Shown here one piece after another: positions 1 through 64,000 of a stretch of DNA of 64,000 nucleotides. The DNA is from Escherichia coli (GTDB taxonomy: Bacteria; Pseudomonadota; Gammaproteobacteria; Enterobacterales; Enterobacteriaceae). How positions within the stretch are numbered: position 1 is the stretch's first letter; every line of letters begins with the position of its first letter. Made by a program: the position numbers and the translations under genes. The stretch lies in the NCBI RefSeq assembly GCF_009931435.1, contig NZ_CP043414.1. One strand, given 5' to 3'. The notes below the pieces were generated by a model, which saw only the letters and a list, made by a program, of their open reading frames with translations, was not told where the DNA came from and ran no database searches.

Positions 1-153
1 AACAACATTATTAGCGCGCAGATGGATTACGCCGGTGGCGTTAAGTTCGGCATCATGCTGACTGAAATGCACGGCACACAACAAGATACGCAAGCCGCCA
101 TTGCCTGGCTGCAGGAACACCATGTAAAAGTAGAGGTACTGGGTTATGTCTGA
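1..153 (+). CDS. metN: Methionine ABC transporter ATP-binding protein MetN, C-terminal fragment (5' end outside window)
   Basis: Frame 1 reads ...[37 protein letters not shown] then TGA at 151-153; stop overlaps metI ATG (146) in ATGTCTGA, typical metNIQ coupling. Confidence 0.85.
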
Positions 154-799
154 GCCGATGATGTGGCTGCTGGTTCGTGGCGTATGGGAAACGCTGGCAA
201 TGACCTTCGTATCCGGTTTTTTTGGCTTTGTGATTGGTCTGCCGGTTGGCGTTCTGCTTTATGTCACGCGTCCGGGGCAAATTATTGCTAACGCGAAGCT
301 GTATCGTACCGTTTCTGCGATTGTGAACATTTTCCGATCCATCCCGTTCATTATCTTGCTGGTATGGATGATTCCGTTTACTCGCGTTATTGTCGGTACA
401 TCGATTGGTTTGCAGGCAGCGATTGTTCCGTTAACCGTTGGTGCAGCACCGTTTATTGCCCGTATGGTCGAGAACGCTCTGCTGGAGATCCCAACCGGGT
501 TAATTGAAGCTTCCCGCGCAATGGGTGCTACGCCGATGCAGATCGTGCGCAAAGTGCTGTTACCGGAGGCGTTGCCAGGTCTGGTGAATGCAGCAACTAT
601 CACCCTGATTACTCTGGTCGGTTATTCCGCAATGGGTGGCGCAGTCGGTGCCGGTGGTTTGGGTCAGATTGGCTATCAGTATGGCTACATCGGTTACAAC
701 GCGACGGTGATGAATACGGTACTGGTATTGCTGGTCATTCTGGTTTATTTAATTCAGTTCGCAGGCGACCGCATCGTCCGGGCTGTCACTCGCAAATAA
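146..799 (+). CDS. metI: Methionine ABC transporter permease MetI
   Basis: 217-aa ORF, hydrophobic multi-TM permease, sequence and length recognised as E. coli MetI; position between metN and metQ. Confidence 0.95.
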
Positions 800-838
800 C
801 GTTCAACACAACATAAATAATTGAAGAAGGAATAAGGT

Positions 839-1654
839 ATGGCGTTCAAATTCAAAACCTTTGCGGCAGTGGGAGCCCTGATTGGATCACTGGCACTGGT
901 AGGCTGCGGTCAGGATGAAAAAGATCCAAACCACATTAAAGTCGGCGTGATTGTTGGTGCCGAACAGCAGGTTGCAGAAGTCGCGCAGAAAGTCGCGAAA
1001 GACAAATATGGCCTGGACGTTGAGCTGGTCACCTTCAACGACTATGTTCTGCCAAACGAAGCATTGAGCAAAGGCGATATCGACGCCAACGCCTTCCAGC
1101 ATAAACCGTACCTTGATCAGCAACTGAAAGATCGTGGCTACAAACTGGTCGCAGTAGGCAACACGTTTGTGTATCCGATTGCCGGTTACTCCAAGAAAAT
1201 CAAATCGCTGGATGAACTGCAGGATGGTTCGCAGGTTGCCGTGCCAAACGACCCGACTAACCTTGGTCGTTCACTGCTGCTGCTGCAAAAAGTGGGCTTG
1301 ATCAAACTGAAAGATGGCGTTGGCCTGTTGCCAACAGTTCTTGATGTTGTTGAGAACCCAAAAAACCTGAAAATTGTTGAGCTGGAAGCACCGCAGCTGC
1401 CGCGCTCTCTGGACGATGCGCAAATCGCTCTGGCGGTTATCAACACCACCTATGCCAGCCAGATTGGCCTGACTCCGGCGAAAGACGGTATCTTTGTCGA
1501 AGATAAAGAGTCTCCGTACGTAAACCTGATCGTGACGCGTGAAGATAACAAAGACGCAGAGAATGTGAAGAAATTCGTCCAGGCTTATCAGTCTGACGAA
1601 GTTTACGAAGCAGCGAACAAAGTGTTTAACGGTGGCGCTGTTAAAGGCTGGTAA
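839..1654 (+). CDS. metQ: Methionine-binding lipoprotein MetQ (NlpA family)
   Basis: 271-aa ORF with signal peptide and lipobox LVGC; recognised MetQ sequence; RBS AAGGAA upstream. Confidence 0.95.
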   Translation: MAFKFKTFAAVGALIGSLALVGCGQDEKDPNHIKVGVIVGAEQQVAEVAQKVAKDKYGLDVELVTFNDYVLPNEALSKGDIDANAFQHKPYLDQQLKDRGYKLVAVGNTFVYPIAGYSKKIKSLDELQDGSQVAVPNDPTNLGRSLLLLQKVGLIKLKDGVGLLPTVLDVVENPKNLKIVELEAPQLPRSLDDAQIALAVINTTYASQIGLTPAKDGIFVEDKESPYVNLIVTREDNKDAENVKKFVQAYQSDEVYEAANKVFNGGAVKGW

Positions 1655-1691
1655 TTTTTAGGCTGTTTCCACAATTTGTAATATCATTCAG

Positions 1692-1720
1692 GACGGGCGC
1701 TTGCCCGTCTTGTCATTTTT
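1692..1720 (+). terminator. Intrinsic terminator downstream of metQ
   Basis: Hairpin GACGGGCGCttGCCCGTC followed by TTGTCATTTTT. Confidence 0.6.
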
Positions 1721-1771
1721 ACAAGCTCCTGATTCAATATTGACGTTTTGATCATACATTGAGGAAATACT

Positions 1772-2176
1772 ATGCGTGCTTTACCGATCTGTTTAGTAGC
1801 ACTCATGCTAAGCGGCTGTTCCATGTTAAGCAGATCCCCTGTCGAACCCGTTCAAAGCACTGCACCCCAGCCGAAAGCGGAGCCTGCAAAACCGAAAGCA
1901 CCGCGCGCCGCGCCGGTCCGAATTTATACCAATGCAGAAGAATTAGTCGGCAAACCATTCCGCGATCTCGGTGAAGTCAGTGGCGATTCTTGCCAGGCCT
2001 CTAATCAGGACTCTCCGCCGAGCATTCCAACCGCGCGTAAGCGGATGCAAATCAATGCCTCTAAAATGAAAGCCAATGCGGTATTACTGCATAGCTGCGA
2101 AGTTACCAGCGGTACGCCAGGCTGCTATCGTCAGGCTGTATGTATCGGTTCTGCGCTTAACATTACGGCGAAATGA
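1772..2176 (+). CDS. rcsF: Outer-membrane lipoprotein RcsF (Rcs phosphorelay sensor)
   Basis: 134-aa ORF, lipobox LSGC, Pro/Lys-rich linker, four Cys in C-terminal domain; recognised RcsF. Confidence 0.93.
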   Translation: MRALPICLVALMLSGCSMLSRSPVEPVQSTAPQPKAEPAKPKAPRAAPVRIYTNAEELVGKPFRDLGEVSGDSCQASNQDSPPSIPTARKRMQINASKMKANAVLLHSCEVTSGTPGCYRQAVCIGSALNITAK

Positions 2177-2880
2177 GCAGTTTCCAGTTCGAGCAAATAG
2201 GCGTTATTCGCTCGCCCTATAAAGAAAAATTCGCCGTTCCGCGCCAGCCAGGTCTGGTAAAAAGCGCCAACGGTGAACTGCATCTCATTGCTCCCTACAA
2301 CCAGGCCGACGCCGTTCGCGGCCTGGAAGCGTTTAGCCATTTATGGATCCTTTTTGTCTTTCATCAAACAATGGAAGGCGGCTGGCGTCCGACTGTGCGT
2401 CCACCGCGCCTCGGCGGTAACGCCAGAATGGGCGTTTTCGCCACACGCTCTACTTTCCGCCCTAACCCGATTGGTATGTCGCTGGTAGAGCTGAAGGAAG
2501 TTATTTGTCATAAAGATAGCGTGATTCTGAAGCTCGGCAGTCTGGATCTGGTCGATGGTACGCCGGTGGTAGATATCAAACCGTATCTTCCCTTTGCCGA
2601 ATCGCTTCCTGATGCCAGTGCCAGCTATGCGCAAAGTGCACCAGCGGCAGAGATGGCGGTGAGTTTTACCTTAGAGGTCGAAAAGCAGCTTTTGACATTG
2701 GAGAAGCGCTATCCGCAGTTAACGCTGTTTATCCGCGAAGTACTGGCGCAGGACCCGCGTCCAGCCTATCGTAAAGGTGAGGAAACGGGCAAAACCTATG
2801 CCGTCTGGCTGCATAATTTTAACGTTCGCTGGCGCGTCACCGACGCTGGTTTTGAAGTCTTTGCGCTGGAACCGCGTTAA
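2173..2880 (+). CDS. trmO: tRNA (adenine37-N6)-methyltransferase TrmO (YaeB/TsaA family)
   Basis: 235-aa ORF overlapping rcsF stop by 4 nt; recognised YaeB sequence. Confidence 0.9.
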   Translation: MSSFQFEQIGVIRSPYKEKFAVPRQPGLVKSANGELHLIAPYNQADAVRGLEAFSHLWILFVFHQTMEGGWRPTVRPPRLGGNARMGVFATRSTFRPNPIGMSLVELKEVICHKDSVILKLGSLDLVDGTPVVDIKPYLPFAESLPDASASYAQSAPAAEMAVSFTLEVEKQLLTLEKRYPQLTLFIREVLAQDPRPAYRKGEETGKTYAVWLHNFNVRWRVTDAGFEVFALEPR

Positions 2881-2990
2881 ATTCGCGCCCTTCTCTTTTG
2901 ACATTTCTTTTGCACTGGTAAACTAAATCACTTTTTTTGTCCCAGGCTCGCCTTGAGCCTGCTCTACCTTCCAACTGGAACCGTAACAAC

Positions 2991-4709
2991 ATGCGTACTA
3001 GCCAATACCTGCTCTCCACTCTTAAGGAGACACCTGCCGACGCCGAGGTGATCAGCCATCAGCTGATGTTGCGCGCCGGGATGATCCGCAAGCTGGCCTC
3101 CGGGTTATACACCTGGCTGCCGACCGGCGTGCGCGTTCTGAAAAAAGTCGAAAACATCGTGCGTGAAGAGATGAACAACGCCGGTGCGATCGAGGTGTTA
3201 ATGCCGGTGGTTCAGCCATCTGAACTGTGGCAAGAGAGTGGTCGTTGGGAACAGTATGGCCCGGAATTGCTGCGTATTGCTGACCGTGGTGACCGTCCGT
3301 TCGTACTTGGCCCAACTCATGAAGAAGTGATTACCGACCTGATTCGTAACGAGCTGAGCTCTTACAAACAGCTGCCGCTGAACTTCTATCAGATCCAGAC
3401 CAAGTTCCGTGATGAAGTGCGCCCGCGTTTCGGCGTCATGCGTTCCCGCGAATTCCTGATGAAAGATGCTTACTCTTTCCATACCTCTCAGGAATCCCTG
3501 CAGGAAACCTACGATGCAATGTATGCGGCCTACAGCAAAATCTTCAGCCGCATGGGGCTGGATTTCCGCGCCGTACAGGCCGACACCGGTTCTATCGGCG
3601 GTAGCGCCTCTCACGAATTCCAGGTGCTGGCGCAGAGCGGTGAAGACGATGTGGTCTTCTCCGACACCTCTGACTATGCAGCGAACATTGAGCTGGCAGA
3701 AGCTATCGCGCCGAAAGAACCGCGCGCTGCTGCTACCCAGGAAATGACGCTGGTTGATACGCCGAACGCGAAAACCATCGCGGAACTGGTTGAACAGTTC
3801 AATCTGCCGATTGAGAAAACGGTGAAGACTCTGCTGGTTAAAGCGGTTGAAGGCAGTAGCTTCCCGCTGGTTGCGCTGCTGGTGCGTGGTGACCACGAGC
3901 TGAACGAAGTTAAAGCAGAAAAACTGCCGCAGGTTGCAAGCCCGCTGACTTTCGCGACTGAAGAAGAAATTCGTGCGGTGGTTAAAGCCGGTCCGGGTTC
4001 ACTGGGTCCGGTAAACATGCCGATTCCGGTAGTAATTGACCGTACTGTTGCGGCGATGAGTGATTTTGCTGCTGGTGCTAACATCGATGGCAAACACTAC
4101 TTCGGTATCAACTGGGATCGCGATGTCGCAACCCCGGAAGTTGCGGATATCCGTAACGTAGTGGCTGGCGATCCAAGCCCGGATGGCCAGGGTACGCTGC
4201 TGATCAAACGTGGTATCGAAGTCGGTCACATCTTCCAGCTGGGTACTAAGTACTCCGAAGCACTTAAAGCCTCCGTTCAGGGTGAAGATGGCCGTAATCA
4301 GATCCTGACTATGGGTTGCTACGGTATTGGCGTAACGCGCGTAGTAGCGGCGGCAATTGAACAGAACTACGACGAACGCGGCATCGTATGGCCTGACGCT
4401 ATCGCACCTTTCCAGGTGGCGATTCTGCCGATGAATATGCACAAATCCTTCCGCGTACAGGAGCTGGCTGAGAAACTGTATAGCGAACTGCGCGCACAGG
4501 GTATCGAAGTGCTGCTGGATGATCGCAAAGAACGTCCGGGCGTGATGTTTGCTGATATGGAACTGATCGGTATTCCGCACACTATCGTGTTGGGTGACCG
4601 TAACCTCGACAACGACGATATCGAATACAAATACCGTCGTAACGGTGAGAAACAGTTAATTAAGACCGGTGACATCGTCGATTATCTGGTGAAACAGATT
4701 AAAGGCTGA
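2991..4709 (+). CDS. proS: Prolyl-tRNA synthetase
   Basis: ORF track gives 590 aa from an upstream start; canonical ProS (572 aa) begins at internal [23 protein letters not shown]; class II aaRS motifs. Confidence 0.95.
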
Positions 4710-4718
4710 TGCCAGAAA

Positions 4719-4746
4719 GGGTCCTGAATTTCAGGACCCTTTTTTA
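4719..4746 (+). terminator. Intrinsic terminator downstream of proS
   Basis: Hairpin GGGTCCTGAAatTTCAGGACCC followed by TTTTTT. Confidence 0.7.
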
Positions 4747-4761
4747 CATGGATTGTATAAA

Positions 4762-5586
4762 ATGGATAAACCAAAGGCGCATTGCCGCCTGCTTCTCCCC
4801 TGCTTTCTTTCACTTTCGGCCTGTACCGTTGATATCAGCCAGCCAGACTCATCAGCCACAGCGGTAGATACCGAGGCAAAAACATGGGCAGTCAAATTCC
4901 AGCATCAAAGCTCTTTCACCGAACAATCAATAAAAGAAATAACAGAACCTGATCTCAAACCCGGCGATTTACTGTTCTCCTCAAGCCTCGGGGTAACCTC
5001 ATTTGGTATCCGCGTCTTCAGCACTTCCTCAGTGAGCCACGTTGCAATCTTTTTGGGAGATAATAACGTTGCAGAAGCGACAGGAGATGGCGTCCAGATT
5101 GTTTCCCTTAAAAAAGCGATGAAGCATAGTGATAAGCTTTTCGTCTTACGAGTCCCGGATCTTACCCCGCAACAAGCCACAGAAATTACCGCGTTTGCCA
5201 ATAAAATCAAAGATAGCGGTTATAACTATCGCGGCATTGTCGAATTTATTCCATTTATGGTGACTCGCCAGATGTGCTCACTGAATCCGTTCTCCGAGGA
5301 TTTTCGCCAACAGTGCGTCAGCGGCCTGGCGAAAGCGCAGTTAAGCAGTGTGAGCGAAGGAGACAAAAAGTCGTGGTTTTGTTCGGAATTTGTCACTGAT
5401 GCATTTGCCAAAGCCGGACATCCGCTTACGCTGGCACAGTCTGGCTGGATTAGCCCTGCCGATCTGATGCATATGCGTACTGGCGATGTCTCTGCGTTTA
5501 AGCCAGAAACGCAATTAGAGTATATTGGGCACTTGAAGCCAGGGATTTATATCAAAGCGGGTCGCTTCGTTGGGTTGACTCAGTGA
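4762..5586 (+). CDS. yaeF: Lipoprotein YaeF, permuted NlpC/P60 (C40) peptidase family, function unknown
   Basis: 274 aa from MDKPKAH...; lipobox LSLSAC; His (SHVAIF) precedes Cys (WFCSEF) consistent with permuted papain-like order; GC lower than neighbours. Confidence 0.85.
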   Translation: MDKPKAHCRLLLPCFLSLSACTVDISQPDSSATAVDTEAKTWAVKFQHQSSFTEQSIKEITEPDLKPGDLLFSSSLGVTSFGIRVFSTSSVSHVAIFLGDNNVAEATGDGVQIVSLKKAMKHSDKLFVLRVPDLTPQQATEITAFANKIKDSGYNYRGIVEFIPFMVTRQMCSLNPFSEDFRQQCVSGLAKAQLSSVSEGDKKSWFCSEFVTDAFAKAGHPLTLAQSGWISPADLMHMRTGDVSAFKPETQLEYIGHLKPGIYIKAGRFVGLTQ

Positions 5587-5612
5587 TAAAAGCCAGCCTC
5601 GTCCACAAAATA

Positions 5613-5711
5613 CCGGATGAGGCGTGAGCGCCTTACCCGGCCTACAAAATCGTGCTAATACAAAATGTTGCATTATTGGCTGTAGGCCTGATAAGCGCTG
5701 CGCATCAGGCA
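5613..5711. repeat. REP/BIME element (two inverted REP units) between yaeF and nlpE
   Basis: CCGGATGAGGCGTGAGCGCCTTACCCGGCCTACA and TGTAGGCCTGATAAGCGCTGCGCATCAGGCA: canonical REP palindromes in opposite orientation. Confidence 0.7.
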
Positions 5712-5741
5712 ATTTTTCGTTTGTTTCTGTCTCACGATGGC

Positions 5742-6452
5742 TTACTGCCCCAAACTACTGCAATCCTGGTGCGGGTAAAATTTACCTGCCGTATCGGGCG
5801 CAAATACTTTGGTCGGCGCACCAGTATCCGGATTAGCCTCAAGCGTAAAGTGACCTTCTACTGACAGTAACACTGGTTTCTCGCTGTTGCCGCGGGCAGC
5901 CAAATAGCCCCGTTCCAGCTCAGCGTTATTCGCTACCATGAAACGTTTTCCGGTCGCACAATCAGTAAAGGTTGCCGCATCAGCCATATAAAAATACATG
6001 CCGCGTAGAGTCATCGGCGTCACTGGCAGGCTGGATTTTGCCGGTTCCAGTGTATAGTTGAACTGCGATTCGATCGGATTGCCTTCACGATCGAGCATCT
6101 CCAACGCATCTCCTTTCGCCCGATAATATGACTTTTCACCTTTACTGTCGGTTAATACCAGTTTGTCAGCGGTTCGCGCCCATGTACCGTAGGAGGCGAA
6201 AGAGGAAGGCTCTTCACGCGCGCCCAGATAACGCTCATTCATCACCCAGGTTCCATCTTTTTCGAGGAACAGAGAGGTTTCGATACCTTCGCAATCAGCA
6301 CACGGCAGCACGCCGCGCCAGCTTTGCGGCATCGGCTTCAGTTCAGCGGCCTGCGCCGGAGAAAGCGTATCGACTTCGGCTCGATTATTACATCCCATCA
6401 GAGTAAAGAGGCTGATTACAGCCATCGCTGTCACTATCGCTTTTTTCACCAT
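5742..6452 (-). CDS. nlpE: Outer-membrane lipoprotein NlpE (CutF), Cpx pathway activator
   Basis: 236-aa ORF, lipobox LMGC, CxxC motif; recognised NlpE. Confidence 0.93.
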   Translation of the reverse strand: MVKKAIVTAMAVISLFTLMGCNNRAEVDTLSPAQAAELKPMPQSWRGVLPCADCEGIETSLFLEKDGTWVMNERYLGAREEPSSFASYGTWARTADKLVLTDSKGEKSYYRAKGDALEMLDREGNPIESQFNYTLEPAKSSLPVTPMTLRGMYFYMADAATFTDCATGKRFMVANNAELERGYLAARGNSEKPVLLSVEGHFTLEANPDTGAPTKVFAPDTAGKFYPHQDCSSLGQ

Positions 6453-6465
6453 CCATTCCTTCTTT

Positions 6466-6888
6466 TTATTCCCGACCGCCGCGCACTTTGCCGCGCAACG
6501 CCTTCACGCTTGATTTTTGTGCTTTCGATACCAGCCTGCGCTCTTTTGATGCGCGGGTAGGTCGTGTCGGTCGCCGGTTTTTTTGTTCTGTTGTTAATTC
6601 TTTAATCACTGCCACCAGCCGAGCCAGCGCCGCTTCGCGGTTCAGTTCCTGGCTGCGGTATTCCTGTGCCTTGATGACTATCACTCCATCGCTGCTAATC
6701 AGATGATGGCTGGCAGCGAGCAGGCGCTCTTTGTAATACTCTGGCAGGCTGGACGCTCGAATGTCAAAACGCAGATGAATAGCCGTTGAGGTCTTATTAA
6801 CATGCTGTCCGCCCGCGCCCTGTGCACGAATAGCAGTGATCTCAAACTCGCCATCGGGGATAGCAACATGTCGGGAAATCATAATCAT
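6466..6888 (-). CDS. arfB: Peptidyl-tRNA hydrolase ArfB (YaeJ), ribosome rescue factor
   Basis: 140-aa ORF with GGQ motif ([10 protein letters not shown]) and basic C-terminal tail; recognised ArfB. Confidence 0.93.
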
Positions 6889-7430
6889 GAAGGTTGTTGC
6901 CAGGCGATTAAATTTACTTCCAGATTATTCTTATCATCCGATAACCAAATCACCCCATCCTGAATCGTTGCCTGCAGCGTCATGGTACGATCGGCAAAGG
7001 CGCTCACTTTTGCCAGTTGCTCGTCGTCCAGATACCAGACAGAAAGATTGGCAAACTGCGCACATTTGCTCTGATTTTGCTGCCACCAGATTTGCGCCGC
7101 CCGACTATTATAGGCAAACAGCGCCACTTCTGCGGCCTGGGTGCAGGCTTTCTTAATCCGCCGCTCATCCGGCAGCCCCAGTTCAATCCACAAATCAATG
7201 CCCAGATGATCATTACGCAGCCACGCTTCCGGCTCATCATCGGCACACAAACCTCGGGTAAATTGCAGACGTTCATCAGCATATTTCAGCCACGCCAGCA
7301 GGCGCAGCATCATGCGCTCCTGGGTTTCTGAAGGATGGCGCGCCAGCGTCAGAGAGGCATCGAGAAACTGGTTGCGGTCGAGATCGGCCACATTAACCGT
7401 CGCTTTATAAATTGTCGCTTTAAGCGCCAT
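6885..7430 (-). CDS. yaeQ: Conserved protein YaeQ
   Basis: 181-aa ORF, start overlaps nothing, stop overlaps arfB start by 4 nt; recognised YaeQ. Confidence 0.9.
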
Positions 7431-7595
7431 AAGAAAACTCCTTTCGAATCAGGAGGCCATTGTAACGGAATACATGCAGTTGCGGCGCTGATATTGCAGA
7501 AATGAGTGTGGTATAGTCACCTTGCGAAACAGAGTTTATCTTCGTAGGCTTAGACTTGCATCCACGGTTAAGTCAGAGTGCTGACAGGAGGGCAT

Positions 7596-7796
7596 GTGGA
7601 AAAATATTGTGAGTTAATACGCAAGCGGTACGCGGAAATCGCCAGCGGAGACTTAGGATACGTTCCGGACGCGCTGGGCTGCGTTTTGAAAGTGCTGAAT
7701 GAAATGGCTGCCGACGATGCCCTTTCTGAGGCTGTCAGGGAAAAAGCAGCATACGCTGCGGCAAACTTACTGGTGAGCGATTATGTCAATGAATGA
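7596..7796 (+). CDS. yaeP: Small protein YaeP (UPF0253)
   Basis: 66 codons from GTG at 7596 preceded by AGGAGG (7585-7590); sequence [23 protein letters not shown]... recognised. Confidence 0.85.
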
Positions 7797-8043
7797 TACG
7801 TATCAACCAATCAATTGTGATGATTACGATAATCTTGAGCTCGCCTGCCAGCATCATTTAATGCTGACACTTGAGCTGAAAGATGGCGAAAAACTGCAGG
7901 GGAAGGCCAGCGATTTAGTCTCCCGCAAAAATGTGGAATATCTGGTCGTTGAAGCTGCTGGCGAAACCCGCGAGCTACGCCTGGATAAAATTACCAGCTT
8001 TAGCCACCCGGAAATTGGTACGGTGGTGGTGAGCGAGTCCTGA
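7789..8043 (+). CDS. rof: Rho-binding antiterminator Rof (YaeO)
   Basis: 84 aa from [20 protein letters not shown]...; overlaps yaeP 3' end; recognised Rof. Confidence 0.88.
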
Positions 8044-8052
8044 TTGACTTTC

Positions 8053-8085
8053 GCCGGATGCGACGTTTGAAGCGTCTTATCCGGC
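8053..8085. repeat. REP element between rof and tilS (convergent gene ends)
   Basis: GCCGGATGCGACGTTTGAAGCGTCTTATCCGGC, canonical REP palindrome. Confidence 0.65.
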
Positions 8086-8091
8086 TTTCAC

Positions 8092-9390
8092 TTAACTAAG
8101 CGTTTTCTTCCAGACAAAACTTACGCCATTCTCACCTTCGGCCACACCTTCTTGCGTCACAAATACCTCTGCCGCTGCAATCAGCGTTTCGCCATAAAAC
8201 AGCAGTGGCGTGGTGTCACGCAGCCACGGCGGTACGCCCAGTTCCTGCCAGATTTTCTTTAGCTTACGTCCGCCGTTGCGGCCGACAATATGCAGCAATC
8301 CTGGCGCTTTGAAACGCACGCTGACCGCTTCGTCTGCACGCGGAGGGCGAATATCGCCTCCCGCAGTAAGTTGTACACTTCCCAGCGCCGCCGGTAATTC
8401 CAGCGGTTGTAGCCACGTCTGCCACGGCACAATGGTTTCGCTTTGCCCAGTGACGGATTTAATCCACCACAGTTGCGACTGATAGCGGCGGATTTCAAAC
8501 GCACCCAAACGTAAACAGGGGGAAGCATCTTCTCGCGCCAGCGCCACTTCCTGCCAGATCCTCACCAACGCGTCGCGGGAAGGCATCGGTGCATTCTGCC
8601 CTGCCAGCCAGCGGCGGATAATCGCCGCGCGACGGGCATCACTCATCGCCAGCATTGGCGCAATCTGCAGCGTCCCCTGCGGCGTTTGACAGTGTGCTAA
8701 ATCATCTGCCAGCAGTTCATCCAGCAGGCTCTCTTGCTCAGCACAAAGTGCAGCGCTGCGGGCCGTTGCTTCGGCAAAATGCGGCCAACGCTGCTGCAAT
8801 AACGGCACTACGCGCAGGCGCAGGAAGTTACGATCGTATGAGTCGTCCTGATTACTTTCGTCTTCAATCCAACGTAAACCATGCGCCAACGCCCACTGCT
8901 CCAGTTCTCCCCGTGTGCGGGCGAGCAACGGGCGGATCAGCCGCGTTCCGGCAAACTCCGAGACTTCCGCCATAGCCGAAAGCCCTGCAGGGCCGCTACC
9001 ACGTTTTAACGCCAGCAGAAACGTTTCACATTGATCGTCGAGATGTTGCGCTGTAACCAGCACTTCACCAGGTAACAGGGTACGAGCAAATGCCTGATAA
9101 CGTGCCTGCCGCGCCTGCGCCTCAATACCTAGCCCCTCTTGCGCAAGTTGCACACGCTCAACCACCAGCGGCACCTGCCACTGCTGGCAGATATTTTCAC
9201 AATGTTTCACCCAAGCATCAGCGTTGGCACTTAAACCGTGATGCACATGAATAGCGCGCAGGGTGACGCCCGGATTTTCCGTCCGCCACTGCACCAACTG
9301 ATGCAGCAGAACGGTGGAGTCAAGCCCGCCGCTAAAGGCCACCAGAATCTGGCGTGAGATGAGAAGTTGTCTATTGAGCGTGAGTGTCAT
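8092..9390 (-). CDS. tilS: tRNA(Ile)-lysidine synthetase TilS (MesJ)
   Basis: 432-aa ORF with PP-loop SGGxDS ([12 protein letters not shown]); recognised TilS. Confidence 0.95.
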
Positions 9391-9454
9391 GATGGTGCGA
9401 TTTTACAGTAGCAATGCCCGGCACGTTACCGGGCAAATGTGGCGATGACAAGCC

Positions 9455-9844
9455 TTACTGCTCATACAGTTCCAGCGGCAGCCCGTCAGGATCGTTAAAG
9501 AACGTGAAGCGTTTTTGCGTATACGGGTCGACACGTATGGCTTCACATTTCACGTTATGGCTTTCAAGATGCGCCACTGCCGCATCGATATCATCAACGC
9601 TAAAAGCCAGATGACGCAGGCCGCAAGCTTCCGGTCGGCTGGGGCGCTCCGGCGGGAACGGAAATGAGAAAAGCTCAATCACATATTGCCCATTAAGCGC
9701 CAAATCCCCTTTCCACGAATCGCGCGCTTCGCGATAGACTTCGCTTTGCAGCGTGAAACCGAGAATATCGCAGTAGAAAGCTTTGCTCACCGCATAATCC
9801 GTCGCAATAATCGCAATATGATGAACTTGTTTTAAACCCAGCAT
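9455..9844 (-). CDS. yaeR: VOC/glyoxalase-family protein YaeR
   Basis: 129 aa from internal ATG (MLGLKQVHHIAIIATDY...); ORF track's 138-aa form starts 9 codons upstream. Confidence 0.85.
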   Translation of the reverse strand: MLGLKQVHHIAIIATDYAVSKAFYCDILGFTLQSEVYREARDSWKGDLALNGQYVIELFSFPFPPERPSRPEACGLRHLAFSVDDIDAAVAHLESHNVKCEAIRVDPYTQKRFTFFNDPDGLPLELYEQ

Positions 9845-9900
9845 AACGTCTCCTTTATTTGTTAACAGCACGTTACTCGCCCGGAAGCCGCTCTGGCAAG

Positions 9901-12042
9901 TTATCCCGCCATTTTTAGGACTCGTACGCGGTAAACGCCATCTTCGTCCTGTTTCGCGCCGTGAATATCCGTTTCAAAGCCGGGGTAGCGCTGACCCACC
10001 GAACAGAGCATCAGCAGAAAATCGAGTACCGTGCGGCTCTCCTCGGTCAGCATTTCTCCTGGCATCAGTAGCGGTACGCCAGGCGGATAAGGCAGGATCA
10101 TATTTGCCGATACTCTACCGACCAGTTGTTCCAGCGCAATGGTTTCTACTTCACCTTTAATCTGTCGTTGCCAGGCCTGATGTGGCGTCATGATCATCTC
10201 CGGCAAAGTATCAAATGCCCGCAACATCAAACCGGGAAGATCGTGTTTACGAATCAGCTCATGGATCCCTTGCGCGAGATCCTGAATACGCATATTGCGA
10301 TAAAAATCGGGATCTTCTGCATAGAGATCGGGCAGCATATTTTTGATCCGCAGGTTGAGATCGTAAGAGCGCTTAAATTCCGTCAACCCACGCAATAATC
10401 CCATTGCTTTGGTTTTATCGATGCCAATACTAAAGAGAAACAGCAGGTTATAAGGGCCGGTTTTCTCTACTACGATCCCACGTTCGTCGAGGAATTTTGC
10501 CACCAGCGCCGCCGGGATCCCCTCATCGCTCATATTGCCCTGCTCGTCCATCCCCGGTGTCAAAATAGTGACTTTAACCGGATCGAGAAACATATGATCG
10601 GCATCCGCATCGTTAAAGCCGTGCCACTGTTCGCCAGGCGCAACGGGCCAGCATTCGGCTTCATCCACCTGCGGCGGTTGCCAGATATCGAAAAACCAGC
10701 CGTCAGACTCTTCCCGCAGCCGCTGGACCTCTTTGCGAAAATGCAGCGCTCGTTCTACTGAACGGTTAATCAGCCGTTTGCCCGGATTACCACGCAGCAT
10801 CGCCGCCGCTGTCTCAACCGAAGCAACAATGGGATAACTGGGCGAGGTGGTGGTATGCATCATAAAGGCTTCATTAAACGCCTCTTCGTCGTACTCACCT
10901 TTAATGTGGATCAGTGATGCCTGCGACAACGCCGCCAGCATTTTGTGGGTTGATTGCGTTTCGAAGAAAACTTTTCCTGCCATCCGATCGCCACTCATAC
11001 CACTTTTGCCCTGATAGATCGGATGAAAATGAGTATACGGGACCCAGGCGGAATCGAAGTGGATCGAGGGGACATCCAGCGTCTGTTTGATCCAGTCGGT
11101 GTTGTAGAGCAAGCCATCATAGGTTGAGTTGGTGATCACCGCATGAACCGGCCATTGTGCCTGCGTGGTAGCAGCGACTTTCTCTTCGATACTGTCGCGG
11201 GTAAATTCTCGTCGCGGGATCCCGCCCAGAATCCCCAACGCATTACGTGTTGGTTTTAGCCAGACCGGCACTACATCGTTCATCATCAACAGATGCGCCA
11301 GCGATTTATGACAATTGCGGTCAATTAACAGCGTACTGCCGGATGGCGCGGCGTACATACCCACAATTTTGTTCGACGTCGATGTTCCGTTGGTGACGAT
11401 ATAACTCTGTTCCGCGCCGAAAGTCCGTGCGATGTACTCTTCCGCTTCCAGATGTGGCCCGGTGTGGTCGAGCAACGAACCTAGCTCGGTTACCGAAATA
11501 GAGACGTCCGCCTTGAGGGTATTCCCGCCGAAAAAATCATAAAACAGACAGCCTACCGGGCTTTTCTGATACGCGGTGCCACCCATATGCCCCGGCGTAC
11601 AAAAGGTGTACTTCCGCTCTTTAACATAGGTAAACAAGGCTTTCGTGAACGGCGGGGTAATGTTATCGAGATATTCGTTGGTGTACTGACGAATACGAAT
11701 GGCGATATCTTCTGCCTGCCCCAACGCATATTCAAAGAACCAGAGCGCCATCCGCATATCCTGCACGCTGACATCCATCGTCGAGTGAGTATTGATGAAG
11801 GCATAAAGCGGGAGATATTCATTAAGTTGATTGATATCGCTACATAAATCGAGACTGTATTCATCCCAGTCAAAAATCACGCCGCATATTCGTGAGTTGT
11901 GTTCGATAAATTTCAGCAAATCAACGCTGTTTTGTGGCCAGATAATCTGAAAACCTTGCGCCACCAGCGCCGACTCCAGTTCTTTGATGGGCTCATCTTT
12001 ATAAAAGACGCCATGCGGTCCCATAATGGCAATGATATTCAT
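9901..12042 (-). CDS. ldcC: Constitutive lysine decarboxylase LdcC
   Basis: 713-aa ORF, PLP-dependent Orn/Lys/Arg decarboxylase fold (STHK lysine motif); recognised LdcC. Confidence 0.95.
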   Translation of the reverse strand: MNIIAIMGPHGVFYKDEPIKELESALVAQGFQIIWPQNSVDLLKFIEHNSRICGVIFDWDEYSLDLCSDINQLNEYLPLYAFINTHSTMDVSVQDMRMALWFFEYALGQAEDIAIRIRQYTNEYLDNITPPFTKALFTYVKERKYTFCTPGHMGGTAYQKSPVGCLFYDFFGGNTLKADVSISVTELGSLLDHTGPHLEAEEYIARTFGAEQSYIVTNGTSTSNKIVGMYAAPSGSTLLIDRNCHKSLAHLLMMNDVVPVWLKPTRNALGILGGIPRREFTRDSIEEKVAATTQAQWPVHAVITNSTYDGLLYNTDWIKQTLDVPSIHFDSAWVPYTHFHPIYQGKSGMSGDRMAGKVFFETQSTHKMLAALSQASLIHIKGEYDEEAFNEAFMMHTTTSPSYPIVASVETAAAMLRGNPGKRLINRSVERALHFRKEVQRLREESDGWFFDIWQPPQVDEAECWPVAPGEQWHGFNDADADHMFLDPVKVTILTPGMDEQGNMSDEGIPAALVAKFLDERGIVVEKTGPYNLLFLFSIGIDKTKAMGLLRGLTEFKRSYDLNLRIKNMLPDLYAEDPDFYRNMRIQDLAQGIHELIRKHDLPGLMLRAFDTLPEMIMTPHQAWQRQIKGEVETIALEQLVGRVSANMILPYPPGVPLLMPGEMLTEESRTVLDFLLMLCSVGQRYPGFETDIHGAKQDEDGVYRVRVLKMAG

Positions 12043-12094
12043 GTGTTCCTCCTGGAAAATCCTTCCTTAATCATAGCCCGCTCAAACCATGGCG

Positions 12095-12125
12095 ATAAAA
12101 AAGGGCCACCGAAGTGACCCTTTTC
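12095..12125 (-). terminator. Putative intrinsic terminator downstream of accA
   Basis: Minus strand: GGGTCACTTCGGTGGCCC imperfect hairpin followed by TTTTTTATC. Confidence 0.5.
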
Positions 12126-12139
12126 AGAACATTTGCTGA

Positions 12140-13099
12140 TTACGCGTAGCCGTAGCTCATCAGGCGCTGATAACGACGATTTTTTAAATCTTCAGTGCTT
12201 AACACGTCGAGATCGGCCAGATCCGCCAGCAGCTGCGCTTTCAGAGACGCCGCCATCGCTTCCGGGTTACGGTGAGCACCACCCAGCGGTTCCGGGATGA
12301 TGGAGTCGATCAGTTTCAGTTCTTTCAAACGCGGAGCGATGATCCCCATCGCTTCAGCCGCCAGCGGCGCTTTGTCGGCGCTCTTCCACAGAATGGACGC
12401 ACAACCTTCCGGCGAGATAACAGAATAGGTGCTGTATTGCAGCATATTCACTTTATCGCCCACGCCAATCGCCAGCGCGCCGCCAGAACCACCTTCACCG
12501 ATAACGGTGCAGATAGTCGGTACGCTAAGGCGAGACATTTCACGCAGGTTGCGTGCAATGGCTTCAGACTGACCGCGTTCTTCTGCGCCCACGCCCGGAT
12601 AAGCCCCCGGGGTGTCGATAAAGGTGATGATTGGCATCTTAAAGCGTTCAGCCATTTGCATCAGACGCAGTGCTTTGCGGTAACCTTCTGGCGCTGGCAT
12701 ACCAAAGTTACGGCGAATTTTTTCTTTGGTTTCACGACCTTTTTGATGACCAATGATCATCACCGGACGACCATCGAGACGGGCGATACCACCGACGATA
12801 GCTTTATCGTCTGCATACGCGCGGTCGCCAGCCAGTTCGTCAAATTCATCAAAGGCCAGGCGAACGTAATCCAGGGTATAAGGACGCTGTGGATGGCGTG
12901 CCAGTTGCGCAATCTGCCATGCACCGAGATCGGCGAAGATTTTACGCGTCAGTTCTACGCTTTTTTCACGCAGACGATGCACTTCTTCATCGATATTAAT
13001 ATCCAGTTTCTCATCCTGGCGGCTAACCGCAGTCAGAGAATCGATTTTCGCTTCCAGCTCTGCAATCGGCTGTTCAAAATCAAGGAAATTCAGACTCAT
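12140..13099 (-). CDS. accA: Acetyl-CoA carboxylase carboxyltransferase alpha subunit
   Basis: 319-aa [23 protein letters not shown]...; recognised AccA. Confidence 0.97.
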
Positions 13100-13111
13100 A
13101 GTATTCCTGTA

Positions 13112-16100
13112 TTAGTCAAACTCCAGTTCCACCTGCTCCGAACCAATGAGGCCACGGAGATCGTTTAATAAACGATCGCTCGGAGAGACACGCCACGTCG
13201 CGCCAAAACGCAACCGCGCGCGTGCATCCGCCCTCTGATAGTAGAGATGTACTGGAATTGTCCCAGAGCGGTGGGGTTCCAGAGACTGACGGAGTCGGTT
13301 TAAAAGCTGGTCATCAATTTGCCTGTCCGTCAGCGAGATAGCAAGCCCGCGAGCATATTTTTCCCGGGCTTCGTCAATATCCATCACTTCGCGAGCGGTC
13401 ATTTTAAGCCCACCGCTGAAGTCATCAAAGCTGACCTGTCCGCTGACGATAAGTATGCGGTCTTTTTCCAGCAATTGCTGGTATTTATCCAGGGCGTCAG
13501 TAAACAACATCACTTCCAGCCGCCCGGAACGGTCATCCAGCGTGCAGATACCGATACGATTGCCGCGCTTGGTGACCATAACCCGCGCAGCAACAACGAG
13601 CCCCGCAGCCGTGGTGACTTTACCACGTTCTGTCGGGTGCATGTCTTTCAGCCTTACGCCTCCGACATAACGCTCAATCTCTTTTAAATACTGGTTGATA
13701 GGGTGTCCCGTCAGGTACAGACCTAACGTTTCACGTTCCCCATCTAACACCACCTGCTCCGGCCACGGTTGGCAACTGGCGTAGGATTGTTCAATTTGTT
13801 CCGGCTCTTCTGCCAGCACGCCGAACATATCGGCCTGACCGATGGCTTCTGCTTTCGCGTGTTGATCAGCCGCCTTTAACGCATCGCCCAGCGAGTTCAT
13901 CAGCGCCGCGCGGTGTGGCCCAAGACGGTCAAACGCCCCGGACATGATCAGTTTTTCCAGCACTCGCCGGTTTAACTTTTTGGTGTCTGTACGGGCGCAG
14001 AGATCAAACAATTCACGGAAATAGCCGCCTTTATTACGGGCTTCAATGATCGCCTCAATCGGACCTTCACCTACCCCTTTGATCGCGCCAATACCATACA
14101 CGATTTCGCCGTCGTCGTTGACGTGGAAATGGTAAAGACCGGAGTTTATATCTGGTGGTAGGATTTTCAGCCCCATCCGCCAGCACTCATCCACCAGGCC
14201 TACCACCTTCTCGGTGTTGTCCATATCGGCGGTCATTACTGCCGCCATAAACTCCGCTGGATAGTGCGCTTTCAGCCATAACGTTTGATATGAAACCAAA
14301 GCATAGGCCGCAGAGTGCGATTTGTTAAATCCGTAACCAGCGAATTTCTCCACCAGGTCGAAGATTTTCATCGCCAGTTCGGCGTTGATCCCGTTCTTTT
14401 CTGCGCCTTCAGCAAATACAGAACGCTGCTTGGCCATCTCTTCCGGCTTCTTCTTACCCATCGCACGACGCAGCATATCCGCGCCACCGAGGGTATAACC
14501 AGAAAGCACCTGGGCAATCTGCATGACCTGTTCCTGATACAGGATGATGCCGTAGGTTGGCTCCAGTACCGGTTTCAGGCTTTCATGCTGCCACTGCACA
14601 TCCGGATAGGAGATCTCTTCGCGACCATGTTTACGGTCGATAAAGTTATCCACCATCCCTGATTGCAACGGGCCGGGGCGGAACAGTGCCACCAGTGCGA
14701 TCATATCTTCGAAGCAGTCAGGTTGCAGACGTTTGATCAGGTCCTTCATGCCGCGCGATTCAAGCTGGAATACCGCCGTGGTTTCCGAGCGTTGCAGCAT
14801 GTCGAAACTTTTCTTGTCATCCAGCGGGATCGCGGCGATATCCAGCGGCGGCTCGCCATTCTTCGCCCGCCGCTTGTTGATCATCTCCAGCGCCCAGTTG
14901 ATGATGGTGAGCGTACGCAAACCAAGGAAGTCGAACTTCACCAGCCCGGCGTATTCAACGTCGCTTTTATCAAACTGGGTAACCGGATGTTTGCCCTCTT
15001 CATCGCAATAAAGCGGCGCAAAATCGGTAATTTTGGTCGGCGCGATAACCACCCCACCGGCGTGCTTACCAGCGTTACGGGTGACCCCTTCCAGTTTGCG
15101 CGCCATGTCGATCAGCGCCTTAACTTCTTCGTCCGCTTCGTAGATTTCCGGCAGTTGCGGCTCGGCTTCAAACGCTTTCGCCAGCGTCATCCCCGGATCG
15201 GGCGGGATCAGTTTCGAGATACGATCGACAAAGCCGTACGGATGCCCCAGCACGCGGCCTACGTCGCGGATCACCGCTTTTGCCGCCATTGTACCGAAGG
15301 TGATGATCTGCGATACCGCATCACGGCCGTACATATCTGCCACGTGTTCGATAACCTGGTCGCGTTTTTCCATACAGAAGTCAACGTCGAAGTCAGGCAT
15401 GGAGACACGTTCCGGGTTAAGGAAACGTTCGAACAGCAGGTCAAATTCCAACGGATCGAGGTCGGTGATTTTTAACGCGTAAGCCACCAGTGACCCTGCA
15501 CCAGAACCACGGCCAGGCCCTACCGGTACGCCGTTATCCTTCGACCACTGGATAAATTCCATAACGATGAGGAAGTAACCCGGGAAACCCATCTGGTTGA
15601 TAACCTGAAGTTCAGTATCCAGACGCTCGTCATACTCCGGGCGACGCTTAAGACGTTCTTCCTCGTCAGGGAATAAAAACGCCAGACGCTCTTCCAGGCC
15701 TTCTTTTGCACGCTTGACCAGATAATCTTCGGTGCTCATGTCCCCGGTCGGGAACTGCGGCAGGAAGTATTCACCGAGACGCACTGTCACGTTACAGCGT
15801 TTGGCGATCTCAACAGTGTTGGCAAGGGCTTCGGGGATGTCGGCAAACAGCTCGCACATCTCCTCTTCGCTGCGCATATATTGCTGCGGCGAATAATTAC
15901 GCGGGCGTTTGGGATCGTCGAGAGTAAAGCCGTCATGGATCGCGACGCGGATTTCGTGCGCGTCAAAGTCACTGCTGTCGATAAAGCGCACGTCATTGGT
16001 CGCCACGACGGGCAAACCGCGCGCTTCCGCCAGTTCCACTGCCGCGTGCAGATAACTTTCTTCGTCCGGCCTGCCGGTTCGGATCAGCTCGAGAAAATAG

Positions 16101-16594
16101 CGATCCGGGAAGTGCTCTTCATAAAACGCAACGCACTCATCTACCAGCGCGCTGTTACCACGCAAAAGACTGCGCCCGACGTCGCCCATGCGCCCGCCGG
16201 AAAGGAGGATCAGCCCTTCGTTTAATTCGATAAGCCAGTCGCGATCGATGATCGGCCCGGCGGCACCGTACCCGCGCTGATACGCTTTTGAGATCAGCAA
16301 CGTCAGATTCTGATAGCCGATATTGTTCGCCGCCAGCACCGTCAGGTGGGTTAACTCATCACCCAGCAGGTCGCACTGGACATTAAAATCTGCCCCGACG
16401 ATGGGCTTAATCCCTGCGCCATGTCCCGCTCCGTAGAACTTCACCAGACCGCAAAGGTTGGTGAAATCGGTGATCGCCAGTGCTGGCATACCCAACGCCG
16501 CCGCCTTTTTTACCAGCGGCGCGGTTTTGGCCAGGCCATCGATCATCGAGTAGTCGCTGTGCACCCGCAGGTGTACGAAACGTGGTTCAGACAT
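13112..16594 (-). CDS. dnaE: DNA polymerase III alpha subunit
   Basis: 1160-aa ORF, PHP domain N-terminus ([17 protein letters not shown]), recognised DnaE. Confidence 0.97.
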
Positions 16595-16630
16595 CTTCAG
16601 ATTCCGGTTTACTTAATCTCGACACAAGAA

Positions 16631-17227
16631 TCAGGACGCAAGTCCCAGTGCGCGTTTGACAGGCCCAAAGCTGCGACGATGATGTTCAGTCGCGCCATAT
16701 TCAGCCAGTTTTTCCAGATGAAAAGCGGTTGGATACCCTTTGTGCTGGGCAAAACCATATTGCGGGAAAACAATATCCAGCGCCGCCATTTCAGCGTCGC
16801 GCGTCACTTTCGCCAGGATAGACGCAGCACTGATTTCCGGTACGCGGCTATCGCCTTTCACCACTGCCATCGAAGGCATCGGTAATTTTGGGCAGCGGTT
16901 ACCATCAATCAACACATATTCTGGCGCAATATGCAGCCCCGCGACGGCGCGCTGCATCGCCAGCATGGTCGCATGAAGAATGTTCAGTTCGTCGATTTCG
17001 TGGGGTTCCGCGCGGCCCAGACTCCAGCTTAACGCTTTCTCTTTGATCTCTTCACAGAGCGCCAGACGGCGTTTTTCGCTCAGCTTTTTGGAATCATTCA
17101 GCCCGGCAATCGGGCGCGCCGGGTCAAGGATTACAGCAGCGGTAACCACCGCGCCAACCAACGGCCCGCGTCCGACTTCATCCACACCCGCAACCAGCTG
17201 CGTGTGCGGATAAACAAATTCGATCAT
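16631..17227 (-). CDS. rnhB: Ribonuclease HII
   Basis: 198-aa ORF, DEVGRGP catalytic motif; overlaps lpxB stop by 4 nt. Confidence 0.95.
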
Positions 17228-18372
17228 TGTGCTAACTCCAGAACGGCTTGTGCCGCCTGCTCATCGGCATTGCAGCGGATCTGCTGATGCAGTTCACGGA
17301 AGGTATCGTGCATCGCGTGACTGGTTTTCCCATTCGCCAACAGCGGTAACAGCGCCGCAGCCAGTTTTTGCGGCTCACACTCTTCCTGCAATAACTCTTT
17401 GACTAACTCTCTGCCCGCCAGCAAATTTGGTAGCGAGACATACTCGGTTTTCACCAGCCTCTTCGCCAGCCAGAAGGTAAAAGGCTTCATGCGATATCCC
17501 ACCACCATCGGGCATTTCGCCAGCATGCACTCCAGGGCTGCCGTACCCGACGCCAGTAGCGCCGCATCACTGGCGACCATCGCCTCACGGCCCATTCCAT
17601 CCAGCAGATGAACAGCAAGGTCCGGTGCGACTTCAGCTTTGATACGCTCAAACTGCTCGCGGCGTTTGGCATTCACCAGCGGCACCACGATCTCGAGATC
17701 GGGATATGTCTGACGCAAAAGCTGGGCCGTTTTCAGGAAATCGGCACTCAGCATCTCCACTTCCGCACCACGGCTTCCCGGCAGCAACGCAAGACAGTGA
17801 GCATCGTGAGGGATCCCCAGCACATCACGCGCGGCGTTTTTATCTGGATCTAACGGCATGGCATCAGCCATGGTGTGACCGATAAAACGGCACGGCACGT
17901 TGTATTTGTCATAAAACGCTTTTTCGAAAGGCAGAAATGCGAGCACCAGATCGGTGGCTCTGCCTATTTTGAAAACGCGTTTCTGTCGCCACGCCCAGAC
18001 GGACGGACTGACGTAATGAATGGTTTTGATACCCTGCTTTTTAAGATTACCTTCGAGGGTAATATTGAAGTCAGGTGCATCAATGCCGACAAAAACATCT
18101 GGCTTCAGTTCGCCAAAACGCTTTGTCAGATCGGCACGAATATGCAGTAAGCGACGCAGACGACCGAGCACTTCAACAATGCCCATCACCGCCAACTCTT
18201 CCATTTCGTACCAGGCTTCGCAGCCTTCGGCCTGCATTCGTGGCCCGGCAACGCCAACAAAGCGAGCGTTGGGCACACGTTCTTTCAGAGCACGGATTAA
18301 ACCGGCCCCCAGGATATCGCCGGAGGTTTCTCCGGCGACCAGGGCAATCGTTAATGGACGCTGTTCAGTCAT
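17224..18372 (-). CDS. lpxB: Lipid-A-disaccharide synthase
   Basis: 382-aa ORF; recognised LpxB; 1-nt overlap with lpxA. Confidence 0.95.
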
Positions 18373-19160
18373 TAACGAATCAGACCGCGCGTTGAGCGTG
18401 CAAAGAAATCGGTAAAGGCTTTTACTTCCGGATATGTTTCCGCCAGTTCGGCAATTTCCGGTTTCACTTCATCGAGCGTTTTACCGCTGCGATAAATCAG
18501 CTTATACGCATTGCGGATAGCGGTAATCGCCTCACGGCTGAATCCGCGGCGCTTCAGCCCTTCGATGTTGACACCGAACGGCGTTGCGTGGTTACCCTGC
18601 GCAATGACATAAGGAGGGACGTCCTGCGCCACACCGGAACAGCCGCCAACCATCACGTGCGCACCAATGATGCAGAACTGATGGACTGCGGTCATGCCGC
18701 CGATGATCGCGAAGTCGTCTACCGATACATGACCCGCCAGCGTTGCGTTGTTGGCGAGGATGCAGCGGTTACCTACCGTACAATCGTGCGCAATGTGCGC
18801 GTTGATCATCAGTAAGTTGTCGCTGCCCACCTTCGTCAATCCACCGCCCTGGACTGTGCCACGATGAATGGTGACGCTTTCGCGAATGCGGTTACGATCG
18901 CCGATTTCCACACGGGTCGGTTCGCCAGCATATTTAAGATCCTGGTTGACTTCGCCGATGGAGGCGAACTGATAAATCTCATTGTCGCGGCCAATTTTAG
19001 TATGACCATTCACGACAACGTGAGATTTCAGTACGGTACCCTCACCAATTTCGACATGGGGTCCAACGATACAAAAAGGACCAATGTGAGCATTGGCGGC
19101 AATCGATGCGCCCTCTTCCACAATGGCGGTTGGATGCACAAAGGCGGATTTATCAATCAC
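18372..19160 (-). CDS. lpxA: UDP-N-acetylglucosamine acyltransferase
   Basis: 262-aa ORF with hexapeptide (left-handed beta-helix) repeats; recognised LpxA. Confidence 0.96.
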
Positions 19161-19163
19161 GTA

Positions 19164-19619
19164 TCAGGCCTCCCGGCTACGAGCACACATCATCGTTGCT
19201 TCGCAAACTACTTTACCGTCGACCAGAGCAACCCCTTTAAAACGGGTCAGGCCGCGGCGCGTTTTTTCGAAAGTGACTTCCATGATCATTTGATCGCCTG
19301 GCACGACCGGGCGCTTGAAGCGCGCTTCGTCAATACCGGCGAAGTAGTACAGCTCGCCCGGTTCCAGTTTTCCTACGCTCTTAAACGCCAGAATACCTGT
19401 TGCCTGTGCCATTGCTTCCAGAATAAGCACACCCGGGAAAATCGGTTTTCCAGGAAAATGGCCCTGGAAGAATGGCTCATTGACAGAGACATTTTTTACT
19501 GCGCGCAGAAAACGACCTTCTTCAAAATCCAGCACGCGATCCACCAGTAAGAACGGGAAACGGTGCGGCAGAAGTTCTAAAATCTCTTCAATCTGCAGAG
19601 TATGAGTGTTAGTAGTCAA
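19164..19619 (-). CDS. fabZ: 3-hydroxyacyl-ACP dehydratase FabZ
   Basis: 151 codons from TTG at 19619 ([23 protein letters not shown]...) with AGGAAG RBS; ORF track 182-aa form also starts at TTG; no in-frame ATG near N-terminus. Confidence 0.93.
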
Positions 19620-19723
19620 GATACTCTTCCTGTCAAAATATAAGAAACGACAATAATAACACGGCCTGCCGCAATCGTAAGAATGAGACAGGCCGTAAAG
19701 TTTGGCGAACAAAAGATGGAACG

Positions 19724-20749
19724 TTAGTCTTGTTGATTAACCTTGCGCTCAAGCGATTTCAAACGCTTGCTCATGTCATCAATGTTCATCACCAGTGCAG
19801 CGGTTTTGCGCCAGACTTTGTTGGGTTGCAGCGGAATGCCTGAGGAATAGACGCCTGGTTCAGTGATGGGACGCATCACCATACCCATGCCCGTAACCGT
19901 CACTTTGTCGCATATTTCCATATGCCCGTTGATTACGCTGGCTCCGCCGATCATGCAGTAACGACCAATTTTCAGGCTTCCCGCCATAATGACGCCACCG
20001 GCAACCGCCGTATTGTCGCCAATCACGACGTTATGTGCAATCTGGCACTGGTTATCAATGATCACACCATTGCCAATAACAGTGTCATCCAGCGCGCCGC
20101 GATCGATGGTAGTACATGCGCCGATCTCCACGCGATCGCCAATAATTACGCGACCAATCTGCGGGATCTTCACCCAGTTACCCCGATCGTTGGCATAACC
20201 AAAGCCGTCTGCGCCTACCACTGTTCCGGACTGGATCAGGCAATTCTGACCGATCTGGATCTCATGGTAAATGGTTACGTTCGCCCAGAGACGCGAACCT
20301 GCACCTATTTTGCTGTTTTTACCTACGAAGCAACCGGCACCGATAATCACGTTATCGCCCAGTTCAACGCCGGACTCAATCACCGCGTTAGCGCCAATCG
20401 ATACGTTGTTACCCAGCTTCGCCGTCGCGTCGATCACCGCACTGGGTGCAATGTTCTGCGCGGGCTGCGGCGTGGTATCTAAAATTTGCGCCATGCGCGC
20501 GTAAGTCAGGTAGGGGTTCTTCACTACCAGCGCGGCACTTTTCGCGAAAGGAAGATCGTCCTGGGTCATGACAACCGCGGACGCCTGGCACAAGCCTAAA
20601 TGCTCACGGTATTTTGGGTTAACCATGAACGTGATGTGACCTGTTTGTGCAGATTGCATGGACGCAACGCCGGTGATGACGATATCGCCATCACCGTGTA
20701 GTTCTGCATCCAACTGCTGCGCTAAATCAGCCAGTCGAATTGAAGGCAT
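19724..20749 (-). CDS. lpxD: UDP-3-O-(3-hydroxymyristoyl)glucosamine N-acyltransferase
   Basis: 341-aa ORF with hexapeptide repeats; recognised LpxD. Confidence 0.96.
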
Positions 20750-20752
20750 TAC

Positions 20753-21238
20753 TTATTTAACCTGTTTCAGTACGTCAGCAGTGATGTCTTTTACATCGCT
20801 GCTGTTGTAAGCAACGGCGTTTGCATCAACAACCAGATCGATATCCTGGCTGTTGGCAACGGATTTCACAGCAGTCTGGATACGAGTAACCAGTTTGCCG
20901 CGTTCTTCGTTGGAACGACGAGCGCGATCCTGCTCAAAAGCCTGCGCTTTCTGAGCAAAAGTCTGGCGCTGAGCCATCACGTCTTTTTCCAGTTTGGTAC
21001 GATCGCTGCCCGCTTTCATGGACTGCAGCTTTTTCATTTTAGCCTGCAGATCGGTTTCCATACGCTGCAGTTCGCTGGCACGGCCTTTGAACTCATTTTC
21101 CAGCGTGTTAGAAACACCGGTTTTCTGCGCTACCTGCTGGAACAGGCTGCCCATATTGACGATTGCAATTTTGTCAGCCGCCTGAGCAGAAGTTGCCAGT
21201 GCTAAACCGAGACCTGCAGCTAATAACCACTTTTTCAC
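20753..21238 (-). CDS. skp: Periplasmic chaperone Skp (OmpH)
   Basis: 161-aa ORF, signal peptide, Lys/Gln-rich coiled coil; recognised Skp. Confidence 0.96.
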
Positions 21239-21359
21239 AATAAACTCCTTACCATCCCATTTGCACCGGAGGGTGCAGTTCTTTGCGTGGCCCGGCGATC
21301 TTATATTGATCGCCTAAAGTCATCGCTACACTACCACTACATTCCTTTGTGGAGAACAC

Positions 21360-23810
<2,451 letters not shown>

Positions 23811-23821
23811 CTAACTAACTC

Positions 23822-25174
23822 TCATAACCGAGAGAAATCATTGAAAAGTGCAAGCCCCATTAACAGCACCAGCAGAATCGAGCCAATGCGATAACAAAAG
23901 TCTTGAACCCGCTCGGATACCGGTCCGCCCTTGATCTTTTCGATCGCAAGGAACAGCAGATGCCCCCCGTCAAGTACGGGCAACGGAAACAGGTTAATTA
24001 TCCCTAAGTTCACGCTAATAAGCGCAAGAAACGGCAGGTAATAAACAACCCCGAGTTCCGCTGTCATCCCAGCCCCCTTGGCGATAGAGATCGGCCCACT
24101 GAGGTTGTTCAGTTTCACATCACCGGTGATCAATTTTCCCAGCATACTGACCGTCAGCTTCATCAGCTGCCACGTTTTGTCCGTGGCTTCGACGATGGCG
24201 TTGAACGGCCCATACTGGCGTACAACTTTATACTCATCTGGCAAAGGAATGACTTTCGGCTCAATACCGACAAAACCAATCGCCTTACCATTACCCGGTT
24301 TACTCTCCGGGATTAATGTCAAAGACAAGGGACTCCCCTGTCTTTCGATTTCTAACGCTAAGGATTTACCCGGGTTATCCCGGACAAGCATCACAAAGGT
24401 CACCCACTGCGTTAAGGGCTGACCATCGACTTTAACGATCCTGTCGCCTGCTTGCAAACCTGCCTTGCTTGCGGCCGAGTTTGGCTGCACATTTTCCAGT
24501 ACAGGTTCAATTTGCGGGCCACGAGGACGAATCCCCAGCGAAGATACCGGATCTTCTTTATCAGGCTCAAACGCCCAATGACGTAAATCGAGCTTTACAT
24601 CCCGTCGTTGGTCGCTGCCAAATGGCGCCACCGTAATGGTGGTGCTTTCATCGCCAATTTTATCGACCAACTGCAAACGCACGGCATCCCAATCAGGCGT
24701 TTCGATACCATCTACGGCTTTTAGTTCCGTACCTGGTGCAATTTGTGCTTCCGCAGCTATCGAATTGGCTGCTATTTCGCCAACCACCGGACGTACGCCA
24801 GGTACACCAATAATAAAAACCAGCCAGTAGGCAAAGATAGCAAAAATGAAGTTTGCAACCGGACCTGCGGCAATAATCGCCGCACGTTGGCCGACAGATT
24901 TATTATTGAAGGCATGGTGGCGGAGTTCCGGAACAACCGGTTCTGCGCGCTCATCCAGCATTTTGACATAACCGCCCAACGGGATCAGGGCGATGACATA
25001 TTCGGTGCCTAGCTTATCAGTTCGGCGCCAGAGCGCCTTGCCAAAACCTATTGAGAAACGCTCAACGCGAACACCACAACGCCGGGCAACCCAGAAATGA
25101 CCAAATTCATGCACGGTGATAAGTACACCCAGTGCAACGATGAACGAAGCCAAATCCCAGAGAAAACTCAGCAT
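23822..25174 (-). CDS. rseP: Site-2 protease RseP (YaeL)
   Basis: 450 aa from [27 protein letters not shown] (HExxH zinc motif), two PDZ regions, LDG motif; ORF track extends 15 codons upstream. Confidence 0.94.
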
Positions 25175-25185
25175 ATTACCTTCCG

Positions 25186-26043
25186 TTAAAGCGTCCTGAA
25201 TACCAGTAACAACAAGCAAGCAAAGACCGGTACCGCAGCCGTCAGACTATCAATACGATCTAAAATACCACCGTGTCCTGGAATTAAATGACCGCTGTCC
25301 TTAATTCCTGCTTCACGCTTAAACATACTCTCGGTCAGATCGCCGAGCACTGAGGCTAACGCTGCGACAATAGAGCAAATGAGTAAGGTGACGGGAGCGA
25401 CGTCGAGATTCGCCCACATGCCATAACCCCATGAGATTACCGCTGCAGTTGCGAGTCCACCGATAAAGCCTTGCCAGGTTTTACCCGGAGAAACCTTCGG
25501 TGCCAGCTTATGTTTACCAAACAATTTGCCAAACATATATGCGCCAGAGTCAGCGCCCCATACCAGGATCATGACATAGAGCAGCCATATTGCGCCACTG
25601 TAATGATTCTCGTCGTAGTGCCAGGCCCGTAACGCCAGCATGCCCCAGAAGAAGGGAACAATGGTTAGCACGCCAAAAATAATGCGCAATGTTTTAGAGT
25701 TACGCCAGATTGCTGCGGAACCTGGGTAAAACAGCACCAGCAATAGCGCGACAATCCACCAACCCAGCGAAGCCCAAAGTGAGATTTCAACCAGCGGTTG
25801 ATGAATATTTCGGTGATATTCCGGCAACAGAAAAAGCATCAGCGCCAACAATAACCCACATAACACCGCCAACCATACTCGCTGCGAGCGAGTGGTAAAA
25901 CCGCTAAGCTGTCCCCATTCCCACGCTGCCAGCATGCAGACCACCAGCGTTACAATGGCGAACCCCACCGGCGGCAACAGAAACAACGCCGCGATGACGA
26001 CGGGTATTAACACAAAAGCAGATATCAGGCGATACTTCAGCAA
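25186..26043 (-). CDS. cdsA: CDP-diglyceride synthase
   Basis: 285-aa hydrophobic ORF; recognised CdsA. Confidence 0.93.
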
Positions 26044-26055
26044 AAGCGACCCCCA

Positions 26056-26817
26056 TCAGGCTGTTTCATCACCGGGCTCGGTGCCGCCGAAACGACGCTC
26101 TCGATTAGCAAAGGCATTTAACGCCCCTTCAAAGTCTTGTTCATCGAAATCGGGCCAGAGAACATCTGTAAAGTAAAGTTCGGCATAGGCAATTTGCCAA
26201 AGCAAAAAGTTACTAATGCGATGCTCCCCCCCAGTCCTAATTACTAAATCTACAGGGGCCAGTTCATGCATACAGACATGCTGGTTTAGCATCTCTTCAT
26301 CTATCTGATCTGGTTGCAGGTTTCCTTGCTGCACCTTTTCAGCCAGTTGCCTGACTCCCTGGACTATATCCCAACGTCCACCGTAGTTCGCCGCAATATT
26401 CAGCGTTAGACCGGTATTTCCGGCTGTTAGCGCTTCCGATTTACGAATACGTTCTTGCAAACGCGAGTTAAAGCGACTGGTATCGCCAATAATACGCAGA
26501 CGCACGTTATGTCGGTGCAGACTCTTTACTTCGCTATCAAGCGCCCACACAAACAGTTCCATTAACGCACTGACTTCCTGCGCTGGTCGGTTCCAGTTTT
26601 CACTACTAAAGGCATACAGCGTTAACGCCTCAATACCGTTGTTGGCCGCAAAAGAGACAGCCCGGCGGACGGATTTTGCCCCGGCTTTATGCCCAAAGGC
26701 ACGAATCTTCCCTTGCTTTTTTGCCCAGCGACCATTGCCGTCCATAATGATCGCAACATGACGACAGCCATGTACTGGCAATTTTTCGCTAAGTGGTTGA
26801 GTAGCAGACAACATCAC
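26056..26817 (-). CDS. uppS: Undecaprenyl pyrophosphate synthase
   Basis: 253-aa ORF, cis-prenyltransferase motifs (HVAIIMDGNGRWA); recognised UppS/IspU. Confidence 0.94.
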   Translation of the reverse strand: MMLSATQPLSEKLPVHGCRHVAIIMDGNGRWAKKQGKIRAFGHKAGAKSVRRAVSFAANNGIEALTLYAFSSENWNRPAQEVSALMELFVWALDSEVKSLHRHNVRLRIIGDTSRFNSRLQERIRKSEALTAGNTGLTLNIAANYGGRWDIVQGVRQLAEKVQQGNLQPDQIDEEMLNQHVCMHELAPVDLVIRTGGEHRISNFLLWQIAYAELYFTDVLWPDFDEQDFEGALNAFANRERRFGGTEPGDETA

Positions 26818-26862
26818 GCGTTTCTTATTCCCTGACAGGGTTTACGGTACTCAGGAATACTG

Positions 26863-26899
26863 AAGCCTATACAAAAAAAAGCCGTGTAAAACCACGGCA
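26863..26899 (-). terminator. Intrinsic terminator downstream of dxr
   Basis: Minus strand: GCCGTGGTTTTACACGGC hairpin followed by TTTTTTTT. Confidence 0.6.
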
Positions 26900-27002
26900 T
26901 ACCTGACCTTATAAAGCCAACTACTTATGGTCAGATGGCGCAGACTATATCACTGAAGCCCTACGCTAACAAATAGCACGACTCTCTGTAGCCGGATTAT
27001 CC

Positions 27003-28199
27003 TCAGCTTGCGAGACGCGTCACCTCTTTTCTGGCGACTTCACGCGCGTTCGTATCAACAGATAACACATCGTCCACGCATTGTGGTTCGCGCATATCCA
27101 TTTTTTCCAGTACGGATAAATTCAACGCGGCGATATCCGTAAAGCGGATTTGTTGCGCAAGAAAGGCTGCAACGGTGATTTCGTTTGCGGCATTCAATGC
27201 AGTCGTCGCAGCCTGGCCTTGTTCGAACGCGTCCATTGCCAGTTTAAGGCATGGATAGCGATCATAATCCGGTGCGGCAAATGTCAACGCACTGAGTTTG
27301 CAAAAATCGAGCGGCTTCACACCAGAGTTCACGCGATTCGGCCAGGCCATGGTGTGGGCAATTGGCGTACGCATATCCGGTTCACCCAACTGCGCCAGAA
27401 CACTGCCGTCCTGATAACGCACCATTGAGTGAATCACTGACTGCGGATGAATCAGCACTTCCATCTGGCTGGCACTGGCGTTAAACAACCAACGCGCTTC
27501 AATGTATTCCAGACCTTTGTTCATCATGGTAGCCGAATCGACAGAAATTTTACGCCCCATCGACCAGTTCGGATGACGGCAGGCTTGATCCGGCGTCATT
27601 GTTGCCAAATCGCGCAATGGCGTCTCACGGAAAGGGCCACCAGACCCGGTAAGCAAAATGGACACCACGCCATTTTGCTCAAGGTCAGCGTATCCCAGAT
27701 TATGCTGGATAGGTTGCGGTAAACTCTGAAAAATGGCGTTATGTTCGCTATCGACTGGTAACAATTGCGCTTTGCTCTGCTTTACGGCGTCCATAAACAG
27801 ACGTCCGCAAGTGACCAGTGATTCTTTATTGGCCAGCAAAATGGTTTTACCCGCGCGGATCGCAGCAAGCGTAGGTAACAGGCCAGCTGCGCCAACAATG
27901 GCTGCCATCACCTGATCAACATCCTCAAGCGCTGCCATATCGCAAGCGGCTTGTTGCCCACTTAAGACTTCGGTGCGGCTACCCTGTTGCTGTAGCATCG
28001 TTTTAAGAAGTTTCGCACTCGCTTCATCGTCCATTACGGCATAGCGGGGAGAGAATTCCAGGCACTGCTCTACCATGCGAGTGACATTTTTGCCTGCCAC
28101 CAGCGCAACTACGCGGAAGTGTTCGGGATTATGGCGCACCACGTCCAGCGTGCTGCAACCAATCGAGCCGGTCGAGCCCAGAATGGTGAGTTGCTTCAT
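27003..28199 (-). CDS. dxr: 1-deoxy-D-xylulose 5-phosphate reductoisomerase
   Basis: 398-aa [23 protein letters not shown]...; recognised Dxr. Confidence 0.96.
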
Positions 28200-28221
28200 G
28201 AAACATCCAGAGTTGAGACAG

Positions 28222-28275
28222 AATAAAAAGCAAAACGCCGCCAGCCGATCCGCAAGGATCTACTGAGCGGCGTTT
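28222..28275 (-). terminator. Putative terminator downstream of frr
   Basis: Minus strand: AACGCCGC...GCGGCGTT long-loop hairpin (nested GATCC/GGATC stem) followed by TTGCTTTTT. Confidence 0.45.
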
Positions 28276-28290
28276 TTGTCGTTCAAGAAA

Positions 28291-28848
28291 TCAGAACTGC
28301 ATCAGTTCTGCTTCTTTGTCTGCCAGCGCCGCTTCAATTTTCTTGATTGCAGCATCAGTCAGTTTCTGTACATCGTCCTGAGAACGGCGATCGTCGTCTT
28401 CGCTGATCTCTTTATCTTTCAACAGTGCTTTCACTTTGTCGTTCGCGTCACGACGCACGTTACGTACTGCAACACGCGCTTGTTCTGCTTCACCACGAAC
28501 GATTTTGGTCAGATCTTTACGACGTTCTTCCGTCAGCGGCGGCAGCGGAACACGGATGTCGCTACCCGCAGAGTTCGGGTTCAGGCCAAGATCGGACGCC
28601 ATAATCGCTTTTTCAACGGCCGGAGACATTGAACGATCAAACACGTTGATTTTCAGAGTACGGGAATCTTCTACCGTTACGCTTGCCAGCTGACGCAGCG
28701 GCGTCGGCGTGCCGTAATATTCCACGACAATGCCATCCAGCAGGCTGGGAGAAGCACGACCCGTGCGTATTTTGCTGATTTGGGTTTTGAACGCTTCTAC
28801 GCATTTATCCATGCGTACTTCAGCATCTTTTCTGATATCGCTAATCAC
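28291..28848 (-). CDS. frr: Ribosome recycling factor
   Basis: 185-aa ORF starting at GTG ([16 protein letters not shown]...); recognised RRF. Confidence 0.96.
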
Positions 28849-29139
28849 GTTACGAATCCTTGAAAACTTGTCTCAGTCAGACCAGACAGTCACACACAGT
28901 GGAAGTGTGCTAAGTATAGCCCTGATTAAACATATTACGGGTAATCGTCTGGATTATTAGGCTATTTTATTTGCCATTTTGGCCCCGGGCAGTGCTCGCC
29001 ATCCTCACGTACTTGTGTACGCTCCGGTTGCTGCGCGCTGGCCGTGACCAAACTGCCTGCAACAATAACGCCTTATAACCAGACTTACGCCCCCGCGATA
29101 CTTACGCGGAATCTTACCCTTATTTATCCATCACGGGAA

Positions 29140-29865
29140 TTATTCCGTGATTAAAGTCCCTTCTTTTTCACCCATTACCACACGGCGCAGCGCACCCGGT
29201 TTGTTCATATTGAAAACACGAATCGGTAATTTATGGTCACGAGCCAGCGTGAAGGCCGCCAGGTCCATGACTTTCAGCTCTTTTTCCAGCACTTCGCTGT
29301 AAGTCAGTTGCTCGTACATCGTTGCGGTTGGATCTTTCGCCGGATCAGCAGTAAACACGCCGTCAACTTTGGTTGCTTTCAGCACCACATCGGCTTCAAT
29401 TTCGATACCACGCAGGCAAGCTGCAGAGTCGGTGGTAAAGAACGGGTTACCTGTACCGGCGGAGAGGATCACCACACGATTGTTGCGCAACAGGCTAATC
29501 GCTTCTGCCCAGCTGTAGCTGTCGCACACGCCATTCAATGGAATAGCGGACATCAGACGAGCGTTCACATAGGCGCGGTGCAGTGCATCACGCATTGCCA
29601 GGCCGTTCATTACGGTCGCCAGCATCCCCATGTGGTCGCCCACAACGCGGTTCATACCCGCTTTCGCCAGACCAGCGCCACGGAACAGGTTACCCCCACC
29701 AATCACCACACCAACCTGAATACCCAGTTCAACCAGTTCTTTGATTTCCTGAGCCATGCGATCCAGTATGCTTGCATCAATACCGAAGCCTTCCGTGCCC
29801 TGCAGAGCTTCGCCACTCAACTTAAGCAGAATGCGTTTATAGACGGGTTTTGCATTGGTAGCCAT
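29140..29865 (-). CDS. pyrH: UMP kinase
   Basis: 241-aa [24 protein letters not shown]...; recognised PyrH. Confidence 0.96.
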
Positions 29866-29961
29866 GTTTCTTTCCTGAGACTGTCAACGATTGAAATGAA
29901 TTAATACCGGCGACATTGTACGTCGCTTTTCAGCGCAGCCCCATAAGGGTTAGCTGAATTT

Positions 29962-29990
29962 ACAAGATGGGCGCAAAAAGAAGCCGCCCT
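29962..29990 (-). terminator. Intrinsic terminator downstream of tsf
   Basis: Minus strand: GCCGCCTGAGGGCGGC hairpin followed by TTCTTTTT. Confidence 0.65.
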
Positions 29991-30011
29991 CAGGCGGCTC
30001 CTTTTCGATAA

Positions 30012-30863
30012 TTAAGACTGCTTGGACATCGCAGCAACTTCTGCTGCAAAGTCAGTCTCAACTTTCTCGATGCCTTCACCTACTTCGAAGCGGATGAAGC
30101 CAGTCACTTCAGCGTTATGCTCTTTCAGCAGCTGACCAACAGTTTTGCTTGGTTCCATAACGAACGGCTGACCGGTCAGAGAAACTTCGCCGGTGAATTT
30201 CTTCATGCGGCCTTCAACCATTTTCTCTGCGATTTCTTTCGGCTTACCAGACTGCATCGCGATATCCAGCTGAACCTGGTATTCTTTCTCTACCACTTCA
30301 GCGGAAACGTCTTCCGGTTTGATGAATTCTGGTTTGCTTGCAGCAACGTGCATAGCGATGTGTTTAACCAGCTCTTCGTCAGCGCCTTTAGCAGCAACCA
30401 GAACGCCGATACGCGCACCGTGCTGATAAGAACCCAGAACGTCGCCTTCCAGCGCAGCAACGCGGCGAATGTTGATGTTTTCACCGATTTTCGCTACCAG
30501 CGCAACACGTTCTTCTTCGAACTGTGCTTTCAGAACTTCAACGTCAGTGATTTTGCCAGCAACAGCTGCGTCCAGAACTTTGTCTGCGAACGCCTGGAAA
30601 CCAGCGTCTTTTGCAACGAAGTCAGTCTGGCAGTTAACTTCCAGAATGATGCCGTAGTTGCCGTCGATTTTGGTTTTGATCACGCCGTCAGCAGCAACGT
30701 TGCCTGCTTTTTTCGCTGCTTTGATAGCACCGGACTTACGCATGTTTTCGATTGCCAGCTCGATGTCGCCGTTAGCTTCAGTCAGTGCTTTTTTGCAATC
30801 CATCATGCCTGCGCCAGTACGCTCACGCAGCTCTTTTACCAGGGATGCGGTAATTTCAGCCAT
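30012..30863 (-). CDS. tsf: Elongation factor Ts
   Basis: 283-aa [30 protein letters not shown]...; recognised EF-Ts. Confidence 0.97.
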
Positions 30864-30918
30864 TCTAAAATCCTCGGAGATGTGATCTGCCCGGCGTTAA
30901 ACCGCACAGATATAAAAG

Positions 30919-30946
30919 TGAAAAAGGGGGCCATATGCAGGCCCCC
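30919..30946 (-). terminator. Attenuator-type intrinsic terminator in rpsB-tsf intergenic region
   Basis: Minus strand: GGGGGCCtgcatatGGCCCCC perfect 7-bp GC stem followed by TTTTTCAC, just upstream of tsf start. Confidence 0.65.
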
Positions 30947-31030
30947 TAACCAAACGTGTACTACCTGGTCTATAAGGGCTCTCCCCCCTTCATATTTCGC
31001 GCCGCAGATGCGTTGTCTTCGCTCGCTCAT

Positions 31031-31070
31031 CCCGGTCACTTACTGATGTAAGCTCCCGGGAATTCTCGAG
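31031..31070. repeat. boxC-like imperfect palindromic repeat in rpsB-tsf spacer
   Basis: CCCGGTCACTTACTGATGTAAGCTCCCGGG palindrome; 3' arm continues into CCCGGGAATTCTCGAG. Confidence 0.5.
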
Positions 31071-31121
31071 CTTGCCGCCTTTCTGCAACTCGAACTATTT
31101 TGGGGGAGTTATCAAGCCTTA

Positions 31122-32069
<948 letters not shown>

Positions 32070-32214
32070 TCAGACGATGAATTTTCTATTATAGAAAACG
32101 TTCAGTGGCACGTTTGGCGAAATTCAGAATGATTCTCAATTTGCCCGGGTGTGATACCATTGACGACACTTACATATATATTGTCGGTATCACCGACGCT
32201 GATGGACAGAATTA

Positions 32215-33009
32215 ATGGCTATCTCAATCAAGACCCCAGAAGATATCGAAAAAATGCGCGTCGCTGGCCGACTGGCTGCCGAAGTGCTGGAAATGATCGA
32301 ACCGTATGTTAAACCGGGCGTCAGCACCGGCGAGCTGGATCGCATCTGTAATGATTACATTGTTAATGAACAACACGCGGTTTCTGCCTGCCTCGGCTAT
32401 CACGGCTATCCGAAATCCGTGTGTATCTCTATTAATGAAGTGGTATGCCACGGTATCCCTGACGACGCCAAGCTGCTGAAAGATGGCGATATCGTTAACA
32501 TCGACGTCACTGTAATCAAAGATGGTTTCCACGGCGATACCTCAAAAATGTTTATCGTCGGTAAGCCAACCATCATGGGCGAACGTCTGTGCCGCGTAAC
32601 GCAAGAGAGTCTTTACCTGGCGCTGCGCATGGTAAAACCGGGCATTAATCTGCGCGAAATCGGTGCGGCGATTCAGAAATTTGTCGAAGCAGAAGGCTTC
32701 TCCGTCGTTCGTGAATATTGCGGACACGGTATTGGTCGCGGCTTCCACGAAGAACCGCAGGTGCTGCACTATGACTCCCGTGAAACCAACGTCGTGCTGA
32801 AACCGGGGATGACCTTCACCATCGAGCCAATGGTCAACGCGGGCAAAAAAGAGATCCGCACCATGAAAGATGGCTGGACGGTAAAAACCAAAGATCGCAG
32901 CTTGTCTGCACAATATGAGCATACTATTGTGGTGACCGATAACGGCTGCGAAATTCTGACGCTACGCAAGGATGACACCATCCCGGCGATAATCTCGCAC
33001 GAAGAATAA
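32215..33009 (+). CDS. map: Methionine aminopeptidase
   Basis: 264-aa ORF MAISIKTPEDIEKMRVAGRLAAEVL...; recognised Map; divergent from rpsB. Confidence 0.96.
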   Translation: MAISIKTPEDIEKMRVAGRLAAEVLEMIEPYVKPGVSTGELDRICNDYIVNEQHAVSACLGYHGYPKSVCISINEVVCHGIPDDAKLLKDGDIVNIDVTVIKDGFHGDTSKMFIVGKPTIMGERLCRVTQESLYLALRMVKPGINLREIGAAIQKFVEAEGFSVVREYCGHGIGRGFHEEPQVLHYDSRETNVVLKPGMTFTIEPMVNAGKKEIRTMKDGWTVKTKDRSLSAQYEHTIVVTDNGCEILTLRKDDTIPAIISHEE

Positions 33010-33052
33010 GATGAAGCCGGCGAATGCCGGCTTTTTTAATACGATAATTTAA

Positions 33053-35743
<2,691 letters not shown>

Positions 35744-35773
35744 TGTGTTTACTGATATGAAAAGAGTTTAACA

Positions 35774-36598
35774 ATGCAGCAGTTACAGAACATTATTGAA
35801 ACCGCTTTTGAACGCCGTGCCGAGATCACGCCAGCCAATGCAGACACCGTTACCCGCGAAGCGGTAAATCAGGTGATCGCCCTGCTGGATTCCGGCGCAC
35901 TGCGTGTAGCGGAAAAAATTGACGGTCAGTGGGTGACGCATCAGTGGTTGAAAAAAGCGGTGCTGCTCTCTTTCCGTATTAATGATAATCAGGTGATCGA
36001 AGGGGCAGAAAGCCGCTACTTCGACAAAGTGCCGATGAAATTCGCTAACTACGATGAAGCACGTTTCCAGAAAGAAGGCTTCCGCGTCGTGCCACCAGCG
36101 GCAGTGCGTCAGGGCGCGTTCATTGCCCGTAACACCGTGCTGATGCCGTCTTACGTCAACATCGGCGCATATGTTGATGAAGGCACCATGGTTGATACCT
36201 GGGCGACCGTCGGTTCCTGTGCGCAGATTGGTAAAAACGTCCACCTTTCCGGTGGCGTGGGTATCGGCGGCGTGCTGGAGCCGCTGCAGGCTAACCCGAC
36301 CATTATTGAAGATAACTGCTTCATCGGCGCACGCTCTGAAGTGGTTGAAGGGGTGATTGTCGAAGAAGGTTCCGTCATCTCTATGGGCGTATACATTGGT
36401 CAGAGCACCCGTATTTACGACCGTGAAACCGGCGAAATCCACTACGGTCGCGTTCCGGCGGGGTCTGTGGTTGTGTCAGGTAATCTGCCGTCGAAAGATG
36501 GCAAATACAGCCTCTACTGTGCGGTTATCGTTAAGAAAGTTGACGCGAAAACTCGCGGCAAAGTTGGTATTAACGAACTGCTGCGTACCATTGACTAA
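35774..36598 (+). CDS. dapD: Tetrahydrodipicolinate N-succinyltransferase
   Basis: 274-aa [27 protein letters not shown]..., hexapeptide repeats; recognised DapD. Confidence 0.96.
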
Positions 36599-36609
36599 AA
36601 GTATGTACA

Positions 36610-36640
36610 CGGGCAGCACGACGCTGCCCGATTGCTTTCT
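36610..36640 (+). terminator. Intrinsic terminator downstream of dapD
   Basis: Hairpin CGGGCAGCacgacGCTGCCCG followed by ATTGCTTTCT. Confidence 0.6.
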
Positions 36641-36910
36641 GGTTCAGAATAATTCGTCCTACTCATTCTTCTTCCCCTTTTTTAAATACTTTTTCATCTT
36701 GTTTCGGACTGTCATGTAATTCGCAAAACAAAGATAAATGTGCTAATCCATCCCATGGAATATCGCCAGAATAAAGCAGGTAATTTTTTGATTTTTACGC
36801 CATGATAGAAGTCTGGAAGAAAAAGGCTTTCTGCGATCACAGTCGAGCCGGGCGGGCCAGGCCAAATGCTAAAATAAGCACAATTTACTGACTCATTTTG
36901 AGGTAACGCT

Positions 36911-37297
36911 ATGTACGACAATCTGAAAAGTCTGGGTATTACCAATCCTGAAGAAATTGATCGTTACAGCCTCCGGCAGGAAGCCAACAACGATATTCTG
37001 AAAATCTATTTCCAGAAAGACAAAGGCGAGTTTTTCGCCAAGAGCGTGAAATTTAAATATCCACGTCAGCGCAAAACGGTCGTCGCTGATGGTGTGGGTC
37101 AAGGTTATAAAGAAGTACAGGAAATCAGCCCGAACCTGCGGTATATCATTGATGAACTTGATCAAATCTGCCAGCGTGACCGCAGCGAGGTCGATCTTAA
37201 GCGTAAGATCCTCGACGATTTACGTCACCTGGAATCAGTCGTCACTAACAAAATCAGCGAGATTGAAGCCGATCTGGAAAAACTGACGCGTAAATAA
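36911..37297 (+). CDS. yaeH: UPF0325 protein YaeH
   Basis: 128-aa [24 protein letters not shown]...; recognised YaeH. Confidence 0.9.
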
Positions 37298-37310
37298 TGT
37301 CATTCTGTGG

Positions 37311-37345
37311 GCCGGGTAAAGTCTCACCCGGCTGTAATTTTGTAA
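37311..37345. terminator. Bidirectional terminator between convergent yaeH and cdaR
   Basis: Hairpin GCCGGGTaaagtctcACCCGGC flanked by T-rich (TGTAATTTTGT) sequence. Confidence 0.55.
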
Positions 37346-37350
37346 TCGAC

Positions 37351-38508
37351 CTACCGCTCTTCATCTAGTTGCAGCGCCACATACAGCAGCAACCTGTCAT
37401 CAAAATTGCCCAAATCAAGCCCGGTCAGTTCCGATATACGATTAAGCCGATACTCAAGAGTATTACGATGAATAAACAACGCCTTTGACGTTGCCAGCGG
37501 TTGCACATTGTGGCGAAACCACGCCGCCAGCGTTCGCCGCAGCAAGCCGTTATTGTCCATCGCTTTCAGCCGCGCCAGCGGTCGCGCCAGTTCGTTGGCC
37601 TGCCAGTCGCCACGCAAACTGTCTAGCAACACAGGCAACATCAAATCCTGATAAAAATAGCAGCGACTTTCGGGCATCCGCTGTTTACCCACCACCATCG
37701 TCGTTTTCGCCGTACGATAAGAGCGGGCAATACTGCCTGGTCCGGTAAAATAGTTACCCAGCGAAACGCGAAAACGTAGCTGACCATACTCTTTCATGCG
37801 GGCAATCAGTTGTTCAACTCGCTTACGATGATCTTCTGCATCCCAGCGCCCAAACGAATTCAACGCCGGTTTCAACACCACCATTTCGGTCAGTGAAACA
37901 ATCGCCACCAGATTATTACGCTCGGGCGTAGTCAGCGCGTTTTGCAGTTGCTGTAACTCCGCCATTGCGCTATCCACGCCAAGTTGACCGCTATCGACCT
38001 CAACAATAGCCACCACTCGCGGTTGATTGAGATCGATCCCCAACCGTTGCGCCCATTCAGTGAGTGCGGGAGTATTCTCCTCCGCCTGAATCAGGTTCAT
38101 CACCAACTCTTCCCGCAAACGGCTATCCTGCGCCAACAGATGCATCAACCGCGACTGTTCCAGCATCATTTCAGCCGTCATGCAGACCAGTTCGCCATAT
38201 TTACGCAGATTCTCTGGTTCACCAGTCAGGCCGATTACGCCGACAATTTCACCTTCCAGCCGTAATGGTAGATTAATCCCCTGCCGCACACCGTGCAGAT
38301 GACGTGCCACCGCGTCATCGATATCGACGACTCGTCCCTGTGAAAGTACCAGCAATGCACCTTCGTGCAATTCACCAATACGCTCACGATCGCCGCTGCC
38401 GATAATACGCCCGCGGGCATCCATTACGTTAATATTGGTATCAATGATGCGCATGGTGCGCGCCACGATATCCTGCGCCATTTTGGTATCAAGATGCCAG
38501 CCAGCCAT
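37351..38508 (-). CDS. cdaR: Carbohydrate diacid regulator CdaR (SdaR)
   Basis: 385 aa from MAGWHLDTKMAQDIVARTMRII..., C-terminal PucR-type HTH; ORF track adds 6 codons upstream. Confidence 0.9.
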   Translation of the reverse strand: MAGWHLDTKMAQDIVARTMRIIDTNINVMDARGRIIGSGDRERIGELHEGALLVLSQGRVVDIDDAVARHLHGVRQGINLPLRLEGEIVGVIGLTGEPENLRKYGELVCMTAEMMLEQSRLMHLLAQDSRLREELVMNLIQAEENTPALTEWAQRLGIDLNQPRVVAIVEVDSGQLGVDSAMAELQQLQNALTTPERNNLVAIVSLTEMVVLKPALNSFGRWDAEDHRKRVEQLIARMKEYGQLRFRVSLGNYFTGPGSIARSYRTAKTTMVVGKQRMPESRCYFYQDLMLPVLLDSLRGDWQANELARPLARLKAMDNNGLLRRTLAAWFRHNVQPLATSKALFIHRNTLEYRLNRISELTGLDLGNFDDRLLLYVALQLDEER

Positions 38509-38626
38509 AAGTCCTCCGTTATGCACGGCTTAGCATAAGGAAGTACGTAACGTACGGCATTGTGCAAATGCCCAAAGGATGAGGAAGATGTATGGAGTTG
38601 TGGTGAAGTTCACAGATTGTAAGGAG

Positions 38627-38656
38627 AACCCCTTCCCGTTTTCAGGAAGGGGTTGA
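38627..38656 (-). terminator. Putative terminator downstream of degP
   Basis: CCCCTTCCcgttttcaGGAAGGGG 8-bp stem between degP stop and cdaR start; weak U-tract. Confidence 0.5.
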
Positions 38657-38662
38657 GGAAGA

Positions 38663-40087
38663 TTACTGCATTAACAGATAGATGGTGCTGTCGCCGCGCT
38701 GAATATTCAGTGCCAGCACAGACGGTTTGCTGTCGAGAACTTTACGCAGTTCAGCGATGTTTTTCACTGCCTGCTGGTTCGCACCAATAATCACATCACC
38801 TTTCTTCAGGCCGATCTGCGCAGCTGGAGTGCCCGTTTTCACGTTGTTCACCACCACGCCCTGATCTTTGCCTTTGTTGCTCATCTCAGCGCCTTCAATG
38901 CCGTTGAAGATGGTGCTGGAATCAACCTGATTCTGGCTGCTCTGCTGCAGTTCCAGGTTCACGTTAACCTGCTTCCCGTCGCGCAGTAAGCCCAGGGTCA
39001 GTTTGCTGCCTACCGGCATAGTGCCCACCTGAGCACGCAGTGCGGCAAAGCTGCTGATTGGCTTACCGTTCAGTGAGGTGATCACATCACCCGCTTTAAT
39101 GCCCGCTTTCGCGGCGGAAGAATTCGGCAGAACCTGGCTTACGAAAGCACCGCGCTGGGCGTCAACTTTCATCGCTTTCGCCAGATCGGAGTTCAGCTCA
39201 GTCCCCATAATACCCAGCTCACCGCGTTTCACCTGGCCGTATTCCACCATCTGCGAGGTCAGGTTTTTCACCATGTTACTCGGGATAGCAAAACCGATAC
39301 CGATGTTGCCGCCGTCCGGTGCGAGGATCGCGGTGTTGATACCGATCAGTTCGCCGTTCAGGTTAACCAGCGCACCACCGGAGTTACCACGGTTGATCGC
39401 AGCATCGGTCTGGATGAAGTTTTCATAGTTTTCGGCATTCAGACCGCTACGCCCCAGCGCAGAGACAATCCCGGAAGTTACCGTCTCACCCAGACCAAAC
39501 GGGTTACCAATTGCTACGGTGTAATCACCCACGCGCAGTGCATCAGAATCCGCCATCTTAATTGCGGTCAGATTTTTCGGGTTCTGGATCTGGATCAGCG
39601 CGATATCAGAGCGCGGATCTTTGCCAACCATCTTCGCGTCGAACTTACGACCATCGCTCAGCTGGACTTTAATCACCGTCGCGTTATCAACAACGTGGTT
39701 GTTGGTGACGACATAGCCTTTATCGGCATCAATGATGACGCCGGAACCCAGCGCCATGAATTTCTGTTGCTGGCCGCCGCCATTACCGCCCTGGCCCCCC
39801 TGGCAGAACGGAGAGCTCTGGAACGGAGAACCTTCCTGGCAGAACGGAGAATCATCACCGAAGAACTGCTGGAAATTACGCGGCATACGCGGCGTATTAA
39901 CGGTTGTGCTACCTTCTACGTTAATGCTGACCACTGAAGGCATCACCTTTTCGAGCATCGGTGCAAGGCTTGGCATCTGCTGGGCTGTCGTTGCTGAAGA
40001 AGTCTCAGCCGCCGTTGCAGAGAGCGGAGATAACGCCAAACCTAAACTCAGAGCCAGTGCACTCAGTGCTAATGTGGTTTTTTTCAT
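38663..40087 (-). CDS. degP: Periplasmic serine endoprotease/chaperone DegP (HtrA)
   Basis: 474-aa ORF, signal peptide, GNSGGAL catalytic serine motif, Q/G-rich linker, two PDZ domains. Confidence 0.96.
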   Translation of the reverse strand: MKKTTLALSALALSLGLALSPLSATAAETSSATTAQQMPSLAPMLEKVMPSVVSINVEGSTTVNTPRMPRNFQQFFGDDSPFCQEGSPFQSSPFCQGGQGGNGGGQQQKFMALGSGVIIDADKGYVVTNNHVVDNATVIKVQLSDGRKFDAKMVGKDPRSDIALIQIQNPKNLTAIKMADSDALRVGDYTVAIGNPFGLGETVTSGIVSALGRSGLNAENYENFIQTDAAINRGNSGGALVNLNGELIGINTAILAPDGGNIGIGFAIPSNMVKNLTSQMVEYGQVKRGELGIMGTELNSDLAKAMKVDAQRGAFVSQVLPNSSAAKAGIKAGDVITSLNGKPISSFAALRAQVGTMPVGSKLTLGLLRDGKQVNVNLELQQSSQNQVDSSTIFNGIEGAEMSNKGKDQGVVVNNVKTGTPAAQIGLKKGDVIIGANQQAVKNIAELRKVLDSKPSVLALNIQRGDSTIYLLMQ

Positions 40088-40129
40088 GTATTTCAGTCTC
40101 GATTAACAGATAACGCAAAATTGCTGTGT

Positions 40130-40162
40130 TCTTCAGATTCGTTTTATAGCGCGAAGTTCCGA
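40130..40162 (-). promoter_or_regulatory. Sigma-E (RpoE) promoter of degP
   Basis: Minus strand GGAACTT (-35, 40154-40160) - 16 nt - TCTGA (-10, 40133-40137), matching sigma-E consensus and known degP promoter architecture. Confidence 0.7.
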
Positions 40163-40179
40163 ACTAAAGTTTCTGCAAA

Positions 40180-40207
40180 AGGTAAAAATTTATTGTTCGT
40201 CTTTACA
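40180..40207 (-). promoter_or_regulatory. Putative CpxR binding region upstream of degP promoter
   Basis: GTAAA pentamers on both strands (GGTAAAAATTTATTGTTCGTCTTTAC) at expected distance upstream of sigma-E promoter. Confidence 0.4.
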
Positions 40208-40216
40208 AAAGCCTGG

Positions 40217-41734
40217 TTATTGTTCTACGGCCATCAGACGTCGGTATTCATCCCAGGCATAGAGGTCGGTCATACCGCTGATATAATCCTGCAGCAGGCG
40301 GCAACGGTAATAATATTCCCATAGCGGAAACTCAGGAGAATCTGACGGTAATTTACTGACAGCCTCGACATAGGCCAGCCGATGGCGCGTCGAGAGTTTG
40401 TGGAATAAGCGCGATTCAATAGGGAAACGTTTCACCCGTTCTTTTTCTACCAGTTCAGTAAAGTCTGATAACGACAGGCTTAATAAAGGGCGATAAATCT
40501 CTAATAATCCGCTAATGACCCGATAGCCCTGCAATTCAAGCTGCTCGACATCTGGATGGCTAAACACATGTTTTACAGCGACATTTTTATATAGCTTTAG
40601 AAGATCGCTGCATTCGCTGGCATCTTCCAATAATGCATGATTAAACGTTCCGGCGAAAATCGCAGGCAGATTATCAATAAATCGTTGTGCCGCGTAGGGT
40701 ACCAGTTTATTTAGGGTGTTTACCCGTAAATACATAAAAAACTGATCTTCCGTACTGCGGCTTAAACTATTTGAGCGTGATTTTTCCCAGGCATTTTCAA
40801 CCACCAGCGAAAAGAGCGAACCTTTCTCATGCTGGCCCCACGCTTCGTGCAAATGATGATAAAGCTGCTCAACGCTGAATATTCTTTTCTCTACCGCATC
40901 TTCAAGATCTGCCACACAATAGGAGATGTCGTCGGCAGCTTCCATAATCCACGTTAATGGAAAACGACTGTAAAGCGCCAAATTAAGTTCTTTACGCAAC
41001 CGGGCAATATAGGCTTCTTCAGAAAGATAATAACCCGGCTTTTTCATTAAATAGTGATGTGTCTCAGGCGTTTCACCACGCCACCACGCCGGACGAGTAT
41101 ATTTTAAAATACCGCCAACCTGTGCCCAGGTGAGATTCATCCGCATCAATGTATGCACCAGACGAATGCCTTGTGCATTCCCCTCAAAATGACATAAGTC
41201 CTGACGTATTTTGCGCCGCAGCTCGTTAAGCGGTTCTTCCCCGTCCCGTAAACGTAGTGCTGCCACGCTGCAGCGATCGTCAGTCAGAGGCTGGCTTTCG
41301 GCATCAGCCGGATACAAACGCTGGCGAAACCAGTCATTTATCGCCGCTTCGCCAAAATGGCCAAACGGCGGATTGCCGATATCGTGCATCAGGCATGACA
41401 TCTCAACAATACTTTCAAAAGGGCCGGTCAGTTCATCCAGACCATACTCTTCCAGTAATTTAAGCTCTTTCAGACGGCTTAAAATTTCTTTGGCGATGTA
41501 GCGCCCCACCTGCTGGACTTCCATTGAATGGGTAAGACGCGTGCGCACGGCGGCATTTCGCTCCAGCGGAAAAACCTGGGTCTTTTGTTGCAGACGACGA
41601 ATTGCCGGAGAGTTGATAATACGCCCGCGATCGCTCTCAAAGATTCGCAGGATCTCATGTTCGGTTTTAACGCCCTGTGGTGAACGGTAACGACGATGCC
41701 AGTTTATTTTTTTTCGGAAATCAATCTGTGCCAT
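40217..41734 (-). CDS. dgt: dGTP triphosphohydrolase
   Basis: 505-aa ORF with HD-domain motifs ([11 protein letters not shown]); recognised Dgt. Confidence 0.95.
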
Positions 41735-41817
41735 GTCCTCTCCCGCGTGAGAAATACGCTTCCCCGTAAGCGCATGGTAAACTATGCCTTCAAATCGGGC
41801 TTATCGCGAGTAAATCT

Positions 41818-42516
41818 ATGAAAATCGGCATCATTGGTGCAATGGAAGAAGAAGTTACGCTGCTGCGTGACAAAATCGAAAACCGCCAAACTATCAGTCT
41901 GGGCGGTTGCGAAATCTATACCGGCCAACTGAATGGAACCGAAGTTGCGCTTCTGAAATCGGGCATCGGTAAAGTCGCTGCGGCACTGGGTGCAACTCTG
42001 CTGTTGGAACACTGCAAGCCAGATGTGATTATTAACACCGGTTCTGCCGGTGGCCTGGCGCCAACGCTGAAAGTGGGCGATATCGTTGTCTCGGACGAAG
42101 CACGTTATCACGACGCGGATGTCACGGCATTTGGTTACGAATACGGTCAGTTACCTGGCTGCCCGGCTGGCTTCAAAGCTGACGATAAACTGATCGCTGC
42201 CGCTGAGGCCTGCATTGCCGAACTGAATCTTAACGCTGTACGTGGCCTGATTGTCAGCGGCGACGCTTTCATCAACGGTTCTGTTGGCCTGGCGAAAATC
42301 CGCCACAACTTCCCGCAGGCCATTGCTGTAGAGATGGAAGCGACGGCAATCGCTCATGTCTGCCACAATTTTAACGTCCCGTTTGTTGTCGTACGCGCCA
42401 TCTCCGACGTGGCCGATCAACAGTCTCATCTTAGCTTCGATGAGTTCCTGGCTGTTGCTGCTAAACAGTCCAGCCTGATGGTTGAGTCACTGGTGCAGAA
42501 ACTGGCACATGGCTAA
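41818..42516 (+). CDS. mtnN: 5'-methylthioadenosine/S-adenosylhomocysteine nucleosidase
   Basis: 232-aa [27 protein letters not shown]...; recognised Mtn/Pfs. Confidence 0.95.
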
Positions 42517-43309
42517 GTCACTGTTCAGGGCGCTGGTCGCCCTGTCTTTTCTCGCCCCTCTGTGGCTCAACGCCGCACCGCGCGTCATCACGCTTTCACC
42601 CGCCAACACTGAACTTGCTTTTGCCGCCGGGATCACGCCGGTTGGGGTCAGCAGTTATTCCGACTACCCTCCACAAGCGCAAAAGATTGAGCAGGTTTCA
42701 ACCTGGCAGGGGATGAATCTCGAACGCATTGTGGCCCTTAAACCCGATCTGGTGATTGCCTGGCGTGGAGGTAATGCCGAGCGGCAGGTTGGCCAGTTAG
42801 CTTCGCTGGGAATAAAAGTGATGTGGGTCGATGCGACAAGCATTGAACAAATTGCCAATGCGTTACGTCAACTGGCCCCCTGGAGTCCACAACCAGACAA
42901 GGCCGAACAAGCCGCACAATCCCTGCTGGACCAGTACGCACAATTGAAAGCGCAATATGCTGATAAACCTAAAAAACGTGTTTTTCTGCAATTCGGCATT
43001 AATCCGCCATTTACCAGTGGAAAAGAGTCGATTCAAAACCAGGTACTCGAAGTTTGTGGCGGAGAAAACATCTTTAAAGACAGCCGGGTTCCCTGGCCGC
43101 AAGTTAGCCGCGAACAGGTGTTAGCACGCGCGCCACAGGCGATTGTCATTACAGGCGGACCGGACCAAATTCCTAAAATCAAACAATACTGGGGTGAACA
43201 GCTCAAAATTCCCGTTATTCCTCTCACGAGTGACTGGTTTGAACGTGCAAGCCCACGTATTATCCTCGCTGCACAACAGCTCTGTAATGCGCTTTCACAG
43301 GTAGATTAG
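42509..43309 (+). CDS. btuF: Vitamin B12-binding periplasmic protein BtuF
   Basis: 266 aa from [26 protein letters not shown]...; start overlaps mtn stop by 8 nt. Confidence 0.93.
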
Positions 43310-43346
43310 CGCCTGATCTTTTCAGGTGCTCAGTGGGGATTGAACA

Positions 43347-43970
43347 ATGCTCGTCTATTGGCTGGATATAGTCGGCACAGCGGTATTTGCCATCTCCGGC
43401 GTTTTGTTAGCCGGAAAATTGCGTATGGACCCTTTTGGTGTTCTGGTACTGGGCGTGGTTACCGCAGTAGGCGGCGGGACAATTCGCGACATGGCGCTGG
43501 ATCACGGCCCGGTCTTTTGGGTGAAAGATCCCACCGATCTGGTTGTTGCAATGGTGACCAGCATGCTGACGATCGTGCTGGTGCGCCAGCCAAGACGCTT
43601 ACCGAAATGGATGTTGCCGGTGCTGGATGCCGTTGGTCTGGCGGTGTTTGTCGGCATTGGCGTGAATAAAGCCTTTAATGCGGAAGCCGGTCCGTTAATC
43701 GCGGTTTGTATGGGCGTCATTACTGGCGTTGGCGGCGGGATCATTCGTGATGTACTGGCCCGCGAAATCCCCATGATTTTACGCACAGAAATCTACGCAA
43801 CGGCCTGTATTATCGGCGGTATTGTCCACGCTACGGCTTATTACACATTTTCCGTACCACTGGAAACAGCCAGTATGATGGGCATGGTCGTGACGCTATT
43901 GATTCGGCTGGCGGCTATTCGTTGGCATCTTAAGCTACCGACGTTTGCGCTGGATGAGAATGGGCGTTGA
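43347..43970 (+). CDS. yadS: UPF0126 inner-membrane protein YadS
   Basis: 207-aa hydrophobic ORF with two copies of a G-G-G-x-I-R-D motif (internal duplication). Confidence 0.88.
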   Translation: MLVYWLDIVGTAVFAISGVLLAGKLRMDPFGVLVLGVVTAVGGGTIRDMALDHGPVFWVKDPTDLVVAMVTSMLTIVLVRQPRRLPKWMLPVLDAVGLAVFVGIGVNKAFNAEAGPLIAVCMGVITGVGGGIIRDVLAREIPMILRTEIYATACIIGGIVHATAYYTFSVPLETASMMGMVVTLLIRLAAIRWHLKLPTFALDENGR

Positions 43971-43980
43971 AGAGAGAAGA

Positions 43981-44006
43981 TGTGCCGGATAGTTTATCCG
44001 GCACAT
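43981..44006. terminator. Bidirectional terminator between convergent yadS and erpA
   Basis: Perfect hairpin GTGCCGGATAgtttATCCGGCAC. Confidence 0.65.
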
Positions 44007-44016
44007 GAACAACAGA

Positions 44017-44361
44017 TTAGATGCTGAAGGAAGAACCGCAACCGCAGGTGCTTTTCGCGTTCGGGTTGGTCACGATGAAACGAGAACCTTCCAGACCTTC
44101 GGTATAGTCAACGGAACCGCCGACCAGATATTGCAGGCTCATCGGGTCAACCACCAGGCCAACGCCCTGTTTTTCGATGGTCATATCGCCTTCGTTCACC
44201 TGATCATCAAAGGTGAAACCATACTGGAAGCCGCTGCAACCGCCACCGGTGATATACACGCGTAATTTCAGATTCGGGTTATCTTCGTCAGCGATCAGGC
44301 TTTTAACTTTGTTGGCTGCTGCGTCGGTAAACTCCAGCGGCAGTGCTACGTCATCACTCAT
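44017..44361 (-). CDS. erpA: Iron-sulfur cluster insertion protein ErpA
   Basis: 114 aa from [20 protein letters not shown]..., C-terminal CGCGSSF A-type carrier motif; ORF track adds 11 codons upstream. Confidence 0.93.
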
Positions 44362-44442
44362 ATTTTGCTCCAAACGACATCGGCAATTGGGCAAATTCTA
44401 ACCCAATAATAATCGCCATTATCTAATACCCTGGTATTTCGT

Positions 44443-45882
<1,440 letters not shown>

Positions 45883-46088
45883 TCATACAAATAAGATGAC
45901 GGCATTTTACTCGCACGTTCCATGAAAATCCTTTGCAAAGCGTAATGTTTCAAATGTACAAAACTTTTATACTCTACGAAATCAGGATTGCACCAGCAGA
46001 AGCAACCTGACGTTTGACGAGTATTTAACTTGTTATGAATAAAATAGAATAGCAGCCATTCACTTTTTCTACGAATCAGGAACCCTCC

Positions 46089-47369
46089 ATGAGTAAGTCT
46101 GAAAATCTATACAGCGCAGCGCGCGAGCTGATCCCTGGCGGTGTGAACTCCCCTGTTCGCGCCTTTACCGGCGTGGGCGGCACTCCACTGTTTATCGAAA
46201 AAGCGGACGGCGCTTATCTGTACGATGTTGATGGCAAAGCCTATATCGATTATGTCGGTTCCTGGGGGCCGATGGTGCTGGGCCATAACCATCCGGCGAT
46301 CCGCAATGCCGTGATTGAAGCCGCCGAACGTGGTCTGAGCTTTGGCGCACCGACCGAAATGGAAGTGAAAATGGCGCAACTGGTGACCGAACTGGTGCCG
46401 ACGATGGATATGGTGCGCATGGTGAACTCCGGCACCGAAGCGACGATGAGCGCCATCCGCCTGGCCCGTGGTTTTACCGGTCGCGACAAAATCATTAAAT
46501 TCGAAGGTTGCTACCACGGTCACGCTGACTGTCTGCTGGTAAAAGCCGGTTCTGGCGCACTCACTTTAGGCCAGCCAAACTCGCCGGGCGTTCCGGCAGA
46601 TTTCGCCAAACATACATTAACCTGTACTTATAACGATCTGGCCTCTGTACGCGCCGCGTTTGAGCAATACCCGCAAGAGATTGCCTGTATTATTGTCGAG
46701 CCAGTAGCAGGCAACATGAACTGTGTTCCGCCGCTGCCAGAGTTCCTACCGGGTCTGCGCGCACTGTGCGACGAATTTGGCGCATTGCTGATCATCGATG
46801 AAGTGATGACCGGTTTCCGCGTGGCGCTGGCTGGCGCGCAGGATTATTACGACGTGGTGCCAGACCTCACCTGCCTGGGCAAAATCATCGGCGGTGGAAT
46901 GCCGGTAGGCGCATTCGGGGGTCGTCGTGATGTGATGGATGCGCTGGCCCCAACCGGTCCGGTCTATCAGGCGGGTACGCTTTCCGGTAACCCGATTGCG
47001 ATGGCAGCCGGTTTCGCCTGTCTGAATGAAGTCGCGCAGCCGGGCGTTCACGAGACGCTGGATGAGCTGACAACACGTCTGGCAGAAGGTCTGCTGGAAG
47101 CGGCAGAAGAAGCGGGAATTCCATTGGTCGTTAACCACGTTGGCGGCATGTTCGGTATTTTCTTTACCGACGCCGAGTCCGTGACGTGCTATCAGGATGT
47201 GATGGCCTGCGACGTCGAGCGCTTTAAGCGTTTCTTCCATATGATGCTGGATGAAGGTGTTTACCTGGCACCGTCAGCGTTTGAAGCGGGCTTTATGTCT
47301 GTGGCGCACAGCATGGAAGATATCAATAACACCATCGATGCTGCACGTCGGGTGTTTGCGAAGTTGTGA
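46089..47369 (+). CDS. hemL: Glutamate-1-semialdehyde 2,1-aminomutase
   Basis: 426-aa [29 protein letters not shown]...; recognised HemL. Confidence 0.96.
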
Positions 47370-47383
47370 TCCAGCATGGTTTG

Positions 47384-47468
47384 TCGGATGCGGCGTAAAC
47401 GCCTTATCCGACCTACAGATCAGGACCGTTTGTAGGCCCGATAAGACGCCACAGCGTCGCATCGGGCA
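47384..47468. repeat. BIME (pair of inverted REP units) between convergent hemL and fhuB
   Basis: GTCGGATGCGGCGTAAACGCCTTATCCGACCTACA and TGTAGGCCCGATAAGACGCCACAGCGTCGCATCGGGCA. Confidence 0.7.
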
Positions 47469-47526
47469 TCCGTTGCCGCGTAAAAGCTTTATCCATCCAG
47501 GAGTTAAGGGCCGTTATATGGAAAAA

Positions 47527-49509
47527 TTAACGGCTCTGCTTTCTCAACAAATAGATAAAATACGGCGCGCCGATAAAGGTCGACAGCAGCCCCGCTGGGA
47601 TCTGGAATGGAAACAGCACCATCCGCCCACACCAGTCAGCGAACACCAGCAACAATCCCCCTACCAGCGCCGAAATCACGATGTGCGGCATCGTCCGTCG
47701 AAAGCCCATCATCCGTGCGATATGCGGTGCCATCAGGCCAACAAAACTCAACGGCCCGATGGTCATTGTCGCGGTCGCCGTCAGGCAAGCCGCCAGCAGC
47801 AGTAGCGCAATTCGCGTCGGCGTCAGCGCCATTCCCACGGCTCGTGCGGTATCACCTCCCAGCGGTAAAATGGTCAGCCAGCGGCGGCACAGCGGGGTAA
47901 TCGCCAGCAAAATCACCATCACAATTCCGGTGCGCCAGACCTGCGCCTCGGTCGCGTTGTAGGTCGAACCGGAAATCCAGGTCAGCACTTGCGCCATTCG
48001 CGGGTCACCACTTGCCTGCAACATCATCAAAAGCATGGTGAACGCAGTACTTAAGGCCATCCCCGCCAGTAACATGCGGTGTGGGGAAAATCCACCGCGC
48101 CCGGCAGCGATCATAATGATCAACAGCGTCACCGCCGCGCCGAGACTGCCCGCGGGTAACAGCCAGCCAAAGGCATTACCCGGCACCAGAAACAGCATCA
48201 ACACCACACCAAACGCCGCGCCTGAACTAATCCCCAGCACTTCGGGGCTTGCCATCGGGTTTCCGGTCAGCCGCTGAATAATACAGCCCGCCACTGCCAG
48301 CATGATGCCCGCAAACAGTGCCGCCATAATTCGCGGCCAGCGCCAGGGCATTAAATCATCGAGCAGCGCCCCGCTCGCCCACGTCCAGCCGTGCGCATCA
48401 CGACCAAACGACAGCGCCACCACCACAGCAATTATCAGCAGCACACCGCCAGCAAGGGCAAACGCCAGCACATGTTGGCGTTCAGTCGCGACACGATCGT
48501 TGGCCTTCATATCCGGCGCACTGATGCTGCGTAAACGCGGCAGCAGCCACAGTAACAGCGGCGCACCTATCAACGCCGTCACCGAACCGGTAGAAACTTC
48601 CATCCACACGCGAGTCAGCCAGAGGATGATTTGATCGGAAAGCCAGAGGATCAGCGCACCAATCAGTGACGCCAGCAGCAGTCTTGGCAGCAGACGCCGC
48701 GCCCCCAGCATTTTTGCCAGCAGTGGCGCGAACAACCCGATAAAGCCGATAATCCCCACCGCGTTCACCAACAGAGCACTGATGACTATCGCCAGCGACA
48801 GCGCCGCCAGACGCGCGAGCGATAAGGCCAGCCCGAGATTACGCGCCACGCCATCATCAAGCCCCATCAGGGTTAATGGACGAAGTAGCAGTAACGTCAG
48901 CATCACGCCGCCCAGCAGCTGTGGCCATAAACGCTCAACGCCGCCCCAGTCGGTTTGCGTCAGCGTTCCGGTACTCCACAGGAACATGCTTTGCAGCTGG
49001 TCGTGATGGAAGATAACCAGTAGCTGATTAATTGCCCCACAATAAAGGCTCACCACCAGCCCCGCGAGGATCAGTGTTACCGGCGAAAGCCGTTTCCCCC
49101 ACGCGACGCCAAAGACAATTAAGCCAACAACGCAAGCCCCCGCCAATGCAGCAAACTGGCTCGCCATAGCACCAGGGATCGCCCAGAGCGTGGTGACGGT
49201 AATCCCCAGTTGCGCGCCTGTAGCAACGCCCAACGTCGTCGGCTCCGCCAGCGGGTTACGCAGCACTTGCTGAAATAGCACGCCCACCAGCCCCAGACCC
49301 GCGCCCACCAGCAGCGAAATCGCCAGACGCGGCAGCAAGCTGTAGTGAAAAATCATCTGCTCGATGACATCGATATCCGGCGACCAGGTGGCCTGCACCC
49401 ACTGGCTACGCGGCAGCGCCTGCGAGAAGTTCATCCAGGTTAGCATCGCTGCGGCAATCACCAGCAGCGCCAGCAATAACGCCGGGAAAAGCGCAATACG
49501 TTTACTCAC
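47527..49509 (-). CDS. fhuB: Ferric hydroxamate ABC transporter permease FhuB
   Basis: 660-aa ORF with duplicated permease halves; recognised FhuB. Confidence 0.95.
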   Translation of the reverse strand: MSKRIALFPALLLALLVIAAAMLTWMNFSQALPRSQWVQATWSPDIDVIEQMIFHYSLLPRLAISLLVGAGLGLVGVLFQQVLRNPLAEPTTLGVATGAQLGITVTTLWAIPGAMASQFAALAGACVVGLIVFGVAWGKRLSPVTLILAGLVVSLYCGAINQLLVIFHHDQLQSMFLWSTGTLTQTDWGGVERLWPQLLGGVMLTLLLLRPLTLMGLDDGVARNLGLALSLARLAALSLAIVISALLVNAVGIIGFIGLFAPLLAKMLGARRLLPRLLLASLIGALILWLSDQIILWLTRVWMEVSTGSVTALIGAPLLLWLLPRLRSISAPDMKANDRVATERQHVLAFALAGGVLLIIAVVVALSFGRDAHGWTWASGALLDDLMPWRWPRIMAALFAGIMLAVAGCIIQRLTGNPMASPEVLGISSGAAFGVVLMLFLVPGNAFGWLLPAGSLGAAVTLLIIMIAAGRGGFSPHRMLLAGMALSTAFTMLLMMLQASGDPRMAQVLTWISGSTYNATEAQVWRTGIVMVILLAITPLCRRWLTILPLGGDTARAVGMALTPTRIALLLLAACLTATATMTIGPLSFVGLMAPHIARMMGFRRTMPHIVISALVGGLLLVFADWCGRMVLFPFQIPAGLLSTFIGAPYFIYLLRKQSR

Positions 49510-50396
49510 GCTTTACCTCCAATAGCATTATCCAGAATACGCACAAAATGCATTGCCGAGAGCGTCGCACCATAAAACCAGACTGCGGGGACGCGCTGAA
49601 AGCGTCCGGCACGGACAAACGGCATGGCCTGCCACAGCGGGGTTGCCATTAGTGCGTCCATGTCTCTGCTGTTGTCGTGATCAAAACAGAGCACATCAAC
49701 GTCCTTATACGCTGCCAGACGATCGATACTGACGGCAGTACTGCCCCAGAAGTTGGTTTCTCCTTGCCAGGCATTTGGGATGCCGTACTCATCGAGAATT
49801 TCCTGGAACAGGCTGTTCGGGCCGAAGACCAGCATATGGCGCGGATCGATAAGTGTCGTCAGCAATAACGGGCGCGCACCACGCTTCACAAAGCGGGGTT
49901 TCATGCTGCGGATAAAGTCTTCATAGTGCGCTAAATGCGTTTCCGCTGCGCTTTGCAGGTTAAGTAAATCTGCCATTTCCGTCAGTGACTTACGCGCCAT
50001 CGCCAGCGGCTGTTTGCCGTCGCTGAAGTTAAATCCGCGCCCAGGCGCAATGCGTGCCAGCATTTCTGGTGAAGGGCCATACCCTGCCGACCAGACCATA
50101 AACGACGGTTTCATTTCGGTCAGCAGTTCAAGGTTAGGTTCTGTCCGCAAACCAACGTCAATCACTGAATCCGGCAATGGTGGCTCGCTGACCCACAGGC
50201 GATAGTTGATGGTATCCGCCACGCCGTAAGGTACGATGCCGAGCGCCAGCAGTAATTCCACCGGCAACCACTCCAGCGCCACAATACGATTGGGATCAAT
50301 AGCCGCCGCGCGGGCGGTATTCATCTGCCATAACAACGGAGAAAGCGCCATCGCTGTTAACAGTCGACGGCGCGTAATTAGAGGTAAGCTGCTCAT
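49506..50396 (-). CDS. fhuD: Ferric hydroxamate periplasmic binding protein FhuD
   Basis: 296 aa from ATG at 50396; overlaps fhuB start by 4 nt and fhuC stop by 1 nt (ATGA). Confidence 0.93.
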   Translation of the reverse strand: MSSLPLITRRRLLTAMALSPLLWQMNTARAAAIDPNRIVALEWLPVELLLALGIVPYGVADTINYRLWVSEPPLPDSVIDVGLRTEPNLELLTEMKPSFMVWSAGYGPSPEMLARIAPGRGFNFSDGKQPLAMARKSLTEMADLLNLQSAAETHLAHYEDFIRSMKPRFVKRGARPLLLTTLIDPRHMLVFGPNSLFQEILDEYGIPNAWQGETNFWGSTAVSIDRLAAYKDVDVLCFDHDNSRDMDALMATPLWQAMPFVRAGRFQRVPAVWFYGATLSAMHFVRILDNAIGGKA

Positions 50397-51193
50397 CAAT
50401 AAACAAAACTCACAGGTGCAGCACCCGCCGGATGCGGCAAAATACCCATCGGGATGCCATAAATCATTTCGAGGGTTTCGCCGCGCATAATTTCCGCAGG
50501 CGTTCCCTGAGCAATCATTTCACCGCCGCGCAGGGCGACCAGATAATCACAGTAACGCGCAGCCATATTGATATCGTGCAGCACGGCAATGACCGTCAGG
50601 CCACGCTCCTGACTTAAACGATGCACCAGCGCCAGCACATCAACCTGGTGGGCGATATCCAGCGCCGAGGTCGGTTCGTCGAGCAACAGACAACGGCTAT
50701 CCTGCGCCACCAGCATGGCGATCCACGCCCGTTGACGTTCGCCGCCAGAGAGGCTATCGACCAGCCGATGCGCCAGCGGTTTTAAGCCAACCAGCGAGAT
50801 AGCCTCTTCGACCTTTTCGCGATCTGCCGCGCCAAAGCGCCCCAGCGCGCCATGCCACGGGTAACGACCAATCGCCACCAGTTCACGCACCGTCATCCCT
50901 TCTGCCGGAGGAAGCTGCTGCGGCAAATAAGCCACTTTGCGAGCAAACGCTTTGCTGCTCCAGCTTTCCAGCGGCTGGGCATCAAGAAGAATCTCCCCTT
51001 CTGACGGTGGCTGATGGCGGCCCAACATTTTTAACAGCGTGGATTTACCAGAGCCGTTGTGACCAATCAGACCGGTCACTTTCCCGGCAGGAAAGGTTAA
51101 CGACAGCGGATGCAAAAGCGTGCGCCCGGGCACACGAAAGGAGATATTACGCAGTGCAAAAGTGGTATCGGAATGATTCGTGTATTCCTGCAT
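50396..51193 (-). CDS. fhuC: Ferric hydroxamate ABC transporter ATPase FhuC
   Basis: 265 aa from MQEYTNHSDTTFALRNISFRV..., Walker A GHNGSGKST; ORF track adds 14 codons upstream. Confidence 0.93.
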   Translation of the reverse strand: MQEYTNHSDTTFALRNISFRVPGRTLLHPLSLTFPAGKVTGLIGHNGSGKSTLLKMLGRHQPPSEGEILLDAQPLESWSSKAFARKVAYLPQQLPPAEGMTVRELVAIGRYPWHGALGRFGAADREKVEEAISLVGLKPLAHRLVDSLSGGERQRAWIAMLVAQDSRCLLLDEPTSALDIAHQVDVLALVHRLSQERGLTVIAVLHDINMAARYCDYLVALRGGEMIAQGTPAEIMRGETLEMIYGIPMGILPHPAGAAPVSFVY

Positions 51194-51243
51194 AACAGCC
51201 AACTTGTGAAACGGGCACGGAAATCCGTGCCCCAAAAGAGAAA

Positions 51244-53487
51244 TTAGAAACGGAAGGTTGCGGTTGCAACGACCTGACGTTCTGCGCCCCAGAAGCAGCC
51301 ATAGGTATTAAAGCAGCTGGCGACGTATTCACGATCGAACAGGTTGTTGACATGCAGCGCCACGTTGGAGCCAGCCATGCCGACCCGCGCCAGATCATAA
51401 CGCACTAACGCATCCACGACCGTATAACTTCCCACTTTAAAGGAGTTAGCCGGATCACCATAGCTGGAGCCAGTATAACGACCACCAGTACCCAGCGTCA
51501 GGCCAGAAAGCGGACCATCAAAGAAGGTGTAGTCAGCCCACAGCGAAGCCATATGTTTTGGCACCTGCGCAGGCGTATTGCCTTTATAGGTAGTGTCGGT
51601 GGTGTATTCTGCATCGGTGTAAGTATAAGAACCAACTACGTTAACACTCGCCGACAGCGCCGCTTTCGCTTCGATTTCTACGCCACGCGCGCGGATTTCA
51701 CCACCTTCAACCGAGAAGAAGGAACCCTCAGGGTCCGCCATCAGGTTGTTGGTTTTAGTGAGATTATACACAGCACCAGTAACCACAATTGGGCGATCTT
51801 CCGGTACATATTTCACGCCGACCTCATACTGCTTACCTTTAGACGGCGCAAAAATATTACCATCCTTCCCAACTTGTGAAGAAGGTTCAAACGATTCGCT
51901 ATAGCTGAAGTAAGGTGTTACACCATTATCAAACAGGTAGTTAACACCACCACGCCAGGTAAACTGTTTGTCATCACGTTTATCGGTCGTCCCTTCAACG
52001 CGGTTATGAGACTCTTGATCCGCCCAGTCATAACGACCGCCCAGGGTGACCAGCACTTTATCCCACTGCGCCTGATCCTGAACATAAACACCCGTTTGTT
52101 TCTGCTTATTCAGAATGCGGTAAGGGCCGGAGTTTGCCGGATCTTTCGCATTGAAGTCGAAATCGGTATTCACCGGATTGTACAGATCGAGCAGCGGTAC
52201 GGAGTCGTCGTAACCAAACCAGGCGTTGATGTCATTACGCATACGCATAAAGTCGACACCGGTCAGCAGAGTGTGGTCGATATCGCCAGTGGCAAACTTG
52301 CTCTGCAACTGGGTATCAACGGAGAAGTTTTGCAGCTTCTCATCATCAACGACGTATTTACGTGCCAGGTAGTGACCTTTATCGGCTGGCGCTAAAGCGG
52401 CACACTGTTTGCTGTAAGCATTCGCCGGATCGGAGCAGACGCCGTAACCATAAACGCTGTTTTGCGAGGTTTTGTTTTCAGCAAAGCGCAGGTTCTGACG
52501 CACAGTAAAGGTGTCGTTAAATTCGTGATCGAAGCTGTAGCCCACCATCTTCTCATTACGAGAATAGGTGTTGTTCTTCGCCCCTTCGTTAAAATCTGTC
52601 GGCAGACGCTTACCGTTCGGCAGCGGCTCAACGGTTCCCTCTTTCGGCAGCCAGCCGTAATAACCGGTTTCCGGCTCGTTCTGGAAGTAAGAAAGGAAGG
52701 TGAAATTGGTTTTATCATCCGGACGCCAGGTAAACGCTGGCGCAATGGCATAACGCTGCTCTTCCGCGCCCTTTTGCTGGGCATTGGCAGAGCGCGCCAG
52801 TCCGGTCAGACGATAAGAGTAAACGCCGTCATCATCCAGCGCATCGCTAAAGTCGAAACCGGTCTGGAACAGGCTGTCTGTGCCCGCTTTAAATTGGATT
52901 TCTTTCAGCGGTTCGGTGGTTGGGCGCTTGCTGACCATATTTAACAGGCCGCCAGGGCTACTTTTACCGTAAAGAACAGAAACAGGGCCACGCATAATTT
53001 CAGCGCGTTCCAGCATATACGGGTCAATAACTGCATCGTTATAGAAGTTGCCTTGCAACTTCAGACCATTCAGATAGTTATTCTGGCTTTGGCCTTCTGC
53101 TGCAAAACCACGAATAATCAAATGATCATAAGTGTTTGATGCACCACGCGTACCGACCGAAACGCCTGGCGTATAGCTAAGCGCTTCTTTTACTGACTTA
53201 GGCTGATGCAGCGCCATTTCTTCGGCAGTGACAACAGAAATTGACTGCGGCACTTTTTGAATCGGTGTATCGGTTTTGGTGCCGGTAGCGGACTGTCGCG
53301 CCGCAATAGTTGCAGCTGGCCCCCATGCGCTTTCTTGCGGCGCTGGTGCAGCGGTAACGGTGATAGTGTCTTCTTTCGGTTCAACCGCTGCCTGTGCATA
53401 AACAGACATGCCGCTAACCGCTGTGGCTACTACAACTGCGATTTTACGCAGTGAGTGTTTTGGCTGAGCAGTTTTGGAACGCGCCAT
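51244..53487 (-). CDS. fhuA: TonB-dependent ferrichrome outer-membrane receptor FhuA
   Basis: 747-aa ORF, signal peptide, TonB box (DTITV), C-terminal ...ATATFRF; recognised FhuA. Confidence 0.96.
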   Translation of the reverse strand: MARSKTAQPKHSLRKIAVVVATAVSGMSVYAQAAVEPKEDTITVTAAPAPQESAWGPAATIAARQSATGTKTDTPIQKVPQSISVVTAEEMALHQPKSVKEALSYTPGVSVGTRGASNTYDHLIIRGFAAEGQSQNNYLNGLKLQGNFYNDAVIDPYMLERAEIMRGPVSVLYGKSSPGGLLNMVSKRPTTEPLKEIQFKAGTDSLFQTGFDFSDALDDDGVYSYRLTGLARSANAQQKGAEEQRYAIAPAFTWRPDDKTNFTFLSYFQNEPETGYYGWLPKEGTVEPLPNGKRLPTDFNEGAKNNTYSRNEKMVGYSFDHEFNDTFTVRQNLRFAENKTSQNSVYGYGVCSDPANAYSKQCAALAPADKGHYLARKYVVDDEKLQNFSVDTQLQSKFATGDIDHTLLTGVDFMRMRNDINAWFGYDDSVPLLDLYNPVNTDFDFNAKDPANSGPYRILNKQKQTGVYVQDQAQWDKVLVTLGGRYDWADQESHNRVEGTTDKRDDKQFTWRGGVNYLFDNGVTPYFSYSESFEPSSQVGKDGNIFAPSKGKQYEVGVKYVPEDRPIVVTGAVYNLTKTNNLMADPEGSFFSVEGGEIRARGVEIEAKAALSASVNVVGSYTYTDAEYTTDTTYKGNTPAQVPKHMASLWADYTFFDGPLSGLTLGTGGRYTGSSYGDPANSFKVGSYTVVDALVRYDLARVGMAGSNVALHVNNLFDREYVASCFNTYGCFWGAERQVVATATFRF

Positions 53488-53509
53488 TGGTATATCTCTG
53501 ATGTAAAGT

Positions 53510-53545
53510 GAATGATAACGTAAACGAGAATGATTATTATAAAGA
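53510..53545 (-). promoter_or_regulatory. Fur box / iron-regulated promoter region of fhuA
   Basis: GAATGATAACGTAAACGAGAATGATTATTATAAAG: overlapping GATAAT/ATTATC hexamer arrays resembling Fur consensus, 20-60 nt upstream of fhuA start. Confidence 0.6.
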
Positions 53546-53665
53546 TGAGATAATATTCGAAACGCTGGCGGGTTCGCAAGCGGTACGCAATCTGAGCATT
53601 CCTGAGGGGTTAATAAACAATCAGATGAAAAGAAAGGGTTAATACTTTGGGTAGGATGTTATTTT

Positions 53666-53690
53666 ACCGGATGGCGACTCGCCATCCGGT
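53666..53690 (-). terminator. Strong inverted repeat downstream of mrcB (possible terminator; no U-tract)
   Basis: ACCGGATGGCGactCGCCATCCGGT, 11-bp perfect stem, 16 nt after mrcB stop. Confidence 0.4.
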
Positions 53691-53705
53691 ATGTCAGCTT
53701 AGACG

Positions 53706-56240
53706 TTAATTACTACCAAACATATCCTTGATCCAACCTGCTACGCCGTCACTGTCTTTCTGCTCTTGCTGAGCAGGTTGCTGTTGCGGCTGTTGCTGCG
53801 GCTGAGAAGACTGATCAAACGGATTGCCTGACGGTTGCTGCTGAATCTCACTCTGCTGGCACAGCGATTGCGGATCGCTGGTCCAGACCGGCAAGACACG
53901 CATGCCACCGCTGCAAACAAAGTTGCCGTCGTAGTCCACGCCCATATCTGCAATATCTTCTGGTGGAACAAGATTCAGCGGTGTTGGCGTCTGGTTAGCC
54001 AGATAACGCTGATAAATCGACATTGCCCCGCTGGCTCCATACAGTTTGGTCGGCTGGTTGTTATCACGGCCTACCCAGGTGATGGTCACCGTGCTGCCGT
54101 CAATGCCCGCAAACCAGGTATCTACGTTGTTGTTGGTAGTACCCGTTTTCCCTGCCAGATGCAGATTTGGATATTTCGCCCCAAGCTGACGTCCCGTACC
54201 GCGTTGTACTACCTGCTGCATGGTCCATAGTGTCAGATACGCCGCCTGAGCCGGAACAGCGCGTTCCGCCTGCGGGAAGCTCTGATACAGTACCTTGCCA
54301 TCTTCCGCGATTACCGAACGCAGCGCAGAAAGCGGTGCTCGGTTACCACCACTAGCGATGGTCTGGAACGCCTGCGCCACTTCAATTGGCGTTAAGTTCA
54401 ACGCCCCCAGCAGCATTGCCGGAACCGGATGCAGCTGATCTTTCGGTACGCCCAGTTTAATCCAGGTATCCGTAACCGCAGGCAGACCCAGCGCCATCCC
54501 CAGATTCACCGTCGGCACGTTCATCGAACGTGTCAACGCATCCACCAGCATCACTCTGCCACTTTCGCTATAACGACGGTCATCGTTCTGCGGTGACCAG
54601 ACCTGGCCATTCGGCTGACGCAGCGCGATTGGCGCATCGGCAATCCACGTGTTCAGGCGATAGATTTTCGGCTGGCTTAAGGCCGTCAGATAAGTCGCTG
54701 GTTTTGCAAGAGAACCAATCGAACGACGCGCCTGCATCGCACGGTTGTAACCCGCAAACTGCGGCTCAGAACCACCGACCATCGCACGAACTTCACCACT
54801 AAAGCGGTCGACGACCACAATCGCGGTTTCAAGATCGCTCAACTTACGCTGTTTCTTCAGTGCCGGAATGCCTTCCACGGCGGCTTTTTCTGCCGCGTCC
54901 TGGGCCACCGAGTCAAAGGTTGTGAAGATCTTCACGCCGGAGAGATCTTTTACCTTATCGCCCAGTTTTGCCTGCAACTCCTGACGCACCAGCTGCATAA
55001 AGGCTGGCTGTGGAGAGATTACCCCACCGCGCGGCTGAACGCCCAGCGGACGTGCACTCAACATGTCATAGAGCTCTTGATCAATAATCTGCTGTTGTTG
55101 CAGCAGACGCAGTACCAGATTACGTCGCTCCAGCGCCAGTTTCGGGTTACGCCACGGGTTATAGATCGACGCCCCTTTCACCATACCAACCAACAGCGCC
55201 TGCTGGTCGAGACTCAGCTCTTCTACCGGGCGACCAAAGTAGTACAGGCTCGCCAGCGGGAAACCGCGGATTTCGTTGTCGCCGCTCTGACCGAGATACA
55301 CCTCGTTCATATACAGCTCAAGAATGCGGTCTTTGCTGTAACGCGCATCCATAATCAGCGCCATGTAGGCTTCGTTAGCTTTACGCCAGTAAGAACGTTC
55401 GCTGGAGAGGAACAGGTTTTTCACCAACTGTTGCGTCAGCGTACTCGCTCCCTGCACCGTGCGTCCGGCGGTCAGGTTTGCCAGCACCGCTCGTCCGATG
55501 GAGTAGAGACTGATCCCATCATGCTCGTAGAAATGACGGTCTTCAGTCGCCAACAACGTATCCACCAGCAAATCCGGGAACCCACTGCGCGGCACAAACA
55601 GACGCTGCTCGCCGTTTGGTGAGGAGATCATGGTGATCAGGCGCGGATCAAGACGGAAGAAACCGAACTGACGGTTGTTCTCCATATTGACGATGGTCGC
55701 CAGATGATCGCCATCAAAGGTCAGACGTGCACGCACCTGCCCTTCTTTACTGTCCGGGAAATCAAACGGACGGCGGATCATTTCAATGCTGTTGGCCTGC
55801 ACGGTAAATTCGCCAGGACGGGTCATTTTCGACACCTGACGATACTGGGTCGCCTCCAGCAGTTTCACCATCTCGTTTTTGCTGATGGTCATGTCTGGCT
55901 CAAGGTTGACCATTCGGCCATAAACAGCCGCAGGCAATTGCCAGACTTTGCCATCAATACGGCTACGAATTTTTTGATCGAGATAAACGCCGTAAATGGC
56001 GATCAGCACGGCAAAAACGATAGCAAGTTTTAGCAGTAGCCATAGCCAGCCGCGTTTGCCACGAGGCTTACGCCCTTTGCCTTTGCCCTTACCTTTGCGC
56101 GGCATCGGTTCTTCATCCTCATAGTCATCATAATCGTCGTAATCATCGTCATCTTCATAACGACGACGGCTTACCTTTTGTTTGACCGGACGCGTCGGTT
56201 TCCCTTTGCGTCCAATTGGCTCGCGGTCATTCCCGGCCAT
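53706..56240 (-). CDS. mrcB: Penicillin-binding protein 1B (bifunctional transglycosylase/transpeptidase)
   Basis: 844 aa from [17 protein letters not shown]...; acidic/basic cytoplasmic tail, single TM, GT51 and transpeptidase domains. Confidence 0.95.
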
Positions 56241-56333
56241 GCTTTTTCTCCGCAATATTCAGGCGCAAAAGCCCGATTTTCTGTTCTTCTGTAACAAGAC
56301 AGAAGAAGATATCTCTCAAATTTACTTTGGTCT

Positions 56334-58763
56334 TCATGAATACTTTTTCGTCCGTCGCGTCGGTGCGGTATTTGCCGGATCATCCGGCCAGACGTGTTTG
56401 GGATAACGCCCTTTCATCTCTTTTTGCACCTCGCGATACGCACCTTTCCAGAAGGCGCTCAAATCTCGTGTGATTTGCAGCGGCCTTTGGGCAGGAGAAA
56501 GCAACTCCAGCACCAGCGGCACACGCCCCTGGGCGATCGTCGGATTGGTGGCCTCGCCAAACATCTCCTGCATTCTCACCGCCAGCGCGGGCGGGTTATC
56601 TTCATGGTAACGAATGGCGATCCGGCTCCCCGTCGGCACAGTGTAATGCGCAGGCAATTCACTATCCAGACGTTGCTGCATCCCCCAATCAAGTAATCCG
56701 CGTAGCGCCTGATAAATATCGAGTGATTTCAGGCCGCGTAGCGAATGTACGCCTGCCATATGCGGCAGTAGCCACGTTTCCAGCGTCGCCAACAAACTTG
56801 CATCATCAACCGCTGGCCAGTCATATTCCGGCAACCACTTTGCGGCGCATAACAAACGCAAGCGTAGCTGTTCCGCTTCCGCCGTCCAGTTGAGCACGCT
56901 TAAACCTTTATCACGAATGCCGTTAAGCATTGCCTGATGCAACTCGTCTTCCGAGGGTTTCGCCAGCGGCTGCACTTTCACCGTCAACTGACCGATTTGC
57001 AGCCGACGCCACGCTTTCAGCGTACCTTGCGCATCATCCCACTCCACAGTGTCAGACTGCTGTACCAACTGCGGACAGCGTTGTACTAATTCATCGATAT
57101 CGACCGGTAGCGCCAGTAAAATCCGCGCATCCGGCGAGGCGCTGCCCTGCAATAATAACGGTGCGATCAACCATTCGTGGCGGCTTAGCGCATCGTCGGC
57201 ATCGAGCATTGCCCCCATGCCGTTTGCCAGTTGATAGCGTCCATCTTGCCCACGGCGACGAGCAATGCGATCGGCATACGCCCCGGCAAGTAGCGGCGCG
57301 ATAAGAGAACTGTCTGCCTCACCGCCGCGTACGTTTAAACGTTTTAACAGTTGCTGGCTACGTTGCTGCCAGGCAGGTTGATTGCGCGAAAACGCCACAT
57401 CCAGATCGATATTGCCCATCCGTGGTGGCTCTTCGAGAATAGCGGCAATTTTTGCAGCGGTAGCAGCTTCGTCGTCGCTCCTTGCGCTCACCAGCATTGC
57501 CGCTAAACGCGGATCGTTACCCAGCGTCGCCATTTTCTGCCCTTTCGTGCTTAGCCGTTCACCGTCCATCGCCCCCAGCATCCGTAACAGGCGTTTCGCG
57601 GCCTGTAAATTCACGGCTGGCGGTTGATCCAGCCAGCTCATCTGCGTCGGATCGCTGCATCCCCATTGCAGTAATTCCATCAGCAAACCGGAGAGATCGC
57701 TTTGTAAGATTTCCGGTTCACTTTGCGCGGAGGCGCGTTCTGCTTGTTCTTTGGCGATTAAATGTAAACAGATCCCCGGCTCCAGACGTCCGGCACGCCC
57801 GGCGCGTTGCGTCATTGATGCCTGGCTAATGCGTTGGGTAATCAGCCGCGTTAGCCCCGTGCGCGGATCAAAGCGCGCCACACGTTCCTGAGCACAATCC
57901 ACCACCAGACGAATACCTTCGATGGTTAAACTGGTTTCAGCAATATTGGTTGCCAGCACCACTTTGCGCATCCCTTCTGGTGCCGGAAGGATCGCTTTTC
58001 GCTGATCGTTCAGCGACAACGCGCCATACAGCGGGCAGAGCAACACATCACTACCGATGCGCGAAGCTAGTTGTTCCTGAACGCGCTGAATTTCTCCGAC
58101 ACCAGGTAAAAATAACAGTAATGAGCCGCTTTCCTGATGCAGCAATTCGGCGGTGGCAACCGCCACGGCTTCATCAAAACGCTGATGAGCGAGCAGCGGT
58201 AAATATCGGCGTTCAACCGGAAATGAGCGCCCTTCTGAGATGACGACGGGCGCTTCTGGCAGCATCTGCTGCAAGCGGTCATTGTCCAGCGTAGCCGACA
58301 TAATCAGTAGTTTAAGGTCATCACGCAGACCTTGTTGCACATCGAGTAACAGCGCCAACGCCAGATCCGCCTGCAAGCTGCGCTCATGAAACTCATCGAG
58401 GATCACCAATCCAACGCCGCTCAGTTCAGGGTCACGCTGGATCATGCGCGTCAACACGCCTTCGGTAACTACTTCCAGGCGAGTATTTGGCCCGACACAG
58501 TTTTGCGCGCGCATCCGGTAGCCTACCGTATCACCTGTTTTTTCGTTAAGCAGTTCCGCCAGTCGTTGCGCAACGTTACGCGCCGCCAGGCGACGCGGCT
58601 CCAGCAGGATAATTTTTCCGTTAATGCCGGGATGCGCCAGCAGTTGCAGCGGCAGCCAGGTTGATTTCCCGGCCCCGGTCGGCGCACTTAATAACACCTG
58701 CGGTGCACCATCGAGGGCAGCAAGTAACTCAGGTAAGACGGCGGCAACGGGCAACGACGACAC
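56334..58763 (-). CDS. hrpB: ATP-dependent RNA helicase HrpB (DEAH family)
   Basis: 809 codons from GTG at 58763; Walker A GAGKST and DEFH motif; ORF track 824-aa form starts 15 codons upstream. Confidence 0.9.
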   Translation of the reverse strand: MSSLPVAAVLPELLAALDGAPQVLLSAPTGAGKSTWLPLQLLAHPGINGKIILLEPRRLAARNVAQRLAELLNEKTGDTVGYRMRAQNCVGPNTRLEVVTEGVLTRMIQRDPELSGVGLVILDEFHERSLQADLALALLLDVQQGLRDDLKLLIMSATLDNDRLQQMLPEAPVVISEGRSFPVERRYLPLLAHQRFDEAVAVATAELLHQESGSLLLFLPGVGEIQRVQEQLASRIGSDVLLCPLYGALSLNDQRKAILPAPEGMRKVVLATNIAETSLTIEGIRLVVDCAQERVARFDPRTGLTRLITQRISQASMTQRAGRAGRLEPGICLHLIAKEQAERASAQSEPEILQSDLSGLLMELLQWGCSDPTQMSWLDQPPAVNLQAAKRLLRMLGAMDGERLSTKGQKMATLGNDPRLAAMLVSARSDDEAATAAKIAAILEEPPRMGNIDLDVAFSRNQPAWQQRSQQLLKRLNVRGGEADSSLIAPLLAGAYADRIARRRGQDGRYQLANGMGAMLDADDALSRHEWLIAPLLLQGSASPDARILLALPVDIDELVQRCPQLVQQSDTVEWDDAQGTLKAWRRLQIGQLTVKVQPLAKPSEDELHQAMLNGIRDKGLSVLNWTAEAEQLRLRLLCAAKWLPEYDWPAVDDASLLATLETWLLPHMAGVHSLRGLKSLDIYQALRGLLDWGMQQRLDSELPAHYTVPTGSRIAIRYHEDNPPALAVRMQEMFGEATNPTIAQGRVPLVLELLSPAQRPLQITRDLSAFWKGAYREVQKEMKGRYPKHVWPDDPANTAPTRRTKKYS

Positions 58764-58836
58764 AAAACGCTCCAGAGGGTTAACATTCTTCGCGCCACAT
58801 TGTAGCATCGCGGTAATGCATAACCGAGTACCTCAC

Positions 58837-60086
<1,250 letters not shown>

Positions 60087-60263
60087 TAGAGTAAGTAACT
60101 GGTTAATTTACATTCTGGTCGCGTGCGCAAATACGCTTTTCCTCACACAGTTGTCAAGTGTTACGTTTAGATAATTGCTATCCGGAAAAGCTTCTGCTAT
60201 TTATAGCGGCCTCATTTTTCCCCCGAACATGGGGATCGATAGTGCGTGTTAAGGAGAAGCAAC

Positions 60264-60719
60264 ATGCAAGAAGGGCAAAACCGTAAAACATCGTCCCTGA
60301 GTATTCTCGCCATCGCTGGGGTGGAGCCATATCAGGAGAAGCCGGGCGAAGAGTATATGAACGAAGCCCAGCTGGCGCACTTCCGTCGTATTCTGGAAGC
60401 ATGGCGTAATCAACTCAGGGATGAAGTCGATCGCACCGTTACACATATGCAGGATGAAGCAGCCAACTTCCCGGATCCGGTAGACCGTGCAGCCCAGGAA
60501 GAAGAGTTCAGCCTCGAACTGCGTAACCGCGATCGCGAGCGTAAGCTGATCAAAAAGATCGAGAAAACGCTGAAAAAAGTGGAAGACGAAGATTTCGGCT
60601 ACTGCGAGTCCTGCGGTGTTGAAATTGGTATTCGTCGTCTGGAAGCGCGCCCGACAGCCGATCTGTGCATTGACTGCAAAACGCTGGCTGAAATTCGCGA
60701 AAAACAAATGGCTGGCTAA
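60264..60719 (+). CDS. dksA: RNA polymerase-binding transcription factor DksA
   Basis: 151 aa from [15 protein letters not shown]..., C4 zinc finger [25 protein letters not shown]; ORF track adds 6 codons upstream. Confidence 0.96.
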
Positions 60720-60747
60720 TTACAGCCGTTCCATCACGTTTACCACA

Positions 60748-60776
60748 GGCGGGAAATGCTCCCGCCTTATTTTTTG
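60748..60776 (+). terminator. Intrinsic terminator downstream of dksA, overlapping annotated gluQ start
   Basis: GGCGGGAaatgcTCCCGCC followed by TTATTTTTTG; gluQ first ATG (60756) sits in the loop. Confidence 0.65.
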
Positions 60777-61682
60777 TTCAACGAGATGACAGACACACAC
60801 TATATTGGCCGCTTTGCCCCCTCTCCTTCCGGCGAGCTTCATTTTGGCTCTCTGATTGCCGCGCTTGGAAGCTTTCTACAGGCTCGCGCCCGGCAAGGTC
60901 GCTGGCTTGTTCGCATTGAAGATATCGATCCGCCTCGTGAAGTTCCCGGTGCCGCAGAGACCATCCTGCGCCAGCTGGAACATTACGGTTTACACTGGGA
61001 CGGCGATGTTCTCTGGCAATCGCAACGTCACAACGCCTATCGCGAAGCACTCGCATGGTTACATGAGCAAGGGTTAAGTTATTACTGCACCTGCACGCGC
61101 GCACGTATTCAAAGCATTGGCGGTATTTACGACGGTCATTGCCGGGAGTTGCATCATGGGCCAGAAAACGCTGCTGTACGTATTCGCCAGCAGCATCCGG
61201 TCACCCAGTTTACTGACCAGCTGCGCGGCATTATTCATGCCGACCAAAAACTGGCGCGGGAAGATTTTATTATTCATCGTCGTGATGGTCTATTTGCCTA
61301 TAACCTGGCGGTGGTCGTTGACGATCACTACCAGGGCGTGACAGAAATTGTTCGTGGCGCGGATTTGATCGAACCCACGGTGCGCCAAATCTCGCTGTAC
61401 CAGCTTTTTGGCTGGCAGGTGCCAGATTACATTCATTTGCCACTGGCACTTAATCCACAAGGCGCTAAACTTTCCAAGCAGAATCATGCGCCTGCGTTGC
61501 CAAAAGGCGATCCTCGGCCGGTGTTAATCGCGGCACTTCAATTTCTGGGCCAGCAGGCAGAAACACACTGGCAGGATTTCAGCGTCGCGCAAATTCTCCA
61601 GTCAGCCGTCAAAAACTGGCGGCTCACCGCAGTGCCTGAGTCGGCAATTGTAAATTCAACATTCTCAAATGCGTCATGCTGA
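60756..61682 (+). CDS. gluQ: Glutamyl-Q tRNA(Asp) synthetase GluQ (YadB)
   Basis: 308-aa ORF with class I aaRS-like motifs; first ATG lies in loop of dksA terminator hairpin, alternative ATG at 60786 would give 298 aa. Confidence 0.88.
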
Positions 61683-61741
61683 GCTATGATTAGCCGCTAT
61701 TTTTTTGTCCTGAATGATGTTTGACACTACCGAGGTGTACT

Positions 61742-63139
61742 ATTTTTACCCGAGTCGCTAATTTTTGCCGCAAGGTGCTAAGCCGCGAGGAAAGCGAGGC
61801 TGAACAGGCAGTCGCCCGTCCACAGGTGACGGTGATCCCGCGTGAGCAGCATGCTATTTCCCGCAAAGATATCAGTGAAAATGCCCTGAAGGTAATGTAC
61901 AGGCTCAATAAAGCGGGATACGAAGCCTGGCTGGTTGGCGGCGGCGTGCGCGACCTGTTACTTGGCAAAAAGCCGAAAGATTTTGACGTGACTACTAACG
62001 CCACGCCAGAGCAAGTGCGCAAACTGTTCCGTAACTGCCGCCTGGTGGGTCGCCGTTTCCGTCTGGCTCATGTGATGTTTGGCCCGGAGATTATCGAAGT
62101 TGCGACCTTCCGGGGACATCACGAAGGTAACGTCAGCGACCGTACGACCTCCCAACGCGGGCAAAACGGCATGTTGCTGCGCGACAACATTTTCGGTTCC
62201 ATCGAAGAAGACGCCCAGCGCCGCGATTTCACTATTAATAGTCTGTATTACAGCGTGGCAGATTTTACCGTCCGTGATTACGTTGGCGGCATGAAGGATC
62301 TGAAGGACGGCGTTATCCGTCTGATTGGTAACCCGGAAACGCGCTACCGTGAAGATCCGGTACGTATGCTGCGCGCGGTTCGTTTTGCCGCCAAATTGGG
62401 CATGCGCATCAGCCCGGAAACCGCAGAACCGATCCCACGCCTGGCTACCCTGCTGAACGATATTCCTCCTGCACGCCTGTTTGAAGAATCGCTTAAACTG
62501 CTACAAGCGGGCTACGGTTACGAAACCTATAAACTGTTGTGTGAATACCATCTGTTCCAGCCGCTGTTCCCGACCATTACCCGCTACTTTACGGAAAATG
62601 GTGACAGTCCAATGGAGCGGATCATTGAGCAGGTGCTGAAGAATACTGACACGCGTATTCATAACGATATGCGCGTCAACCCGGCGTTCCTGTTTGCCGC
62701 CATGTTCTGGTATCCCCTGCTGGAAACAGCACAGAAAATCGCGCAAGAGAGCGGCCTGACTTATCACGACGCTTTCGCGCTGGCAATGAACGATGTGTTA
62801 GACGAAGCCTGCCGTTCACTGGCGATCCCGAAACGGCTAACCACTTTAACGCGTGATATCTGGCAGTTACAGTTGCGCATGTCCCGCCGTCAGGGTAAAC
62901 GCGCATGGAAATTACTCGAACATCCGAAGTTCCGTGCCGCTTATGACCTGCTGGCACTGCGTGCTGAAGTAGAACGCAACGCCGAGCTACAACGTCTGGC
63001 GAAATGGTGGGGTGAGTTCCAGGTTTCCGCGCCGCCGGACCAAAAAGGGATGCTTAACGAACTGGATGAAGAACCGTCACCGCGTCGTCGTACTCGTCGC
63101 CCGCGCAGACGTGCGCCGCGCCGTGAGGGCACCGCATGA
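61742..63139 (+). CDS. pcnB: Poly(A) polymerase I
   Basis: 465 codons from ATT at 61742 ([12 protein letters not shown]...) with GAGG 6 nt upstream; first in-frame ATG is ~55 codons downstream; nucleotidyltransferase GGxVRD motif ([13 protein letters not shown]). Confidence 0.9.
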
Positions 63140-63612
63140 CAGTGGCGTATATTGCTATCGGCAGCAATCTGGCCTCTCCGCTGGAGCAGGTCAATGCTGC
63201 CCTGAAGGCAATAGATGACATTCCTGAAAGCCGCATTCTTGCCGTTTCTTCGTTTTACCGCACCCCACCACTGGGGCCGCAAGATCAACCCGATTACTTA
63301 AACGCAGCCGTGGCGCTGGAAACCTCTCTTACAGCTGAAGAACTCCTCAACCACACACAGCGTATTGAGTTGCAGCAAGGTCGCGTCCGCAAAGCTGAAC
63401 GCTGGGGACCGCGCACGCTCGATCTTGATATCATGTTGTTTGGTAATCAGGTCATAAACACTGAGCGCCTGACCGTTCCGCACTATGATATGAAGAATCG
63501 TGGATTTATGTTGTGGCCGCTGTTTGAGATCGCGCCGGAACTGGTGTTTCCTGATGGTGAAACGCTGCAAGCAAGACTCACTACTTTCCCTCCCTGCCCA
63601 CAGCACTGGTAA
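63136..63612 (+). CDS. folK: 6-hydroxymethyl-7,8-dihydropterin pyrophosphokinase (HPPK)
   Basis: 158-aa [23 protein letters not shown]..., start overlaps pcnB stop by 4 nt; C-terminal ~17 aa differ from K-12 FolK as I recall it. Confidence 0.9.

Positions 63613-64000: not shown

Follow-up and report, generated by a model that had tools for sequence, protein, structure and literature searches.

The acidic and basic blocks of the PBP1b cytoplasmic tail and the internal start of the gamma isoform in an Escherichia coli mrcB gene

The mrcB locus and its charged N-terminus

The window, that is the whole stretch of 64,000 nucleotides of Escherichia coli DNA that was analysed, carries mrcB (ponB) on its minus strand at 53706..56240, with the ATG at 56238..56240 and a product of 844 aa, PBP1b alpha. 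This assignment, already made in an earlier note from the sequence alone, is borne out by NCBIfam, Pfam, RefSeq and gene order. Two full-length models recognise the product, NF007061 (PRK09506) of NCBIfam with 1733.8 bits against a cutoff of 1120 and TIGR02071 (PBP_1b) with 1248 bits against a cutoff of 717.75, and Pfam finds the domains PBP1_TM (PF14812, residues 1-79), UB2H (PF14814, 113-197), Transgly (PF00912, 209-379) and Transpeptidase (PF00905, 473-714) in this order. The RefSeq annotation under the E. coli matches is mrcB in 5,424 of 5,424 cases. Over a 12-kb match the gene order hrpB, mrcB, fhuA, fhuC is common to the window and the E. coli genomes; hrpB lies directly upstream of mrcB, whose orthologous position is between hrpB and fhuA.

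Residues 1-60 are identical to those of the E. coli K-12 alpha/gamma pair as given in PMC13423804, and Met46, the domain order and the neighbourhood are the same as well. At the DNA level the window is not mainstream E. coli: the closest complete E. coli genome is 98.0% identical over 12 kb, and in the 360 nt that enclose the tract the difference from every such genome is 0.8% or more. The codon of Y28, for instance, is TAT in the window where E. coli has TAC. BL21 matches the window at 98.9% by megablast; the value of 88% from an ungapped position-by-position comparison (81-95% across Escherichia loci) reflects misalignment.

Translation of 56240..56001 (minus strand, as for all features below) gives the layout of the N-terminus. 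Residues 1-14 (56199..56240) form the N-terminal peptide specific to alpha, a predicted FtsA ligand, and match the K-12 sequence. The first basic segment (residues 11-27) ends in the tribasic R25-R27 (56160..56168), and Y28 (56157..56159) stands ahead of a 16-residue acidic block of D, E and Y, E29-E44 (56109..56156), as delimited by translation, repeat search and charge count. P45 (56106..56108) and Met46 (56103..56105) lead over to the basic K/R/G/P block P47-G64 (56049..56102), which adjoins the transmembrane helix W65-Y86 (55983..56048). The earlier note had described an acidic-then-basic tract in the cytoplasmic tail just ahead of the membrane helix, and rightly so, given that both peptide strings it quoted are found in the minus-strand translation and that the PBP1_TM domain takes up residues 1-79. 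Its span of 56040-56160 points to the right tract, but either end is misplaced by about 9 nt, the strand is not given, and the 'PM' that separates the two strings is passed over.

Residues 1-79 match the whole 85-position profile of PF14812 (88.4 bits, cutoff 27.8); the name of this family covers the transmembrane domain only, and isoforms and charge blocks go unmentioned. For all matching PBP1b chains in the PDB the match to the query begins only at residue 53-58, so that the helix is included, and the acidic block and most of the basic block are absent from these solved structures.

The net charge is +8 for residues 1-27, -13 for residues 28-45 and +10 for residues 46-64. Within the acidic block 13 of 16 residues are acidic, which is the maximum over 24,318 16-residue segments from all stop-to-stop ORFs of at least 150 aa in the window; the next-most acidic segment outside the tract holds at most 8, and the binomial probability of the stretch is 2.5e-10 at a D+E frequency of 0.115. 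The basic block has K or R in 10 of 16 residues. As the earlier note had stated, repeats are also visible in the DNA. Tandem Repeats Finder reports a period of 12 with 3.8 copies (73% matches, score 50, 56113-56158), a period of 9 with 3.2 copies (80% matches, 56125-56153) and a period of 6 (CCTTTG) with 4.2 copies (78% matches, 56074-56098), and the tract supplies four of the eight repeat rows with a score of at least 36 in the window, the top score included. These repeats are short and imperfect, with units of 3, 6 or 9 nt, matches of 65-80% and only two perfect copies, as in GATGAT (D32-D33, 56142..56147) and (GGCAAA)x2 (G52-K55, 56076..56087).

Met46 and the putative internal ribosome-binding site

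The mrcB gene of the window has an in-frame ATG at codon 46, between the acidic and the basic block, and is a candidate dual-start gene by its sequence. That gamma translation begins at Met46 has long been known (PMC13423804, citing Kato 1984 and Broome-Smith 1985). Retapamulin ribosome profiling gave a peak at this internal start in both K and B strains of E. coli (10.1101/520783) and revealed a matching internal start in Salmonella (PMC11005335), and both PBP1b products are made in E. coli K-12, BL21 and Salmonella (PMC13423804; 10.1101/520783; PMC11005335). Since the gamma start lies between the two blocks, the acidic block belongs to the alpha isoform only, as the last part of its 45-residue extension, while the K/R/G block is common to alpha and gamma.

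The alpha-only extension is needed for septal recruitment and for septum fortification against osmotic rupture (PMC13423804). It brings PBP1b to the division site, probably via FtsA (PMC13423804, Nat Microbiol 2026). Residues 1-14 are predicted to bind FtsA, with R6, P8, I9, G10 and R11 implicated; for this binding by the N-terminal peptide, predictions are joined by partial biochemical and cytological support (PMC13423804). An AlphaFold-Multimer proteome screen with residues 1-60 reported FtsA as the partner, contacting the N-terminal peptide only (PMC13423804). Residues 1-14 of the window include R6, P8, I9, G10 and R11 and may represent the same predicted FtsA-binding peptide. Cytoplasmic-tail deletion mutants were the subject of Chalut et al. 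2001, as cited in PMC13423804. The view in the earlier note that the function of the tract is unclear is thus outdated, as its blocks flank the gamma start and the alpha extension is required at the septum. The basic-then-acidic tail itself has been in print since 2024 (PMC11005335), and the tract is a real, ordinary and already described feature. The word 'acidic' is absent from PMC13423804, and a literature search on a specific role of the acidic block found nothing relevant.

Ten nt upstream of the internal ATG, the codons of E41 and D42 contain the Shine-Dalgarno-like motif GAGGA (56116..56120), which has the same 10-nt spacing in 65 of 76 unique tails. GAGGA occurs in 35 of 38 distinct haplotypes compared to 27.7 expected (P=0.002). 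A run of Glu and Asp codons readily yields GAGGA (27.7 of 38 by chance), so that the motif by its presence alone is weak proof of an internal site. Synonymous codon choice at single positions is more telling: against a background GAG fraction of 0.62, GAG is used for 66 of the 70 Glu residues at codon -5, whereas codons -3 and -2 are mostly GAA; the corresponding p values are 4e-4 and 2e-4 for 38 distinct haplotypes, uncorrected for shared ancestry. The upstream part of the acidic block has no such bias (GAG fraction 0.58 vs 0.62 in the background). In the predicted lowest-energy RNA fold the stretch from GAGGA to the ATG is unpaired, and predicted RNA structure around the internal start was not significant (z = -0.35). 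From the nucleotide sequence, the last acidic codons appear to carry a conserved, Shine-Dalgarno-like putative internal ribosome-binding site.

Other E. coli genes with well-characterised internal starts offer a comparison. Those of infB and clpB were detected alongside that of mrcB by retapamulin ribosome profiling, and here, too, one gene gives two N-terminal forms by means of an internal Shine-Dalgarno motif and an ATG or GTG start (10.1101/520783). Unlike in infB and clpB, the isoform-specific part of mrcB is a disordered targeting tail instead of a folded domain, and the putative internal ribosome-binding site is built of acidic codons. The GpsB-binding cytoplasmic tails of Gram-positive class A PBPs offer an analogy, as they too are disordered and direct their enzyme to the division site (PMC13423804); their sequences and partner are unrelated to those of PBP1b, and neither an acidic block nor a second start is reported there.

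Conservation and length alleles

We compared 81 Enterobacteriaceae sequences, that of the window and those of 80 other species. The acidic block consists to 98% of D, E and Y (51% D, 30% E, 17% Y), ranges in length from 10 to 19 aa, with 15-17 aa in 69 of the 81, and contains two or three Tyr in 79 of 81 sequences. Its net charge ranges from -9 to -16 and is -12 to -14 in 66 of 81, and the basic block, counted from P45, has 18-24 aa and a net charge of +8 to +10. The exact sequence of the acidic block varies much more, with 50 distinct versions among the 81 compared to only six for residues 1-14. In alignment A1, E7, P8, I9, G10 and R11 are invariant, and R6 is, like R25, nearly so.

At the Met46 position, 70 of the 81 sequences have ATG and 7 have GTG (77 together). 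All seven Val boundary codons are GTG at a background GTG fraction of 0.57, which is weak evidence for an internal start, as the naive p of 0.019 becomes ~0.1 if only four lineages are independent. A Met at the boundary between acidic and basic residues also occurs in the matches from Yersinia pestis, Serratia rubidaea, Erwinia persicina, Pantoea sp., a Sodalis-like organism and Providencia sp. MrcB of Salmonella Typhimurium has the same order of basic segment, acidic block, Met, basic block and membrane helix, together with an internal start (PMC11005335). Its extension has 42 aa compared to 45 here, in agreement with M43 in the Salmonella locus examined; the acidic block of this locus, DDDYDDDYEDEE, is three residues shorter than that of the window, and it has three KG units where the window has four. 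More distant PBP1b homologues keep a K/R-rich tail, but have no comparable acidic block, and 66 of 103 distant representatives show no acidic residue in any 12-residue segment of the tail.

The earlier note had also suggested that the length of the tract could vary between strains. We searched 5,424 complete E. coli genomes, in which alleles were assigned within one mismatch. Length variants do exist, but 5,089 genomes (93.8%) have one common length. The tract is not invariant across strains: the delta-D allele, with one Asp codon fewer, is found in 179 genomes (~3.3%), the delta-KG allele, with one Lys-Gly unit fewer, in 132 (~2.4%), and both deletions together in 11; 13 genomes match none of the four alleles. 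Single-unit, in-frame deletions thus occur in about 6% of complete E. coli genomes, and each is the loss of one copy from a perfect two-copy repeat, GATGAT in delta-D and (GGCAAA)x2 in delta-KG. All sequenced variants are in frame (-3, -6 or -9 nt). The four delta-D loci (L001, L002, L006, L007) read EDDDY and share the protein accession WP_000918206.1, and both delta-KG loci (L003, L008) read KGKGKG and carry a linked L77M change, a pattern that points to descent and not to recurrent switching. A frameshifted acidic tract was seen in a few public assemblies (P0012, P0034, P0058), which may be assembly errors. The tract is neither hypervariable nor phase-variable.

Possible roles of the acidic block

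The tract is the known charged tail of PBP1b and spans the boundary of two translational isoforms, and we consider it somewhat more likely than not that the acidic block acts as a spacer. Initiation at ATG1 would give alpha-PBP1b and initiation at ATG46 gamma-PBP1b. The basic block would serve as positive-inside topology and anchor signal in either product, probably resting on the anionic inner leaflet. The acidic block is proposed to be a disordered, strongly negative spacer that is repelled by the membrane and parts the two basic segments (+8 and +10), so that the FtsA-binding peptide would stay clear of the membrane and reach out into the cytoplasm. Such a role would place selection on composition and approximate length instead of exact sequence, and it is the comparative data that suggest it. 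At the RNA level, the last acidic codons GAG GAT GAA GAA could in addition function as ribosome-binding site for gamma, consisting of GAGGA and an A-rich, unpaired spacer. The short GAT/GAC/TAT and GGCAAA repeats would be by-products of coding for low-complexity peptides, with occasional in-frame slippage by one unit.

Two observations run counter to a spacer role. The strictly conserved two or three Tyr exceed the needs of a pure charge spacer. Moreover, one representative (P0114, 69% identical) lacks an acidic block and has an EPIG-type N-terminal motif followed directly by a basic tail, and the block may not be required for this motif to work.

Instead of being a passive spacer, the acidic block might fold back on one of the basic segments (11-27 or 47-64) and constitute a regulatory module, an electrostatic switch that masks or unmasks the FtsA-binding peptide, or changes the lipid contact of the basic segment or the self-association of PBP1b. 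The strong segregation of the charge blocks (+8, -13, +10) and the narrow range of the acidic net charge would fit this idea. Between species, however, the charge of the acidic block does not follow that of the basic block (r=0.15), and the AlphaFold-Multimer screen of residues 1-60 reports contact through the N-terminal peptide only (PMC13423804), and we regard such a switch as unlikely. It also seems rather improbable that the D/E/Y block is a tuned module, in which charge, length and Tyr set the reach of the FtsA-binding peptide and the 3' codons set the alpha:gamma ratio. If this were true, the delta-D and delta-KG alleles would alter septal fortification or the tolerance to beta-lactams or osmotic stress.

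The recurrence of Tyr might further suggest that the (D/E)3-Y periodicity forms a short linear motif for a cytoplasmic partner or a tyrosine-phosphorylation site. With a share of 17% in the block, Tyr is kept at two or three residues in 79 of 81 sequences in spite of 50 distinct blocks, and Y or F recurs in the tails of Yersinia, Serratia and Providencia. Number and spacing of Tyr shift between genera, however, a literature search found nothing relevant on phosphotyrosine in mrcB, and the proteome screen of residues 1-60 led to FtsA, which is bound by the N-terminal peptide (PMC13423804), all of which makes a specific motif quite doubtful.

We regard it as very unlikely that the purine-rich GA(N) codons are mainly a translation-initiation region for gamma, with the acidic peptide as tolerated by-product. 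The conserved GAGGA, the synonymous bias at defined positions and the predicted unpaired region would be expected from it, but ~15-20 nt suffice for a ribosome-binding site where the stretch here has 48-135 nt, the codons further upstream in the block lack the GAG bias and the block is nevertheless 98% D/E/Y, and composition is conserved at the protein level while the DNA varies. A contingency locus, with frequent slippage-driven switching of tract length or of alpha between strains, is rejected as largely refuted, since in spite of the length alleles in E. coli and the few frameshifted tracts, which would abolish alpha and spare gamma, the repeats have two copies with units in multiples of 3 nt, 5,089 of 5,424 genomes agree in length, and the shared accession and linked L77M indicate descent.

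To the description of the PBP1b tail, our analysis adds that the composition of the acidic block is conserved and its length nearly fixed across Enterobacteriaceae, that its last codons contain a conserved putative internal ribosome-binding site, and that ~6% of E. coli genomes carry in-frame deletions. The tract marks the boundary of the PBP1b isoforms, and its value lies mainly in annotation. The delta-D and delta-KG alleles are ready natural variants for addressing the contribution of the acidic block to FtsA-dependent recruitment of PBP1b.

Identity and composition of the charged tail

The charged tract lies within the 5' end of mrcB, encoded on the minus strand at 53706..56240 (2,535 nt, ATG at 56238..56240), so that its assignment to the PBP1b tail in the earlier note was correct. 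The window protein reaches 1733.8 bits with NCBIfam PRK09506 (cutoff 1120) and 1248 bits with TIGR02071, and comprises the Pfam domains PBP1_TM (residues 1-79), UB2H, Transgly and Transpeptidase. Its gene is flanked by hrpB upstream and fhuA downstream, and its residues 1-60 match the K-12 sequence printed in PMC13423804 to 100%. Translation of the minus strand places an acidic block, E29-E44, at 56109..56156, Met46 at 56103..56105, a basic block, P47-G64, at 56049..56102, and the membrane helix from 56048 downward. The previously proposed span of 56040-56160 was well placed, but its ends are off by about 9 nt on each side and the residues PM between its two strings had been left out. Net charges are +8 for residues 1-27, -13 for residues 28-45 and +10 for residues 46-64. 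In all PDB chains, alignment to the query begins only at residue 53-58, leaving the acidic block and most of the basic block uncovered.

With 13 of 16 residues acidic (binomial P = 2.5e-10), the acidic block has the highest acidic content of 24,318 windows from all long ORFs of the window, in which 16-residue windows outside the tract contain at most 8 acidic residues. Tandem Repeats Finder reported arrays with periods of 12, 9 and 6 at 56113-56158 (best score 50, matches 65-80%) and a period-6 CCTTTG array at 56074-56098; the tract accounts for four of the eight rows scoring at least 36 in the whole window, including the top score. The charged tract is a real, non-random feature of PBP1b, already known and described in the literature.

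The window itself is not from mainstream E. coli: across 12 kb (50000..62000), no complete E. coli genome among 5,424 exceeded 98.0% identity, and identity was only 90-95% in 1,768 of them. In the best tblastn segments, the first 250 PBP1b residues match those of representatives of three other Escherichia species, E. albertii, Escherichia sp. E1V33 and E. whittamii, at 100% identity.

Two isoforms and the internal start

The acidic and basic blocks flank Met46, which is the internal in-frame start of gamma PBP1b, while ATG1 gives rise to the alpha form. Because Met46 separates the blocks, the acidic block is confined to alpha and the basic block is common to both isoforms. PMC13423804 credits the two starts to Kato 1984 and Broome-Smith 1985. 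Start codons can be mapped by retapamulin ribosome profiling, in which ribosomes are trapped as they initiate; this method detected the internal start of mrcB in K and B strains of E. coli (10.1101/520783) and also in Salmonella (PMC11005335), whose long form is extended by 42 aa. The alpha extension is required for septal recruitment; FtsA binding is predicted for residues 1-14, with R6, P8, I9, G10 and R11 implicated, and R6E abolished recruitment and caused the same septal lysis as the full deletion (PMC13423804). In an earlier study, alpha and its first six residues guarded against lysis under simultaneous inhibition of PBP1a and PBP3. The evidence so far thus establishes the two starts, the dependence of septal recruitment on the alpha extension and the weight of the N-terminal motif. 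The earlier view that the function is unclear is outdated for the tail as a whole, but still applies to the acidic block itself.

At the nucleotide level, 70 of 81 Enterobacteriaceae sequences have ATG as the boundary codon and 7 have GTG. A GAGGA motif, formed by E41 (GAG) and D42 (GAT), precedes the internal start by 10 nt in 65 of 76 unique tails. Counted back from this start, GAG is used for 66 of 70 Glu codons at codon -5, and GAA for 54 of 61 and 52 of 66 at codons -3 and -2, compared to a background GAG fraction of 0.62 in the same genes. Among 38 distinct haplotypes, with shared ancestry uncorrected, these position-specific biases gave p = 4e-4 and 2e-4, and GAGGA was present in 35 versus 27.7 expected (P = 0.002). 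The predicted RNA fold leaves the stretch from GAGGA to the start unpaired and is unremarkable in other respects (z = -0.35). We infer a second function for the last acidic codons, as the ribosome-binding site of gamma.

Conservation and putative role of the acidic block

Scanning one genome per species with an alignment of diverse tails yielded 80 Enterobacteriaceae loci (n = 81 with the window), to which protein matches added, by source names, Yersinia pestis, Serratia rubidaea, Erwinia persicina, Pantoea sp., a Sodalis-like symbiont and Providencia sp. The common layout consists of an M[AS]G[ND]DREPIGRKG motif, RRR, a D/E/Y block, a boundary Met (or Val), a K/R/G block and the membrane helix. 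In the 81 Enterobacteriaceae sequences the acidic block is composed of 51% D, 30% E and 17% Y and spans 10-19 aa (15-17 aa in 69), with a net charge of -9 to -16; it occurs in 50 distinct sequences versus 6 for residues 1-14. The block is longer in other families of the order: Yersinia, Serratia and Providencia tails have roughly 20-35 residues from the RRR motif to the boundary Met. Such retention of composition and approximate length with a free register is typical of a constrained disordered segment. Since tails of distant PBP1b representatives (at most 69% identity) are mostly purely basic, 66 of 103 being devoid of acidic residues in any 12-residue window, the acidic block appears specific to Enterobacterales and the basic anchor general.

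Acidic and basic block lengths correlate negatively in the 81 tails (r = -0.41, shared ancestry uncorrected), and 68 of them have a total tail length of 62-64 aa, which hints, phylogeny being uncorrected, at a constraint on overall length. Four loci (L080, L081, L088 and L089, from Pseudescherichia vulneris, Superficieibacter sp., an Enterobacteriaceae MAG and Kluyvera intermedia) have neither Met nor Val at the boundary; these species may make only the long isoform or use another start.

We propose that the basic block would serve as a positive-inside anchor adjoining the membrane, and that the acidic block, repelled by the membrane, would extend as a spacer between the two basic segments and so present the FtsA-binding peptide. 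A pure spacer would not explain the conserved tyrosines, two to three of which occur in 79 of the 81 blocks, and a Tyr-based motif is possible. Likewise left unexplained by a pure spacer is the 69%-identical PBP1b representative P0114, which starts MSHYGHEPIGQKNKK and in which an EPIG-type motif is directly followed by a basic tail, 35 residues in all, with no acidic block. The block could also possibly act as an electrostatic switch, or its role could possibly lie in the RNA only.

Length variation among E. coli

A 150-nt query of the common allele matched 5,424 of 5,426 complete E. coli genomes, where identity of at least 99% means no length change and no more than one mismatch; other alleles were found by sequencing low-scoring matches and were then each used as query. 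Within one mismatch, 5,089 genomes carry the common length, 179 a deletion of one GAT from GATGAT (delta-D, EDDDDY to EDDDY), 132 a deletion of one GGCAAA from a perfect doublet (delta-KG, (KG)4 to (KG)3), and 11 both deletions plus D42E, while none of these four alleles fits 13 genomes. The slippage-driven length variation suspected from the repeats thus finds weak support, being limited to about 6% of genomes (n = 5,424), each one unit shorter and in frame; a contingency locus is essentially refuted. As the four delta-D loci sequenced share one protein accession and the two delta-KG loci both carry a linked L77M, the variants point to a small number of historical events, not frequent switching. 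Slippage at two-copy repeats would account for such rare in-frame deletions. Two divergent 'E. coli' species representatives (L014, L015) hold further in-frame variants, including the loss of one DDY unit.

The mrcB 5' region went unmatched in two of the 5,426 genomes, and three of the 5,424 mrcB matches lie on plasmid-labelled records. Among E. coli, length differs far more in the Gln-rich C-terminal tail of PBP1b (53709..53800, minus strand) than in the N-terminal tract: 1,199 of 5,424 genomes fell below 95% identity to a 191-nt C-terminal query, and in BL21 this end of mrcB is shorter by 9 nt, so that the protein has 841 aa despite an N-terminus of common length. Residues 811-843 (53709..53807, minus strand) show a sub-threshold match to Pfam FtsA_C (PF11983; 19.8 bits, cutoff 27.4, E = 0.0016), which is probably driven by low complexity. 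A stretch of the C-terminal tail resembles the FtsA membrane-targeting helix. The weak match is curious, as it is the PBP1b N-terminus that is proposed to bind FtsA.

Odd tail versions occur in some public assemblies (protein matches P0053, P0012, P0034 and P0058). A 1,028-nt contig contains a tandem duplication of roughly residues 4-38 of the tail, and several of these entries have the acidic tract out of frame. These versions may be assembly errors; a real frameshift in the acidic tract would abolish alpha and spare gamma.

Follow-up and report, generated by a model that had tools for sequence, protein, structure and literature searches.

Short, GC-rich, palindromic repeats are dispersed between the genes of Escherichia coli and include both the REP/BIME and the BoxC elements. 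The REP unit is an imperfect palindrome of 35–40 nt with the consensus GCCGGATG.../GCCTGATG... ...CTTATCCGGCCTAC. For the BoxC elements, which have reportedly also been treated by Bachellier (1990s) and by Hoyne and Maher (2000), we know of no cellular function that has been demonstrated. BoxC and PIT are former names of the element now called TMECO (Holder et al. 2015, PMC4666352), the number of which varies strongly by strain (29 in 55989, 1 in the B2 strain IHE3034); its sites are unusually variable, and its palindromic pairs are often reduced to a stem-loop. The published properties of these elements are the formation of hairpins, triplexes and G-quadruplexes in vitro and a raised local sequence variability; the intrastrand triplex and the G-quadruplex are based on CD and NMR data obtained in vitro, and footprinting in vivo gave no support for a stable triplex (PMC4666352). 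Table 1 of Holder et al. 2015 gives TMECO #1 at 164547–164580 (type B, + strand) and TMECO #2 at 164631–164597 (type A, − strand), and the same two elements are listed as HPGQ no. 5 and 6 between hrpB and mrcB by Kaplan et al. 2016 (PMC5100583).

BoxC repeats in the hrpB–mrcB spacer

The window, i.e. the whole 64-kb stretch of E. coli DNA analysed, runs as the reverse complement of the K-12 map. The start ATG of mrcB is found at 56240–56238 (minus strand) and the hrpB stop codon TGA at 56336–56334, leaving a spacer of 93 bp (Table 1); in NC_000913 the two genes are separated by 195 bp (end of hrpB, 164534; start of mrcB, 164730), i.e. 102 bp more. The first-pass annotation of the window had estimated the spacer to be about 100 bp shorter than in K-12, which direct comparison with MG1655 confirmed, and the 9-bp inverted repeat that it saw retained there is located at 56284–56292/56299–56307, with a 6-nt loop.

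Table 1. Positions in the window of the features of the hrpB–mrcB and yaeH–cdaR spacers
Feature	Position	Strand	Basis
hrpB–mrcB intergenic spacer, 93-bp empty-site allele without BoxC repeat	56241..56333	−	coordinates and allele alignment
Approximate site of the ~100-bp BoxC A+B inverted pair of K-12 and ~61% of E. coli	56332..56333	.	alignment, K-12 sequence, Holder 2015 Table 1
Variable 14-nt stub between hrpB stop and core, homologous to the mrcB-side flank of the K-12 BoxC pair	56320..56333	−	allele alignment
79-nt core conserved across Enterobacteriaceae	56241..56319	−	from TTGAGAGAT(A/T)TCTTCTT to mrcB Shine-Dalgarno (GGAG) and ATG
Proposed sigma-70 promoter of mrcB, TTGAGA-17-TGTTAC (TGTAAC in K-12)	56291..56319	−	genomic SELEX list
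Hairpin HP1, 9-bp stem TTCTTCTGT/ACAGAAGAA, 6-nt loop	56284..56307	−	fold and covariation
Putative hairpin HP2 (UCGGGC/GCCUGA)	56259..56276	−	fold; sequence conserved, only A/G-U variation
yaeH–cdaR convergent spacer, 53-bp allele, not homologous to the 88-bp K-12 allele	37298..37350	.	stop codons and alignment
Terminator-like hairpin after yaeH, GGCCGGGT-8 nt-ACCCGGCT then GTAATTTTGT	37310..37333	+	consensus scan; single copy in window

Alignment of the window spacer with the K-12, O157, B2-type and intermediate alleles demonstrated that K-12 has one extra block, positioned between the hrpB stop codon and ...AAATTTTGAGAG, which in gene sense reads GGTTGGTTTTCT-CCCTCTCCCTGTGGGAGAGGGCCGGGGTGAGGGC-ATCAGCGCGCACGTTC-ACCCTCACCCTAACCCTCTCCCTCAAGGGAGAGGG-GACCGATCGAGCAC. 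The defining BoxC/TMECO motif CCCTCNCCC-N3-6-GGGNGAGGG-N3-GGGNGAGGG occurs twice in this block, on opposite strands, and the two copies represent a type A (TTA loop) and a type B (CCG loop) element in inverted orientation, the coordinates of which are those of TMECO #1 and #2 of Holder 2015. The 102-bp shorter spacer of the window is thus explained by the absence of the inverted BoxC pair of K-12, and a motif search of the entire 64-kb window found no BoxC motif. The K-12 insert belongs to a dispersed intergenic family with tens of copies, in which type A and type B elements often form inverted pairs; members were located at 59,455 places in 5,331 E. coli genomes, the median number per genome being 11 and the highest 26. 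As single-stranded DNA the insert folds into one long hairpin (−33.7 kcal/mol, z −5.5). An Rfam search of the K-12 spacer, the K-12 yaeH–cdaR region and the O145 locus returned only chance miRNA-like matches on the BoxC hairpin. Inverted A+B pairs like the one absent from the window are present at four other K-12 sites, and both the absence of a pair from one strain to another and its collapse to a plain hairpin have already been described (Holder 2015); this locus does not differ in kind from the known system.

The boundary of the insertion is not clean, since the allele alignment revealed small indels in the flanks and no target duplication. Empty-site alleles terminate hrpB with TGA and BoxC-bearing alleles with TAA, indicating that the boundary abuts or overlaps the stop codon; due to these differences in stop codon and flanks the site of the repeat is ambiguous by a few nucleotides. 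The stub listed in Table 1 is lacking in Citrobacter, in which the hrpB stop codon lies 2 nt before TTGAGA.

The missing DNA had been attributed to REP presence/absence in the first-pass annotation. That the hrpB–mrcB difference is a polymorphism of a small dispersed extragenic repeat proved correct, but the family is BoxC and not REP. According to the REP reading, K-12 would have a BIME between hrpB and mrcB and a single REP between yaeH and cdaR, both missing in the window. The differences of about 100 and 35 bp do match the sizes of BIME and REP units, both loci are located between genes, true REPs are found at both sites in other genera (the two spacers are filled by REPs in Citrobacter, Superficieibacter, Enterobacter and others), and REP pairs occur elsewhere in the window. 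However, local alignment of the 110-nt K-12 insert with the Y- and Z-type REP consensus was no better than that of shuffled sequences (p = 0.33 and 0.53), and for insert and window spacer together p ranged from 0.33 to 0.95, with no match to the consensus. The copy numbers are likewise not those of REPs, which number hundreds per genome: the insert family amounts to tens, and each yaeH–cdaR allele is found once per genome. Moreover, the two yaeH–cdaR alleles cannot be aligned with each other. Since the K-12 insert is made up of two BoxC elements without REP similarity, the K-12 sequence itself already refutes the REP reading, to which we give practically no credence.

Genuine BIME-like REP pairs were observed in the window at 47383–47468 (directly downstream of hemL), at about 5612–5710 and at about 8053–8090. 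The lineage therefore has REPs, though not at the two spacers considered here. A plausible but wrong label is thus corrected: the repeat concerned between hrpB and mrcB is BoxC and not REP. Neither of the two short spacers is unusual, each being an allele that roughly one in three E. coli has.

The yaeH–cdaR spacer

In the window the stop codon of yaeH ends at 37297 and that of cdaR occupies 37351–37353, enclosing a spacer of 53 bp, as compared with 88 bp in K-12 (183621–183708). This 35-bp difference from MG1655 is as the first-pass annotation had stated; its proposal of a REP indel failed, because the spacers are unalignable, both alleles are single-copy and the K-12 allele has no REP. No alignment at all was obtained between the stop codons of the K-12 and window spacers, and the difference is, judging from the two sequences, not an indel but the exchange of the entire convergent spacer for unrelated DNA. 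Both alleles are common: the 53-bp form was found in 1,783 genomes (33%) and the 88-bp form in 3,566 (66%), each at one place per genome.

The hairpin of the window allele has 8 pairs, 6 of them GC, and is followed by the tail GTAATTTTGT, thus matching the pattern of an intrinsic terminator. The arms of this hairpin are similar to a Citrobacter/Enterobacter-type REP in shortened form (10-nt match, p about 0.001 before multiple testing); the only REP-like fragment at this locus (GGCCGGGTAA...ACCCGGC) is found in the shorter, window allele. In the K-12 allele the hairpin is a different one, the stem of which is capped by a TTCG loop and is kept by compensatory changes in the copy of strain RMDEC465. 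Each allele would accordingly supply a stem-loop of its own, plausibly the 3′-end or terminator hairpin of yaeH. In other genera the spacer contains REPs, BoxC elements or plain terminators. The possibility that the K-12 allele is a decayed BoxC element, suggested by a resemblance over 25 nt (p about 0.005, uncorrected for 10 tests), is regarded as unproven, the RMDEC465 copy showing a simple TTCG-loop stem.

RMDEC465, a close relative of the window, has an 88-bp allele of the K-12 type, the identity of which to the K-12 sequence is only 83%. The presence of this allele in a strain so akin to the window implies that the dimorphism is old. A third allele, of 114 bp, was seen in strain E06; its start is like the window hairpin.

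Alleles, outgroups and the lineage of the window

Four states of the hrpB–mrcB spacer were seen, namely empty, with the full BoxC pair, collapsed and IS-bearing. The empty 93-bp site of the window, also present in 2013C-4282 and F1140, was found in 1,884 of the 5,426 complete E. coli genomes (34.7%); B2 strains are among these, and examples are IHE3034, LF82 and an ST131 strain. The full pair (195 bp; K-12, O157:H7) is represented by about 3,300 records at ≥95% identity, roughly 61%. The collapsed allele (131 bp; 2013C-3342), detected in 2 of 40 evenly sampled genomes, lacks the 64 bp between two CCCTCTCCC direct repeats, so that a plain hairpin is left. Finally, in about 14 genomes, exemplified by O145:H28 RM13516, the 1.4-kb IS110-family element ISEc20 is inserted within the BoxC pair. 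The remaining roughly 4–5% of the genomes fit the collapsed and IS-bearing forms taken together. In RM13516 the annotated ISEc20 (locus positions 3485–4932) splits the pair between GATGCCCTC and ACCCC, and the mrcB-proximal BoxC copy has a 12-bp internal slippage deletion. The complete ISEc20 junction is confined to the approximately 14 genomes of O145:H28 type; other ISEc20 copies share 4–14 nt of the flank, which hints at similarity of the ISEc20 targets.

This polymorphism is ordinary and has already been documented in the literature, the conserved mrcB-proximal core being the only mildly new item at the locus. What is added here is the allele frequencies in 5,426 genomes, the landing site shared by several genera and the IS110-family insertion in the pair. 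Spacer lengths around BoxC sites should be read as lineage markers and not as anomalies.

Outgroup loci were collected by a genome scan with HemL, encoded midway between the two spacers, each locus of 21 kb spanning both of them. At least 80 Enterobacterales loci were among the matches listed; neither Salmonella nor any Escherichia species, such as E. albertii or E. fergusonii, was among these matches, and the polarity of the changes rests on Citrobacter and on the distribution within E. coli. The Citrobacter hrpB–mrcB spacer has 80 bp and no repeat, and in Cedecea and Buttiauxella noackiae nothing is inserted either. Lelliottia, Enterobacter cloacae, Leclercia and Phytobacter have a single BoxC element, oriented opposite to the hrpB-proximal copy of K-12, and Superficieibacter and Enterobacter sp. 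ENT03 have REPs. In all the genera compared, every insertion, whether a REP or a BoxC in one orientation or the other, is located upstream of TTGAGA, between the hrpB stop codon and the core. The spacer of Pseudocitrobacter faecalis, with 379 bp, holds two tandem BoxC A+B composites and one collapsed hairpin.

The opposite orientation of BoxC in other genera points to independent insertions. Together with the empty sequence common to the window lineage and B2, the outgroup pattern favours independent insertions at a common landing site, the BoxC pair having been gained within E. coli. K-12 and most strains of the phylogroup A/B1/E type carry the A+B composite between the hrpB stop codon and the 79-nt core, and in the window, the B2 strains and Citrobacter the landing site is unoccupied. 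Most likely, some of the E. coli lineages would have gained the composite; it would later have collapsed to the 131-bp allele by slippage involving both CCCTCTCCC repeats, and the IS110-family insertion would have followed in O145:H28.

The short allele could alternatively be a secondary deletion, the BoxC pair being ancestral in Escherichia and having disappeared from B2 and from the window lineage. TMECO sites have indeed been linked to deletions (Holder 2015, PMC4666352), and an allele with a partial deletion exists. Between Pseudocitrobacter and K-12 the composite shows 94% identity, as compared with only 78–82% for the adjacent coding DNA of hrpB and mrcB, which suggests, as judged from these identities, a recent spread or concerted evolution. 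With BoxC elements at the same site in several genera and this near-identical composite in Pseudocitrobacter, an old occupant that was repeatedly lost has to be considered. A deletion is nevertheless improbable, since Citrobacter is without the repeat, the BoxC elements of other genera have the opposite orientation, and the window lineage and B2 share the same empty sequence even though the identity of the former to most E. coli does not exceed 96.5%; B2 genomes, moreover, are almost devoid of TMECO anywhere (Holder 2015, PMC4666352). Gain of the composite within E. coli thus remains the preferred history.

The 18 kb between the two spacers (38000–56000) are 98.0–98.7% identical to five complete genomes and 97.7–97.9% identical to three more, and at most 96.5% identical to all other E. 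coli among the 5,426 complete genomes compared. The eight closest genomes include R32_14_1F, MFDS1022581, 2013C-4282 and RMDEC465. This identity profile places the window in a rare, divergent branch of E. coli, and we infer that the branch may be cryptic clade I. It is very probable that the window represents such a divergent lineage, carrying at both loci common alleles other than those of K-12: an empty BoxC site between hrpB and mrcB and a replaced spacer between yaeH and cdaR. In two of these relatives, 2013C-4282 and WL297, the match to the window falls into two pieces and covers a stretch of the record about 5.2 kb longer than the query. The annotation of this stretch includes a fimbrial usher gene, and the extra DNA is absent from the window.

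The conserved core upstream of mrcB and the small ORF

The 79-nt core was aligned in 29 sequences from about 25 genera, in which 36 columns are invariant and the distance from TTGAGA to ATG is 77–86 nt. Its order is the same throughout: the invariant TTGAGAGAT(A/T)TCTTCTT is followed by a covarying hairpin, the conserved GAGAATC, a second hairpin, GGAG and ATG. The stem of the first hairpin, HP1, is the inverted repeat already noticed in the window. Five of its nine pairs, in the inner stem, show compensatory changes among the 29 enterobacterial sequences, and the helix is 92.3% paired. Taken as a whole, HP1 and HP2 are 93.3% paired, as against 49–56% in slid controls, with 27 compensatory cells and a covariation score reached by none of 500 shuffles. 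As the HP1 stem has been kept by compensatory changes, the inverted repeat is not a chance feature. HP2 shows no compensatory change, and its structure is accordingly regarded as putative. Neither hairpin had a match in Rfam.

A constitutive sigma-70 promoter, TTGAGA-17-TGTAAC, has been assigned to hrpB>mrcB by genomic SELEX (Shimada et al. 2014, PMC3946193). Both of its hexamers lie within the core, and its −35 element coincides with the hexamer that opens the invariant block. The −35 hexamer is itself invariant; the −10 hexamer falls in the HP1 loop and is not conserved outside Escherichia. A −10 element that is unconserved and placed in the variable loop of a covarying hairpin means that a plain promoter does not explain the invariant 17-mer and the hairpin. 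A consensus scan of the hrpB–mrcB spacer for promoters (9 of 12 matches) and terminators found neither, and a search of the literature for a transcription start site or leader of mrcB gave nothing beyond the SELEX promoter list. Judging from its conservation, the core would comprise the promoter and leader of mrcB, including the covarying hairpin, and perhaps also the 3′ end of hrpB. More speculatively, the invariant 17-mer, the covarying 9-bp hairpin and the second conserved hairpin, present in at least 28 enterobacterial species at a constant distance from the start codon, might act in cis, as a regulatory element not described so far, on the expression of PBP1b or on hrpB 3′-end formation, the few nucleotides before it serving as a shared safe landing pad for BoxC, REP and IS110-type elements; we put this forward tentatively, as a possibility with the odds somewhat against it. 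The regulation of PBP1b is poorly understood, and an mrcB leader with a covarying hairpin is possibly worth a simple reporter experiment.

The spacer could also be thought to encode a small protein, the difference in length then being a difference in protein. A 2024 paper reported D8B36_18480, a 68-aa "conserved small protein" between hrpB and mrcB with an overexpression phenotype (PMC10869245). In K-12, a 68-aa ORF starting with TTG (positions 238–444 of the extracted locus) spans the BoxC pair and the core and is probably D8B36_18480. The window has a 36-aa ORF starting with ATG (56227–56337, minus strand), the C-terminal 30 residues of which are identical to those of the K-12 ORF, and the 102-bp difference is in frame. 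Against a coding role, the N-terminal half of the K-12 ORF is merely translated BoxC DNA, the hairpin covaries at the level of RNA or DNA, and stop codons or frameshifts interrupt or shift the frame in about half of the 29 sequences, with nucleotides being conserved at all codon positions alike. With the frame broken in about half of the genera, the conservation of the core is not due to coding; an upstream ORF or small protein across the spacer was consequently rejected on frame conservation, and a protein difference is considered very unlikely. Most of the small ORF described for the MG1655 spacer is thus translated repeat DNA, which many strains do not have. The 36-aa ORF of the window overlaps the hrpB stop codon (tcATGa) and ends in codons 4–5 of mrcB.

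Follow-up and report, generated by a model that had tools for sequence, protein, structure and literature searches.

The closest described system to the locus studied here is the dksA-gluQ-rs terminator of Shigella flexneri and Escherichia coli. Caballero et al (2012), working in S. flexneri, reported the terminator between the two genes, the AUG codon within its loop, the co-transcription of dksA and gluQ-rs and the absence of any promoter specific to gluQ (BMC Microbiol 12:226, PMC3542578). They cited as analogues the T1 terminator upstream of dnaG, in the rpsU-dnaG-rpoD operon, and the recA-recX terminator, which has approximately 10% read-through (PMC3542578). In both of these an intrinsic terminator likewise lies between co-transcribed genes, and the downstream gene likewise has no promoter, a poor ribosome-binding site and an expression level that is a small fraction of that upstream; the genes are different, however, the elements are non-homologous, and the dksA terminator overlaps a spurious annotated start. 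In E. coli K-12, the operon ligT-sfsA-dksA-yadB-pcnB-folK served Conway et al (2014) as the worked RNA-seq example of a complex operon, in which an internal promoter and an internal terminator produce a dksA-specific transcription unit (PMC4161252). Over-extended starts corrected by initiation-site profiling form another known class, and yadB/gluQ is itself a listed case in Nakahigashi et al (2016), with no difference from the locus described below.

In this paper we examine the dksA-gluQ junction in a 64-kb stretch of Escherichia DNA (the window, meaning the whole stretch analysed) by sequence comparison, RNA folding and the use of published transcript and ribosome data. The window comes from a divergent Escherichia lineage and not from mainstream E. 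coli, since among 5,424 complete E. coli genomes a single one (strain RMDEC465, 99.8%) reaches 99% identity to it across 60600-61000, most being approximately 94.8% identical. It carries the same element as S. flexneri and E. coli, at the orthologous position and in the same gene order, with the first AUG in the loop and the second 27 nt further on; the strain background alone differs (the region is ~95% identical to typical E. coli), with no functional difference. We conclude with high confidence that the junction combines a leaky dksA terminator with a mis-annotated start, and that gluQ is made only by read-through and is translated from 60786.

The + strand at 59382-63139 carries sfsA, dksA, gluQ (also gluQRS or yadB) and pcnB, as determined from the sequence, the list of open reading frames (ORFs) and annotation transferred from RefSeq records. 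Upstream of dksA is a strong Shine-Dalgarno sequence, AAGGAG (duplex energy -9.2 kcal/mol). The features of the junction are as follows.

60264..60719, + strand: dksA coding sequence, 151 aa, stop codon TAA at 60717-60719 (ORF list and transferred RefSeq annotation)
60720..60746, + strand: dksA 3'UTR spacer from stop codon to hairpin, 27 nt, moderately conserved only (from the sequence)
60747..60767, + strand: terminator hairpin, with 5' arm AGGCGGGA at 60747-60754, loop AATGC at 60755-60759 and 3' arm TCCCGCCT at 60760-60767
60768..60777, + strand: U-tract TATTTTTTGT; the K-12 in vivo RNA 3' end is equivalent to 60771 (...CCCGCCUUAUU-3')
60756..60785, + strand: ten-codon over-extension of the 308-codon annotation, with ATG1 (60756-60758) in the hairpin loop; not a functional start
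60786..61682, + strand: true gluQ (gluQRS/yadB) coding sequence, 298 aa, with ATG2 at 60786-60788 and stop codon TGA at 61680-61682; no Shine-Dalgarno sequence upstream

The long gluQ ORF, read from ATG1, has 308 codons and ends at 61682, and from the next in-frame ATG (60786) it has 298. GluQRS of the window begins MTDTH, as against MTDTQ in K-12 and S. flexneri. By transferred RefSeq coordinates pcnB starts at ATT, 61742-61744 (a non-canonical AUU), and the ORF list gives only an upstream TTG at 61721; the AUU start is a published feature of E. coli pcnB.

Termination and read-through between dksA and gluQ

The hairpin begins 28-29 nt past the dksA stop, the stem GGCGGGA/TCCCGCC, when counted from 60748, lying 29 nt past it. 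A reading made earlier from the sequence alone had described a GC hairpin and U-tract 29 nt after the dksA stop and had placed the first ATG of the 308-codon ORF in the loop; direct inspection of the sequence agrees in coordinates and in description, with 60756-60758 inside the loop at 60755-60759. A consensus terminator scan, together with the sequence, gave a stem of 8 bp with 6 G-C pairs, a 5-nt loop and 8 T in the next 10 nt. RNA folding, which had been proposed as a check, returned a stable hairpin of -14.5 kcal/mol alone, and the surrounding 81-nt region folded at -20.1 kcal/mol (z = -3.3), with 0 of 200 shuffles folding as well.

A site was counted as of terminator quality when it had a perfect stem of 7 bp or more with 5 or more G-C pairs, followed by 10 nt of which 7 or more were T. 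The 64-kb window has four such sites, whereas 30 dinucleotide shuffles gave 0.10 +/- 0.30. Besides the dksA hairpin, these strong terminator-like sites are at 1692 (+), 4719 (+) and 30946 (-), and two of the three match K-12 Term-seq 3' ends, 220052(-) and 190800(+), which indicates that the filter selects real terminators and that the window corresponds to the reverse complement of approximately 157-221 kb of the K-12 map. A small hairpin, CTGCTATTTATAGCGG followed by CCTCATTTTT, was also seen at 60194-60219, between sfsA and dksA and near the promoter and leader of the latter. Its sequence accompanies an 'orphan' K-12 Term-seq 3' end at 160652(-), approximately window 60216, in one growth condition, and it may serve as the terminator of sfsA or represent an end inside the leader of dksA.

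Termination within the U-tract is seen directly in K-12. The Term-seq data of Adams et al (2021) place an RNA 3' end at MG1655 160097(-), with 3,097,035 reads in LB at OD 0.4 and 254,767 reads on a second condition sheet (PMC7815308). The 61-nt flank given for this end is identical to window 60721-60781, and its 51st nucleotide, 160097(-), corresponds to window 60771; the register of the Term-seq column was checked against SgrS, whose end is the last U of its U8 tract. On the strength of this identity, the window strain would be expected to act like K-12 and S. flexneri. The 3' end has a Rho score of 1.16 ('No') and an intrinsic terminator score of 7.47 against a threshold of 3.0, and coverage in 800-nt windows around it is 250 upstream and 62 downstream, the downstream value being 72 with bicyclomycin (PMC7815308). 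The ratio 62/250 corresponds to an apparent read-through of ~25% in these K-12 data. Adams et al class the end as 'internal to gluQ', 15 nt from the start codon (PMC7815308), because the 308-codon start was used.

The consequences of termination for the downstream gene were measured in S. flexneri. RT-PCR demonstrated that dksA and gluQ-rs are co-transcribed, with a product that spans the junction (PMC3542578). Deletion of the terminator or intergenic region resulted in 10-fold more lacZ expression downstream, and mutations in the stem raised downstream lacZ more than 2-fold (PMC3542578); since the effect of stem mutation was only 2-fold and that of deletion 10-fold, other parts of the deleted segment may also contribute.

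The locus therefore shows a G+C-rich stem and U-tract, an in vivo 3' end and Rho insensitivity (both in K-12) and an effect of stem mutation or deletion (in S. flexneri), which are the properties of an intrinsic terminator, and the hairpin and U-tract at 60747-60777 are the Rho-independent terminator of dksA, as already published. It also has the two marks of a leaky intra-operon terminator, transcripts that span it and a downstream gene with no promoter of its own under the few growth conditions covered. Two proposals of the sequence-only reading are borne out by these data: that gluQ depends on read-through of the dksA terminator (RT-PCR, lacZ fusions, the RNA-seq operon and Term-seq/DirectRNA-seq coverage of 250/62), and that it is thereby coupled to dksA transcription (the co-transcript, the lack of a separate promoter and the 10-fold rise without the terminator).

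Conservation of the hairpin and other explanations of the junction

A DksA query was used to collect 80 loci, one genome per species, from Enterobacteriaceae, Erwiniaceae, Yersiniaceae, Morganellaceae, Hafniaceae, Budviciaceae, Vibrionaceae and Shewanella. Junctions were compared where gluQ lies no more than 700 nt downstream of dksA (n = 77, from the fetched loci, two E. coli records and the window). A stable hairpin, of -11.7 kcal/mol or stronger, is present in all 77. Of their U-tracts, 23 are good (at least 6 of 10), 22 intermediate and 32 poor (3 or fewer), and poor U-tracts are frequent in Erwiniaceae, Yersiniaceae and Morganellaceae. In these three families dksA is followed directly by a strong hairpin (-14 to -29 kcal/mol), usually without a U-tract, and its role there may be that of an mRNA 3' stabiliser or processing barrier and not that of a canonical intrinsic terminator.

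When 28 Enterobacteriaceae junctions, representing approximately 20 genera, were aligned, the sole invariant intergenic columns were GGCGGG, CCCGCC and ATG2. The 6 core G-C pairs do not vary in the 28 sequences, covariation is seen in the flanking and top pairs (double changes at 5 pairs), and 82% of the hairpin pair cells are paired, compared to 44-53% for slid controls. A GGGAG...CUCCC core is also found in the junction hairpins of Vibrio, Photobacterium, Plesiomonas and Shewanella (AAGGGAGC.., GCGGAGCU..). Judged by sequence, the common stem core suggests either an ancient homologous terminator or a sequence-specific constraint.

Such constancy could also mean that the hairpin is not a passive leaky terminator but the expression platform of a regulated attenuator, that is, a riboswitch or a site at which a protein, an sRNA or DksA/ppGpp controls read-through. 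We consider this unlikely. The stem core is invariant in sequence, beyond what pairing requires, across the ~20 genera and recurs in the four more distant ones, and the junction RT-PCR signal in S. flexneri rose 20-fold in stationary phase with changes of 1.3-fold in the dksA and gluQ signals (PMC3542578), which is what regulated read-through might look like; but the hairpin is preceded by just 27 poorly conserved nucleotides, and U-tract quality varies widely between genera, as expected of a simple tuned terminator. The riboswitch search of Caballero et al was negative (PMC3542578), and in our own search of 60000-61900 there was no Rfam match at E <= 1 save a chance match to a snoRNA. The only antiterminator-type complements to either arm were weak, G-U-rich 6-7-mers, none of them credible, and an antiterminator or riboswitch was accordingly rejected: neither a conserved sensor nor an alternative structure was found upstream of the hairpin at this locus.

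An outer helix that would sequester ATG2 was a further candidate. The minimum free energy structure of the window pairs CAUC (~60732) with GAUG at ATG2 and leaves AUG2 with an unpaired probability of 0.05. This helix is not conserved, which also counts against an attenuator, and it was rejected: K-12-like E. coli has a different predicted partner, the median unpaired probability of AUG2 over 65 loci is 0.41 with partners scattered upstream and downstream, and the 60.6% of cells paired in the alignment come mostly from a semi-conserved CAU opposite the invariant AUG.

A related idea, which we regard as quite unlikely, is that the terminator is more than passive in one of two ways: (a) a trans factor, possibly DksA/ppGpp-modified RNA polymerase, tunes read-through, or (b) the dksA 3'UTR gives rise to a functional, stable RNA. 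There is room for either because of the invariant stem core, the 20-fold rise of the junction signal and the tRNA-like number of 3'-end reads. The Term-seq count equivalent to 60771 (~3.1 million) is near that of the 3' end of the tRNA aspV (3.5 million) and, among the rows listed, ~10-fold above other mRNA 3' ends; a count this high could reflect a very stable dksA 3'UTR fragment. We found no positive evidence for a tuning factor or a stable 3'UTR RNA, however, and the body of the 3'UTR is not notably conserved. A conserved seed for a dksA 3'UTR sRNA was rejected, as mean column identity in 26 enterobacterial sequences was 0.58 for the upstream spacer and 0.52 for the downstream spacer, which is no real signal. 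No mention of a dksA 3'UTR-derived RNA was found in the literature searched or in the accessible RIL-seq data, and the supplements of Dar & Sorek (2018) list neither dksA nor gluQ.

It is very unlikely that gluQ has its own promoter, either a predicted sigma-24 site or one induced by stress, with a terminator that simply insulates two independent genes. Caballero et al mention a RegulonDB-predicted sigma-24 site for E. coli gluQ and describe an osmotic-stress phenotype of the gluQ mutant (PMC3542578), and promoter activity has been assayed under few growth conditions only. The promoterless fusion pVCDT, however, which runs from dksA +58 through the gluQ start and lacks the dksA promoters, gave baseline activity (PMC3542578), and gluQ is thus without a promoter of its own under the conditions tested. 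Our sigma-E scan of 60100-60790 found no consensus match with fewer than 4 mismatches in 11, and a sigma-70 scan found nothing upstream of gluQ. The hairpin ends just 18 nt before ATG2, too short a distance to accommodate a promoter downstream of the terminator, and read-through transcripts were seen by both RT-PCR and RNA-seq. A dedicated promoter with no read-through, the outcome that the sequence-only reading had set against its own proposal, is not what the published data show.

The start codon of GluQRS

Edman degradation of S. flexneri GluQRS gave the N-terminus TDTQYIGRFAP, which places initiation at the second Met (Caballero et al 2012, PMC3542578). Because the sample came from a T7/pET construct, this alone could not exclude a minor 308-aa isoform, but most of the gap is filled by chromosomal data from tetracycline-inhibited ribosome profiling (TetRP). 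Nakahigashi et al (2016) re-annotated the starts of ~150 K-12 genes, and yadB/gluQ is entry 102 of their list, its start moved +30 nt to the ATG at 160082 and marked '1. new site' on manual inspection (PMC4909307). TetRP depth in three K-12 samples was 13.7, 72.9 and 24.8 at the new start and 0, 0 and 0 at the old one, and the N-terminal peptide TDTQYIGR of the yadB product was recovered by COFRADIC proteomics (PMC4909307). Position 160082, which is equivalent to window 60786, follows the Term-seq 3' end by 15 nt.

The structural and comparative data agree. YadB in PDB entries 1nzj and 4a91 has 298 residues, of which 1-298 align to 11-308 of the long ORF, and ATG2 lies a few residues before the class-I GRFAPSPSG...HxGS segment, as the start does in the solved structure. 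An ATG is found 5-9 codons before GRFAPSP in 65 of the 77 junctions; in the other 12 the start precedes the motif by 11-20 codons. Four junctions, all from Escherichia, have an in-frame loop ATG, and in 49 of the 77 the frame contains a stop somewhere between the end of dksA and the GRFAPSP motif. The loop of one divergent Escherichia, at 88% identity, reads AATTAC and so contains no ATG, and in E. fergusonii the terminator is present with no Met at the loop position (PMC3542578). Among the upstream sequences listed for each genus, inspection revealed no obvious Shine-Dalgarno sequence before ATG2 in any, and in the window the anti-Shine-Dalgarno duplex energy at ATG2 is only -1.8 kcal/mol, compared to the -9.2 kcal/mol of dksA.

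Both forms of the protein circulate in databases, 308 aa in UniProt GLUQ_ECOLI and many older GenBank entries and 298 aa in RefSeq WP_ entries, and the RefSeq/PGAP gluQRS start is the equivalent of 60786 in all three genomes inspected. The description of 60756 as the annotated start is thus true for only part of the databases: it holds for UniProt and older GenBank records and does not hold for RefSeq. A functional N-terminal extension should have a conserved upstream start, a conserved extension peptide and initiating ribosomes at ATG1, and none of these was found. ATG1 is an over-extended database start, and GluQRS begins at ATG2, 60786.

A conditional 308-aa isoform, in which the hairpin melts and ribosomes start at ATG1 so that the structure gates translation, is extremely improbable and essentially excluded: the ORF is open from 60756, folding predicts an unpaired loop AUG, databases commonly carry the 308-aa form and the 5' arm of the hairpin resembles a Shine-Dalgarno sequence (anti-Shine-Dalgarno complementarity -6.3 kcal/mol; a possible site there was also noted in PMC3542578), but those bases are inside the stem and end 1 nt before ATG1, initiating-ribosome depth in K-12 is zero at ATG1 and 13.7-72.9 at ATG2, TDTQYIGR is the sole N-terminal peptide found, the Edman product is the ATG2 form, 73 of the 77 junctions (a divergent Escherichia among them) have no loop ATG, in-frame stops lie upstream of the motif at 49 loci and the ten extra residues are without counterpart in GluRS or GluQRS structures.

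The sequence-only reading had offered two alternatives, translation from 60786 to give 298 aa, or expression by read-through with a start codon sequestered in the hairpin, and these proved not to be exclusive. The first is correct for translation, on the evidence of Edman sequencing, TetRP and N-terminal proteomics, the crystallised protein, RefSeq and the comparative analysis. The second is correct for transcription, without its proposal that a hairpin-sequestered start is used or regulatory, which is not supported, as ATG1 shows zero initiating ribosomes and is absent outside Escherichia.

Expression of GluQRS and its annotation

The evidence best fits the following account of the leaky dksA terminator. 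Most transcripts from the dksA promoters stop in the U-tract, at about 60771, the terminator being deliberately incomplete, and a minority, roughly 10-25%, pass it and provide the only source of gluQ mRNA. Synthesis of GluQRS is thereby tied to dksA transcription, at a much lower level. On the read-through transcripts ribosomes initiate at ATG2 (60786), 18 nt beyond the hairpin and with no Shine-Dalgarno sequence, to make the 298-aa GluQRS; weak read-through and weak initiation together probably keep the enzyme low. Beyond gluQ the operon runs on to pcnB-folK, which also have a promoter of their own. The loop ATG at 60756 arose by chance in the Escherichia loop sequence and was mistaken for the start by older annotation pipelines.

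As the element has been known in detail and published since 2012, its confirmation in another Escherichia lineage adds little. The comparison is a modest extension of that work, in that a hairpin is present in 77 of 77 junctions, no genus has an obvious Shine-Dalgarno sequence and the stem is invariant in Enterobacteriaceae. For annotation, 308-aa GluQRS entries carry ten residues that are not made and should be read as 298 aa; the longer entry also has the effect that the dksA terminator is scored 'internal to gluQ' in genome-wide studies, the tables of Adams et al being an example. If a trans factor did act on read-through, it would tune the supply of GluQRS during stress. The leaky terminator with its downstream start explains how the cell has a low level of the enzyme that glutamylates queuosine in tRNA-Asp, a level that follows dksA transcription.

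Follow-up and report, generated by a model that had tools for sequence, protein, structure and literature searches.

The locus examined here raises the question of where translation of pcnB, the gene of poly(A) polymerase I (PAP I), begins. The gene lies in a stretch of 64,000 nucleotides assigned to Escherichia coli (hereafter the window), and its conserved protein N-terminus is opened by an ATT triplet, while the first in-frame ATG comes only at codon 52. The evidence assembled below makes it very probable that pcnB is translated from this non-canonical AUU at 61742 and that the 30S subunit is placed there by the strong Shine-Dalgarno (SD) sequence GAGGUG 4 nt upstream. The features on which the argument depends are collected in Table 1.

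Table 1. Features of the pcnB start region in the window (positions of the whole stretch).
Feature	Position	Strand	Remark
pcnB CDS (poly(A) polymerase I)	61742..63139	+	465 codons + TGA stop; starts with ATT
ATT (AUU) initiation codon of pcnB	61742..61744	+	invariance; annotated start in K-12
Shine-Dalgarno sequence GAGGTG	61732..61737	+	ends 4 nt before ATT; anti-SD duplex -9.7 kcal/mol
In-frame TGA closing the pcnB frame upstream	61715..61717	+	sequence, ORF list
Upstream in-frame TTG, codon -7	61721..61723	+	two codons after TGA; judged to be 5' untranslated leader
In-frame GTG, codon 12	61775..61777	+	judged internal
First in-frame ATG, codon 52	61895..61897	+	51 codons downstream of ATT
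Codons 1-9 of pcnB	61742..61768	+	near-invariant including synonymous sites
Promoter-like TTCTCA-17 nt-TATGAT	61662..61690	+	consensus scan

The identity of the gene is well delimited. In the window region 59.4-63.6 kb, the + strand carries sfsA, dksA, gluQRS, pcnB and folK, and the order gluQRS-pcnB-folK is conserved and matches that of K-12 and of strain RMDEC465. From ATT to the stop, pcnB measures 1398 nt and encodes 465 aa, with TGA at 63137-63139 according to the ORF list. The protein scores 997.7 bits against the PcnB equivalog NF008634 of NCBIfam (cut-off 702), with residues 1-464 lying on profile positions 1-468 of 469, and 525.5 bits against TIGR01942. Three Pfam families, PF01743, PF12627 and PF12626 (PolyA_pol head, RNA-binding domain and arginine-rich C-terminus), are each found above their gathering scores, the poly(A) polymerase structures PDB 3AQK-3AQN are matched with E = 1e-283, and identity to the E. 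coli PcnB cluster representative P0002 is 99%. On equivalog, domain set and gene order, the gene is identified by its sequence as the orthologue of PcnB, that is, poly(A) polymerase I. At its 3' end, the start of folK overlaps the pcnB stop as ATGA (63136-63139), which suggests that folK translation may be coupled to that of the weakly translated pcnB. Beyond folK, the segment 63613-64000 is AT-rich and non-coding, and it is followed by a fimbrial protein gene in RMDEC465.

The origin of the window deserves a remark. Among 5,424 E. coli genomes, a 601-nt query (61500-62100) has a 100% identical counterpart only in RMDEC465, the identity to the remaining 5,423 being 95-99%. PcnB (61742-63136) is also 100% identical to that of Escherichia albertii NBRC 107761. 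By these comparisons, the window looks Escherichia albertii-like rather than like typical E. coli, although the pcnB regulatory region is base-identical to that of K-12. Over the 250 nt of 61660-61909, which take in the gluQRS end, the leader and the first 56 codons of pcnB, identity to K-12 MG1655 is 100%. Promoter, leader, first 56 codons, ATT, SD, spacer and the gluQRS-pcnB-folK order are therefore all shared with K-12 pcnB (b0143), and nothing in the regulatory region differs, the difference being that the window belongs to another lineage. On the strength of this identity, the experimental support for the AUU start can be regarded as transferred from K-12.

Several observations in the window itself point to ATT 61742. 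It is followed by TTT ACC CGA GTC GCT AAT TTT TGC CGC AAG GTG, which supplies 11 residues after the initial isoleucine codon, residues 2-11 being the ten that precede GTG12. Position 1 of the NCBIfam PcnB equivalog aligns with residue 1 of the ATT-initiated protein, and the RefSeq CDS of pcnB begins with this ATT in K-12 as well as in RMDEC465, where it maps to 61742-63139. Among codons 1-9, ATT is the lone triplet within one base of AUG. When the 20 nt upstream of ATT were paired with the 16S anti-SD, the duplex energy of -9.7 kcal/mol was obtained; the corresponding values are +0.1 kcal/mol for TTG(-7), +0.5 for GTG12, -2.6 for GTG29, -6.8 for GTG31 and -4.0 for ATG52. As a background, 1.1% of sampled window positions reach -9 kcal/mol or better. 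The sequence-only reading had likewise placed the conserved PcnB N-terminus at ATT 61742, and the GAGG that it described with 6-nt spacing is present (61732-61735, spacer TGTACT, 61736-61741), the fuller match being GAGGTG with 4 nt before ATT. It had also correctly singled out TTG 61721, two codons past the TGA, as the sole canonical start that the frame has from this stop to ATT. Its estimate of about 55 codons to the first in-frame ATG was somewhat too large, since this ATG is codon 52. Its claim that pcnB must start at a non-AUG codon holds as far as the AUU start is concerned, but "must" was an inference that passed over the in-frame GTGs at codons 12, 29 (61826) and 31 (61832), which had to be excluded because they are canonical starts.

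The comparison of pcnB loci from 80 Enterobacteriaceae species bears directly on the choice of start. The pcnB start is ATT in all 80 and also in two genomes that are more distant; GAGGTG occupies positions -10 to -5 in all 80, while the 4-nt spacer between them occurs in 10 variants. The sequence upstream of the SD diverges among the 80 species, with indels. TATGAT is kept in 70 of the 80, and its distance to ATT spans 36-72 nt and does not change in steps of three. No in-frame ATG, GTG or TTG exists between the preceding stop and ATT in 43 of the 80 species, and in some species an in-frame stop stands just 5-8 codons upstream of ATT; codon -7 is TTG in 26 of the 80. An invariant SD-start pair after a variable leader is, judged from these alignments, the signature of an untranslated leader. 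Farther away, the arrangement GAGGTG-N4-ATT is kept in L082 (62% protein identity, 1.08-Mb genome) and in L083 (67% identity). For homologues of 45-55% identity, single examples show gene-caller starts at ATG or GTG; in one of them (L086, 55% identity), the codon equivalent to AUU is ATC, and the called ATG (at about position 301) corresponds to codon 29 and has an AGAGG SD of its own. The distant taxa were sampled through representatives at 50% identity, with DNA for five of them, as the 120 protein matches listed were all at least 86% identical.

Within the coding sequence, the amino acids of codons 1-13 are 100% conserved, and codons 10, 11, 13 and 15-17 change synonymously only. Translation is thus indicated to begin upstream of GTG12, because these codons vary only in ways that leave the protein unchanged. 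The amino-acid conservation of codons 1-9 cannot separate coding from RNA-level constraint, because their synonymous sites are invariant as well, and the coding argument upstream of GTG12 therefore rests mainly on codons 10 and 11. At codon 29, ATG is found in 70 of the 78 Enterobacteriaceae species used for the synonymous-codon analysis, and GTG in Escherichia (61826-61828).

Three other starts have been used or proposed for this gene, and each has left traces in databases or in the literature. Initiation at the in-frame UUG at 61721 would give a 472-aa protein, and this UUG comes ahead of every other canonical start that follows the in-frame stop; entries of this length exist for, among others, Salmonella, Cronobacter and Kosakonia, the codon at this very position is ATG in two Salmonella subspecies, and UUG is named as the pcnB start in the introduction of PMC3561954, a paper that is inconsistent on this point and gives AUU in its discussion. 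This start is nevertheless highly improbable, as UUG lacks an SD, TTG is found there in just 26 of the 80 species, in 43 of the 80 the frame upstream of ATT offers no canonical start, and the sequence before the SD is divergent, with indels; the extra residues PRCT of the UUG-initiated form are the SD and spacer read as codons, and neither RefSeq nor the NCBIfam model uses this start. A start at GUG codon 12 (61775), as predicted by automatic gene callers, would give a 454-aa protein. GTG12 is present in all 80 species and 454-aa forms beginning with MLSREES are common in metagenome-derived databases, but it too lacks an SD, the invariant SD lies 43 nt upstream, which is much too far, the 11 codons before it are 100% conserved as protein, with third-position synonymous changes only at codons 10 and 11, and the call has been superseded in RefSeq; this possibility is just as remote as that of UUG. 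A somewhat different case is a 414-aa isoform made from ATG52 (61895) besides the AUU-initiated protein, which would arise under special conditions from the internal sigma-S promoter pS1. Activity of this promoter downstream of AUU was observed in vitro and in ppGpp-null cells at stationary phase, and two bands in anti-PAP I Western blots as well as a putative SD and AUG have been noted (PMC2939334); in the window, GAAGGT precedes the ATG and forms a weak SD. Against this, ATG52 is kept in just 23 of the 80 species, the others having GTG at codon 51 or neither, pS1 needs unusual conditions, the shorter PAP I isoform is called unproven by its own proposers (PMC2939334), and the crystallised PcnB core begins at residue 28, so that a start at codon 52 would remove 24 residues of the core. 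We consider such an additional isoform unlikely, though less so than the two other starts. An ATG termed "+1(b)" is discussed in PMC2939334, whose primer PS1.rev was matched by eye to 61877-61900, and ATG52 is most likely the start proposed by Liu and Parkinson in 1989.

Database entries reflect this diversity of start calls. PcnB N-termini of four kinds are deposited, with 465 aa (ATT), 472 aa (upstream TTG or ATG), 454 aa (GTG12) and 447 aa (ATG19) (P0002, P0013, P0003, P0101), and they show how often gene callers miss a non-canonical start. In two Salmonella enterica subspecies, diarizonae (L021) and arizonae (L022), the in-frame ATG at codon -7 stands 21 nt upstream of ATT (about 1480-1482 of the locus) and has no SD; this ATG probably explains the widespread 472-aa annotation of Salmonella PcnB. 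For pcnB of the Enterobacteriaceae, a simple annotation rule follows from the comparison, namely that the start is the ATT of GAGGTG-N4-ATT.

Upstream of the AUU start, TTCTCA-17-TATGAT may represent pB, the main promoter of pcnB. It overlaps the gluQRS stop codon (61680-61682) and lies inside the fragment that was footprinted for pB (PMC2939334). A perfect -35 hexamer, TTGACA (61721-61726), includes the upstream TTG; Escherichia, Citrobacter and some further genera have kept it. As a promoter, this hexamer was rejected, for the consensus scan found no acceptable -10 at 16-18 nt from it.

The AUU start of pcnB has a history in K-12. Binns and Masters (2002, Mol Microbiol 44:1287, pmid 12068810) are said to have established that pcnB is translated from AUU in E. 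coli K-12 and that this limits its expression. The finding made in the window is correct and ordinary, because the AUU start was demonstrated for K-12 in 2002 and the reference annotation already has it. Later papers describe the result consistently in the passages that mention it (PMC2939334, PMC3561954, PMC9764084, PMC5499595, 10.1101/063800, PMC4447247, PMC9410913), and these passages say only that pcnB expression is limited by the AUU codon. Such mentions suggest that initiation-site and start-swap experiments on pcnB were carried out in K-12 long ago, and evidence from phylogeny for AUU starts among other Proteobacteria was, as relayed in PMC3561954, already given by Binns and Masters. 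Searching the literature for N-terminomics of pcnB, or for ribosome profiling of its initiation sites, gave reference-list mentions only. The further statement of the sequence-only reading, that starting at AUU is an established means to keep poly(A) polymerase low and is preserved in this strain, agrees with the identity to K-12 over 61660-61909 and with what the citing papers say of it. The pcnB ribosome-binding site is termed "poor" in PMC3561954 and PMC9764084, which contrasts with the 6-bp anti-SD match present in the sequence.

The way in which an AUU start would keep PAP I scarce can be outlined as follows. GAGGUG would position the 30S subunit at AUU, the initiator tRNA would pair imperfectly with this codon, and IF3 would discriminate against it, as it does against such codons. 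According to the work on K-12, initiation at this AUU is inefficient, which the imperfect pairing together with IF3 discrimination would explain, and the inefficiency holds PAP I to some tens of molecules per cell, overproduction being toxic. About 30-50 molecules of PAP I are present per cell, and surplus PAP I polyadenylates tRNAs and kills the cell (PMC3561954). The role of IF3 as the discriminating agent at pcnB is one that we infer from infC and from general IF3 biology. If IF3 does discriminate at pcnB, PcnB output could rise as the IF3-to-ribosome ratio falls.

Two other genes help to place this mechanism. Apart from pcnB, infC alone among E. coli genes has a confirmed AUU start, and AUU limits the expression of both infC and pcnB (PMC5499595, 10.1101/063800, PMC4447247, PMC9410913). 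Expression of infC rises when IF3 activity falls (PMC5499595, PMC9410913). In contrast to pcnB, where PAP I exerts no feedback on its own initiation, infC is autoregulated, as its product IF3 is itself the factor that rejects AUU. The two also differ in range, since infC starts with AUU or AUC in all bacteria (PMC5499595), whereas the AUU of pcnB was seen here in the Enterobacteriaceae and two distant genomes. In Enterococcus faecalis, ebpA likewise has a rare ATT start that attenuates protein expression (PMC4447247), but gene and organism are both unrelated and the likeness is an analogy only.

A second constraint became visible at the 5' end of the coding sequence. Over 78 species, the synonymous sites of codons 1-9 (ATT TTT ACC CGA GTC GCT AAT TTT TGC) are almost invariant, and this frozen block includes the rare codon CGA. 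Mean synonymous-codon entropy is 0.145 bit for codons 1-10 vs. 0.94 for pcnB, the lowest value of 376 ten-codon windows, and folK, taken as a control, has no such dip at its 5' end (0.997 vs. 1.10). As far as the alignments indicate, this synonymous freezing is a real constraint, and it is one that was not met in the literature. Tentatively, and with rather more doubt than confidence, AUU may be seen as one part of a longer cis element that would extend from GAGGUG to codon 9 (-10 to +27, 61732-61768). The frozen block may provide a context that initiation at AUU requires, set how sensitive initiation is to IF3, or be bound by a protein or a small RNA; overlap with pS1, or selection common to gene 5' ends, could account for the constraint as well. 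According to another explanation, the main cause of low output is a hairpin in which the SD is hidden by pairing to codons 2-4 and AUU sits in the loop; the same hairpin would explain the frozen sites. The minimum-free-energy fold does pair CG-GGUG with UACC-CG and leaves the SD an unpaired probability of 0.21, ACC CGA is kept in the 78 species and in the reduced 1.08-Mb genome, and the "poor" ribosome-binding site of the literature (PMC3561954, PMC9764084) was counted in its favour. This hairpin is nevertheless improbable and was rejected, because 31% of shuffled sequences fold equally well or better, it has no covariation, as nothing varies, and it is not formed in the more distant L083. Its energy is just -4.7 kcal/mol, the 104-nt leader has no folding advantage over shuffles (z = +1.0), and the invariance of codons 5-9 would be left unexplained.

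The AUU start of pcnB is the textbook second case of a non-canonical start in E. coli, infC being the first. It contributes to keeping a toxic RNA-tailing enzyme scarce, and finding it again here adds no new biology. The frozen codons 1-9 are a small lead on how weak start codons work, and if the frozen block is an element of the initiation region, the synthesis of PAP I would be coupled to the growth state of the cell.
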